A stretch of 64,000 bases of DNA from Octopus bimaculoides (lineage: Eukaryota), in the NCBI RefSeq assembly GCF_001194135.2, contig NC_069004.1:2008388-2072387 (forward strand), given 5' to 3'. Below are positions 1 through 64,000 of the stretch, piece by piece (within the stretch, counting starts at the first letter, position 1; each line of letters begins with the position of its first letter). The notes below the pieces were generated by a model. It did not search any database. It saw only the letters and a program-made list of their open reading frames with translations, and was not told where the DNA came from. Position numbers and translations under genes: made by a program.

Positions 1-148
1 CATACACACATATATATATATACACATATATATACACACACACACACACACATATACATATATGTGTATCTACAAATTCCATGCAGGTAAGGAAAAAATG
101 TCCATTTAATGACGACGTTATTGTTAACTTGTGTTAAATCTGTTGCAG

Positions 149-239
149 AGCGAGGAAAATTCCAATCATAATTCGCCGGTACTTACCTGATGGAAGCTAC
201 GAAGATTGGGCAATTGAAGAACTGATTATCACGGAATAA
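149..239 (+). CDS. POLR2F: Terminal coding exon of RNA polymerases I/II/III common subunit RPB6 (RPABC2)
   Basis: Acceptor tgttgcAG at 147-148, then (a) [29 protein letters not shown] with TAA at 237-239. This is nearly identical to the conserved RPB6 C-terminus ([20 protein letters not shown]). It is too short for the ORF track, and the upstream exons lie outside the window. Confidence 0.96.
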
Positions 240-460
240 CCCCCCACCCCAACCCCCACATACCTTTAGCATCCCCTTGTGTAATATGTGATCTGTTGAT
301 GGACAGAAAATACAATTGTCATTTTACATAACATTATTATCATTACAAACTTTTTCATTAAACATAGAACCCAGGTTGCTGACAATTATGGGATTAATTT
401 GTGACCTAAAGACAGTGCAGAACTTGCTTCTAATCATCCCTTAGAAATATTAAAAAAAAA

Positions 461-570
461 AATAAACACATGATTCAGATTGTTTTTTATTCTTTGAAAT
501 AAAATTGCAGAAAATTTACAATTATAATGGCAAAATACACAGGTTCTTTTTTTGTTATGTTTTTTTTTTT
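461..570 (+). terminator. Polyadenylation region of POLR2F
   Basis: AATAAA at 461-466 and 498-503, followed by a T/GT-rich tract at about 542-570. Confidence 0.6.
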
Positions 571-1199
571 TTAAAGTTTTCCTTTTCTGATGATGTTAGA
601 ATTTCAGTTTGGCACAATAAGTGTATTAGGGCTTTAGATCTGACCAAATTGCAGAAACCTGTTACACATGTGACAGATGGGGGCGCAAAGCACAGGACCA
701 GACGTGGAACATTTAAAAAGACACCAGGTTGTCCAGTGGCTAATAACCTACAATGTTTTTTTTTAATTTCTTTAACAATGACTGATTTATGTATGGACTT
801 TTATTTATTGCTTATGATGAGAGACTTCTACAGACAACAGGGATTTTGTTTCTCAACCAGTTAGTTCAACTGTACCACCAAACTTTGATTACAAAAGAAG
901 CTGGTACAATAATTAAAGAAAAAAAAAGACAAGAAATAATTATCAAATATGTTACACAGTATGGAGAGTGGTAGAATGAAGATCCTTAATTTAATTAGTT
1001 TCAAGCTACTCTGTAGTGTCCGATTTATGACTCATTACCCAACAGTCAGTGTTTCACAATCTATCAAACTGCCACCCAATAACTGAAGTAGATTTTACAG
1101 TTGAATAAACAAATATGTTGGATTGAGAGGGTGTATAAAGATTACACAATAAAATTCAATGACTTTTTCTGTTTTAGCTTTGATATCTAGCTATATATG

Positions 1200-1245
<46 letters not shown>

Positions 1246-3229
1246 TATATGTATAACATTAAAAATAATCTGATTTGTTAAAAAATTCCTCTCAGCTCAT
1301 CAAAACTGTATTAATGCGAACAGAAGTACCTAGAACAGTTATTAAGAAGTTTGGGTTTGGAAATTTGGCAAGATGATAAGTGGGGGTGGGGGGTGGACTT
1401 AATATGGAATTGAAATGAACTGGTCACTTTAGCTGCAGAGATAGCAAGAGTTAATTGGAGTGGGGGATAAAAAAAGAAAAATTATTTACAAACAACTAAA
1501 TCAAATTTATGTCCGATTTTGTTTTTTTCTTTCCATGGATTGGACGGGACTTTTCTAAGATCTTTGTCTTTTAAATTACTTCAAATGTAATAATTGTTTC
1601 TCCAGGGGGAAAAAATGGATATTGATATTTAACAGGAAATGGAAACAGATTAAAATAACTGAAATACTTATTGCCAAGTTCAGAGCTCTACACAGGACAA
1701 TCTTTTACATAGACATTCACTCGAAATGAGAGAGTATGCAAGATATAGTTGAAGTGAAGGCACTCACTTTGTAAAACTGCAAGCAAAGTTCATCATCATC
1801 ATACAGCTGACATAAACAGAATCAATATTCAATTAGTTTTGCCAAAATTACTTCAGGGATATAAATCTTTATAATAACGATGATTATTAAATATCTGTCT
1901 GTAGCATAACTCCTAGCTTAGTTTGCAACCTTCTTCCTGTATGCATGTATTCATGTATACACAACACACTGATTTCTAAACAAAATGGTTAAAGTCATTA
2001 AGCTACCACGTTTAAAAATTAAAAGAAGGAACATATTACAAGATTGGAACAAAAATATGAATCTCCATTGTTTCTCTTTTTATCTTTATATACACATGCA
2101 CCACAATACATATATATTGAAGAAATTAGGAGAGAGGGTCTCTGATCCTTTACAAGGCCTCCAAGATTGGTGGGAGAAAAATCATCCTCAAACTGGAGAC
2201 CTAGATTATATCTAGAAATATATGTCTAAGTGTGTGTAAAGAGAAATCGGAAAAAGATGCTGGACTTTTTCTCTATTTTAGTAAATGGCGGGAAAATAAT
2301 TTGAAGCTCATGGTAATGCTGTTAAACAAAGATTACCACCACCAATAGCAATAATATTTGACATGAATATTGAAAGATCCAGCTAGATAAGATTACCTAT
2401 GAAGATCTTTCCTTCGGAAGCAATTGCTTTTAAGTTAAATATACTTCTGTGAAGAAGACAACAGAACTCGTTATCTGTTGGGCAAACAGAGTTACGTAAC
2501 TTCCTAAGGGACACCTCTTTCTCTTACAAAGATGTATTCGGGGACAAGAAATATCTACTGTCTTTTTTAAAGACCCCACAATTTACATAGGTTACAATGC
2601 AAGCCTTCAAAACTATCACCATGTGATAGATATATCACTGATGCTGTACTTGAGAGGAAGGCAGTGAATGACTTCTATCCTATTTCGGTGACAACTTGCT
2701 AAACTGGTAGGACAACAATCTAATGGAAAGCACCAGATCATCTATGAAACTGGGAATTTGCAAAATGTTAGGATTGAATTTTTTTTTAATGACAAAAAAA
2801 ATAATCACTTGACTCTGTAAGAACATTCTATTTGACTATTGGTGACATGGGGAAAATAGCACAATAACTATAAACTAAGATGTTGATAGACCAATATGAA
2901 GAACATACATAAAATAGACCTTCTTTCCTGCACAATAACAACATTCTATTTTATAACAAGGACATGGAAAAAAAAACAGCACATTGATGTTGATAATGGA
3001 GGCTATCAGTCTCTAAGACTGAACTAACATGATCAACAAATACAAGGTAACCATTGAAAAATTGAAGGGTTTGAAAAAGTCATAACTTGTTTGTCTTCCG
3101 TCTTTTTTTTTCATGTTCTAGAGCATTTCTTGGAGATTAAAATGGCTATGTATGATATCCAACAATGGGTAAAACTCATTGAGTTTTTCTATTCCAGTGA
3201 AAGATCAATTATTTAAACCCAGAGAAAAT

Positions 3230-3552
3230 ACTGGCAACATTTTACTGTCAGAATATCTCCTAGTGATAACATGATTCAGAACGTAACTGCCTAGTCTGAA
3301 AGAACTGGATCAGTCGGCGATCTTCCGGGAAGAGGTCCTAAGCACACTGACGCAGTAGTGGAAGCTTACAGCAGAGTGTCCTTAAGGATCCACCAGCCCC
3401 TACCAGTTGTCACTCAGCTCAACTAGGCATTGCTTCAGAAGATTCTGAAACTGGATTTTAAAATGTTTCTATCCAAATAAAAATATAACAAACCATGTGT
3501 TTGTAAAAGTTATTTTTGTTTTATATCATTCAGTCTTTCAGTGGCCACCCTG
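3230..3552 (+). mobile_element. Degenerate Tc1/mariner-superfamily DNA transposon fragment
   Basis: Translates to TGSVGDLPGRGPKHT, resembling the TGSVxDxxRxGRP transposase N-terminal motif. It ends in gtggccaccctg, a CAGGGTG-type terminus. Confidence 0.5.
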
Positions 3553-6064
3553 TGTTACAAATGAAACAGTTTAGTAATTATACAAACACACTCCCATCAT
3601 TAAAGCTAGTTCAGAGATGGCAATGATATGGAGAAGATTCTATTTGATTAGCAATGACACTTACAAAATAGCAAAATTACCATGAACCAAGATGTTGCTA
3701 AAAGAGTAAACACACATGCAAAACAAACATTACAAATAAAATATACTCCCCGCCCCATACAACTCTATCAATCTTACAGATCACCCCCTGCTGCTCCCAT
3801 CACTAAGCATACTTCAGAGACAGCTTTTCATCAAATGACATCCAAAGATGGTAAGTTATAATTAACCCTGAACTTCTATGTTAATATTTTAAGATGTGGG
3901 TGTAGTAGATAACATTGTATACCCTGGTGAGAGAAAAGAGAACATGATCCCTTTTAACTCAGTGAGTTGTCAGACGAAGAGACATTGTTGACTTTTGTTC
4001 ATTTCTGTTCTAGTGATTTAGCTGTTACTTTAAACAACATTCAATGAAAATGGTTGATACACAATAAAGACTTCAGCTACAAGCAGTTCAGTGGAACTTT
4101 ATAAATGTGAAAACGTATTTTAAAAATGGCAGGGGGGGGGGGAGAAAGAATTGTATAGAATTATGGACACAAGCATAGCTATGTGATAGAGTTCACTTTT
4201 GCAACCAAGTATTTCTGTTTGTTTCTACTGTGCATCAGCACCCTTAGGTAAGAGTTGCCTACCATCGCCTTAGGTTGATCAATACCTTGTGAGAGGAATT
4301 TCAGAGACAGAAACTGCCGTAAAGCCTAATGTATGTGTGTGTGTGTGTGTGTGTAAATATATATAGGTTTAATTAAATGAGCATGAGTATATATATACAT
4401 TTTTTTTATTAACCAGTAGAAGTTATAGGAGTGACTGAAGGGTCATGAGTTTTATGCATTTTGGTAGGTACCAATGAGTGAAATTCAACCCTTGAGTACC
4501 TCCATAACTTTCGCCAATTAATGTATATATATATTTACACACACATACATGTGCGTGTGCGTGTGTAGTTATGTTTATATCTTTTGCCCTTGAATATCAG
4601 CAAAAAACAAAAAAAAAAAAGATTGATGCTCTTTAAAAGATTCAGCAAACCAGCCATGCTCCCTCGTCACTCTCACTGCGACACATGATGCAGACGACTA
4701 GTGATTGACATGTCTGAAACCTGTAACCATTGATGCGATTGATTACAAATTTGCAAGAATATGAAATTAATAAAAGGAGTGCCTTATTTTCAAACTACAC
4801 AGCGGAGTGTAAAATGAGGCTTACGAGATTAGTGTAGCCAAGCAACTCTGTTGAAGGTAAGAATATAAATTGGTCAATAACAGAGTATGTCACAGGAAAC
4901 AGTAAAGCGGTGGTAGCTGGGTAGTAAAGTATATGCTACAGTACAGCAGTGGGATGAATGCTATAAAACTAGGTGAATATAAAGTAGTTAAACCCATGAG
5001 AAATAGATTTAATCTTTAGCTTGTTGAATATCATAGAGGCAAAAGAGAATGGTCAAAGTAATGAATTGTTGCCAGGAATTTAAAGCCATTAGCTACAGAG
5101 ACTTAAGTGTAACATGTAGTTGCTAAAACTAGCCGAGAACTAAGGCACAAGTCTTATAATTGGCAGTACACACACACTTTGGACATTACATGTATCAGCT
5201 GCATAATTTGTATTTTCAATGAATTGTACACACATCGGATGCATAGCCACATGCAAGTAAGTAGTAAAACAATACTAGCTATCAGCACTCTCGCCCACAC
5301 AACAGCTGTACAGATGACACTTTCAACAAACAGCATTTACTGGTTCTTTGCAGCTAGCTGTTTAAAAAGAATGTAATGAGAGTACAATCTTTTCATATTT
5401 TCTGCCTGGATATTCATAAGATCAGAACTTTCTGGTTCCATCTCAAGAGAGTGGTTTCTTGTCCCCTCCACCCACAGAAATTAATATTCCTTAACCCTTT
5501 TGTTACCAGCCTGCCCAACACAACCTATCATCAAAGACTGACCAAAGTGCCTGAGACTGTCTGCGTATACCTATTCAGATTAAATCAAAATACTGTTATT
5601 GTATAAAAGATAGGATTTCACTAAATATATACTTACTTTGCTTCAGCCAACATTATGGGAATTTTGTATTTTCCAAATTTTGTTTTGATATTTTTTTCGC
5701 AATTTCTATAATGTTCTGTCCTTTTTTTCAAAAAAGAAATTATGTAAAGCTTCAGATTCAGTAATAGCAACTCTGAATTTAAATGATTCTGAAAAGCAGC
5801 AAATAAAAAAAAGAAATTGCTTCAAGTACAACATGTGATGGACTTTGAACCGGATTTCAAATTCCAAGTGTGTAAGCTAATGTCAGAGAGCAGCACCGAA
5901 AATGGTGTCCACAAAGAGAGAATGGAGCAAGGTAAAAGATTAAGAAAATATTTCTCTTCCAAAATTTCCAGAAGAAACCAAACTTCAGTTATCCTCAAGA
6001 CTTTTATCAGAATATCTTGTTCGCTATTCATTTACTTTTGTTTATTCCAGTCCAAATGGTTTTA

Positions 6065-6470
6065 AATTTTGAGACAAGGCCAGCAAATTTAGCAGGAGAG
6101 TGTTAGCTGGTAGGATTGACCCCAGCGTTCAACTGGTGCTTATTTTGTTAACCATGACTGTATTTGAACTCAGGACGTCAGGAACTGGAAGAAATACTGC
6201 TAAGCATTTTGCCTGATGTTCTAACAACTCTGCCAGCTCATCAGGTTAATAATAACAATCCTTCCTATGACAGGCACAAGGCCTGAAATTCAGGGGTGGG
6301 GCTAGTCGATTGCATTGACCTCCAGGGCTCAACTGGTACTTATATTTTATCAACTCCGAAAGCATAAAAGGCAAAGCTGACCGCATTGGAATTTGAACTC
6401 AGGACATAAAGATGGATGAGATACCGCCAAGCACCTGTTCAGAGTGCTAACGGTTTTGCCAGCTCACCAC
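6065..6470 (+). mobile_element. Two tandem copies of SINE family B
   Basis: Shared acaaggcc(agc/tg)aaatt...aactggt(g/a)cttatttt...gaactcaggac...ctgccagctca. Other copies lie near 9520-9735, 19760-19940 and 55920-56110 (-). Confidence 0.8.
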
Positions 6471-6845
6471 CTTAAATATTCTATAATAACAGCAAAAAAG
6501 AAAGAAAAAATCACAATGCAAAATGTAAGCAAAGGATAAACTATACAAAATAGAGGTATTTTAGCCATGAATATAATTGTTATTTAGTAAGTTATATCAT
6601 ATGGGTTAATAACTCATTATATAGTGTGATATTTCAACAAAATTTAAATAACTACAGTTCAGATTTTACCTGTACTTACCTGTAATTAGAGTATATTTTA
6701 GTCAACAGGTTTATGGAAGAGACTTTCTTTGTGTTTGAAACACCATTTTAAAGCATTAATAAATAAATTTTTTAAAAATGTGAAACTAATCTAAATTCAC
6801 AACTATTTTAGAATTTAACTGAATCACATACGGGAGTGAGAGAGA

Positions 6846-6886
<41 letters not shown>

Positions 6887-7509
6887 GGAAACATTTGTTT
6901 TAAATAAAAATTACAAACATCCACATGTTAGGCTCTGGAGTCTAAGAGACGTCTCAAAAGCGACTTACACCTCACAATTAGCCTAATCAGTCAAATATGG
7001 AAGATCTAGTATTAAAAAAAAACAAAAAGCTGGAATGAGAGAGCTGTTTTATGTGGTCAGCCAGTAAACTTAATCAGACGATAAGTTGCTGTTATATGAC
7101 AGCTTTCTTCTCTTTAAAAAGAATTCGCGTTGGCCTATTTACACTGGATAATGAATAATATATATAAAAGATTAGAAAAAAATAAAATAAAACATGTAAG
7201 ATACAGGTTAAAGCCAAATTGCCCTCTCTTTGTGTCTAAGAGGTGAGCGAGAAGAGCTGGAGTCTGGAAGTTGTACCTATTATCATATCTAATAAAAAAT
7301 AAAGTATTCATAACGACAATACAAAACTGAAGAAACTGTACGAAGAGCACAAACAGGCAGATTACGGACTAGTTCTAGAGATGGACAAATGGTCAGTTTT
7401 GATGGACAGTAGCCAAACACTGGCATCATACTTTATTGTGACACACTTTTGCAAAGATGAGATTATTCTAATCAAAGATTGAAAAAATAGAAAAAAAAAA
7501 AAAAAAAAA

Positions 7510-7820
7510 NNNNNNNNNNNNNNNNNNNNNNNNNNNNNNNNNNNNNNNNNNNNNNNNNNNNNNNNNNNNNNNNNNNNNNNNNNNNNNNNNNNNNNNNNNN
7601 NNNNNNNNNNNNNNNNNNNNNNNNNNNNNNNNNNNNNNNNNNNNNNNNNNNNNNNNNNNNNNNNNNNNNNNNNNNNNNNNNNNNNNNNNNNNNNNNNNNN
7701 NNNNNNNNNNNNNNNNNNNNNNNNNNNNNNNNNNNNNNNNNNNNNNNNNNNNNNNNNNNNNNNNNNNNNNNNNNNNNNNNNNNNNNNNNNNNNNNNNNNN
7801 NNNNNNNNNNNNNNNNNNNN
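7510..7820. other. Assembly gap (311 N) flanked by poly-A on both sides
   Basis: N run seen directly. Confidence 0.99.
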
Positions 7821-8039
7821 AAAAAAAAAAAAAAAAAAAAAAAAAAAAGCACCAGAAATGTCATTTAGATCAGACAGCTCTTCAAATTGGATTATAGTCG
7901 CTTGTGGCGGCATACTGGGGCTGGCTTCGCAGTATGCAGGAGATCTGAGTCAATTACTGTTCAGTCCCACCAGTAAAATATACCATGTTTTTACACTTCA
8001 CTTCTTGGAGAGAAATACAGAGTTGGAAAAATAGGTGAA

Positions 8040-8060
8040 GTTTGGTTTTAACATTTTATT
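8040..8060 (-). terminator. Candidate poly(A) signal of PPP6R3 (3' UTR about 1.1 kb)
   Basis: AATAAA on the - strand at 8060-8055, followed by pyrimidine/T-rich sequence. More distal sites are possible. Confidence 0.4.
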
Positions 8061-8236
8061 TCACCCTGTTGTTGTTGTAGTAGTTGTTGTGTGCAACTGT
8101 GACATGTAATGGTTAGAAAAGGATTTCACACAGATTTCATTGTCCATATTTCATCTAACAAACCTTTCTCGTACAAAAGAGCACAGATAAAAATTCTGAC
8201 CAAATAGAACATCATCAATAGAATTTTATATACATA

Positions 8237-8237
8237 T

Positions 8238-8283
<46 letters not shown>

Positions 8284-8445
8284 CATATCTATATACATAC
8301 ATATATATATACACACACATATATATATACACATATGTACACATACACACATATATATACACAAACATACATATATATATATATACATATATATACACAT
8401 ACATATATATACATACACACACACACACACATATATAATGTATGT
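8237..8445. repeat. Compound (CA)n/(TA)n microsatellite in the presumed PPP6R3 3' UTR
   Basis: Seen directly. Confidence 0.95.
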
Positions 8446-9177
8446 ATATAAAAAAGCAACTCATTTCTACAGATAATGCTTCCTGTTCATTATTCAAGTC
8501 CAATAGATTGCAATATTTTAAGGGGGAAGGGACACAAGAAAATATAAAATGAAAATAATTATTAACAAATGAGAGAGAGAGAGAGTGTGTGTGTGTGTGT
8601 CTGTTCAACAGTATCTACTTTGGTGAGTGCCAGCAGACAACAGTTGTAAGCTGGACTGGAAACAAGGCCAAAAGAGAGTTGCAAATAACCAGAATGAAGA
8701 CAAATAAACAAGTTCAGACACCGAGAACTAACTGAAGGAAGAAGAAGAAAAAAACAAAACTCCCCCAAAATAAATCAAATAGTTATAGGCAAAGAAAGAC
8801 ATGGGGTGGAGGGGCAAGGTGGGCGAGGGAGGGGGCAATGTGTGATTATAATAATTATAATAATAATAATTATCATTATTATAATAATAAAAGAACAGGG
8901 GACAAAAACGAATATACTACCAATTACTGAAGTCAAGAGCCAGCTGGATGGAAGATGACCATCAAGTAATAAACCTTTGAGGCAAATGCTGCTCCTCCAG
9001 ACAGATGTTTTGTTATAGACGTTTGTTTGCAGGCAGTGTTAATTAGCAATCAAACACTATGCTGACTTTCTAAGTGTTAGACAGGGCAGTCAGACAATTA
9101 GGGAGTTGTTATTAAGGCATGTTGAGAATGTTGTTTATGCTGCCGCCCTGGACAACACAGGATCTATGATATCTAAT

Positions 9178-9250
9178 TCAAACGGGTCCATTCTTCATTG
9201 ATGCTGTTATAGCCTTTTCATATTTTTCCATAGCTTCAATTGCTTGAGAC
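9178..9250 (-). CDS. PPP6R3: PPP6R3 terminal coding exon 25 ([23 protein letters not shown])
   Basis: ttttgcAG acceptor, TGA at 9180-9178. It ends in NGPV, as does human PPP6R3 (from memory). Confidence 0.92.
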
Positions 9251-12200
9251 CTGCAAAACAGAAAGACCAAGACAGGATTAAACCGTTAGCAATTATACTG
9301 GCCATAACTGGCCGCAATATACTGTGTTTTATACTAAAACTGACCGGCTCCAACCTCTCACAACTACCCTACAATGTCATTCTAAAAATATACAATCACA
9401 TCATTGAAATCTTGGAGCTAAAAGACAATGCAGAATTAATTCCAAACAATGTGAATGAATAAGCAATATATTTCAGTAAGAAATCTGAATGTTAAAGGGT
9501 CAAGCTAAATAATTCTAATTTCGGTACAAGGCTAGTAATTTTGAGGGGGGGTGGGGAATGTTGATTACATCAACTCTGTTGATCAGTGGGTACCTATTTT
9601 ATTGTTCCCCTACCCCACCCCCACCCGAAAGGATGAAAGGCAAAGCTGACCTTGCAAGAATTTGAACTCTCAATGTAAAGAACAGCATTTTGTCAGGTGC
9701 AATAAGGAATAATTCTGCCAGTTTGCTACTGTTTAAGCTAAATAAATTTCCATCAAATATTTCTCTCACTACAGAGGAGATACATAGGTAACCCCTATTA
9801 CATATGGGGGGAGGGTGAGAGTGGTTGAGGAGATGTCTGATGAGGAGTCTCTCCTAACACCACGCAAACTTATTCCGTTCATAATTAATTACCTGATATT
9901 TTCTATCAAATTAGATTTGGAAGATTCACTGTTGCCATCTGTATTGGAAGTGGTGGACTTGGCAACAGAATCATCGTTAGGTTTGGATTTATCTTCACTA
10001 ATTCCTTCTGGGTCTTTATCATTACTGGCAGTAGAGACACTTGTTGTAGCAACACCAGAACATTCTGATGTAGCAACACTGGAACATTCTGTTGTAGACA
10101 CACAGGATGAACTTTCTGTTGTAGATACACTGGGAACAACGGTGGTAGAAGAAGACGAAGCCTCTTCAAAATTACTTGGTTTAATAAGACCAGCTGAACT
10201 CAGAAAACTGAAATAGAAAAACATACAAAAATCATCTGAAGAGAAAAAAATTGTTTTAAATGATACAACAATGTTAGTCGCTTTTGTTTGTTTCTTTGTT
10301 AGGTAATGCTGATAGTGGTTTCAAACCATTAAATACAGAATCAAGACAGGATCAAAAGAGAAAGAAAAAAATAAGCCAGAAGAGAAACAAACTTTATCAG
10401 AAAAATTTTGATAGCTACATTGTGTTTGTTTGAAATTGTGTTTAAATTACAAAAAAGGGTTCTAAGAATCATTGACAAATATTGATATTTTAAGAAGAAA
10501 GAGAAGTCATTTACCAAACTACAGAAATATGTCACACTTTCTTACATTTTGCTGAAATGTGCATCGTTCAGATTTCAAGTTTGAATTTCATACAAGAATT
10601 TAAGAAGAAAATCAAAGCTTTCTTTGAGACTGCCTTAAAAGCAGAGCGGTGCTAGATATAGTATTTATCAATTGTAATCAAGGTCTCGAAATTGCTGTAT
10701 TTGTTGCATGGGGTGAGGGTGCTAGCTTTCCCAAACTCAACTCTAGTTTTTTTTTGGCTCAGCTAAGTACGAAAACTCGTTTTATTAACCTTCTCACTAT
10801 TTCATTGTCTGAGATTAAGATTGGAAATTAAGTAAAACTTTAAAGATTTAAACTTAATACTCATGAGTGCTTGGTGACCTCATTAATGCTGGTGCCCCTC
10901 CCCAACAAAGAAAGAGAGAAAGCACCCAGTCTGCTCTGTAAAGTGGTTGGCATTAGGAAAGGCATTCTGCTGAAGAAATCATACCCAAGCAGACAGTGGA
11001 GCTGAGCACAGCTCCCTGGCTTGTCGGTTCCTGTCAAAATGTGAAACCCATGCCAGCATGAGGGGGGGGGGGGAAGGATGTTAAATGATGATGATGATGC
11101 AAAAGCAGTCAATATCTACACCAAGAGAAGTGTAGTGATAGTTAAAGGTTAGATTTTAAATGTAAAGCAAATGTAAAATATGTCTAGATGAAAATACATG
11201 AAGACAACTGTTTTAAGTTGTAGAAAAGAAAAAGAAATGGCAGGAGCCTTTGTCATGCATACTTAATATAGATTCAGAACGAACACTAAAATGCAGGAAG
11301 GTGAGCAATTGGTAACAAACAAGGCAAAAAAGCAATCTTACCGAAAATAAAGAAATGGAAAGTTACGGGTATATGCCAAAGGTCAACGATAAATGGAGAG
11401 AGTGACTTTTGGAGTACTTGTTTATCATTGCAGATGAATATAGAGAGAACAATTTTAAATGATTAGAAACAAAAACACTTACACATGATGAAGAGGTTGT
11501 ACATTGATATTGAAAAACATAACATTGCCACATGCATTCACCAGCACATTTGTACATCAAAAGCACACTGACATGCATAAAGCAAAATATTCATTTTAAA
11601 AATAATTTTTTTGTGAAAGTTTTTATATTCCTTATCAATGTCGTGTATTCGTTTTTTTTATTCAAATTTAAAATTATCGTGTCACAAATCCAAAGCTATT
11701 AGAGGCATTTTAGAACACTTTGCACTTACTGACTACAGTCAGATTAACCTCAATGTGTTTTTTTTTTCCTTTTCTTCTTGAAACCAAATTGACAAGGCAC
11801 AAAAGGCTCTGTATTTTGGGAGATGTAAGTAAAAATGCAATATTAAAGAATTTCTCAAAGATATTATCAATACAAAGAAATCAGGGATTGAAACTGTGTT
11901 ACAGTTTCTGCTCACCCCACACTATACACCATAGAACTCAAACCCAACTTATTAGCAGTGACTTACCAATAGCAGAGCTGGATACAACTGAAGAGAAAAC
12001 AGTTGTATCAGGTGTAACTTGTTAGTCAAGAGGGAACTATACACATTAGGGAAGAAATCGCTCCAAAAGATTACAATTAAGAAGTCTGAGAATGAACAAC
12101 TAAATTCATTACAACAGAGCATATTAGTATATAAGCTACATCTTTGAAGCTAAAAACTTGTGTAGATTGTCATAGAAGAGGAACTAGACTCATGTTAAAA

Positions 12201-13960
12201 AACAATTTTTAAAAAGACATTAAAATCCATGGGGAAATAATGTTTGTATAAATCTGATACAAGTTTCAAATAAAGAATGAAAACAAAGAAATGAACAAAT
12301 CAGAAATGTTGTCCTATCTGGATTGTAACCGGTAGAATGTGCTAGCTGAAAGCAGTGCAGGAGAAGCAGTTTGCACCTAAAAGAACGGTGCAGTCAGCGA
12401 AAGCTTTCAAAGAGGAAAACTCACTTAAAATTCTGATAAAGCTCTTCATCAGTTTCAAAATGTAACCTTTATTCAGAGGGAGAGAAAAAGAAAAGCTATC
12501 TTGACTCATTGCTGAGTGAAGGGAAAAAAAAAATTAAATGAAATGAAATACTGCAATCATGAGCAAAAGATTTCCTTAGACACAGAATGTTGGGGTTATG
12601 TTTGTAAGTAACTAATGAGGTGATTGTCATAATGATTTTGAAATAGGAAACCTCCAGATCCATCAATAGATTACAACAGAATGTTAATGAACGCCGCTAG
12701 CTTTTCATCAGTAAGTGATTACAGGGAGATTCTTTGCGCATAAATTATGGTTTGACTTAAAGACAAACAGACACTTAGATAGAGTTACTCGATTAAGGAA
12801 AATAATGATAAAATGGAGAAGGAAAAGTGGCAAAAACACATATCTATTTTTAAAAACATTTGAATTGTGTTGAGTGACTATGTTGGTCAGATGGATAGCC
12901 TTAGACGTCCAGGGGATAAGAGGAAGAATAATTAATGAAAGAAACAGAAAACTGAAGACTATTATCAAAAGTCTACGACAGGTTTGCAGGCGATCATCAT
13001 CAAAGAGTTTTGGTGAAGAAGTGATGTTCACAAAGCGATTCTAAAGAAGAATATACCAAAGTGGGCTTGCATTGCTATCTCTAGATTTACCAGTTGAATT
13101 TGGCATTGTAAGCTAACAAAACATTTGTTAATTTTACAGTGCTGCCACTGCTTGATGGAGCCAGTTGTTCCTGTATCTTGGCCACAGACCCAACATAGTG
13201 CTGATGTCAGAATAGAAGCTACTTCTCTGATAGCCTTTCTTTTCATTTGGTCATTCAAGCTCTCTTTCAGGCAAAGCAAACTCCCAAGAATTACCTGCAT
13301 TCACAATTGCTATGATCTGATGATCCAACAAGGAAACATTTACATGGTTGTGTAGCCTGGTAAAAAACAGCAATGAAATCTCAAATTATATCCTAAGACA
13401 CATTGAATAATGTATGTCTGAAATGATAAAAAGCTGCAACTGGAATGTCTCTATTATAGCCCTAGGCCAACCAAAGCCTTGTGAGTGAATGAAGTAGATG
13501 AAAGCTGAGAGAAACCTGTCGTGTATGTATGTGTGCACATATACATGTGGGTGTATATGTTTGTGTGTACCTTTGTCTTGACATTGTGTAATGGTTGTAA
13601 ACGAGCATCCTTGTCATACAAGCAGTGTAGTTTTAGTTTCCAATCTTCTGTGGAAAATATGTCTGGCCCTGGGGAAATATTATCTTGCTTGGAAAGCAGA
13701 ATAGGGTTGGTGACAGGGAGGTATTCATTCAGTCATAGAAAATCTGCCTCAATAAATTCTGTTTGACCCTTGCAAGCAAGCAAAAGGGACGTTAATGATG
13801 ATAAACGAGGATACCTATAATTATTGTGAGAAGACTTGTCACACAGAGGGCAGTATTTAGAGCAATTCGTTTTCTTTTTCTCAGAGTTTGATATGACTTG
13901 GTGTTGGGTACAGGGTCTCTTTGCTATTCCACCACCTCTAGTGTACATACATAGGTACAT

Positions 13961-14043
<83 letters not shown>

Positions 14044-14849
14044 CAGAGAGAGAGAGAGGGGGACTGAGGTGGTTTAAAATTTGGATCTCAAGGTCGAATG
14101 TAAAACAACACCAGTCTAAATAGTGCAGGGAATGGTTCAGGTGCTAATATACGTCACAGAACATGGGTGAGGGAAGTGAAGGGAGTCACAATTTGTACTT
14201 TCATAAGCTCATTACTCATTATTCCAACAAGATGGAGATGACTATACCTTTCTTGTGAACAGTTTACTACTTTTTCTGCCTCAGAGTCGTCACTTGAAGC
14301 AATTGGGTCTGAGTTAGCTGACTGGTTGCTATCAGATTGACTGCTGTCATCTTTAGTAGACCATTCTTTATTGGTAACATTTTTTTTGGTATCACCACTG
14401 TTAAAAAACAAACAAAATAAAACATTTTAAAATACAAATATGAAATTACCAATGCTGGAACATTACAACCAACATCACCAGAAACTACACCTCCAGCTTG
14501 GCATCCAATTTTGGTTTGTTTACATCCATCTAAATTGGTGGTTTGTCAAAAAGGCCCAACAGTATAAGTACCAGACGTAAAACCTAAGTAAAGGGAGCGG
14601 GGTCCGTTTGATTAAATTCCTTCAAGGTGGTGCCCCAGCATGGCCACACTCCAATAACTGTAAAAGTAAAAAAAAAAAAAAACTGCAAAGGATAAAAGTA
14701 AACACAAGAAATAGAAGGATGTGTACCTCCAAAGTGCATCTTCTTTAGAACTTTTTCCATTTTCATCTTTTGCAGCAGTTTCAACTGTTCTGGTTTGAGG
14801 ACTTTTTGGAGAATCTGAAACACAGAGTTTTGGAACATCATGATAATGG

Positions 14850-14882
<33 letters not shown>

Positions 14883-17800
14883 TACATCATGTAGAGTTTA
14901 TACATATACAAGTAGGATGGCTACTGGAGTCACACATGACTGGAAGACAACCAGCCAGGTTTACAGCATAACAAACGGTTACCAGAGTTATAAAACTATA
15001 AAACAGACAGACAAATATACAACAATGAAATAGAAGAACGATTAAATAAATTCAAATCTAATTTTCTCAAGTAAATAATAATGGTAGCACATAAAAAACA
15101 AGCACTACTGAAAAGAATACGTCCACCTTTGCTAAGGTGGGGGTAATAATTATTCCAATATATAAATAGATACGTACTCTTATCTTCACAGCCTGAACTA
15201 GACACAGTGTCACCAGTATCCATAGCTATAGGAGAGCTACTCCGAGGAATTCTGGAAAACAAAAGAATTACATTATTGGATGACAGGAATTAGTCAATAT
15301 ATCAGGTTTAAACATGGCTGTGTGGATTAAGAAGTTCATTTTGCAACCACATCACTTTGGGTTCAATCCCACTACATGGCAGCTGAGTGGTGTATAGTAC
15401 TGAAGGCGGTGGCTTTATGCTAGACGGACATAAACATGTGTCTTGCAATAGAGGTGAAATATGGCCACCCCAGTTGGATTTATGTCATTAATAAAGACAT
15501 ATATTTCTTGATGTTCATACATTTGGATTCTAAAGAGTAGCTTGATAGAAAAAGTGATGAAGATTTTTAGAACACCCATTCAAAGTATTACAGCAACATG
15601 GTCAAAGAAGGCAACAAATTTGTCCGTACCGCTCCAAAGAGGAATTAAAACTAGAAAAGTCAGCCCAGTTATTTTCTGACATTTTCAGATCAAAGTTAGC
15701 CCACTTTTGATCAGGAGTCTCACTTCCTACAAGTGCTGTATCCCAAGGGGACGTTTCCATTGCTGTAAGAGAAGAAAGTAAAATTATAGCAATTTTACTC
15801 CAAAGACAGAAACCTTGTAAGTTGAATTTGTTAATATCAAATGCAACAACAGAAAAATTGGTAGAGAAATTATTGATGTAAAATAGTCAGAAATACTTTG
15901 CAATTCAGTAACAGAGACCAACAGAACAGGTACCAGACTTAAGAAATAAGCGCTGGGGTCAATTTATTCAACTTAAAGCCTTCGAAGTGGTTAGGGTTAG
16001 CACGGCTGCAGTCCAATGATGGAAACAAGTAAGAAATAGAAGATCAACGTACAACCAAGCTGATCAAAACAATTTGAAATCTCATCAACCAGCATGCTGA
16101 ACATATTTAAGTGAATTTGAACAGGGGCTTAGCAATAGCATCTTTCTCTGTTGATACATAGCCTAGAAGAATAAGGATCAAAGAAAACTGACCTTCTACA
16201 TCGACATCCATCTTCTCTTGAGGCTGTTGTAGAATGCACTTTGGAGAGTCTAATTCTTCATCACTGTCGGTGTTGTCCTCTTCCTCTTCCTGATCATCAG
16301 AACCAAGACTGTCGGTTGACATACTACAACCATGGAGAGAAAAGAAACAAATTGAGAACAGGGCTGGGCAGTGTTTCACAACTACAAGACATCTATTCCA
16401 ATAAGGAAAAGTATAGATTATTAGAGAAGAGAGAGAGAGGCTCACATGACTAGGAGATATTAAGTAACCTAGCTGCTTACCCAGTTGGCTGGACAGGTGA
16501 ATTTTCAAAGAGAATAACTTCCTTTTTTTCCCAGATTTCTTCATCACTATCATTGTCATCAAACTGCTGGATTCGTTCATTACAGGCTTGTTCAAACATG
16601 GTGGCATTAGGGGCCTACAAACAATAGAAAGTGCAGGTGCAGCTATTAGCAAGATAATGCATGTGACTTTTTATCCTTCTTTGCTAATGATGATCACACA
16701 GTCACACAAAGATGGAGTAAAAGAACAACAAAAAAGTGTATTAAGCTGACACTCAGGAAAAATGGAAGACGTCTTTAGCATTTTAAGCCTATACTCTTCT
16801 GCAGAAAGGATGGATGAGGAGGGACAAAAGATGGCGAGGAAAAGAAAACAAAAGGTGTCTGAGTTAAACAGCCAAGGCATGCTGTATATCTGAATAGATT
16901 GAAAGTGTTGCGTGACAGACATGACTATGTCTGAGTTGGATTTTTTAAAGAACTTTTCATCTTTTCTTATTAGTCTTGTATGCTCATAGAAACCATTAGT
17001 CCAGTAACATTTCAGAACCACCTCAACTCTATTTATGGAATGAAATGACGAGAGAATGTTGTGTCTGGATGTGCTTTGGATTGGATTGCAAAGAATCATG
17101 GGATAATTGGTGAGAGAGAGAGGGGGGGAGGTCTATACTTACACTATCTTCATCAGCCCTTATATTGAAGTCAATGCTTGAGATCTTCTCATTAAATGTG
17201 GTGCTGCAGGAAACAAAGAAAGAAGCAAACACTGAATTGCTGCTACAATTTATTCACAAGTAAAAGACGATTTCAGCTACGATTATATACTGCACATTGA
17301 TGTAATAAAAGTTGTTATTTGACCATAACAATTTACACAAAATATTAAATGAGCCCAACTTTGCATATATAAACAGAAATTATTTTGGAGGAAAAAGTAT
17401 CTTCCATGCCATCAAATAAAATAGAAAAAGAAATATCAAGAGAGAAGGCGGAGAATGACCACTCACTCAATTTTGCCATCTTGGTCAGCAAAATCATGTT
17501 CATTGAAGCCAAATGTATCAATGAAATTAGATGTCATCTGTAGTTGGTAATCAGAGAAGGCCTGTTGATAGCAAAAACAAATGTGAAAAAAAGGTGAATG
17601 AAATAGAAGAAACTAATCTAGAGAAGTAAAGCTCAATTTTAGCAAAACTCATAGAAACCAGTGACAATGATTTTCAGTCAGTGATAATTAATTTCATCCA
17701 ATTTAATGCTTTAAGCACTTCCTGTATAAGGCAAATTACAGAAGCAGTTTCTAAACTCTCAAAATTAAAATTACTGTAAGATATCCAAAGTTTTAAACAG

Positions 17801-17941
17801 AATACAGCAGATGTAACTGATGCAGCTTAAAGTATGACAAAAAAAAAATATTGTAATTGTGGATTAAGAGGAACATCAGAGAAATACAAAATAATACATC
17901 TTAAAATGTAAATGCATGCAGACAAAAGAAAATTACATGAC

Positions 17942-17972
<31 letters not shown>

Positions 17973-18022
17973 TATATATATATTTATATATATATATATA
18001 TATACATATATATTTATATATA

Positions 18023-18059
<37 letters not shown>

Positions 18060-21000
18060 CACATGTATATATAAATATATATACACATATGAATGCATTT
18101 ATATATGTATGTACGTACACACATATATATGTACACATGTAACGTTTTCAGAAGAACAAATTTATTTTCAAATATCTAGTTTATAGTGCATGTCAGACAT
18201 TAAAAGAGACAAAATACATGCAGGTCAACTAGACATGGAAGAAAAAAAAAACAGTTCTTAAAAAATCTCGATACAATACCTCAAACATTTAAATAATTTA
18301 TTAACAATAAGACCTGCTGTGGTAAAAAGATAACACTAAAAAAACTATGTTATCACTAAGTTATACTGTTACTTGTGAGCACTAGATGCATTTAAGGTCA
18401 GACTAATTAAAATTACAAAACGTATATATAGTTGTATAACATTCTATTAGTAACATGACACTGATAGTCTCAAGAGTACATCTTAATATTTGACTAGAGC
18501 AAAATTTTAAACTGTGGCCATGTCATTAGCTTAGCAATCTTCTATATTTCTTCTTTATCTAACAATTTGTATTCCGATGGAACAAGGTCATGCAGTCTTG
18601 TTTTCGAAATAAACACCTGGCTACAATAAATGTTATGATACATCCAAAAGATCCAAATGATGCTCTGGTCTGATAACATTTTTATCTTATTTCCCCTTTC
18701 TCAATAAAACAAGCAATCTCTATTTCTCTCTCTCTCTCTCTCTCTTTTTTAAATAAAAAAAAAAAACAGCACAACCCATCTATGATTGCAAATCGGCTGA
18801 AAATGCCAGCAAATATAAAGACCTATACAAGACCTACATAAACTATGAGCCGAATTGGTTTTATGGCAGTTTTTTTTTTCTTTTTTAATGCAAGCCCATG
18901 TCGCACAGATCTGAAATATATTCCAGTTTGTATATATACCATGTTGAAAGGCAATTTACTGCAGTATTCATCCAGAGATATGAAAATTGCTCCAATAGTG
19001 GCTAGCAAGAACGCAATACTAGTGAATGTTTATTCATTGTTTCCTAGATATTGGATGTGACAAATCTCCTCTAAGCATGTCATTGAATGTGAGTACATGC
19101 CATTGATAAGACCCAACAAGGCCAAAATGCACCTGGTGTTCCCATTCGCCACTGCTGGGGTGATTTATGTTCCCCTCCACTATAATGTTTTTAAACACAG
19201 CATGTCCATAAGAGATGTTATCTCTAGATAAATACCACAGTAAATTGCCTTTCGATGATGCAATGACATTAAGTTGGTTATTTAAAAAAATAAAAATGTA
19301 TTTAGTCTCGTAAAATAACAGCATAAATCATAAAACCTCAAATACAACTCTATACTACATTCCGCAGATGGTCACTATATTTCAAGCTGATGTTGAAGAT
19401 ATCACTAAAACTGATGGTTGAGCTGTTACATCCTGGCTTGCCAAAATGATTTGGCATTATAAAGTATTTGACAGCAAAATCTAAACTATATTGTGAATAT
19501 ATTAATGTCATCAACATTGAACAAACTTTTACACAGATATACAGTTTAATAATTATACTGCAAGACATTCCATATCTCATTATTTTCAGAACTATATCAA
19601 CAATACAATAAATTTTCATTACCAGTAACTTCCATGATACAATCACCATATCAAACGAATCTGCTGGGAAGAAGCTATATAAACTCAAAACAGGTAGCAC
19701 AGTTCTTGCCCCTTGGTTTGCCAAAATACTTGGCCTTATAACAATTCTTTCTAATTAGTACCTAAGACCAGTAATTTAAATGAAGGACTGATTACACTGA
19801 CCCCAGTACTAGACTGGTATTTTTATTTTATCGACCCCGAAAGGGTGAAAGGCAAAGTCGGCCTTGGCAGTATTTGAACTTAGAACCTCAAGGAATACTG
19901 CTGAGCACTTCATCCAACACACGACTCCACCAGCTTGCTACCTTATTCATTGTATAACTGACACTCCGTCGCTTACGACAACGAGGGGGGTTCCAGTTGA
20001 TCCGATCAACGGAACAGCCTGCTCGTGAAATTAACATGCAAGTGGCTGAGCACTCCACAGACACATGTGCCCCTTGTATCTAGTATGTAGTATGTTGTAT
20101 CAGAGAGAGATTCGGTGTGACAAGGCTGGCCCTTTGAAGTACAGGTACAGCACTACTCATTTTCCCAGTTCAGTAGACTGGAGCAATGTGAAATAGAGTG
20201 CCTTGCTCAAGGACACAACACATTATTGGGTATTGAATTCACAGCCTTACCACCGTGAGCTGAATACTCTAACCACTAAGCTATGTGCCTTCATTATATT
20301 AAATATATATATATATATATATATATATTTTTAGAGGCTCTGCTGAAGCTATAAGGTGTTACTCAGGCACTAACCTGAGTCCACTGCATCTTATAGCAGA
20401 AACAGCTATAAGCTAATGAAGTTCATAATTGTTTATACCTTTGTCATCTTGTTTTCTTTATATATGCATATATATGTGTGTGTGTGTGTATATATATATA
20501 TATGCAATCATATATATAATTATCCTGGGGTCTGTCTAAATATGTCTCAATAAGAGTAATATGCTGCAAAGAACGAAATATATTTTCATATACAGACCTG
20601 TTTATAAACCTTCATGTGCACAGGACTGTGTGGACAACACAGATTTACCCCATTTACTAAACACTAAAATCAGTCAAACGAAAACAGTAACTAGTGCAAC
20701 AACTGAAGATGGAAAAAATGAGGGAGGGGGGAGGAGGTTTGGAAGTAAGTGAACACACAGTGACATGAGTGATGATGGTTGAGAATCATGTGGAAAGTAC
20801 AAGCTATGAGACTAGGATAATTTATAATATAGCCTGCCCTCCACTTTACCAGCAATAATAACATGACATTAGACAGATCTGAGGGCAGCAAGACCATTAA
20901 CGTGGTGAGACAAGTGTCCACTACTTACTTGAGAATAGTTGGGTTTCTGAAAAAAAAGCAATGTCGATGACAAGCATCAGAAGAAAGTCGTTAGAAGACA

Positions 21001-24000
21001 GGTGAGAAAACTAAGGTGAGAATAATTATAATAATTAGGATTTCTGTCTTAGGTAGAAAGGCAATGCTGACTCTGAGCAGAACTGAATTCTAGACATAAA
21101 CACATAAATACAGCAAAGTATTAAAGCCTGACACTTAGCAGAGCCAACCATCCATTCACTGCATGTAGTTCTTCAAAGCCTGTGAATTTCCTTCACAATT
21201 CCATAAACCTGAGTAACAGAATAAGCTAACTACAAAGCAGATTTTTTAAGACATTCACAACGAAACACCTCTAATGGATAAGATTTAAAGCAGTTGGAGA
21301 AGTTGATCAACATTTCTCTAAAAATTTTCTGTACAAAATATATGCATTAAAACATTACTTACTTGAGAATATAATACATAACAGTTTTAATACAATATGA
21401 AATATTGAATAAACTGTAATACAAACAAGAAACAGTTAAATAAGGTAGAAAAAAAAAAAAGTAGTTGCTTGAGGCATGCCTGTGGGGTTAATTAGCTTGT
21501 TTCCCATCTAAGTGGTTTTAGGTTCAATCCCATTGCAGGGCACTTTGGGCAAAGAGTTTCCAGCTACAGCCTCAGGCTGACCAAAGCTTTGTGAGAAGAT
21601 TTGGTAGGTAAAATTTAAAAGTCCATTACGTGTGTGTGAAAGTGCTCGTGTCTCGTTATCAAGGCTTCACATGAATTACAAAGGTGTACCCTCATACAGT
21701 AAAGTAGGGATTTTTACCTTAATAATTAAAAAAAAAAAAACCCCAGGAAATTTACTCCCCATAAATTAGCCATGAAGGTTTCAGTATCTGGACCCTGACC
21801 CTATTGAGATAAGGGCTTCAAGCGTTTTTAGTCGTTCATACCAACCCCAATACTTAATCCAGTACAGCACTTAGTTTACACAGAAGTTGAAAGCAAAGAG
21901 ATGCAAAGCGTAACTACTTGGAATATTTGGGTCTAAAAGGAAACGGAAAAAAGCAGAAAGAGGTGACTTACTTGTTGCATTACAGCATCTTGGTTAAAAG
22001 GCAAATCTCTGAAGTCAGTGTCATCATCTTCACTACTTGAATGGAGAGGATGACCTTGAACCTACAAATCACACACACACACATACATAAGTACTTGAAA
22101 GTAACCAATTCTTTTACATATATGCACGCTTCTATAATATCATTTGTATGCAAATTACTAAATTACTCATTTCCTAACCTAAACGGCAAACATGTGTGGC
22201 CCAGTGGCTAATGTTTGGTACTCACAATCACAAGATTGTGGTTTCAATCCCTTGTGCTCTTTAGTAAAACACTTCCTTTCATGTTGCCTCAGTCCACTCA
22301 GCTGTAAATGAGTAACCCTGCAGTGAACTGGCATCCCATTTGGAGGAAAATGTTGTGATTTCGGTCATCTATGTGCCATGGAAACCAGGTACCTGTGAAT
22401 TCGAGGACTTAAGACAGTAAAGTCCAACAGACTTGGTTCTTGCTAACCAGAACACTACCAACAACAAATCTGATGTACAGGGTGTCCATAAATAATCTTT
22501 ACAACTTCTACAATTTTATTGTATCTATTGTAAAGGTAATTTATGGACACCCTGTATATTGTTTCTTTGTTTTGTTTTTTAATCTTTATTTACACATACC
22601 TGGGTATGAGTGCATTCAAGTCTGAATGGTAATGAAGTTTGTCTCTTAGCAATGAAACTCAGGGTTCTTGGACAAGTGTCTTCTACATCATCCTCAAGTT
22701 GAGCCTAACACACACCTAAATACATTTAAACCATATACACAAGATTGAGTTACTAATACATACCAATTCAATTGTATTTTGTTTGTTGGTCTCAGCAAGT
22801 GTCGAAGAAACAAAAGTCGTCCATTTATTTCTATATTCTTCTGGAATCTCTGAAATACAAATAGCATTCTTTACTATGTACATATAATTGTGGAAGTTTG
22901 TATTTGTTTGTGCAACCGTTTGCATAATTATACAAATATTCCATATAATTGTACAAATGTGTGAACGAGAAAGAGAATTTCCAGACAGTTCAAAAAACAC
23001 AACAGTAAAAAAAATTACACACACGATGATGGCAATTTCTGCCTGTCTGAAGATTATGGGGGAAAGCCACAAGTGGCTCTGCAATCCAGTCTTTGATGCT
23101 GCAGCACTTTTCTTCCTGCCTACATTTACCAATTTTAAAGTGAGAAGCAGCCCATACAATCTGATCTTGCTCTTTAGATTTGTAAGTCAGAACGCAGGGA
23201 CTCAGTAGGCTCAGGCAGTAGAAAAGTCAATAAAAGCCCTTACCTTTTAAGTATTCTTTAATTAATTCGCTGTTTTCTCCTTTTTCTATACATTCAGTAA
23301 TGTGATTTGCTATTTTAGTTAAATGTCCCATATATCCTCGACGTCTGCCTCCAATACGATGTCTGCAAAAAAAAAAATAAATAAATAAATAAAAATAACA
23401 TTTATCATTTTGAGATTTCAACATTTTCATTTTTTATTTTTCTCTCATTTCGTGTCATTTTCCATGCTGCTCTGATTTGGAAAGAGTCTATGACATAACA
23501 CAGTTTCATGCACCTAAACTTAATGTATATCTTCTGTGAAGCCAAATATTTGTATCACTTATTCCATATAATATTCAAAATCATCATCTAATGCCCACTT
23601 TTCCATGACTGCAGGAGTTGGATGGAGTTTATTTATTGGTTGGATTTGAACACAGAACATAAAGACCCAGAAGAAATGTCACCAAGCATTTTGTCCGATG
23701 CACTACCGATTCAACCAGCTTGCCATGTTTTATGCAAACATTATAACAACAAAAAAGCAAAATGTAAAACAAGAAAACATTCGAAGGTCACTTACTCGTA
23801 TTGGTCATTCTCTTCCCATGAATCTAGAATTCTCTGCATCAAATTACATTTAATAAATATCTGAATATAAAACAAAAGAAGAGTAAATTATGATTTCATA
23901 CAGAACTGGCAAGGTTTTTTATTATTTGATTAGCTTACTAATTAATAGAACAGTGATTATAAATAATAAAATCCTTATGGAGTTGATGAAATAAAATACC

Positions 24001-26150
24001 AGCTGAACACCCTTCAAAATTGTTAGGCCTTGTGCCGAAATTCAGGGCAAAATGCTTAGCAGCCGTCAGTTTTCACATTCTGAGTCCCCCACTCCACCCC
24101 CACCCTGAAATTGCTGTCCTTGTGCCAAAATTTGAAACCGTCATCATCATTATTATTAGGATGATAATTCAATAGAAATGGAACATTTTTGGGGGTTCCT
24201 GGAAACATGGGTGTTTTGGTCATCATCTTTAGACAACCCTTATTCAAGGACCTTTTGAGTGAGAGGGGTTATTTGACCTGAAGAAATTTCTAACTGGACT
24301 CTACCTACAAGGCCATGATATGATGTCAGCTTGTCAAAACTTCTGGCACTGGATATTTCAATGTTTTACAAAGTGCAAAAAAAAAAAAGAAGCTAAAATT
24401 CAACAATGTGGATTATCTTTAAAACAATTAAAAAATCTACTTACTTGTTCTAAAAGAGGATGTTCCTTTCTGTTATCAATTTCTGTAGGTGAGTTGTTAA
24501 GTATTAAATATATGCATTGCTCTACTTGACTATGTAAGAAATTGTTCCATATATATTTGAAATATAAATCCTGAAAGAAGAAATGATAAAATCTAAGAAA
24601 AAACAGATGCTGAGAAAGAGAAGGGAGGAGATGCAATCGCACAGGTAAAATGTTACTTACCAACATTACACCAATGGTCCCAGAATTTGCCAATTCTACA
24701 TTGACCTCATGAGAATTGGTCTGAATTAAAGCAGTGATCAATTTTGTTATTTGTAACCTAGTATTTCCCAGAGGTGGTTCAAGTATACCAATAGTGGTTG
24801 GCATAGCACAGTACCGGGGCTGAAAAGGAAAAAAGGGAAATTATATAGAACATCACCAGATCATCAACAAGAGTAATTTTATATTGGCTAAACACACACA
24901 CACATTTCTTCTTCTTATCACTCTGTTGGTTATGACAAAAAGTGTTCCAGTTGATCCAATCAAAAGAGCAGCCTGCTTGTGAAATTAACATGCAAGAGGC
25001 TGAGTACACCACAGACATGTGTACCCTTAATGTAGTTCTCAGGGAAATTCAGTGTAACACAGAGTGTGACAAGACTGGCCCTTTGAATTACAGGTACAAC
25101 TCATTTTTGCCAGCTGAATGGACTGGAGTAATGTAAAATAAAGTGTCTTGCTCAAGGACACAACATGGTATATCAATCCAACAGATGGTAAAAACTGTTC
25201 ATGACAGGGGCAGAAGCTAACAAGCTTTAAGTGACCCTCACCTTAGGTGGATTTAATAAAAGTGAATGGAAGTCCTTTATTCTGGGAGTTATAGCATACA
25301 GAACATGGTTGACACCTTGTGTTAGATTTTCAATTTCTAAACTAGATCTCTGGTCCACTTCTCCTTCATATCTACAAGGAAAGACAAAAGAACACAATTA
25401 AGTATTTTCAAAAGTCACAAAAAACTGTAAAAACAGCAGCTTCAAAAATTCACATCATATCCTAAAACAAAACCAAAAAAAAACTAAAAAAACATGCATC
25501 TACAAACAGATTAACCTCACTTAAAAAAAATATTTTGGTACTTATTCTATCAGTCTCTTTCAACAAACTGCTAGGTTATAGGGATGTAAAAAAACCAGCA
25601 GCATTTGTCACATGGTAAAGGGGACAAACACAGGCACAAAGAGACAAATGCGCGCGTGTGCGTGTGTGTGTGTGTGTGTATACACAATGGGCTAGCACAG
25701 TTTCCACCTGCCAAATTCACTCATAAGGCATTAGTCAGCCCTGGGGCTATAAGTAAAAGATATATATATATATATATATATAGGTGCAGGTGTGGCTGTG
25801 TGGTAAAAAGCTTGCTCCCCAGCCACATGATTCTGGGTTCAGTCTCACTGCGTAGCACCTTGGGCAAGTGTCTTCTGTTATAGCCCCAGGCTGATCAAAG
25901 CCTTGTGAGTAGATTTAGTAGACAGAAACTGAAAGAAGCCTGTCGCGTGTATGTATGTATATTTGTGTTTGTCAACCCACTCCATCGCTTGACAACTGAT
26001 GTTGGTGTGTTCATGTCCCTGTAACCTAGCGGTTCAGCAAAAGAAACCAACAGAGTAAGTACTACAGTTACAAAGAATAAGTCCTGGGGTTGATTTGTTT
26101 GACTAAAGGCAGGGCTCCAGCATGGCTACAGTAAAATGACTAAAACAAGT

Positions 26151-26192
<42 letters not shown>

Positions 26193-29100
26193 GCACATAC
26201 ACACACATGTATATGGGTATATGCCGTCCAACATTTTCCTCTAGTTTATTACAGGTATGGAGACACTTGAGACATGCACTAAATACATGGCAGGTTATTA
26301 AGCATGGTCAAAGTAAATGATTCAAGTAAGAGGGTAAGTGGGGTCGGGTGGGAGGTGGAAAATACAAATAAAATTACACTTTCTTGATATCAAGCAAAAT
26401 CTGTACGACAAGAAGACCGTTGACGATAACTGATTCGTTCTTTTCTCCGTCCAGTATGTTGTTTAACAAACGACCGATAACTGGTTCACTGAAAAAAGCA
26501 AAATAAATAAAAACGGTTGTTTATACAAATCTGTTGAAGAAACCAAAGAACTACAGACATTAGTCATTCATCTAACTCAATATACATTAATCATTAATCT
26601 ATATATGGTAGTGTGAGAGTGCATAGCCTAGTGGTTAGGGTATCGAATTCATGATTGCAAGATCGTGGTTTCAATTCCTGGACTGGGTGGTGTGTTGTGT
26701 TTATGAGCAAAACGCTTCGTATCACGTTGCTCTGCATTCACTTCGACATCTGATGTGTGGTACATCATTACACCTATTCACGCAGCATCAATTTGATGGA
26801 GGAAGTGAGCTTAACGTACAGCAGGAACATATAATCAGTACAAACAAATCATTTGCACAGGTTCTTCAGTAAGAAATTGCAGAACTGTCTTTCTCGGACT
26901 ACAAGAGAGTACCATCATGTATGCTAGTCATTCATCTATACACATGTCCATGCGTGACATTTAGTAAATATTACTTTTTTTTTTTTTTTGTAGTAATTGA
27001 ATGAACTCAAAATCACAAGGCTGTGAGTTCAATTCCTTGACAGGGTAACAAGGCAATTCTAATCATGTTGCTCTAATCTGTTCAAGTGAAACGACTAATA
27101 GCAAGCCCAGACGCAGGTTCCTTTTCTTCCGTCTGTTTCATCCAGGGGTGTTTCCACTGGGTCACATATAATGGTTTGATCATTTGGACTAATGAAAGAA
27201 AGGAACAATGGCAATTCATATGTCAAAGAAAGTAGTGATCACAACCAGTGAAGCAGTGTGAACCAATAATCGGAACCGGTATGCAAAGAGGGTTCAGTTG
27301 AGAAACTAGTCACCCCTATAAATATTAGATTTTGCAAACTGGTATACTTACGATTCTAAAGTTGCCAAGAGGGGATATGGTTGAGGACAATCCTGAATCT
27401 GAGACGGTTGTTCTCGACCTAATCGGACAATATCACAAAGAAATTGAGCTGCATTTGTATGAAACTGTGGAGAAAAATAAAAATAATAAAAATTAAAATA
27501 ATGAAAAATGAACAATGAAAATATATAAAAGGAATGAAATAGTGCTATACATGATTACTACCAGCTAGTAAACAAAAAACAAAAAATTAAATATTTGAAT
27601 TTTATGCAACTTTTTCATTGTAATTGCAAATTCAAAGTTCTAATCCTACCTCATATTAAGAAACGATTATCTCCCTTCTTACGTCTGCTTTCCATGCTGG
27701 AATGGGTTGGACAAGTCATCATGGCCAAAGTCATTTGTCATTAGGAGCAAACATTTGTACACATCATATGGCTGGGGTTTCTATGGCTGAATGCCCTTTC
27801 TATTGCCAACCACTTTACACAATGTACTGTGCACATGTTTTCATGGCATCAAAATTTTTTTTTAAATCTAAACTCCACCCTGAACCACCTGAGCATGGAA
27901 ACACCATTTCCACAAACAGGAACAGTGTTTGGCCACCCGGTTATTGATACGATAAGAACCATACAAACAGCAGATCTGATAATGGATTTTGAAATCCAGA
28001 AGCACACACACACACATACAGCAAATACAAAAAGTCACACACACACACACATGCATAGTAGATACAGAAGGGGAACACACAGACACACAACAGAGAAACA
28101 ACAAAGGTGGAAAATTACAGAATGGCGAATAAAAGTAACTCACATCTTCTTCAATTGATGGAACAACTTGATCCACGAGTCTTTCCACCAGTTTTTCTTC
28201 ATTCAACCACTGAAATAGAAGAGAAAAGGAAATATAGACACAGAACATTTGCTTTAAATTTAAAGTTGAAATTCACTTGAAAATTTGGACCAAGGGAGTT
28301 TAGTGACAGAGTTCAATGATAGAGTACAAGAGATAAAATATTATTCATGGTTTTCCACAACACAGTTTGGATTCCTTGGAACTATTTCATACATGTCTTT
28401 TATAAAGGTAAAAAGGCCAAAAATGTTAATTTGATCTTCCTATACAGTCTAAGCTTTCATCTACACACACACACACACACTCTCTCTCAATAATCAACAT
28501 CCTGATAGATTTGCAAACTTTGAAAGCAACAAGTTTAAGTGCCTAGGTCACCCTTAACAGCTAATGACTAGTAAGACATCTCCAGTATTGGTACCACCAT
28601 AAAACATGCCTAGTTCCTTTTCGTAGACAGTAAGCTTAAAATGTCACCCTGCTTAACACTTTCATCTGGTTATGAAGTACATTTAGCTGAGTTCATTCGA
28701 TTCAAAGCAAATGGGCCAAGCTTCCAACCAAAGAAGAACACATTCTATTAACACACTGATTCCCACTTGGTCACTGCTTATCAGAGACAGCATGATATAA
28801 AGATTTTTCAGCCAATGCCAAATGAAAGGGGCCAAATCCAATATATAACAGTACTTAAAAAGAAGTACTGGCATTGATTTCGTCGTAGTTTAATGTCTGT
28901 TTTCCATGCTGGCATAGGTTGGACGGTTTAAGTGGAGCTGGTAAGGCTAGGGCCCACACCAAGCGGCACTGGCATGGTTTCTACAACTGGATGCTCTTCC
29001 TAATGCCTAAATCGTTTGAGGCATGCTCCAGTATGGCCACAGGCCTATGACTGAAACAAGCAAAAGATAAATGAAATGGAAATAATAATATAAGGTTAAA

Positions 29101-29865
29101 AAAAGAAGCTGACTGACCTCTATCATTTCAAACTTTAGTTTTGTAGATTCTATACAGGTTATCAATCGTAACAAGAGATCCACCATTGCAGATGTACCAA
29201 TATGTGTCAGTAAGGTTCCAACAAAGTCAGATTTTGATTTCAAATATTTAAATATCTGGGGAAAAAAAAATTTAATTAAAAAAATAAAAATCGAAAATTT
29301 GCTGAATTAGTTTCAATTTTCAAATATATTTTGAGAGTATTACGGAATGCAAACATGAATGGAAATCTTCAAATGCAAACAATACTTACCATCTCACTTT
29401 TTTTAACTGTAAGAAGGCCTATCACTTTACTGACAAAGCTAGCCAATAAGGGATTAAGAGGGCCCTTCATCTCCAAGAACCCATATAATTTGTTTATATA
29501 AACACTATCTCCAGTTAGGCAGTCATTGATCTGAGTTACATCACATGTCAATACTTCACAGCATGTATTTGGGTACCTTTTGGACAAAGAAACAAAGCAT
29601 TAGAATCAGTTACTGTTTAAATAGTTGATTAGAGAGACATCTAAATAGTTCAAATTTAAGGATGTTTTAATCTGAAGCAAGACGTCTTTTTGTACGATTA
29701 TATCAACTGTATTTACTTGCAAATAAGTTGGACTAATTTATACTTGATTTTAAGTGAAGAAATTGGGGTGCGACATACATGGGGCAAAACTAACAATATG
29801 AAGGGGAAAAAAATTTATACCAAGGTTTAACATTAAATTAGGGGGTTAACTTATACATAAGAAAA

Positions 29866-29909
<44 letters not shown>

Positions 29910-30884
29910 CAAAAGAAGCTGGAAAATTTTTTTTGGTATTATTTGTTCATCATGCGTACGAACAACCATGCTACATGGCAGTGAAACATGGGCTGTAACT
30001 GCTGAGGACATACGTAAGCTCGCAAGGAATGAAGCCAGTATGCTCCGTTGGATGTGTAATGTCAATNNNNNNNNNNNNNNNNNNNNNNNNNNNNNNNNNN
30101 NNNNNNNNNNNNNNNNNNNNNNNNNNNNNNNNNNNNNNNNNNNNNNNNNNNNNNNNNNNNNNNNNNNNNNNNNNNNNNNNNNNNNNNNNNNNNNNNNNNN
30201 NNNNNNNNNNNNNNNNNNNNNNNNNNNNNNNNNNNNNNNNNNNNNNNNNNNNNNNNNNNNNGCTTGTGCGGGTGGCACATAAAAGACACCATTTCGAGCG
30301 TGGCCGTTTTCGTGCGGGTGACACGTAAAAGCACCCACTACACTCTCTGAGTGGTTGGCGTTAGGAAGGGCATCCAGCTGTAGAAACTCTGCCAAATCAG
30401 ACTGGAGCCTGGTGTTGCCATCCGGTTTCACCAGTCCTCAGTCAAATCGTCCAACCCATGCTAGCATGGAAAGCGGACGTTAAACGATGATGATGATGAT
30501 GATTACATATGGTTCATTTGCTTATAGGAATCACAACCCTGGGTCATCCATGGGGCTGGGCCCTTAATGGATGTGAAACCATTGGTCACTCTATGACCAG
30601 ACTTATACTCAACTGAATAAGAAATACACTATTGCTCTACGCTTTAGAGTGTGCCTCTTTTTCTGCTATATGATACAAATATATATATATATATATAAAA
30701 TGAGGTTATATTATACTGGTAGGTAAGAATTCTAAACATTTTAAAGAGTGCAGTATAAATGCAGGCAACCAGAAACGTAATTTGGCAAATGCTATTACTT
30801 CATTAAAATACTTCAGATATAAACACTTTAGAGAAAACAAGAAATAAATCAACATGGAGAGAGGGAGGGAGAGAAAGAGAGTGA

Positions 30885-30981
<97 letters not shown>

Positions 30982-33900
30982 TTTAAATAATTTTACATAA
31001 TTTATCTATGCTGCTGCTTTTCTCCTCATGGCTTCCACTCTTTCGCTCTGGATGTTGCTCTGTCAATGGCTGTGGTTCGCAAATGGTTCCACATTCCCCA
31101 TCCACTGGCCTGCTTCTTCTTTAACAGTTCTTTTCCAGATGTTCTTGGGTCTTCGGCCCTTCCCCCTTCCATTCCAGGGGCTCATGTTGTGGCTGTCATA
31201 CAATTGCTGATGAGATCTTTCCACAAGATGTGCCCAATGTACTGCAACCTCCTTCACCATACTTCACATCTCGTGCCCTCCGTCCTAGCACTTCCCAAGC
31301 ATGGCCTCCTCGCTCTTTGTATGCTCTTGCCACTGTGTCTTAAGTATCAGCCTCAGACATCTGCACAGGAAGACATCTAGTTCCCTCTCGTCCCCTTTGG
31401 TCATTTTCTTTCTTTACCAAATATTCGAACAGTTTCATTTTGAGGCTAAAGCTGATGCTATTGGAACTACAGATGCTCTTAGGACAACTGAACGTGACTT
31501 GGGATTTGGCCAATCTGTTTACTAGGCCCATGGTACCAACATTAGAGACAAAGGTTCCTAAATATTCAAACCTGTCCAAACATTCCAATATTTCTCTATT
31601 GATCATGAAGCTGTCTGTACTTTTGAGAAATATATTTTTTATATTTTCACTCCAATGTGTTTCTGGAATAAATTTGTTTTTGTTTTCAATATTACTTGTA
31701 GATTTGCTGTTACATTTTGAAAATTGAAATAACTGACATTATGCCCAGTACAATTATACTTTTTCGGTATTTGCTATTACACCAACTTTTGAAAATTCTT
31801 CCTGTTCAGAATCACTGTAACTGAATGTGAAAGTAGCATTTGCAGGATGTTTTTGTTTTTGGTTTTTACAAGTGGAAAAAAATTATGAAAAAGATACATA
31901 CATGGAAAAAATATATGAAAAAATTTGGAGAACACAAATTTCACATTATAAAAATGTTGGCTGATGTATAGTAAGTGTCCATCCAGTAAAATCATGGGAT
32001 ATCGTTAAAAGAGTAATAAGACATATCTCAATATTCTCTTTTAAATATAAATAGGTAATTAGGGATGGTATTGTGCAGTAACCTAGAACCATGAGAAGTT
32101 TGGGGCATTTGTTGATAGACTGATAATGAGAATTAATTAAGCATATAAAATTAAGTGCTCTGTTCAAATTCATCTGAAATACCTGCAACTGTGGCGTACA
32201 AATTCACATCATAACCAAAAGGGGAATTTACCTATAACGCTGTTTCTCTTCAATATCTTCAGATGGTTCTTCAGTAACCATATTGACCATTTCTCTTAAG
32301 TTATCCGGACGGATAAGACTAAAATAAGAAGCAACAACCAACACATGAGTAAGTGGACATATAAGGTCATTTAGAAAGAAAGTAAAAGATGATAAATAAT
32401 GAAGTATTTCGAACAGAAATATCACAGAAATAACATCATTTAAGAGAATAGCAATTTTGTAAACTCTGACACGATACTTTATCACCAGCCGATAGTTCTG
32501 TCTCTCTCCTACTTTAAGCACCAAACAGAAAAATAAGAATACTTACAAGTCAATAAGCTTTTTATGTCTGGCTTTACATTCTTGAAGAATATCATCTTCG
32601 TCAAGAAGTTCTTGTAAGGTAACATCCTGAAAAACAGATATTAAAAGATTGCAAGAAGACAAAGAAGAATAAAAGTCCTTTGGTTAAATTTTCTTCATCA
32701 GAATATTTTTTCAAACATTTTTTCAAACAAGATAATGAAGTTAATGTATCCAGTAATAGAAGTATTCCTACTAAATCAGTTAAATGTTCATTTTAATTTC
32801 ACTGATGCTTAATACCAAATAATTCACTTTCACTTTGAGATTTTAAAATGTTTTATGATCAGAAAAGTGAAAGAATTTTTTTCATTTGAAATTGAAAATT
32901 CTTCCGTTTTCTCAGTTGAATTTAATGTCTCCAACTATCACGCTCTCTCTCTCTCTCTCTCTTCATTTATTGGTTCATGCTCCCATTACCAGCATGACCT
33001 CAAACAAAAACACATAACAAATTATGAAATATGATAGTATCATATTTAAGAAATAAGATATTTAGAGGCAGAGTTTCCAATTCAGGCTGTTTGTTGATAA
33101 TTTAGTCGGTTCATTCATTTAATTTTGTTCTCTCTTTAATGGTTTACGTTGATGTTGTCGTTGCTTTGTACCAAGTCAATCAGAAAATAAAATAGTTTAC
33201 AATAAACCACACTGAAGATATAGATATATATTATTAGCGATGGAAGCAGTATTAATACCAAAAATTAATCTTTATATCCATCTTAACATGGATGTCTTGT
33301 TAGATCACTGAAGACTGCCTTATTAGCCTTGAGACATTCTCTTGTACAGGCACTCGGTGCATAAAAGTACAATCATAGATTGTAGCAGACAAGAAGAATT
33401 GTCTGTGATGGGTGCCAGAATTCTCATATCAAGTGATTTCATTCTACTGGAAGTCATCAGTGGGAAGTGTCGTCCAGTCACTGCATACCAGTCAAATCTC
33501 ACTGCTATAGAGAATATCAGAATCTTTCCAGACACCGATGCCACAAGTAGCAAACTGGTATGATCAACATTTCCATATATTCCTGGCAGTTTCGTTTTTG
33601 AGATGCACGTATGGCTTTATGGCTAAGAAGCTTGCTTTCCAACCCTATGCTTTCTGGTTCAATCCCACTGTGCAGCACATTGGATAAGGGCCTTTTAATT
33701 GAGCCCCTTGTTGACCCAAGTCCTGTAATTGGATCAGGTAGGCGGAAACTGAAAGAAGCCTGTCGTATGTACATGTGTATGAGTAACTGTGTGAGTGTAT
33801 GTTTGTGTCTCCTTGTTTTGACATCTTATGATAGTTGTAAATAAGTGTCACTGTCATACAAGCAGTGTCATTCAATTCCAACATTCTGTGAAAACATGTC

Positions 33901-34903
33901 TAGCCATGGGGAAATATTACCTTGCTTGGAATTGTGTGAGAGTTGGTGACAGGGAGGGTGGTTGGACGTAGAAAATCTGCCTTAATTAAGGCCATCTGAC
34001 GCAAGCAAGCAGGGAAAATCAGGCGGTGAAACAGTGCTGCTGATGATATATCCATAGGTGCAGCATTAAGTCTGCACCGACACAACAGTGTGAAGCTAGG
34101 TCTGTTGCACTAACACTTGCAAAAAGTGGTTTCACAACTGAATGCTTTGCCTGTGAGACTTTACTGGTCACAGACAGATGCCTAGAGAGCACTGAATTTC
34201 ATTTGGGTGTACAACAAAATGGCATAAGAAAGATTTGAAACATGTCTAGTAGAGCATAACTGCGAGTTGAATAGGATTTAGATCTTTATATAAATATTTT
34301 CTGAATGCATTATTGTAAATATTTACATGTTAAAATCACTACCTTGTTACCTTTTTCTCTTTCTTTTTATTTCTTAGTCACTGGACTGCAGCCATGCTGG
34401 AGCACTGGCTTAAAGGGTTTGCTTGAATAAACACTCCCAAATACATATTTAAAAAGAAAGTTTGTTTTTTTTTAATAAGCCTGGTCTTTTTCCAAACTGC
34501 CAAGTTACAGGGGTGTAAATAAACCAACACTTGTTGCCAAGTGATGATGAAGCTATAAACACACACACACACACACACTGACAGGCTTCCTCACAGTTTA
34601 CATGTAGCAAATTCACTCACAAGGTATTGGCCAGCCAGAGGCTATAGTAAAAGACATTTTGCAGTGGGACTGAATCGAAAAACCACAAAGTTGCAAAGCA
34701 AGTTTCTTCACAACCCAGCCGTACCTGCACCTACCGAAGGACGGAAACATCAAGGAATGAGAAAATACTCCCAATCAGAAGTTAGAGACAAAGAATAATT
34801 TGGGCCCAGATCAAATGTGACGTAATGAATGTAAATAGGGACCTACCTCTTTTTCAAGTAAAGAGTCAATGTGAGTTGAGGCAAGATTGAACTTCCAAAA
34901 CAT
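9178..34903 (-). CDS. PPP6R3: Serine/threonine-protein phosphatase 6 regulatory subunit (SAPS family, PPP6R1/2/3 orthologue); 25 coding exons, 955 aa (961 with microexon)
   Basis: Manual splicing of 25 GT-AG exons totals 2868 nt including the stop, with every junction phase-compatible. Hallmark motifs include [56 protein letters not shown] and terminal NGPV. Confidence 0.97.
9893..10207 (-). CDS. PPP6R3: PPP6R3 coding exon 24 (Ser/Thr-rich, with internal tandem repeat)
   Basis: tatttcAG...GTAATT, 315 nt open, phase 2-2, inside ORF 9889-10224. Confidence 0.85.
13963..14058. repeat. (GT)n followed by (GA)n microsatellite
   Basis: Seen directly. Confidence 0.97.
14248..14397 (-). CDS. PPP6R3: PPP6R3 coding exon 23 ([23 protein letters not shown]...NCSQE)
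   Basis: ttttttaacAG...GTATAG, 150 nt, phase 2-2. Confidence 0.83.
14727..14814 (-). CDS. PPP6R3: PPP6R3 coding exon 22 ([28 protein letters not shown])
   Basis: tgtttcAG...GTACAC, 88 nt, phase 1-2. It is required to keep frame between exons 21 and 23, but the sequence is low-conservation. Confidence 0.8.
15178..15251 (-). CDS. PPP6R3: PPP6R3 coding exon 21 ([24 protein letters not shown])
   Basis: ttttccAG...GTACGT, 74 nt. [10 protein letters not shown] matches the family RSxSPxxMxT motif. Confidence 0.88.
15630..15762 (-). CDS. PPP6R3: PPP6R3 coding exon 20 (METSPWD...KWANFD...[13 protein letters not shown])
   Basis: ctcttacAG...GTACGG, 133 nt, phase 1-2. Confidence 0.88.
16193..16323 (-). 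CDS. PPP6R3: PPP6R3 coding exon 19 (acidic: [23 protein letters not shown]...EKMDVDVE)
   Basis: ttgtAG...GTCAGT, 131 nt, phase 2-1. Confidence 0.92.
16481..16614 (-). CDS. PPP6R3: PPP6R3 coding exon 18 ([32 protein letters not shown]...)
   Basis: tttgtAG...GTAAGC, 134 nt. Confidence 0.95.
17143..17203 (-). CDS. PPP6R3: PPP6R3 coding exon 17 ([20 protein letters not shown])
   Basis: ttcctgcAG...GTAAGT, 61 nt. Confidence 0.93.
17467..17561 (-). CDS. PPP6R3: PPP6R3 coding exon 16 ([31 protein letters not shown])
   Basis: caacAG...GTGAGT, 95 nt. Confidence 0.96.
17940..18140. repeat. Imperfect (TA)n microsatellite
   Basis: Seen directly. Confidence 0.95.
19960..20290. mobile_element. SINE family C copy
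   Basis: ttccagttgatcc...cagcctgct(c/t)gtgaaattaacatgcaag...gtgtgacaag(g/a)ctggccc recurs at 24940-25165. Confidence 0.8.
20929..20946 (-). CDS. PPP6R3: Candidate 18-nt alternative microexon (KPNYSQ) between exons 15 and 16
   Basis: TGC-T8-CAG acceptor, AAACCCAACTATTCTCAA, consensus GTAAGT donor, and CTAAC branch point at 20990-20994. It preserves the frame in a phase-0 intron. There is no transcript evidence. Confidence 0.7.
21972..22061 (-). CDS. PPP6R3: PPP6R3 coding exon 15 ([30 protein letters not shown])
   Basis: ttgtAG...GTAAGT, 90 nt, phase 0-0. Confidence 0.94.
22478..22554. mobile_element. 77-bp Tc1/mariner-type MITE (near-complete fold-back)
   Basis: TA|CAGGGTGTCCATAAAT...ATTTATGGACACCCTG|TA, with a 27-bp TIR carrying 2 mismatches and a TA target duplication. 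Confidence 0.92.
22764..22849 (-). CDS. PPP6R3: PPP6R3 coding exon 14 ([28 protein letters not shown])
   Basis: tatttcAG...GTATGT, 86 nt. Confidence 0.95.
23244..23362 (-). CDS. PPP6R3: PPP6R3 coding exon 13 ([21 protein letters not shown]...EYLK)
   Basis: ttttgcAG...GTAAGG, 119 nt. Confidence 0.96.
23796..23860 (-). CDS. PPP6R3: PPP6R3 coding exon 12 ([21 protein letters not shown])
   Basis: attcAG...GTAAGT, 65 nt. Confidence 0.95.
24445..24570 (-). CDS. PPP6R3: PPP6R3 coding exon 11 ([20 protein letters not shown]...HPLLEQ)
   Basis: ctttcAG...GTAAGT, 126 nt. Confidence 0.96.
24661..24819 (-). CDS. PPP6R3: PPP6R3 coding exon 10 ([28 protein letters not shown]...GTIGVML)
   Basis: cttttcAG...GTAAGT, 159 nt. 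Confidence 0.96.
25242..25371 (-). CDS. PPP6R3: PPP6R3 coding exon 9 (YEGEVDQ...[14 protein letters not shown])
   Basis: ccttgtAG...GTGAGG, 130 nt. Confidence 0.94.
25782..26157 (+). mobile_element. Full-length tRNA-derived SINE (family A, representative copy)
   Basis: tRNA-like head (gctgtgtggtaaaaagc... gggttcagtctc), then gaccaaagccttgtgagt and a tail ending aaacaagtaaaag. Related + copies lie near 13440, 21470, 33605, 36640, 40665 and 42620. Related - copies lie near 34370, 39050, 40980, 46590, 47360, 54310, 61860 and 63280. Confidence 0.88.
26378..26488 (-). CDS. PPP6R3: PPP6R3 coding exon 8 ([36 protein letters not shown])
   Basis: ttttttcAG...GTAATT, 111 nt, phase 2-2. Confidence 0.93.
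26620..26900 (+). mobile_element. tRNA-headed SINE family D copy
   Basis: tagcctagtggttaggg...gtggtttcaattcc head. It recurs at about 22190-22390, 56990-57240 and 62180-62380. Confidence 0.75.
27352..27464 (-). CDS. PPP6R3: PPP6R3 coding exon 7 ([19 protein letters not shown]...PLLATLE)
   Basis: ctccacAG...GTAAGT, 113 nt. Confidence 0.95.
28144..28209 (-). CDS. PPP6R3: PPP6R3 coding exon 6 ([22 protein letters not shown])
   Basis: tttcAG...GTGAGT, 66 nt. Confidence 0.95.
29118..29255 (-). CDS. PPP6R3: PPP6R3 coding exon 5 ([36 protein letters not shown]...)
   Basis: ttccccAG...GTCAGT, 138 nt, phase 0-0. Confidence 0.96.
29390..29576 (-). CDS. PPP6R3: PPP6R3 coding exon 4 ([13 protein letters not shown]...[23 protein letters not shown])
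   Basis: aaAG...GTAAGT, 187 nt, inside ORF 29369-29587. Confidence 0.96.
29945..30500 (+). mobile_element. RTE-clade LINE 3' fragment spanning the gap
   Basis: Translates to [37 protein letters not shown]. The 3' tail ends in ggacgttaaacgat(gat)n. Confidence 0.85.
30067..30261. other. Assembly gap (195 N) inside an RTE-like element
   Basis: N run seen directly. Confidence 0.99.
30885..30980. repeat. Compound (GT)n(AT)n(AGAT)n(AG)n microsatellite
   Basis: Seen directly. Confidence 0.95.
31020..31610 (-). mobile_element. Degenerate RTE-like LINE remnant
   Basis: [15 protein letters not shown]...RLAKSQVTF and [21 protein letters not shown] are typical post-RT RTE motifs, here frameshifted. 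Confidence 0.8.
32232..32318 (-). CDS. PPP6R3: PPP6R3 coding exon 3 ([28 protein letters not shown])
   Basis: ttttAG...GTAAAT, 87 nt, phase 2-2. Confidence 0.95.
32547..32626 (-). CDS. PPP6R3: PPP6R3 coding exon 2 ([26 protein letters not shown])
   Basis: tttttcAG...GTAAGT, 80 nt, matches the SAPS N-terminus. Confidence 0.96.
34847..34903 (-). CDS. PPP6R3: PPP6R3 coding exon 1 ([19 protein letters not shown])
   Basis: Acceptor ttttcAG at 34915-34916 leaves 11 nt of UTR before the ATG at 34903, so an upstream non-coding exon must exist. Donor GTAGGT, phase 0. Confidence 0.95.
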
Positions 34904-35141
34904 GTCTCACGTATCTGAAAACATCAAACAGAAAATAAGTGGGTGGTGTTAAGTGAGCTTAACAATACTATTTTACATGGGTCATGATACACAATTAAAT
35001 ATAAGATATATATTGGTTGTCTCTTGGTTTACACAGGACTCGATTTGCATAGTTTCATTTTAACAGTGTTTACAATTTGGTTGATTTTTTTCTAATAACT
35101 CAATGCATATAATTTAGAAATACAAATCTGTTTATTTGTCA

Positions 35142-35470
35142 TTTCGGTCAGGTCACACTTGAGCGCAACTGGTAACATGTAACCCAGTACAACCTGTCAT
35201 ATGGTCGGTTCGTCGGCGACGAAACTGGCAACCCCCATCAAGCTTGCTTGGTGAGGAGAATGATTGTTGGACATCCTGTGGGATGAAAAATATGACCCGT
35301 TAAAGGGCAGAAGAACTACTGTGTAGTCAACAGCCAATTCAACAAGTACCTTGCCACGGTGAAGTGCCTGTGTGCTTCATTGACCCGGAGAGCTATGCTG
35401 GAGGGAGAGAAATCTTTAGGCAGGTCTTACCAAGCCAGACAGGTCGAAGGGTAGGAGACAGACAAAACCT
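35142..35470 (+). mobile_element. GC-richer segment resembling the 5' UTR of an RTE-type LINE
   Basis: Abrupt GC and CpG rise from AT-rich flanks. The motifs gacccggagagctatgctgg and ccaagccagacaggtcgaagggtagg are recalled from RTE 5' UTRs and are unverified. Confidence 0.55.
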
Positions 35471-35721
35471 CAACAATAATAAGTGTCAGCAGTAGGATGT
35501 GGATTTAGTTATCGGCAGGACCTAACCGATCAGATTCCTGGCTTTGAACCAGAAGGATGTCATGCAGAGGATCTTGAATACAAGACAATGGATGAGATTT
35601 TCTCTCTAAGGTGGAGACTCACGTAAGGTCCATTTTTGGAAACAGTAACAATCAGCTATACATGAAAGCCTCCTTTCCTCTCCCTATGATAGGACAGGAA
35701 CAAGTGTCTTGCTGAAGAACA

Positions 35722-35744
35722 CAGAGAGAGAGAGAGAGAGAGAC

Positions 35745-35812
<68 letters not shown>
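35722..35812. repeat. (AG)n microsatellite
   Basis: Seen directly. Confidence 0.97.
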
Positions 35813-35813
<1 letters not shown>

Positions 35814-38334
35814 AGTTTGAAAGAAACTACCTCATCTGTGAGTCAGACCAGACAATGAACTGGTGAACCATTCTACACCAGGAGAAAACCAGAATTTATC
35901 ATACTGCTGCTGACACTGAAAGTTGATCTAAATCCTAATTTCTATCAATAACCTCAATCTGTTATCTGGTTCATTATCAAGAAAAAGAAAAAAAAAATCT
36001 TCAGCATAACAAAACAATGTTTGAGAAATGCAATTTCTTTATCAGTTCAGAATTGCCTATATATGGTATCTGGCACTGATGAGAAGCTAACTACTTTGAA
36101 ATACATGTAGCCACCAGCCTGACAGGTGGGCAGGAAAAGCTCTGAACTGACCATGAATTTTTTTTTTTTTTGCCTCCAGTAAGAATATTTCTTCATAAAC
36201 AAACTCTATTGATAAAACTTTTTATGGGTTCCAATAGCTCTCAGACATTAGAACTGGTTTCAAGTTTATTTTCTTCTCGGTCACTGCTTAGCACATCTAC
36301 TCGGCAGGAGTTTATTAAGGTTTATAAATTTATATAATAAAATAAGAGAAAATTTATAAAACATACAATTTCCAAGGATCTCACGTTCATCTTGTTTACC
36401 TCAAATTTACCAAACTAACACAAATGTAATAGGAAGAAATTGTCAAGGCTGAATTTAATTATAACAGAACACAAATATCAAAGGACAGAAATAATCAGCG
36501 AGATTTGATAATCTTGTTTGCTTTACTTTATGACTCAAAGAGTACAGAAACTATTGACCTTTTTTATCTTACGTTTCACTCATTAGGAAATAGGATTATC
36601 TCCTTTTATTCATCATTAGCTATGAACAAAAAAAAAAAAGTAGGCATGGCTGTGTGGTTATGAAGTTTTGGTTTGCAATCATGTGATTCCAGGTTCACTT
36701 CTACTACATGGCACTTTCGGGAAGTGTCTCATACAACAGCCTGAGTAGACCAATGTCTTGTGAGTGAAGTTGGTAGAAGGAAACTGTGTGGAAGCCTATC
36801 ATATCGTGTGTGCGTGCATGTGTGTGTTTCTGTCTGTTTGTCCCCCATATCTCACTTGACAACTGGTGTTGGTTTGTTTATAGCCCCATAACTGAGCAGC
36901 TTGGCAACAGAGACCAATAGGCTAAGTACCAGACTTTGAAAGAAAATAAATAAGTACTGGGGGGTTGATTTATTTGACTAAACTCTTCAAGGTGACACTT
37001 CAGCACGGCTGCAGTCCAATGACTGCAGCAAGTAAAAGATAAAAAGATAAATATGGCTAACAAAATAATAACAAAAAAAACAAAAACAACAACTCTAAAA
37101 CCAAAATAATATAAGATATTATGAACACCAATTTTGAGAGACAAAAGAGCAATTGGCACAACGAATGGAATCCAGACACACATATATAATAACTACTGCC
37201 TGCTAGTTGACATTACACCAAACAGAGTGTCTGTGATTCCCTCCTCCCAAATTACGCACTATACAAATGCTTTTCTTGGCTCATTTGCGGTTGCCGAATT
37301 TTCCTGTGGAGATAAAATATCAAAGAAAAAAGAAGAAAAAAAAAGGAAAGGAAAAGAAACATAACGAGAACACTAACCAATTCGAGAAGACGAGTGGCAG
37401 GCATAATAGAGGCGAATCAAATTATGAGGAAGCGCAAATTAGTATGTCATCAGGAAAGGAGATCTGTTGGTAAAAATTAAGCCTCTAACTTCTTTAACCC
37501 TCTATCTTTTATCTCTTCTGTTTGCTTTAGTCATTGGATGGCAGCCTTGATGGGGTGCTGCCTTGAAAGCTTCTAGTTGAACAGATCAACCCCCAGTGTA
37601 TACTTTTCTATTAGTCTCCTTTCTCAAACCCACACTGGTTTGTCAAGTGGTGGTGGTGGTGGGACAAGCAATGGCCACCACATTCATAGCCTCTCCAATT
37701 ATCTTAATTCCCATCCCATCTGACATTACATTCTCGTAACACATTTCTTTCATAATCCTTTCTCAACCTCACCCTAAATTTCAGATCTCCCTCTCTCACA
37801 AATCAATCACAGCTAACGCCATTCATAGATAGACTCCACAACACACTCAAATAATCTATGCTTGGCATACATTCACGCTACATGCTGTACGTTAAATTTT
37901 CCAATTGCAAGCAGATTATTACCACCACCACCACCATCCCCATCACCACACATCACTTTACTTCTGAAACTGTTCTCAATCAAATTCAAAAGCTGGGCTA
38001 AAAATCAGTTTATTTGTTAAGATTACTTGATGTATGCTTGTACATATTAAAATGAACTCAGATAAGCATGTAAGCATGATATAAAAATGAAAAAAAAAAA
38101 AAAAAGGATTGATGTGAAATTACAAACCATCACTTATCTCAAAAGAAAAAAAACAAACATACAAAAGAACTAGAACTAAAACAAGATAAGAGTTCAATGC
38201 CTAAACAATGACATCTATAGAGTAGACTCAGCCATATATCAGAGAGGTCAACTGCCAAGACTTCTCTACCCCCACCCTGTTCCCTTTGTGTTGCTGCATG
38301 CAGACAATCAGCCAGGCTCTGCTTTTTGACGTTT

Positions 38335-38600
38335 GTCAGTTCACATACATCTTGCTTTCTTTACCTCTACAATTCCTGTCAGGATGGTCTTGGGCAGTGG
38401 CTCGAGGTGCAATGTGTGTCCAAAATAGGAGAGCTTTGTAGACTTAATTCTCAACAAAAGGTGTCCTTGGACTTTTTGCTTTTCTAACACTTCAGTATTT
38501 GCTACCCTGTCTTCCCAGCTTCTTCTGTCCAATCTACAAAAGATCCACACCTCAAAGGCCTTCCATCTTCTCCACTGCCGTGTGCATAGTCCAAGCTTAA
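38335..38600 (-). mobile_element. RTE-like LINE remnant
   Basis: ORF 38341-38550 contains RSWEDRVANTEVLEK...KLSYFGHT...ILTGIVEVKKAR. Confidence 0.8.
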
Positions 38601-40526
38601 AATAATAAAATCCTCAATTTGATAAACAGGACAGAAATAAGGGGAGGAAAATCCAGATGTAAAACAATGTTTTATCATCGTCGTCGTCGTCATTGCTTTA
38701 ACATTCCCTTATCCAGGTTTGCATGGGTTAGGGGGGAATTTGTTGAGGCAGGTTTTCTACAGCTGGAGGCTCATCCTGTTGCTAAACTTCATCTGTTTCT
38801 AAGCAAAGTAATATTTCCCCACAGCCAGACATATTTTTCACAGGAAGACTGGAAATGAACAAAACTGCTTGTCTGATTGTGATGCTCATTTACAACAATC
38901 ATATGATGTCAAGACCAGAGGACACAGACACGGACATGGATGGACAGGGACACACACACACAAACAAGCTTCTTCCCCTTTTCATCTACCAAATCTACTC
39001 ACAAGGCTTTAGTCATCCCAGGGATATAGCAGAAGACATTTGCCCAAGGTGCCACACAGTTGGGGCACCACCTTGAAGGACTTTAGTTGACCAAGTCAAC
39101 CCTAGTACTTATCCTATTGGTCTCATACCAAACTGCTAAGTTATAGGATGTATACAAACCAACACTGGTTAAAGAATGTTGGAGGACAAACACACACACA
39201 CACACAAAATGGGGTTTTTTTTTCACTTTCCAACAACCAAATCCATTCACAAGTGGTGGTTGTGGTTGTGGTGGCTATAAGAGAAGACATTGTCCAAGGT
39301 ACCACAAAGTGGGACTGAAAACCTGAAACCATGTGGCTGGGAAGTAGTCTTCTTACCACAAGGTCACGCCTGTAACTATTCTCTATAAATAGAGAATGAA
39401 AAGAAAGACCCGACAAAAGCTTCATAATTTAACCTGTAAGACTGTGTGGTCAGTATCTAATAGTTTTTTTTGTGACTAAAATAGTTCAGATGGCCTTATT
39501 TTCCGTTTGAAGCTATTTTAAAAATAAACTTTCCCAAAATAGAAAATTAGGTGAAGAATAGTTCTCAAAACAACTTGCAGATCACAATTGTAAAAGAAAG
39601 CAGGTTTCTTTTTTTTTTTTTTTTTTTTTCTTTCCAAGAAATAACACACTGATACATGAACACAAATCAGTATGATTATTATTATTATTATTATTAAACC
39701 TCAACACCTTATGTCTGTCTTTGTGTTGTCCCCCTCATCCTTCACCCCAATGGCAAATAAAAGAAATCATCATCATCATCATCAGTAGTAGTGGTTGTAG
39801 CCAAACACTTGTTTAGGTTTATTTCTCTTTCCCCCCAAATCGAAGAGGTATAGGGGTAGAGATATATGAAGCTACTACTACTACTACTACTACTACCAAT
39901 CACAGAATCAGATATTTGTGTTATTATTAAGAGGCATTATTAATCCACTTGTTTTAATCTGTCTAGCTGGAAAAACACACAAAGCTGATATTTTATCAAT
40001 TGCTGGAGCTAACAGCAATTCATACCAAATAAGTACATTATCCAATAAAATATCTTTCCCTTAGCCAAAGGGGGCTGATAGAGGCTCCACTCACTCAAGT
40101 ACACATTTATGCCTAACTCCACCCCATCCCACCCCTTTTTTTTTTAATAGAAAGCCGGTTGCTTCAAGAGAAGTTCTAACTCAAAACATTTAAGTACCAT
40201 TTCATAGAAAACAACACAGCATATACTAAAAAGAAAACGAATATAATGGTCTCAAGTTCATATTTCATGGCATATTTGAGCAGTAATCCATGCAATTTAT
40301 TCACATCATGTTGTTGTTGGTTATCTAAGTCTAACATAATGAAACTGGAACTGATTATGAATCGTTTACAGACCATCTCGTTTAGGTGCAGACGTGCTAT
40401 CTGATAAGAACATACCAAACAAGAGTGAGTGTATTAGTTACACTACAACCATGTTCTATTATTCTGTTAGTTGTCTTAGCTGTTTGGTCTGAGGTCATAA
40501 GGGACACCACCCTGAAAGGCTTACTC

Positions 40527-40638
40527 CAGGGGTCTCCAAAGTGGTTGATATCAACCCCCTGGGACTATTCAAGGGGTCAATAAATGGGTTGAGTATTCCA
40601 TGAATGGGTCGATGGTCTAAAAAGTTTGGGGACCCCTG
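40527..40638. mobile_element. 112-bp hAT-type MITE
   Basis: TIRs CAGGGGTCTCCAAAGT / AGTTTGGGGACCCCTG, with an 8-bp target duplication gcttactc / gtttactc (7 of 8 matching). Confidence 0.88.
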
Positions 40639-41359
40639 GTTTACTCAGTCATTTTCAAGACACAGGAATGGCTGTGTGGTTTCAGAAGCTAGCTTCCCAA
40701 CCATGTTGTCTCGGCCCTACTGTGCAGCACCTGTGTTATAACAGAAGCGTCTTCTATTATAGCACCAGGTCGACCAATGCCTTGCGAGTCGGAGTTGGTA
40801 AATGAAAACCGAAAGAAGCCTGTTGCACATGTGCATGTGCATGTGCAGGCATGGCTGCTATCATAAAAAAGTTTACTTCCCAACTGGTACTTATTTTGTC
40901 GCTTTTGCTGAACTGCTAAGTTACAGGGACATAACCAAACCAATACTGATCGTCAAGTGGCGGTGGGGGACATACATATATACCTGATACACACATATAC
41001 GATGAGCTTATATGCAGTTTCTGTCCACAGGGCATTGGTCAACCTGGACCTATAATAGAAGACAATTACCCAAGGTGCCATGCAATCGAATTGAACCCGA
41101 AACCATGCAGTTGCAAAAAGGCTTCTTAACTGCCCAGTCATAAAGAGAATAAAAATATTATTTACTAATTAAACTTTGTTTTTTAAATCAGACCTGATTC
41201 TTGAGACTATGGAACTATCAAATTTTTAAATACGTCAACACTTTATGGTCAACTGAAACCTTTATTACTTTAGCTCTTGGTCTTCATGTTGAGTATTCTC
41301 CTTAAGCATGTGAAGTGGCAACTGTCCATTGTGTTTTCTTCCATTTTTGTCACTTCCTA

Positions 41360-41820
41360 GTTTTTACATCCGTAGAGTAATACTGGTTGGACCAATGTCT
41401 TGAACAGCTTCGGTTTTGTGTTTTGTGGCCCATAAACTTTGCTTCTTCATACCTTTGTCTGATTGTAGAATGCTTAAGGAGAATACTCGACATCAAGTGG
41501 CTGCAAAGAATCTGAAATGACACAACCGAGATGACAACAAGCATCAACAGGATCAGTGACAAAGATTCAGATGCTGGAAATGGATCAGAAACGTCCTCAG
41601 GCAAGATCAAGAAAGCGATTCTATGGTGGCACTAAAGTGGCAGCCTGAGGGGAAAAGAGCATCGAGGCACCGTAAAACCACACGGTGAAGGATCATTGAC
41701 AAGGAAAGGAGATGAGAAGAGTGAAGGAATTGGAATGAGACCAAATGAATAGCGGAAAACAGAGCTGGTTGGAAAGATTATGTTGCAGCGTTATGTGCCT
41801 CATGGCATGGAGAGAACCAA
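41360..41820 (+). mobile_element. RTE-like LINE 3' remnant
   Basis: Degenerate KWQPEGKRASR..KTT and RAGWKDYVAALCAYG motifs. Confidence 0.65.
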
Positions 41821-44192
41821 CTCACTTAGCTCATAACAGTATCAAGTTGTAGTTTCTGTAATGCTAGCTTACAATCTAACAGTCATTTTCTCAAGAGTAG
41901 ATTTTCCATTGCACCAAATAATGTACCCTCCTGAAGCTTCTGCCAACTTTTTATTAGTTATCCTGAAACGTGTACATCCTTGTCTCTGATGGGGGGGTTG
42001 GGTTCCAAAAATACATCATAAGAAATGAATCATCTCCACATATTTAGTAAATGGAATGAATGGTAGATTCATTCGACACCAAACTTGCCACCCATAGCAG
42101 CAAAACTTCTATCACATATTTTTCTTGATCATCTCAACATTTTCTTGTGAAGAATTCACTCATCTGCATCATTTTTGATGATCAGGAGCCTTAGAATTTT
42201 CCTGTTCCCTGATCCCAATGTTGATGGGTACAAGAAGATAAACCTGTATAAAAAGAAATACACGGCTTCACAGCACAGTAAACACAAGAGATATAATCAA
42301 TGCGTTCTGGTTAACCAAGCACTATGGGTGCTCAGTGAGGCACATTTCTGCAGAATAAGCAGAATCTTTGACCGATCATTGACCCATGTTACCACAGACC
42401 AATCTGTGATCAGGGTAACATGGATCACAACTGAGTATTCCATGTTATCCCAATTCAGAGATGAATGAATCAGTAATAAACTAGGCTACATGTAGTAGTA
42501 ATTGTTGTTAAGACACGTCTACCTTGATCAAAGAAATTACAATCCTGTCTACATTATCCAATGTACCTTTCCATCCCTATTTGAAGGGTCATAGGTGCAG
42601 GCACAGCCTTTAGGCACTGACGCAGCTGTGTGGTTAAGAAGCTTGCTTCCCAACCATAGAGTTTTAGGTTCAGTTCCACTGAGCAGCACTTTTGGAAAAT
42701 ATCTTCTACTATAACCTTGGGCCAACTAAAGCCTTGTTAGTGAATTTGAGTACAATTTTATTTTATTTTTAATTAAAATAAAAGATAAGCACCACAACTC
42801 TTAGACATGATATAACAGGAATTAAAGAGTTGAAACAAGTGTGAATCCATTTTGGCTGAGTCTGACCATGTGACAAGAGTGATGGGATAATTTTAATCCA
42901 CTGACAGATAACCACTATGGATGTCCTTGTAGGGCACATGATCTTCACGAGAAAACATCTTCACCAGGCTTTGTCTCTCGAAAACAGCTCAGCAGCAGCA
43001 GTCGGTTGACACAAATAAATAAATTAACAAATATCCCACCTGTAGTTCAAATTCATTTCTTCTCTGCCCCCCTTGTTATCAGTAACCAGTGAAATCCAGT
43101 TGCTTTCTCTTCATCCTGGCAAGATATGATTGCTTTGAGATTTTTTTTTTTTTTCACAGAAAATGTATTTTTTGAAATTTATGTAAAATTTATGTGAAAT
43201 CCATAGCATGAAATTTATTATTTTAAAATAAATGACATGAATGCCAATGTAGAACAAAACAAATTATATAACACCAAGTTCTAGTGTCAACTTTCATCAA
43301 AACCTAGAATGTATAAATCCTATTTGTATGCCATGTTCCATACTAAAATAGTTCCCTCATCTGCACACATCATCCAATCTCTTTCATATCAACCATTTTC
43401 TCATTATTGTGTAAATTTGAAATGATTATCAAACTAGATCATACCCTGTGCTTTCCTAATCTATAGCTACAGACTGTCTGCAATTTCATTATATATATAA
43501 ATATATATATAGTAAAGCTTATTTGCCAACAGAATGTGGTGGTCCTATAAAGGACGATGTTACTGTTGTTTAAGCCCCAGGAAAACATCTTTTCCAGCTT
43601 CCTGTCAACACAGTCTGTGTCCGTATAGCTTGCGAGGGAGGTCATCACTCCCATCTCCAGCCTTACGTGATACTCACAGACCATGGTTTTTGGGTGGTTA
43701 CCCGTCCTCCGTGTGAGATAATCATATATATATAGAGAGAGATAGCGATAGAGAGAGCAAAATCATTATTACTTTAACAGCCTATATTTCAAATATTGAA
43801 CTTGTATTTTATATCTATCTTGATTAGGCAGTAATCTCATCGTTGGTTATTAGTAAACAATAAATAGCTCAGATCCTATCCCCGTATCAACATATTGTTA
43901 GTTATCTGAGCAGCACTTGCCTTGGTGTACCTAGGTGTTGAGAATAAACACAATAGTATCTAAGATAGACTGTTGTCCAATCAAAACAGAGATTTTTTTT
44001 TTCCTATCATTTAACACCACAAACCAGTTAGTCACCAACTTTGTGAATGCATTTTAAAACATTTAATCACTAAAAATACAAAATAAAAGGTTGGTAAACC
44101 GAAAGGTTATAAATCTCAGAACTTACTCCGGGATAGACAAACAATCGTCTTTGGACCCTATTGTCAATGAAACTTGCGGAGTAACTTGTCAC

Positions 44193-44224
<32 letters not shown>

Positions 44225-47200
44225 ATGCTTCATCAGATCTACTTAATTGCTTAACAGCACAATGAGCTACTACTGCTGCTCTCATTAACAAGTTTATCAA
44301 CACTGACTGCAAGCATTATGCTGGCTTGCCACCGAACAACCACTCCTCAGAATAACATTTCTCATTACAACATTCAGCTTAACAATTTATTAGTGTTTAT
44401 GCTATAATAAATTTGCGTAACTAGTTCTCACTTGTGTTAATTGCTACAATGGCAAGAGAGCCCGGACCTAATACGGATTCAATTTGGAGATACAAATGTC
44501 CCCAAACCATATTAAGATTTAAATTAGGCAACCACTCATGGCCCCGCCTAAAATCATAGGGGTTTTTCTCCACCCCACCACACCCCTCTAAATCTTCGTG
44601 GATCAAGTTGCATGCTGTGGTGACTAGGGTGACCTATTTACAACACAAAGAATATTATTAGGGGAATGTTGCTAGAGTAATATATACCTCCCTTTACTCA
44701 CAGGTAAAAAGAAGCTTCTATTGCATAAATTGACAGATTGCAAAACCAATACCCCCCACCTTTACTAGGTTACAACAGTTTAGTGAATATACACACGATG
44801 TACATACGCAGATACTGTAACAGATAGTGAGAGCTGCATAAATGGACGGCAATTTCTATAGACATACCTAATTGTCATGGAAACTAATGTAACAAACCCT
44901 AAACACTCCCCATTTACAAATACAGACAGAAACTTGTCTACACATTCCATAACAGACAAGAGACTTGTCTATACAGCACATAACAGGTTTGAGACCTGTA
45001 TACACACCCCACAGCAGAGAAAACCCTGCAGTGTTTTTAGTAAAGATCCTTTTGTTGCAAGTATTCTGACTAGGCGTCTACTTTGGTGATGACTGTCAAT
45101 GCACTGCTTCCAACTGAAGGTTGCCTGGTGAAATGCTACTGTTTACCAGAGGGTACAGGAAGAAAATGTTTTCCAGCAGAAACTTGCTGCCAGGTGGAGT
45201 AAACACCGATACCTGTAGCTGATTCTTTGGGAACCTGCCCTATTAACTGGCACAGAATTCTATATCCATGACTGCCTCAGCAATAACTGGTTTTGAGAAA
45301 CCCACTTACAACCACTGATTTAAAATTGGATTACTTAAAAGGGATCAAAATAATGGTGACAGCTTTCCTCTTTTTCTGAAGCAATTCAAAACAATGAAGT
45401 CAAATTGTCAACATCATTTTAACATCCACTATCCAAGCTTGCATGGGTGGGACAGAATGTCGAGGAGGATTTTCTATGGCTGGACGCCCTTCCTGTTGCT
45501 CATCCTCATCTGTTTGCAACTAAGGTAAATATTTCTCCCATGACCTGATATGTTTTCACAGAAGATTGGAAACAAAAGGCACCTAATGCAGATATTGTCA
45601 TCAGAATGCAAGTAACTGAAACAAACAGTGCCGGACATTGATCTAATGCTCTTATAGTTCTGCCAATCCAACCACTATAATTTCATACATTTTAATCACC
45701 TCCAGAAGGATGATAGGCAAAGATAAACAGAGCAGGATTTGAACTCAGATTACAGAGTACAAACAAATATCACAAGACATTCTATCTGACACTAACAAAT
45801 CTCATACCTTCTGGTATCCAACAATTACAAACAGCACAAACATTTGTAGGATCTCGTTACAATAACTATTTAGCCACACCTTTTTAATTTTACCTGCACA
45901 TGGAGCTACATAAGAAAGCTGAGACACTGTGAAAGAACAAGTCATATAGCTGGAAATGACGTGAAAACTTGAAGCATGAAAATATTGGAACCATTCCAGC
46001 AATATCCTGTATCACACTATCATCATTGTTTTTTATGTCCATTTTCCCAAGCTGGCATGGGTTAGACCCGTTCCAACAACTTGTAACTGGCAGGACTTCC
46101 TGAATGACAAGCCTAATGAAAAATTATCATGAACTGTTTTAGTGTTTTAATAACACACCTTGTCTGATGATGAGCCATATCTCATGTGGCCCACTTCTCA
46201 AAAAAAGTTGCTTGTGTTTAGGCTAGACAAAACTTATGAAGATAGATCTACAACTAGATGTGCTTTTTATCATAAACCTCCATTTGTTTTACAAGTCAGG
46301 CATTTTCAATCAACTACTCCTTACACATTCACTTAAGTATAAGACATTTATTTATTTACTATAGAATTTAAACATCACTTTCCAACCTGTACCCCAACCC
46401 TTATTTTTTTTTTGCATAAGCAGTGTAATACATGAAAACCTGTTAAATCGACATTCTTTGGTCCAGGGAACAAAACTACAATCTTACAATCATGAGTCCA
46501 GTACTCTAACCACTAAGCCATGTGCCTCCACTAATTAACATTTATAAATTACTTTTATAATTATTAAGGAGACAAGCTGGAAGAACTGAGCTTTAGTAGA
46601 AAATGCTTGCCCAAAGTGCCATACAACAGGGCTGAACCTGAAACCATGTGGTTGCAAAAGAAAGCTTCTTAACCACACGGCCACTGATGACAGAAACAAA
46701 AAGAAAAAAAAGTTCTAAGTTTCCTATAAATAAATGGAAACTAGTTTTGTAACACAAAAGAAATCAGGTACCACTAATTGAAATGAAACCATAGTCTCTT
46801 CTTTTGAACTATTAACGATGGCAACAATATGACCAACAACAACAACAGTATGTTAATCAGGTGCTAATTTGAAAGCTTATCTTGACAAGCTATTCTGGTT
46901 TCTTTACACATCAAGTAAGGCAAAGAAAACACACCGAGAAACCAGATTGAAAAGGTCAACGTAGAAATAACAGTGGTCTACTTCTGAAAAGAAGGGGAGG
47001 AAGGGGAGATGTCTCTCTGAACATTCCGGATATTATAAAACTGAATGTCATTGTTGTGAATCATTGAACAAAAGTCGATTTAACAGTCCAATGAGCAACA
47101 CAGGAATTAATAGAACAACACTATCATACTTAGAAAAAACTTGATACTTGAAAGCGACATAGCTTCAGTCGAATTTTGTTTAGCTGAAGACGAGAAAATG

Positions 47201-47484
47201 TATCTTCCAAGAAAGTCATTTGTTTCACTATGAAATGACCAAGACCTCTATAAGGAATCTGTCTGCTGCAGAAAATGGTTCTGCATTTTTTTAAGACAAA
47301 GAAATGGCATTAATGGAAAAGATTAATCTGCCATATCATTGTTGTTGTTTAACTTTTTTATCTTTTATGTGTTCCAGTCATTAGACTGCGGCCATGCTGG
47401 AGCACTGCCTCAACCTTTTAGATGAACAAATGAATCAACCTTAGTACTTCTTTATTAAACCTGATACTTATTCTGTTGGTCTTT

Positions 47485-48022
47485 TTGCTGAACCAACCAC
47501 ACCCAGTCCAAATATTCTATTTATTTTATGTTCAAACTAGCTGAGTCTGGCTTCTCATACCTGCTCTACAATGTCATTCCATAAATAAATTAATCCCATC
47601 ATCGAAATCTTGAAGCTACAAAATAATGTATGATTTATTTAAAACAATATGAATACATAAACATTACATTCAACAGAGTAAGCTGAATGCTAAAGGGTCG
47701 GCACATTTTGGCTGAGTATCCTACAGACACATGTACCTTTAATGTATTTCTCAGACCAAATCAGCAAGACATCAATATTACAAGGCCAGGGCTTTATCTA
47801 ACTCTTTGGCATTCAAATTACTCTGTCAAACGCAATACTTATTTATTCACATCGCTTTGAATTAATCATGCATTATCTCGTAGCTTTGAGAGTTTGATGA
47901 TGTGAATTGTTTATTTTTAGAATGACATTGTGGCTGTGAAGGGTTAGATCGTGACAGTTTGAACAATAAAACAAGTAGAATATTTGGGCTGGGTATGTCC
48001 AGTGTAAATGCTAAAAGGTTAA
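47485..48022. mobile_element. Two oppositely oriented copies of a ~225-bp piggyBac-like MITE (47485-47698 and 47799-48022)
   Basis: Termini resemble TTAA|CCCTTTAGCATT...AATGCTAAAGGG|TTAA. Other copies lie at about 9281-9502 and 53520-53642 (partial). Confidence 0.7.
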
Positions 48023-48849
48023 TTTACAGGTAAAATCCAAAGAAAAAGGTAAGAGATAGAAGAATCAATCCTATTACTGGACCAATATTCTATTTTTCAA
48101 GACAAAGATGACCTTGGCAAGATCAGAACTCTTTGTACTTTGTGTTAAAATTCTGGAGGCAATTCTTTCACTCCTTCTTCTACAATATCTCAGCCCAGTT
48201 TCACCAATGTTATACTAACCCATTTCTATTCATTCATTTCACAAACCAACCAACCAACCAACTGAAGCATGAAAGACTAATGTGTTTCTTTGTATTCTGG
48301 TTAACTGTAGTGCTTTTGTTATAGCCATGTGAATGACAACTCTATTCACACACGCAGCTTATATAAATTTTACTCCAGTTTCTTATACTGGAAGACACTA
48401 TATCATACAACAGGTTTTGCTCTGGCATTTTCTTCTTTTTGTTTCAATCAGATCGGTCTCTCACCAACTTTTCTGAGACACAAAACTCTTTGACAGTTCC
48501 AGGATTTCCACACTCTTCAGCATCAATCTCTCACTCTGCCATTAATGCTTGTAGTTTTGCCATTTTTTTTTTCTGTTGGAAACCGAATTAAATTTTCTAA
48601 AACATTTCTGCCGACAAATCTGTGCATAAACAAGGAAGAGGTTTATGAGTAATATACAGACATACAAAACCTGTTTAAGCAATCAAATATCATTTCATAT
48701 CTGACATCACAGGTATAGTCCCAGGGATTTTTTGAAGGGAGGACACAAGGTCAGAAGGAAATACAATTCCTGGAGAAAAAGGCATAATATTATTTAGAAG
48801 GGCACACTTCTTTTCTTGAGGGGGAGGGTACGTGCTCTTCAGCCACCCC

Positions 48850-49444
48850 CCTGTTTGAAAGTGATAAAAATCAAACATCCAGTCAACATCGTGGTGTTTG
48901 GGGTAGTCACTAGTGATGGCGACGTTTTGCCTCCAGTCATCTTCCCACACAGCCTCAGACTTAACACGTGTTTGGGGATAGTGCTGTCCTGGGTCAAGAG
49001 GGTGGCTGCTGGAAGACCCTATGTCTGGCCACAGGACTCTGCACCATGCCACACAAGCAGGAGAATCCAGTCGTGGCTGTCAGACAATTTCTGTGACCAC
49101 ATCGCTCTTAACTCCCCAGACTGCAACGCCCTTCGTTATTATGTGTGGGGCGCAGTTGAGGGAGAGACCAACAAAACTCCTTGCAACACCAAAGATGAAC
49201 TGAAGGCAAGGATTATGGCAGCATTCACCAACTTAAACAAGGAGACCGTCCAGAAGAGTTGCAGGAGATTCTGAAGTCGTCTGGAGACTGTGGTTGAAGC
49301 TAATGGCAATTTTATTGAATAAATTTACTCTTTAGTATTTCAAGATATTTTTTATGTAACTTTGGTAAAGATATGTTAAAATAAAATGTCAGTGTTATTT
49401 CCATTTTTGCATAATTTAGACGACAATTTATTCACCGCACCCTA
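48850..49444 (+). mobile_element. 5'-truncated Tc1/mariner (maT/DD37D-like) transposase remnant with right terminus
   Basis: ORF 48816-49274 contains KHPVNIVVFGVVTSDG, WPQDSAPCHTS and NSPDCNALRYYVWG. The third catalytic Asp appears replaced and the spacer appears deleted. The right end is ...ttcaccgcaccc followed by TATA. Confidence 0.88.
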
Positions 49445-49949
49445 TATATGTGTGTGAGAGAGAGTGTGTGTTTGTTTTTTACCCCACCATTGCCTGACAA
49501 CCAGTGTTGGTTTGTTTACATCCCTGTAACTTAGCAGTTTGGTAAATGAGACCAATAAAATATGCATCAGACTTCCAAAATAAGTACTGAAGTCAAAGTA
49601 GTGCCCCAGCATGACCAAAGTCCAACTAAAACAAGTAAAATATGACAGATAGATTTGACTTAAAATTTTTTAAAAAACCACGACCTAAATCCTTTTTCTA
49701 GACAACAAGGATCACAAAGTACAGGAAATTTTAAAATGATTAGCTTTGATTTCAATCACGAGATTAATTTTTTGGTTTTTTTTTCGCATATTAATATGAA
49801 TGCAAGGTTCAAGGATTCATTTTATTGTGACATATTTAAACGGCAATTTAATCTATGTAACGAAGCTATCAAGCAGAGCAGTTTGAAAAATTAATTCATT
49901 TCAAAAATACTTGTTATTAGAATTGACAATGCAATTGACGATGTTGACA

Positions 49950-50300
49950 TTTCTGTCCTGGCCTAGTCTAAAGACTTACTTGAATTCAGCAAATTTAAGA
50001 CCCCGTGAAAACTGTGAGATGGCAGTGAGTATGATGCACTGGAAAATTTATACATTTCTCTCAACAAATATTTCCAATTATAATTCATTAATTGAACACA
50101 ACCGACATAAATACTTTCCCTCTCTTCATACGAAAAAGACAAAGATACTCACTCTGATAAAGAGAGAAACATTAAAATGTGTGATGTCAAATAAGTCCGT
50201 GTTGAATCAGCAACAACAGATAGGCAGAGCCAAGAAAATCTCATACTCCAGAGGCCATCATAATACTACCAGTAAAACAAGCAGAGAGAAGAAAGAGTAC
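49950..50300 (+). mobile_element. Possible second Penelope-like remnant
   Basis: HNRHKYFPSLHTKKTKILTLIKR...QQIGRAKKI loosely resembles the Penelope thumb region. Confidence 0.35.
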
Positions 50301-50939
50301 CATCTGTGAGCTACTTATTGAAACATGTTGGTGACTGAATCTTTGCCAATCGGTAGGGTGGTCTTCTTTTGGATGCAGTCTAAGGTGTCTCTTTTCTGTC
50401 TATGCATAGCAGCAACATCTTTCAGTACAACTACACTTTCACTCGACGTCTGATAATTCAGTTTTTCGTTTGACATTTAACAATTTTGCTATTCTATACT
50501 TCGCTTTCTTATTTTTTTCTTTTGCTTTATGCTTTATGTTTATGTGGTATTTGTAGTCGTTGCACCTCGTAGAAAGAACAGCCAAATCTCCCTCAACAAA
50601 TAGTAAAAAAATGAAGTCACTAACCACGCCCTCTTTCTTTTCTTTGATACAACTGACTTTAATTTCATTTGTATTTGGTTATTTTTCAAATAAACCCCCC
50701 CCCCCCAACAGACTAGCACCTGAGTACCACAAAAGAAGATAAACCGAGGCTTTGCAATGCTAGGACAGATTTGTACAAGTACACAGCAATGTAAATGAAA
50801 GCAAACAGACTATAAAGTGTGACAAGAATTAGAATCTACTTCCAGAAATAAAAGTAAAGGCCACTTCTATCATAGTTCAACATATAAGATGAGTGAAAGG
50901 GGGAGGGGTATTGATGATGAGGTCCAAGATCTCTACCAA

Positions 50940-51350
50940 AAGACTCAAGGGTGGCTATGGGGTCTACTGTAGGCCCTAATTACACAAACCTGCTTGTTAG
51001 TCATGTTCAAACCCAAATCTTCCAATTCACTGGATCCAACCTACAGCCACAGTGGTTACCTTGCTGGTCGTATCAACATCAACTCTCTTACAGCTCAATT
51101 CCTTCATCATTTCCATCAACCCTTCCAACCTGGCCCTACACTTCAACCCCATCATCTTCATCACCTGAACATCTCTATTTCTCTGGACCACACCATCCTC
51201 TCCGTGTCCGTCTTTTATCTGCTGAGCCCCTATTCTTCCTTTGACTTCACTTCTTTCCATTCCACTCATGCCAAATCTAACCATCACCTATTCCCCTACT
51301 TCTTCCTTTCTAAGCCAGAATGCTAAAGCTCAATTGTGCCACACTGTCCC
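50940..51350 (+). mobile_element. Penelope-like retroelement reverse transcriptase remnant
   Basis: GVAMGSTVGPNYTNLLVSHVQTQIF resembles the Penelope G.AMG...GP.YANLF motif. A degenerate FLD / SSHP-H-K region follows. Confidence 0.72.
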
Positions 51351-54300
51351 CGTTCATACAACCGACTTATCTCCAAACCAGCAGACAAGAGGCAGCCACA
51401 GCCGACCTGCTCTCACACCCACACCATACTCCACCTCAACCACCACCACCCCACCTCATAGGAATGAGTGTTTATAGAATTATCAGCAAGTGGGTCAGAG
51501 TGTGGGGGGAGTCCTTACTAAACCTTTGACTAAACGGATTTACACATGCTGCAATTTTTAACAAGTCATTGGTATCTAGAACCAGCAATACAGTAATTCA
51601 TTATTACATTTCTTTTTTTATATTCGTTTAAAAAGCAAATGCTACATTTCTGAATCAAAGCTAAATTTCAGCACCTCAATTACATTACATTAACTATGTT
51701 ATCTTAAGAAAAGAACAAAACAAAAAATTTCTTTCAACAAAAATATATACAATATATAGTTTTTCAATGAACATATTTATGTTTGTGGAACAGGCTAACA
51801 ACTGTTTATTTCCAAGTCAATTAAATACATGTTAAGATGACACACCAACAGCAGTAGTAGTCTCACTCACATCAACATCCATTCCTAAAAGTGCATAATT
51901 ATCTCTTTTTTTTTTTCCAAGCAATATACAGAAAGAATTACTGAACTGATTGTAGCAACATTTTTGCCGACATCGCTTCAAAGAACTTATAGTAAAATGC
52001 TGGACTTGAAGTTTCTATTTTATTTAATTTAAGAATGAAGGCCTATATTCATGATATTCTAAGGTACAGCAAAACAATCATTACAAAATGAGCTTTTACT
52101 GTACATTATAAATATCCTTTGTAAATCACTGAACGTAAAAGATAGCGGCTTATTTGAGGACAAATGTATCTTATGTTGGAAACCTAACTTAAGGTCCACC
52201 ACATTTGAAAACAATACCAAGCTACATTTATTCTTCAAGGATAGCTGAAGCCCCGCTTTCCTATTTTAAAAAAAAACCCATTCTGAAACTACATTAATGA
52301 CTATTATGTCTATTAAAAACAATGAGTCATGAAAGATTTGATTAGATAAATATATCGTCTAGTATACACAACTGAGACAGTATTAAATTAAAAATAGCTG
52401 TGTGTGTGTGTGTCATAATGTATAGAAACGGTTGATAGGTCAGTTATTGTGGCATTTGCCCACAAGTAACCTCTCTGATAGAAGTACAATGTTCAAAAAA
52501 TAAATAACAGAGGGAGATGAAAATTTATCCCAGTGGTGGCCAGCAAGAGACACAATTGCATTTCAGCTTTGTTGGGGCTTTTCAATAGCATGTTCTTGCA
52601 GTCAGATACAGGAGAAATTGAATAAACCATTCACTGATGTTGTGAATTGCTGCCCAGTTGAAAAAAAATCCTACATATGCAATTGAGATAGTATTAAATT
52701 AGAACAGTCATCTATACATCATACATAATGTATACATAGACATCCATTTTAAATGTACTGCATTTACTAGACTGGTAGGTTTTGTTTTCTTTCTTTTCAG
52801 TTTAATTAAAGCAATGGAAACAGTGAAACATTTACACAAGTTATTTTCTCAATGAACACAGATTAATATTTAAGGATTTCTTACATAGACATGAGGTTTC
52901 ACAAAGATAGGGAAAAGTTTATTTATGCCTTTCGAAAAACATCGTCCCTGGCTACTACCACTGCCTGTCACTCAAAATGATCTTTAGTACTTTCCACTCA
53001 AACCATAAGGCACAAAGACTGAGGTCAAAATGGGCAGATCAGAGCAGTATTCTGAAAACTTCAAACCATATTACAGCCAAAACTACACTTGCTACAAAAT
53101 GTGCTTTGCCAACAAGATTCCATTCTTAAATGAAAATCGAGTAAGAGTATCCAACCAAGAAAGCATTTGTCATCACAGTAGGCAAATATTCAAATGAAGA
53201 ACAACTTGCTTATTATTCTTGTTAATATAGGAGAATGATTGTAAAACACTTTCGCTAATGAATTGGTAAAAGAAATCACAGCAGAATATGCAGAATTGTT
53301 ACATGTCACACAGACAAAGAAAGAAGTCACACATGATTAATATATGATATGGAAATATTTTTTTTTTTCCTAATACAATACAATTATTTTTAAAAATACA
53401 GTAATGGTATAAAAACTGGTTGTATTTACATGGGGCAGTTGCTTTCCTAGAAAATTATTTTAATGTAAACTCCAATGGAACATCTTTATGAGGAATTGAT
53501 CTGAAACGAAACAACAGCAATAATAAAAATAAGCAGGCAAAATATTTGTCTCAAAGCTGTGAGATAATGGCAGACTAATCCATGACAATGTGAATAAATA
53601 AACATTATGTGTGACAGAGTAATCTGAATGCTAAAAGGGTTTAAGACTAGCAGAAGACCTAAACAAGGGAGACTTTCAGTATTTGGATGGCAGCCTGTCA
53701 GCAATCTGTAGCCACACTTGATTATCAGCAGCTGCAGAGTTTGTTCTGAACTGAAGATGACCCCAGAGTGGCAATGTTAAGTCAATGATTTAAAAAGAAC
53801 AATCATTGTTTAACAAAAACATTTAATATACTTTGGTTGCATAACAAAATACGTTGTCCCTACAGGTCATTTATATTTACATACCTGAGTAACCCTATGA
53901 TCAAAGCAGTCTAGCCATGACCTACCTAGCATATTTTCAAACAGAGCATCTAAATTGTTTTCCTTTCTTTTTATTTTTTGTTTAAGACGATAGAGTCCAG
54001 CTCGAGGAGAATCTGACTGCTCTTTCTAGCAGGTTGAGCAAATCGTGCATTGTTGGCAACAGATTTGAGTAAATCATTAAGGTTAATCACCGTAGAGCCA
54101 CTGCAATTGCCACTGCAATGAGATAATTGCCTGAACCGATTCAGGTCAGGCAATCAGCTTAATTTTTTTTTTTTTGCAAATATTTGTTTGATAAGCAATT
54201 GTGGCTGGAAAACTTGGGCAACCAGTCAATGTATGAAATGAAAGGAGAGAACAGAGGAGAAATTCTATTTGAAAAAAACATCTCTCTAGCGTGAAACATC

Positions 54301-55223
54301 TGCAACAGCTTATCTTTTTACTTGTCTCAGTCATCATTAGACTGCGGCCATGCTGGGGCACCACCTTCAAGGTGTTTAGTCAAACAAATCAACACCAGTA
54401 CTTATTCTAACAGTTTCTAAGGCTGAACTAGTAAGTTACAAGGACATAAACAAACCAACACCAGATGTCAAGCAGTGGAATGGAGGGAAACACACACATA
54501 CACACATATATATATATATATACTAATAGGCTTCTTTCAGTTTCAGTCTACCAAATTCTCTCACAAGGTATTGGCTAACTCAGGGCTACTGTAGAACACA
54601 CACTCCCAAAGTGCCACACAGTGGGAATTGAACCTGAAACCATGTAGTTGTAAAGCAAGCTTCTTAACCACACAGCCAAGACTTCCAGTAGACCAAAATG
54701 GAAGAGTATAACAGAGCCGTGGGCAATGTATTTGAGGGAATAGTCCAGTTACTAAGCACTTAACTTAGCTGAAGCTCTGATTGTGTAATCTTATCAGCAG
54801 GACTGAAGCAGGTAGATTTAACATTCTTAGCAAGAGTGTAGGGAGACAGAAACGACTGTGGATGTTAAAGCACACTCTAATAATGCATTTTGCAAGTTGT
54901 TATAAACAGGATATTTTGAAAAGAAACTGTAGCTAAGCTGATACCGTTCTCTATCCACTTCAATTCCACTGACAAATTCAAATTTTTAAGGGAGCTCCAA
55001 GCTCCTCTTTGCACTCAGAGGTTTCAATCAGTAGTTATCACTCGGTGCTGTTTGTATTACAAATCATAAGTGGGAGTGCGAGGTTTAGGTTTTCCCCATT
55101 TAGTTAAATGAATTAGATGTGCTTTCATAGTGTAGCTCAGGTTTCAAAGTTGAAATCTCCAATGACTTTTGTTTAAACATAATTGAAATGCTCTCTGTGA
55201 TTTTGCAGTAGATAATTCTTTCA

Positions 55224-55388
55224 TGGAACAGTGGATCTCAAAGCACATGAATTATAGCATTTACATACTGGTTTGAAAACCCTTTTTCAAAGGCTTCCCA
55301 TGGAACACAAACCCACAAAAAGGGTTTTCAATTCAATGTTTACACAATGTTACTCATAGCTTTATGTGCTTCGAGATCCACTGTTCCA
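55224..55388. mobile_element. 165-bp fold-back element (MITE-like)
   Basis: Outer inverted repeat tggaacagtggatctc(a/g)aagcacat, plus an inner perfect 14-bp inverted repeat ttgaaaaccctttt / aaaagggttttcaa. No clear target duplication. Confidence 0.7.
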
Positions 55389-56289
55389 AAAAGGAAGTAT
55401 TTCACCCTCTCTTGAAAGTTAATAAATTCTTAAGATGTCTACAGTAGATAGTTTATAATATTGTACACATTTTAATGAAGCACATGTAGCTTTTTCATGC
55501 CTATCCTAGAGTGAAAGTGAATGTTGCCGGCATTCATCAGGTTATTTCCGGTTTTGAAACTGACAATTCTGAAACAAGTTTGAACTGAATAAAAATAGAG
55601 GCATGAGCTGAGGTTAATAAATGTGTAATCACCACAACAACGGATTATAGAGCAAACTCTTTAGTTATCTCAAAGTACCAGGAATATATATATATAGTTG
55701 ATTCTCTAGCCAAGGCAAAGGGTACATATTTGGTTGAGATATGAACTGGACTGACTTCAGAAAGGATTCCATATTCAATCTCCCAGCAAAGGTAAGGACA
55801 GTATATATTTAGTTGAGATATGAAGTGAACAGACCCCAGAAGGCTGGCTGCAGTTAATGGTGACCCTCACCCCTTAATGTAGTTCACTATTTGCATGTAA
55901 AAAGTTTAATTTTCTGAGTAGGAAGGCAGCAAGGTAGCAGAATCGTTAGCGTACAAGACAAAATGCCTCGCAGCATTTTTTCCAGTTTTTTCTGAGTTCA
56001 AATTCTGCTGAGGTGGACTTTGCCTTTCATTCTTTCAGGGTTGAGAAAATAAGCATCAGTTGAGCACAGAAGTCAATGTAATCAACAAAACCCTCCTCCA
56101 AAAGTTCAGGCCTTATACCTATAGTAAAAACGTCTTATGAGCAGGAAAGCAACATCTGTCACTAGTTGATGGGTGCAAACTATAGGTTTCAGATCAATGT
56201 TTTTCCCTTTAATTGTTGGTATAGGTTGCACAAAACCCTCCCGTTTTGGTGAAAAGAAAATTCTTTCTATGTGTAAAGAGCAGACCATA

Positions 56290-56530
56290 TGATGCATGTG
56301 TGTCTGAAGTGTGATGTTACATGATAATTAAATATGGACACTGAATGTGAAGTATTTGAGAAGGCTGGAAAGAAACGAAGTGAATATGTTCTGCTGAATG
56401 TGTAAAAATTAATGTGTATGAACAACAGAATGAATGAGCTGTGAGAAGCCACAGTTCATGTGGACATGAGGCATATGAAGGATGACAAAAAAAGTGCCAA
56501 GTAATTAAGGTGAAATACAACTGCAAAAGA
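56290..56530 (+). mobile_element. RTE-like LINE remnant
   Basis: RRLERNEVNMFC.MC resembles [15 protein letters not shown] in the 29.9-kb copy. Confidence 0.55.
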
Positions 56531-59291
56531 GGATAATCTCAGGATGCTGAACCCCACGAAGGAGATAACAATGAGTTGAAAGAAGTAGCGAGACACTGTG
56601 CTAGAGAAGCTCTGCCCAACCAATACAAACATAGGAACCTAGCAGTGAGGTGAAGACAACGAGTGCGGCCAAGCTACAGAAGTTAATAATAGAGAAGACT
56701 TACAAGACAACTTCCATATCTTCACTGCCACAACCAGATTGTGACATCTCCATTGAAGTTAGAATACTTTTGTACAAGTCTGTTGTTGTCTTTGTGACTG
56801 TCTTGTTTATAATGGGGTGTTACTCAAAATCAAAAATGCTGTCCACTAGTCAATGATTAATCCCTAGATAATACACATTTCCTCTCCAGCACAAACAGAA
56901 GCATTGGCAGAAAGCCAATTCTTTATTCTTCACCAAATGAAAATTAATACTTATAAAGAGATTTTAATTTTTACTTCTTATTGGGTGGAAGCGTGTGGCC
57001 TAGTGGCTAGGGTTTTGCACTTATGGCTACAAAATCATGGTTTTTAATTCCCAGACTGGCAGTGCATTGGGTCCTTGAGCAAAACACTTCATTTTATGTT
57101 GCTTCAATTCACTCAACCATAAATAACCCTGTAATGGAATGGAAATTTGTTCAAGGGGATGCCATCATTTGAAAGCTGCAATGCGAAAAAGCGCATTGGG
57201 ATCAGCAGTGTACAACAACATCTGATAGCCTGGTTGATACAGTGATTAGGGAAATTAAAGTGAAAATTCCAAAAATAGAAGCTTTACCTAGAATTGAGAG
57301 GCCTTAAGGTAAACTTAGTGAAGATGAAAATTTTAATACGTAGGAAAGAAGACAGTCCTGGTATCTCCAGGAAAGTCATGGATACACAAGAGGTGTTAGT
57401 GGAATCACAAGTAGACTAACAGAGTTTCATTTGTGTCTGAGTGGACACCTCATCACGATTTTTATATCTTTCCAGTTCCAACCCGTTCACTCCCACCCTC
57501 TCTTCTAAAATGTGAATTGCTATGTAACTCTTCTGCAGCAAGAAACCTGCTCTGCTCTGGCCCCATCTCTCATACTTCAGCCCCTCGCTTGCTAGCCTAA
57601 ATCCACTTCCCTCAGGGTTCATTGTCTTGCAAACTACATGATGACCTCATTAGTGCTGGTGCCATGACAAAAGCAACCAATACACGTTGTAAAGTGGTTG
57701 GCGTTAGGAAGGGTATCCAGCCATAAAAACCATGCCAAAGCAGACATTGAAGTATGATGTAATCCTTGGACTTGTCGGATCTTGCCAAACCATCTAACCC
57801 ATTCCAATATGGAACATGGACGTTAAATAATGATGACGAAAATGATAATCAAAACCACGACCCAGATGTTACGATATGAACAGGACTTATAAGGGGGGAG
57901 GTTCAGCTGATACATTAGTCTGGGCCCGGAGCGCCAAGAACGGGTTAGTAACTATTTGTGGGGCCCCTCCCAAACAAAAACAAAAAAAGAATTCCTGCCT
58001 TCCGGGGCTCGAAAACAAGTCTTGTTCCGCCTTACTGGAGAAATCCTGCAGTCTTTAAACGAGGAAGAAGTTGCAAAGGAATGTAATATGACTGACGGGG
58101 GCGGGGAGAAATAAGGACCTAAATATGAACGGAAAGGAAGTTGCTGAGGAACGAGATAAGAGTGACGGATAGAGGAAATTTGTTCAACGAGAATATGAAA
58201 TATACTACAGGACTAACAAATAAGTTCACAAAGCAGTAAACCATTAAAATAATAATAATAATAATAATAATACGTAAGAGGAAGCATGAAGACTAGTTCA
58301 ACAGAGGGGAAGATTGGGAGGTGGGATGGAAAAGCATCTCATTTAAGTGAATTGGATGCGTTCTTGGAGAATTATTTAACTTTCGATGCCAAAATCCCAA
58401 ATGACCTTTGTGAAATGAATTTGAAATGGTTTAAATAATTCTACAGTGTATAATTAATGACCCTAAACGTTTTAATGAACCACATTTAGCTTCTTGCTAC
58501 CTATCCTATAGTGAAAGTGAACATTGCTGGCAGTCGTCGGAGGTCACTTCCGGTTTTGAAACTGACACTTCTGAAAGAAGGCCGAACTGGACAAAGTAGA
58601 AGTATGAGCCGAGGTTAATAATTATGTAATCACTTGCAATAGATTACGGTGGAAACTGAACAGTTATCTTATTTCAAGTATGAGGTTACATACCGACAAT
58701 CTTCCAGCCAAAACAAAGGGTTGATCGAGGAAGACCTCGAAAGGGACTCCACACTGGCTGTGTGTTAATAATGTTTAACCGCCACTAGACATGACAATAA
58801 TATAAAGTCTAAGCATTGTTGCTATGTCAATTGAGTAGAGAGCCATTTTGAACAAGGAGAGGTTTTAGAATAAAGAGATCCATCTATCGACATATACCTA
58901 AATGTATATATAGATCCATTCATGTCTAGTTACGAACTATTTAGCAATTGAAGAAATATCAAGTTATATATTATTGTCTGCAGTAGCTTATGAATCCGAT
59001 GCTATCATCCATGTCAAGTAACTTGTTAAAGCTTCAGGTGAATGGAGAAACGTGAAACCCGTCAACATCAAAAAGGAAACAAAAAAAAAAATAATCACCG
59101 TTGTTAGTAGATATAAAAAGGCAATCACTAAACGACGGTGACATATCGGTGATTATGTCTTCATTACTCAGGGTGGATAACGTAATAAGTTACTCACATA
59201 CACACACACATATATATATAATACTTTCTCTTTTACATGTGTATATAAATGCGTATGTCTGTATTAAAATCTGTGTCATTAGTGTTTGAGC

Positions 59292-59294
<3 letters not shown>

Positions 59295-59343
<49 letters not shown>

Positions 59344-59377
59344 CGTGTGTGTGTGCACACGCATAACTATCATATGA

Positions 59378-59411
<34 letters not shown>

Positions 59412-59539
59412 GTGTGTTAATAGTGTGTATATATACAGTATGTGTGCGTGTGTTAGTAGTGTATATAGTGTGTGTGTGTATGATTATGACTGTTTTACGT
59501 ATATGTATGTGTGTGCGTGTATATATATGTATATATGTG

Positions 59540-59600
<61 letters not shown>
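59295..59600. repeat. Compound (TA)n/(GT)n microsatellite field
   Basis: Seen directly. Confidence 0.95.
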
Positions 59601-59602
<2 letters not shown>

Positions 59603-59749
59603 CAGGTACACGTCCAGTAACATCCACATATGTGGTGCACGAGGCGATCTATATACACTGAAAGTGTAATCGGGAGGATAGCAAAATTTTATAAAACAAG
59701 AACTAGATCAATACATTAAAAAAAAAAAGCAATAACTACAAAAACAACA

Positions 59750-60250
59750 ACCAACGGTGGCCAAGAAAGACAAGAGACAGAGACACAGAGAGACACAGAT
59801 TGCAATTTACGCTGCAAACATAGAGAGGAGGGGGAGGCCATTGGTTAAAGAAAACATGAAAGTTGAATAAGAATTAAGTATCAGCAGCGAACCTGTATGT
59901 AATATTCCGCAGGATATCTGGACATGTTGAATAAAGTGTTGATCGGCTGGAGCAGGCATTCCATAGAAGTGAAGTTATGAGGCGGGAAAGAGTCCAAAAA
60001 AAAAAACAATGTGAAAGCTTCGACAAAATGGCGAGTAAGAGAGAAGAGAGGAACAGGACAGTGGCGAGATTAACGTCGGGATTCTCGTCGTTACGACGAT
60101 AGAGAGGCAGAGAGAGAGGGAGGGGGAGGAAGTCACGCTTGTGAGTTTTTTTTTGTTTTTTGTTTTTTTGGTGAGGGAGAATGGGAGAGAAAGAGAGAAG
60201 AAAAGAAAAAGAGTAAAATATGAAAGGGGAAAGAAAGGGAGATAGCGTGT
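59750..60250. promoter_or_regulatory. CpG-rich promoter-like island, probable PPP6R3 TSS and non-coding first exon (- strand)
   Basis: Local CpG cluster against a CpG-depleted background, YY1-type CGCCATTTTG (- strand) at 60024-60033, and CT-rich sequence on the - strand. A candidate donor acag|GTTCGC lies at 59893/59892. Confidence 0.6.
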
Positions 60251-62790
60251 GTGTCTCTATGTACGTATGTGAGAGAGAGAGAGAGAGAGTGTGTGTGTCT
60301 CTATGTATGTATGTGAGAGAGAGAGAAAAGATATAAGGAAGTATGAGGAAGACTATTCTATCTACCTTTCTATCTGTCTATACACTCACACACATATATA
60401 TATATGTGTGTGTGCGTATGTGCATTCGCGTGTGTGTGAGTGTAACCTATGCAGTGGATATTATATTATTTATATAGGAAGTGCGTTTGGTTAGGGAGGA
60501 AAACTTAATACGTAATGCAGACTATTCATAACTTTTCTAATTGGTTGAAAATACTATAGTAGTTGCTTAAGGGAAAAGAGTTTCATTCCGAGACAGTTAT
60601 GTATATATTCATGTGTGTGTGTGTGTGTGTCTATGTAAGTAATCACCATTATGATTTAACGTCCATTGTCTATGCTGGCATGGGTCGGATGGTTCGACAG
60701 AAACCTCCAAACTAAAGGACTATGATGAGCTGAGGAACTCCAATTTTCTTCGGTATTGTTTCTATGGCTAGATGCCCTTCCTGGCGCCAATCCCTTTACA
60801 AAGTATTCTGGGTGCTTTTTCGCAGCACCAAGTAACTTACAAGACAAACCCCTTTAACTCAGTGGGTGTGTAGAATTGAGGGAGGTGGCTTTATGCCAGG
60901 AATTGAGGGGTTGAAGTAGGATAGAGGGGTCAGGAAACAGGTGTCTTACAGCTGAGGAGATATTTGGATACCCCAACTGGAAAGCAAGAGATACGATAGT
61001 GGTGATGAGGTGTCAGGTTGTACCCTCAAGTTAAATGAGGGTTAGTATAAGAGAGAATTTTTAGGGGGTATTATTTTACATCTTTCTTTAAAGCACAAAC
61101 ACTAAGCTTTTTTATTGAAAAGAAACAAGAAGACTGTAGTGAATCCACCTTTTTATCCTGTGGTTGCCTTGCTTAAGATGGGCAGCAGCTGATCAGTTGA
61201 GTAAGAATGGCGACAAAACTTGGAATCCATAACTGTTGCCTCTCATTTTGTAAGAAGATACTTCATCTTTGTTCCAGAAAGCTACAGCGTCCTTTCAATG
61301 TTGAGAAAGAAAAAAGGAGTAAAAAAAATAAGGACCGTGTGTGGCCATAAATCTGTAGCATAGCTGGAAGGAGCATAAAGGTGGCCCACCCTGAATAATA
61401 CTTTTATGGGAGCAGCACTTTTAGGTCTGCTGTATAAGCCTGTATAAGGGGTGGGGATTGCAAGCTCAAGTGCCCCAGGTTACACATACTCTAGCTATAC
61501 CACAGCCATACAGTAAGACTTTCCTGTAGTCAGGTCTTCTTTCCTACTTAGTAAAAAATTTGTCTCTGCTAAGTTTATAACAAAGTTACAAGCACACGTT
61601 TTTATCTAACATTTCAATATAAAAGTAGAATCTATTTTATCATATTGCATTTCTATTTGATGGATTGATGCTTATTTTAGGAGTAAATACTTTCATGGTT
61701 GAATGTTCTTCCTCACCCACACAACCATGAAACAGCAATTGTACTAAATTTCATGGTTGAGTGGAGAACAGAGGCAAATAAAGTAACAGCCCCAGTTGTG
61801 AATACGCTACAGTGGTGACAGTACACTCTCTTGAACTTTGCTTTCTACGTGATGCTTGTTTCAGTCACAGGACTGCAGCCATACTGGAGCAACACTTTCA
61901 AGGGTTTTGTCAAGCAAACCAACCCCAGCAATTATTGTTTTTAGTGATTAAGGTAAACCCTCTGAAAACACAGCCATAACACTGTACACGGGAGTTTTGT
62001 AAGCAACTGGGATAAAAAAAAACAACAACAAAAATTGTTGCAACCATAACAATGAATATCATGTCATCTTATATTCTATATTATGATATTTTTCTATGAC
62101 AATACTATTTTACTATATAAAAAAAATTAGGCTGCAGAGTAATTAAAATGAATTTTGAATAAATATTATTGTATCCTGTGTAGGTGCGTAGCTTAGTGGT
62201 TACGGGTGTTGGTTCGTGACCGTCAGATTGTGGTTTCGATTCTTGGATCGAGTGACGCATTGTGTTCTTGATCCAAACACTTCATTTCACGCTACTGTAG
62301 TTCATTCAGGTAGCAAAAATAAGTATTATGGTGCAATTGCGACAGACCTGGCAAACTGGCGAGGAATGGTGAACCTGCCTAAAAAAAGAAAAGAAAAAAA
62401 GACAAATAGAAGGGAACTTCTGGACTGACAGTCCATAGAGCTACTGTGGTGTTGAGTAAAAGAAAGCTAAAAATAAATGTATTCTGGTTTTCGAGCTGAA
62501 CGTTCGACTCCAAAAAATTTAGTGCGAAAACTAGTTTATAAATGGCACAAGGGAAATAACTCTAGAGTATAACTAGAGCGAATGTATATATATTTTTACG
62601 TCAGATTCCAAAATTCTAATCGCTCTGATAATGGGTAATATTTCCATCGAAAAGATCGATTCGATTCTTATATGAATGGACACGGAAATTTCCCATGGCC
62701 GTTGTATTATATTATCTCTTTTCTAGAGCGGTGTTATTCATTGGTTGCCAAGCTTTGGAACAAACACAAAAACATACATACATACATAAA

Positions 62791-63240
62791 CGAGAGGTTG
62801 TTCAACATTTCCAGGCTTTAGGGGTATCGTGAAAAGCCTGCTTGGAGGCCCAACCTTCCGAGTTCTTTTACAGGGCGTAGAAAAAAATGAAGGACCGCTG
62901 CAATAAGTGTGTGAATCTGAGAAGGGAATATGTTGAATAAAATCATAATTAACTGATCCTCCTGTATTTTCTTTTACCCAAAGCTAGGAACTTTTCAGCA
63001 CTCCTTCGTATACACACACACACATGAGGGAGCACTGAAAAGTTCCTGACTTTAAGGGTGTTGCAAAAGGCCTGGTTGGAAGCCCAACCTTCCGAGTTCT
63101 TTTACAGGGCATAGAAAAACTGAAGGGCTGCTTCGATAAGGGTGTGAATCTGGAAGGGGAATATGTCGAATAAAATCATAATTCACTGATCCTCTGGTAA
63201 TTTCTTTTACCCCAAACCAGGAACTTTTCAGCACTCTCTC

Positions 63241-63242
<2 letters not shown>
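62791..63242 (+). mobile_element. Two tandem ~218-bp mariner-derived MITEs (62791-63008, 63025-63242)
   Basis: Copy 2 has TIRs gagcactgaaaagttcctg...caggaacttttcagcactc. The interior of both copies encodes a frameshifted mariner C-terminus (..EAQPSEFFY..EK.KDRCNKCVNL..EYVE*). The copies are separated by a (CA)n tract. Confidence 0.85.
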
Positions 63243-63280
<38 letters not shown>

Positions 63281-64000
63281 GACAGAGGCTTCCACACATT
63301 TTCCACTTACTTCATGCACTCACAAGGCATTAATAGGCTTTAGCAGAAAGCTCTTGCCCAAGGTGTCACACAGTGGAACTGAACCTGAAACTAATTAGTG
63401 GTTATGAAGCAAACTTCTCAACCACACAACCATGTCTGCACTTTGTTAATAATTTTAAAAGGTGCCTGTATATGATGGCTTCTGTACAGTTTCCATTGAT
63501 TTATTCATAAGTCAGTGGACTATAACAGAAGACACTTTCCAAGGCACCGTGCAATGAGAATGAAGTCAAAATCCTGTGGTTGTAAACTTCTTCGGCGCAC
63601 AATTTCGCCTCTGTCTCTTCTACATTTTTCAATGATTGGAGGTTTGTTAGCGAAAAATGAGATCAAAATACAATAATACTTCGCTATGGAAAAAAATAAA
63701 AAAGCAAAAAAACAAAATGCTACTAGTCATTGCACAAAAATAAAATTCTTCCATTGACTGTCGTCATCCAAACTAAAACAGCTCTATTAAAAATAATAAA
63801 CATAGAGAATTAAATTAAAACTAATTATGCACTAAGGAGAAATCATCATTAAGAATTTAATTAGAAGCACATATGCACAAGTTATTGAAAATAATTGTAT
63901 CATAAGTAATTGTAATCAGATTTTTCATACTTTGCAAATATGATACATTAACACTAACTTAACTATTGTTTTTTCATACAGGTGGTGTCTCTGAGTAAGC

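Follow-up and report, generated by a model that had tools for sequence, protein, structure and literature searches.

PPP6R3 is a SAPS-domain scaffold subunit of protein phosphatase 6 (PP6). In vertebrates, its gene carries an 18-nt neural microexon (VastDB DreEX0057914; zebrafish exon 23; mouse chr19:3,459,747-3,459,764), which shows the canonical UGC/UC layout of Srrm4 targets and is included developmentally in the brain. Deletion of this microexon in zebrafish leads to a smaller larval thalamus and pretectum. According to the literature, short exons that are conserved and tissue-specific are for the most part neural, and the eMIC domain has been traced back to the bilaterian ancestor. The independent gain of a microexon in the same gene has been termed "type II convergence" (bioRxiv 10.64898/2026.09.05.749416).

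Analysis of a 64,000-nt stretch of the Octopus bimaculoides genome (hereafter the window) revealed a cassette in the PPP6R3 gene that reads cag/AAACCCAACTATTCTCAA/gtaagt on the minus strand, in the context ...ttctaacgactttcttctgatgcttgtcatcgacattgcttttttttcag/AAACCCAACTATTCTCAA/gtaagtag (slashes denote exon boundaries), with no stop codon. With its canonical AG and GT and a length of at most 27 nt, it belongs to the class of cassette microexons (3-27 nt). It encodes KPNYSQ, which corresponds to residues 539-544 of XP_014789872.1, and the translation of the 27-exon model that includes it is identical to this RefSeq protein (O. bimaculoides isoform X1). The product of the model also matches the Pfam SAPS family (E = 3.5e-93). 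The host intron is 4.4 kb long and both flanking-exon boundaries are in phase 0; as the length of the cassette is a multiple of three, the reading frame is preserved. The preliminary description, made from the letters of the sequence, had proposed an 18-nt in-frame PPP6R3 microexon on the minus strand, placed in a phase-0 intron between ...AVMQQ and AFSDYQ..., and all of these details were confirmed. Its coordinates and those of the surrounding features are collected in Table 1.

Table 1. Features of the PPP6R3 locus and of the microexon, in window coordinates.
Feature	Position	Strand	Description	Basis
PPP6R3 coding region	9178..34903	-	Whole coding region, 27 exons; ATG 34903, stop 9180-9178; isoform X1	
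Exon 15	21972..22061	-	Upstream, constitutive; ends ...AVMQQ, donor CAA/gtaagt, phase 0	
3' splice-site region of the microexon	20947..21011	-		Sequence, measured features
Nearest upstream AG	21011-21010	-	AG-free zone of 64 nt	
CUAAC	20994-20990	-	Branch A at 20991	
Distal UGC	20976-20974	-	Within the conserved block CUGAUGCUUGUCAUC	
Proximal UGC	20960-20958	-		
U8 tract	20957-20950	-	Microexon acceptor	
Acceptor AG	20948-20947	-	Microexon acceptor	
Microexon	20929..20946	-	AAACCCAACTATTCTCAA (KPNYSQ), exon 16 of 27, 18 nt	Sequence and match to the model protein
5' splice site of the microexon	20914..20928	-	With conserved extension GUAAGUAGUGGACAC	Alignment and BLAST to the cuttlefish locus
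Conservation island	20905..20961	-	57 nt around the microexon	O. bimaculoides versus Argonauta hians, 94.7% identity
Exon 17	17467..17561	-	Downstream, constitutive; cag/AFSDYQ, phase-0 acceptor	

Both splice forms are represented in the annotation. In O. bimaculoides, three RefSeq proteins include KPNYSQ (XP_014789872.1, X1; XP_014789873.1, X2; XP_014789875.1, X4) while the fourth, XP_014789874.1 (X3), differs from X1 solely by its deletion; in O. sinensis, X1, X2 and X4 likewise carry the insert and X3 skips it (XP_029650348.1 and others). The expectation that ab initio annotation would miss the exon is thus not borne out, because the evidence-based RefSeq models of O. bimaculoides already contain it in X1, X2 and X4 and skip it in X3. 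The microexon is therefore already known: taken as an exon, it contributes nothing that public annotation of this species lacks. The inclusion form is documented here through Gnomon models. At the transcript level, all full-length contigs of cuttlefish (more than 50; one run was traced, to a whole-animal library) and of a second octopus species skip the exon, and no annotated or Logan-assembled cuttlefish transcript with the microexon was found. For two skipping-form transcripts the source was traced: one is a Sepia library made from the whole animal, the other an octopus meta-transcriptome whose tissue is not stated, neither of them a neural sample. Isoform X3, which skips the exon, gave no record when looked up exactly, and queries of 68 and 162 amino acids gave almost no matches in a large protein collection that does contain full-length relatives but whose word index is insensitive to short queries. 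A search of the literature on cephalopod microexons found nothing beyond a preprint with PSI data for O. bimaculoides tissues.

Comparison of a 4.7-kb O. bimaculoides query with Argonauta hians aligned three segments only, namely exon 15 (84.7% identity), the 57-nt island and exon 17 (94.3%). The microexon itself is identical at 18 of 18 positions in O. sinensis and in Argonauta, third codon positions included in the latter; the Argonauta protein model may be homology-built and does not constitute independent transcript evidence. In the cuttlefish Acanthosepion pharaonis, the orthologous 2.3-kb intron holds an unannotated cag/AAACCATCCTATTCCCAA/gtaagt encoding KPSYSQ, which differs from the octopus exon by two synonymous substitutions and a single codon change from Asn to Ser and keeps its splice sites intact. 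Searched against 62 kb of cuttlefish sequence, the island gave a single significant match (E = 8e-12). These alignments indicate that the microexon and approximately 40 nt of flanking intron are under purifying selection, the remaining intron being free to diverge. Outside cephalopods, the scallop and limpet introns showed no microexon, and none of 218 non-cephalopod isoforms has an insert at the QQ/AFSDYQ junction. Conservation in orthologous introns, to which the preliminary description had looked for confirmation, thus holds for Octopus, Argonauta and cuttlefish and fails in scallop and limpet. From these comparisons, the microexon emerges as a coleoid-wide innovation, found both in octopods and in the genome of a cuttlefish.

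Taken together, the RefSeq isoforms and the conservation support the initial view of an in-frame, alternatively spliced 18-nt cassette. The sequence is almost certainly a genuine alternative cassette microexon, exon 16 of 27 of PPP6R3, present in RefSeq, conserved in coleoids and recorded in both its included and skipped forms. Several other origins or functions were considered and rejected. When the region 20400-21500 was compared with the rest of the window, its matches were limited to a (TG)n microsatellite (20457-20523) and a 19-nt chance match, which speaks against derivation from a transposon or repeat. Nor is there support for KPNYSQ having arisen by duplication of AFSDYQ, since inspection by eye matched only around half of the last 12 bases. 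No RNA family was found in an Rfam search of the window, and a conserved RNA structure around the microexon was discarded, the consensus fold reaching only -2.4 kcal/mol with no compensatory pairs.

We then turn to the signals that may govern inclusion. In O. bimaculoides, the closest AG on the upstream side ends at -64, two UGC motifs occupy -14..-12 and -30..-28, the branch A of the CUAAC is at -45, and the region from -40 to -4 contains 76% pyrimidines, the tract being composed of U8 and CU-rich sequence. These measurements agree with the branch point at about 45 nt, the AG-free zone of about 65 nt and the two UGCs proposed at the outset. The donor, CAA/GTAAGTA, had been called perfect; this is accurate for its intronic portion, while position -1 is an A rather than a G. 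Across the four coleoids, the AG-free zone measures 64, 67, 133 and 59 nt and a UGC is found between -30 and -40, the 5' splice site reading GUAAGUA[G/A]UGGACAC. The only UGC of Argonauta lies at -40 and that of cuttlefish at -31, at bases that do not align with the Octopus UGC. The proximal UGC (-14) and the CUAAC (-45) are restricted to the genus Octopus and are missing in Argonauta and cuttlefish. The best-conserved intronic elements are the U tract with its CAG and the downstream GUAAGUA[G/A]UGGACAC, with no UGC at a fixed position.

We consider it an even chance that this real alternative microexon is widely included, or that its inclusion is governed by different factors or in different tissues (such as PTB-type, Nova-type, muscle or gonad programmes), the UGCs being incidental. 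Three of the four RefSeq isoforms include the exon in each Octopus species, so that inclusion may be common, not rare. By its cis features, the exon cannot be told apart from the constitutive exons of PPP6R3: the 64-nt AG-free zone stands at about the 80th percentile among the gene's own acceptors, and of 25 other acceptors 10 have at least one UGC within -40 and two have at least two. The prominence of the U tract with CAG and of the extended donor, over any fixed-position UGC, among the conserved intronic elements also fits such a reading. The skipping of the exon in all full-length contigs from cuttlefish and the second octopus species, however, argues against high ubiquitous inclusion, and the retention of a skipped, frame-preserving exon across the octopus-cuttlefish split suggests regulated use.

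A neuron-specific inclusion, in which the eMIC isoform of Srrm234 would bind the upstream UGC while non-neural tissues skip the exon, is a plausible reading that we hold somewhat short of evens. With the same reserve, the Srrm234 isoform could aid early recognition of the 3' splice site of an exon too short for ordinary exon definition. The cis layout in Octopus corresponds to the published code, with a long AG exclusion zone, a near UGC and a strong CUAAY (PMC8797185), and the AG-free zone of 59-133 nt and the UGC at -30 to -40 recur in all four coleoids. The conserved flanking introns are typical of regulated microexons, and the two traced skipping transcripts, from the whole Sepia animal and the octopus sample of unstated tissue, are compatible with restricted inclusion. 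The mostly neural use of conserved short exons, the bilaterian age of the eMIC domain and the presence in vertebrate PPP6R3 of its own neural microexon with a canonical Srrm4 layout point in the same direction. Several observations weigh against neuronal eMIC control: the signature is not distinctive among the acceptors of the gene, only Octopus has the proximal UGC and the CUAAC, with the cuttlefish UGC at non-aligned nucleotides, and the 60 nt upstream of the microexon contain no UCUC or CUCU repeats (the SRSF11-type element). The acceptor is moreover of average strength, unlike the weak acceptors of fly eMIC exons. As read from the sequence, the cis signature thus appears compatible with Srrm/eMIC regulation, without being distinctive within PPP6R3 and with partial conservation. 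Among the trans-acting factors that may drive inclusion, the neuronal eMIC isoform of Srrm234 would be the likeliest individual candidate, at somewhat less than even odds.

The expectation under chance was derived from splice-site scores. By position weight matrix (PWM), the acceptor of the microexon scores 8.9-9.1 bits and the donor 8.6 bits, about the median of the real sites of PPP6R3. At these thresholds, the window contains one further AG..GT pair of 3-51 nt, a 51-nt decoy of equal strength located in the same intron, 420 nt from the microexon, and simple arithmetic on the site counts of the minus strand leads one to expect about 2.3 of them in 64 kb. In block-shuffled introns, a frame-preserving, stop-free pair arose in about 2% of trials under the strict threshold and in 18% under a laxer one. 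The splice-site pattern alone sets the microexon apart from chance only weakly, and the case for a real exon therefore comes from annotation and conservation. For two control decoys of equal or similar strength within PPP6R3 (21413-21363 and 11987-11967), an alignment was obtained in the near relative O. sinensis only. A chance splice-like pair copied into gene models by error and devoid of function is thus very improbable and largely refuted by conservation: a sequence-only expectation of roughly 0.02-0.2 such pairs per PPP6R3 intron set and the equally strong decoy nearby would allow it, but the exon is fully identical in Argonauta inside an otherwise unalignable intron, cuttlefish keeps the frame and both splice sites with synonymous changes, the decoys lack comparable conservation, and RefSeq holds a skipping/inclusion isoform pair in two species. 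Splice-site and UGC patterns cannot by themselves tell real microexons from decoys; here, conservation did so.

Regarding the protein, the AlphaFold2 (AF2) model puts the insertion point about 30 residues beyond the final helix that it predicts with confidence in the SAPS solenoid, as anticipated by its initial placement just after the SAPS helical domain. The pLDDT exceeds 90 up to about residue 507 and falls below 50 for residues 508-553, after which the model predicts a helix at 544-561. KPNYSQ falls within a linker of low confidence, probably disordered, directly before this predicted helix, the low AF2 confidence around the insert making the position of the helix start a weak statement. 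In the identity profile, the insert separates SSSEDDDxDFxDxPF..QQ from the block starting with AFSDYQ, which are among the best-conserved parts of PPP6R3 across Bilateria. No solved structure covering PPP6R3 was found, nor any structure or interaction map of this segment in any PPP6R protein. Recognition of the exon would rely on its conserved flanks, namely the U-rich tract with CAG and a UGC 30-40 nt upstream in an AG-free zone, as well as on the extended 5' splice site and the UGGACAC after it. Inclusion inserts KPNYSQ (KPSYSQ in cuttlefish) without breaking the frame; the insert would shift both spacing and composition where a conserved linear motif or helix begins, with a tyrosine and an S-Q site added. 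The altered start of the motif may in turn adjust one of the protein-protein contacts of the PP6 holoenzyme.

In sum, this alternative microexon is an ordinary one that annotation already records, and its evolutionary story is modest. Compared with the RefSeq PPP6R3 isoforms, the exon, the residues and the junction are the same and nothing differs at the sequence level; the database entries give no information on tissue, regulator or conservation, and the cuttlefish copy (L012:22996-23013) is absent from annotation. The vertebrate microexon DreEX0057914 shares the gene and the 18-nt length. It lies, however, in the C-terminal tail (...TAVFK/.../EE...) and starts and ends inside codons, whereas the octopus exon is at QQ/AFSDYQ in phase 0, and its sequence, (R)VLKSY(R), has no similarity to KPNYSQ. 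The VastDB entry hence does not supply the PPP6R-family microexon that had been sought at QQ/AFSDY, and homology between the two exons is rejected on position, phase and sequence. At most, the octopus and vertebrate microexons evolved independently in the same gene. That coleoids independently acquired a neuron-enriched, eMIC-dependent PPP6R3 microexon, paralleling the vertebrate 18-nt exon of the Srrm3/4 type, is conceivable, although we lean towards doubting it. If so, two large-brained lineages would have tuned one phosphatase holoenzyme by parallel microexon gain, and a neural octopus exon would be a clean case of one gene gaining microexons repeatedly.

Like the microexons dependent on eMIC/Srrm234 and SRRM3/4, the octopus exon is no longer than 27 nt, keeps the frame and has conserved flanks. 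Its extended AG-free zone and upstream UGC, neither distinctive among the acceptors of PPP6R3, resemble theirs, as do the CUAAC of Octopus and the strong donor, a trait of mammalian targets (PMC8797185). It differs from them in having no UCUC repeats, an acceptor that is not weak, and a proximal UGC and CUAAC that are not conserved outside the genus. In other bilaterians, the same PPP6R3 junction hosts a tandem-acceptor event that yields isoforms with or without AFSDYQ. Both events use the same intron-exon boundary, the same 18-nt, six-residue step and the same conserved motif; the tandem acceptor is an alternative 3' splice site within the downstream exon and removes residues, whereas octopus adds a separate exon. 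The inner CAG of the tandem acceptor has changed to CAA in Octopus species. The junction of the octopus exon is thus one that varies by exactly 18 nt, in the opposite direction, in many other animals, and parallel gain, if real, would have placed the cephalopod exon at a site already varied elsewhere in Bilateria. This makes the segment of PP6 regulatory subunits around SSSEDDD...QQ/AFSDYQ a candidate tunable element, of interest for binding. For the study of microexon evolution, the points that may be of use are the coleoid-wide gain, its independence from the vertebrate microexon and the variable junction that the octopus exon shares with the tandem-acceptor event.

The 18-nt microexon KPNYSQ of PPP6R3, the gene for a scaffold subunit of PP6, is confirmed as real, conserved and alternative, and is already in RefSeq for O. 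bimaculoides. The gene was probed by tblastn with a human PPP6R3 sequence, which gave about 19 minus-strand exons from the ATG at 34903. The splice sites of the model were refined by hand, and a full-length search then retrieved the cephalopod PPP6R3 proteins. The SAPS domain was recognized by Pfam (E=3.5e-93). Runs of N, corresponding to assembly gaps, occupy 7510-7820 and 30067-30261, the latter within a PPP6R3 intron.

Features of the PPP6R3 locus, in window coordinates
Feature	Position	Strand	Remarks
PPP6R3 CDS, 27 exons	34903..9178	-	translation identical to XP_014789872.1 (isoform X1)
Exon 15 end	21972	-	...AVMQQ then gtaagt, phase 0
51-nt pseudo-exon decoy	21363-21413	-	same intron as microexon; in-frame TAA stop
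Microexon, 18 nt, KPNYSQ	20946..20929	-	exon 16/27 of PPP6R3
Exon 17 start	17561	-	cag then AFSDYQ, phase 0
AFSDYQ 18 nt	17544-17561	-	also at L014:13016, L015:18995, L012:24570 (Acanthosepion pharaonis) and L002:22236
Second PPP6R3 cassette exon, 42 nt	12425-12466	-	(R)-13 residues-(N); skipped in RefSeq X4
21-nt frame-preserving AG..GT pair	11967-11987	-	good scores; intron downstream of 42-nt cassette exon; in no isoform

On the minus strand (21015..20923), the microexon and its surroundings read ...ttctaacgactttcttctgatgcttgtcatcgacattgcttttttttcag/AAACCCAACTATTCTCAA/gtaagt. Since both flanking boundaries are in phase 0, the 18-mer keeps the reading frame. The preliminary description had given the exon sequence, its phase-0 insertion between ...AVMQQ and AFSDYQ, UGC motifs, a branch point about 45 nt upstream and an AG-free zone of about 65 nt, and all of these agree with our measurements: UGC lies at -14 to -12 and at -30 to -28, a CUAAC places the branch A at -45, and the closest upstream AG ends at -64. 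The donor described there as perfect, CAA/GTAAGTA, is so for its intronic bases, while position -1 is an A instead of a G. A (TG)n-type microsatellite at 20457-20523, 400 nt downstream of the microexon, resembles other repeats in the window. Within the window, the microexon region is non-repetitive.

The expectation that annotation would miss this exon proved wrong for the public, evidence-based RefSeq set. KPNYSQ is included in isoforms X1, X2 and X4 of both O. bimaculoides and O. sinensis (...AVMQQKPNYSQAFSDYQ..., cluster members of the top match), and the six residues are missing from X3 in both species. In O. bimaculoides, this deletion is the sole difference between X1 and X3. From the working of the Gnomon pipeline, not from reads, we infer that the placement of an 18-nt exon required spliced transcript support. 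KPNYSQ also occurs in the Argonauta hians protein model, which is possibly homology-built and so does not count as independent transcript evidence. In isoform X2, the residue pair KV is missing where exons 8 and 9 meet, a 6-nt difference (26378-26383 / 25371, minus strand). The 42-nt cassette exon is kept in Argonauta; its cuttlefish version is longer, about 57 nt as estimated from alignment gaps, a length that fits the 19-residue gap between the two cuttlefish isoforms.

Splice sites were scored with two PWMs, one for donors built from human frequencies and one for acceptors derived from the sites of PPP6R3 itself. The microexon obtained 8.9-9.1 and 8.6 bits, approximately the median of real PPP6R3 sites. 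At those thresholds, a scan of both strands of the window returned one further AG..GT pair of 3-51 nt, the 51-nt decoy, for a chance expectation of about 2.3 such pairs derived from minus-strand densities (84 acceptors, 36 donors). The acceptor of this decoy is stronger than that of the microexon, and its donor context, TTCTCAA/GTAAGTAG, is near-identical. When PPP6R3 introns were block-shuffled, a frame-preserving, stop-free pair appeared in 2% of trials under strict thresholds and in 18% under laxer ones. The sequence of the window alone is not enough to establish the reality of the microexon. Lax scans of the orthologous introns yielded many candidates per species, among which KP[N/S]YSQ alone was recurrent.

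It is cross-species conservation that settles this reality. In O. sinensis, most of the host intron can be aligned at about 84-91%, which we take as the roughly neutral level for this pair of species. Against a 4.7-kb query, Argonauta hians gave just three aligned pieces: exon 15 (84.7%), a 57-nt island around the microexon (20961-20905, 94.7%) and exon 17 (94.3%). All 18 bases of the microexon, including third codon positions, are identical across the three octopods. The orthologous 2.3-kb intron of the cuttlefish Acanthosepion pharaonis carries cag/AAACCATCCTATTCCCAA/gtaagt, encoding KPSYSQ (L012:22996-23013), with two synonymous changes, one Asn-to-Ser codon and both splice sites intact; this copy is the sole significant match of the island across the 62-kb locus (E=8e-12). 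The alignment of orthologous introns proposed in the preliminary description has found the splice sites kept in octopods and cuttlefish, with the 18-mer unchanged in the octopods and altered at three codons in the cuttlefish. The core common to these four coleoids (two Octopus species, Argonauta and the cuttlefish) is UUUUUCAG/exon/GUAAGUA[G/A]UGGACAC. As controls, the 51-nt decoy and the 21-nt candidate aligned to O. sinensis only. The KPSYSQ exon was found neither in the two annotated cuttlefish isoforms nor in the Logan contigs of that species that were inspected, and the microexon region gave no Rfam match and no conserved RNA fold.

Among 218 PPP6R3 proteins, a set that takes in about 80 isoforms of ten non-cephalopod clusters, an insert between QQ and AFSDYQ was present in octopods only, and the 2.4-kb introns at the orthologous position in Pecten maximus and Patella vulgata gave no comparable exon candidate. 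Given this distribution, the microexon looks like a coleoid innovation. AFSDYQ itself is missing from 34 of the 218 proteins, in scallops, oysters, apple snail, Lingula, hemichordates and amphioxus. In most species, exon 17 opens with the 18 nt GCCTTCTCTGATTACCAG, ending in an inner CAG acceptor; the initial 17 bases are identical from Octopus through Pecten and Patella, and the inner CAG is changed to CAA in both Octopus species. The inner CAG, combined with isoforms that lack exactly six residues, points to a tandem acceptor as the route of AFSDYQ loss. With this 18-nt tandem acceptor and the coleoid microexon, the QQ/AFSDYQ boundary is an old hotspot, minus 18 nt in other animals and plus 18 nt in coleoids. 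The AFSDYQ exon of PPP6R3 was also seen, with the same boundaries, in an 864-nt ENA metagenome contig (L001) from an invertebrate, probably host DNA within a microbiome sample.

In an AF2 model based on 30 homologues, the helical solenoid is confident as far as about residue 507, pLDDT is <50 over 508-553, and a helix is predicted with low confidence at 544-561. This drop in confidence puts KPNYSQ (residues 539-544) in a linker, probably disordered, just after the SAPS domain, the placement initially proposed. The insert lies at the start of a 17-residue segment, and residues 501-570 rank among the best-conserved in PPP6R3 across Bilateria. We infer that the six added residues, which bring in a Tyr and an S-Q, would alter both the distance and the chemistry between the two halves of a putative conserved PP6-scaffold interaction motif. 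No PPP6R3 structure or interaction map covering the insert region was found.

Regarding regulation, eMIC exons are, in their published cis code, preceded by a long AG exclusion zone and a strong CUAAY branch point, their pyrimidine tracts are long and rich in UCUC, and UGC lies near the 3′ splice site; eMIC targets have weak 3′ splice sites in fly and strong donors in mammals (PMC8797185). The octopus microexon shares several parts of this code, and the AG-free zone is long in all four coleoids (59-133 nt), each of which also keeps a U-rich tract, an extended donor and, 30-40 nt upstream, one UGC. However, the 64-nt AG-free zone stands at about the 80th percentile among acceptors of PPP6R3, and UGC occurs within -40 in 10 of the 25 other acceptors of the gene (two or more UGC in 2/25). 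Neither the proximal UGC nor the CUAAC is found outside the genus Octopus: Argonauta has UGC at -40 only, and that of the cuttlefish, at -31, has arisen at different bases. Moreover, the 60 nt upstream of the microexon contain neither UCUC nor CUCU, and its acceptor is average in strength, not weak. Indirect hints of neural inclusion come from full-length skipping-form transcripts in a whole-animal Sepia library and an octopus meta-transcriptome, tissue unstated, and from published conserved tissue-specific short exons, which are predominantly neural. PSI values by tissue for O. bimaculoides, from an eight-tissue set analysed with vast-tools, belong to the work in bioRxiv 10.64898/2026.09.05.749416. 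The features conserved in the four coleoids are compatible with eMIC control without demonstrating it; a neuron-specific eMIC mechanism is a reasonable hypothesis, and to neural, eMIC-dependent inclusion we would give slightly less than even credence.

An 18-nt neural microexon has also been described in vertebrate ppp6r3 (VastDB DreEX0057914), and zebrafish larvae without it show a smaller thalamus and pretectum and an acoustic-response phenotype. Its sequence, aGTGTTGAAATCGTATcg, encodes (R)VLKSY(R) (supplement of the preprint version), and it corresponds to exon 23, whose layout is canonical for Srrm4 in both fish and mouse. It is located in the C-terminal tail, not at the QQ/AFSDY junction for which the preliminary description had proposed a check of VastDB. 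As the octopus exon differs from DreEX0057914 in position, phase and sequence, orthology between the two is excluded. If the octopus microexon is neural, the pair would represent type II convergence, reported to be common in the 2026 preprint that uses this term (bioRxiv 10.64898/2026.09.05.749416).
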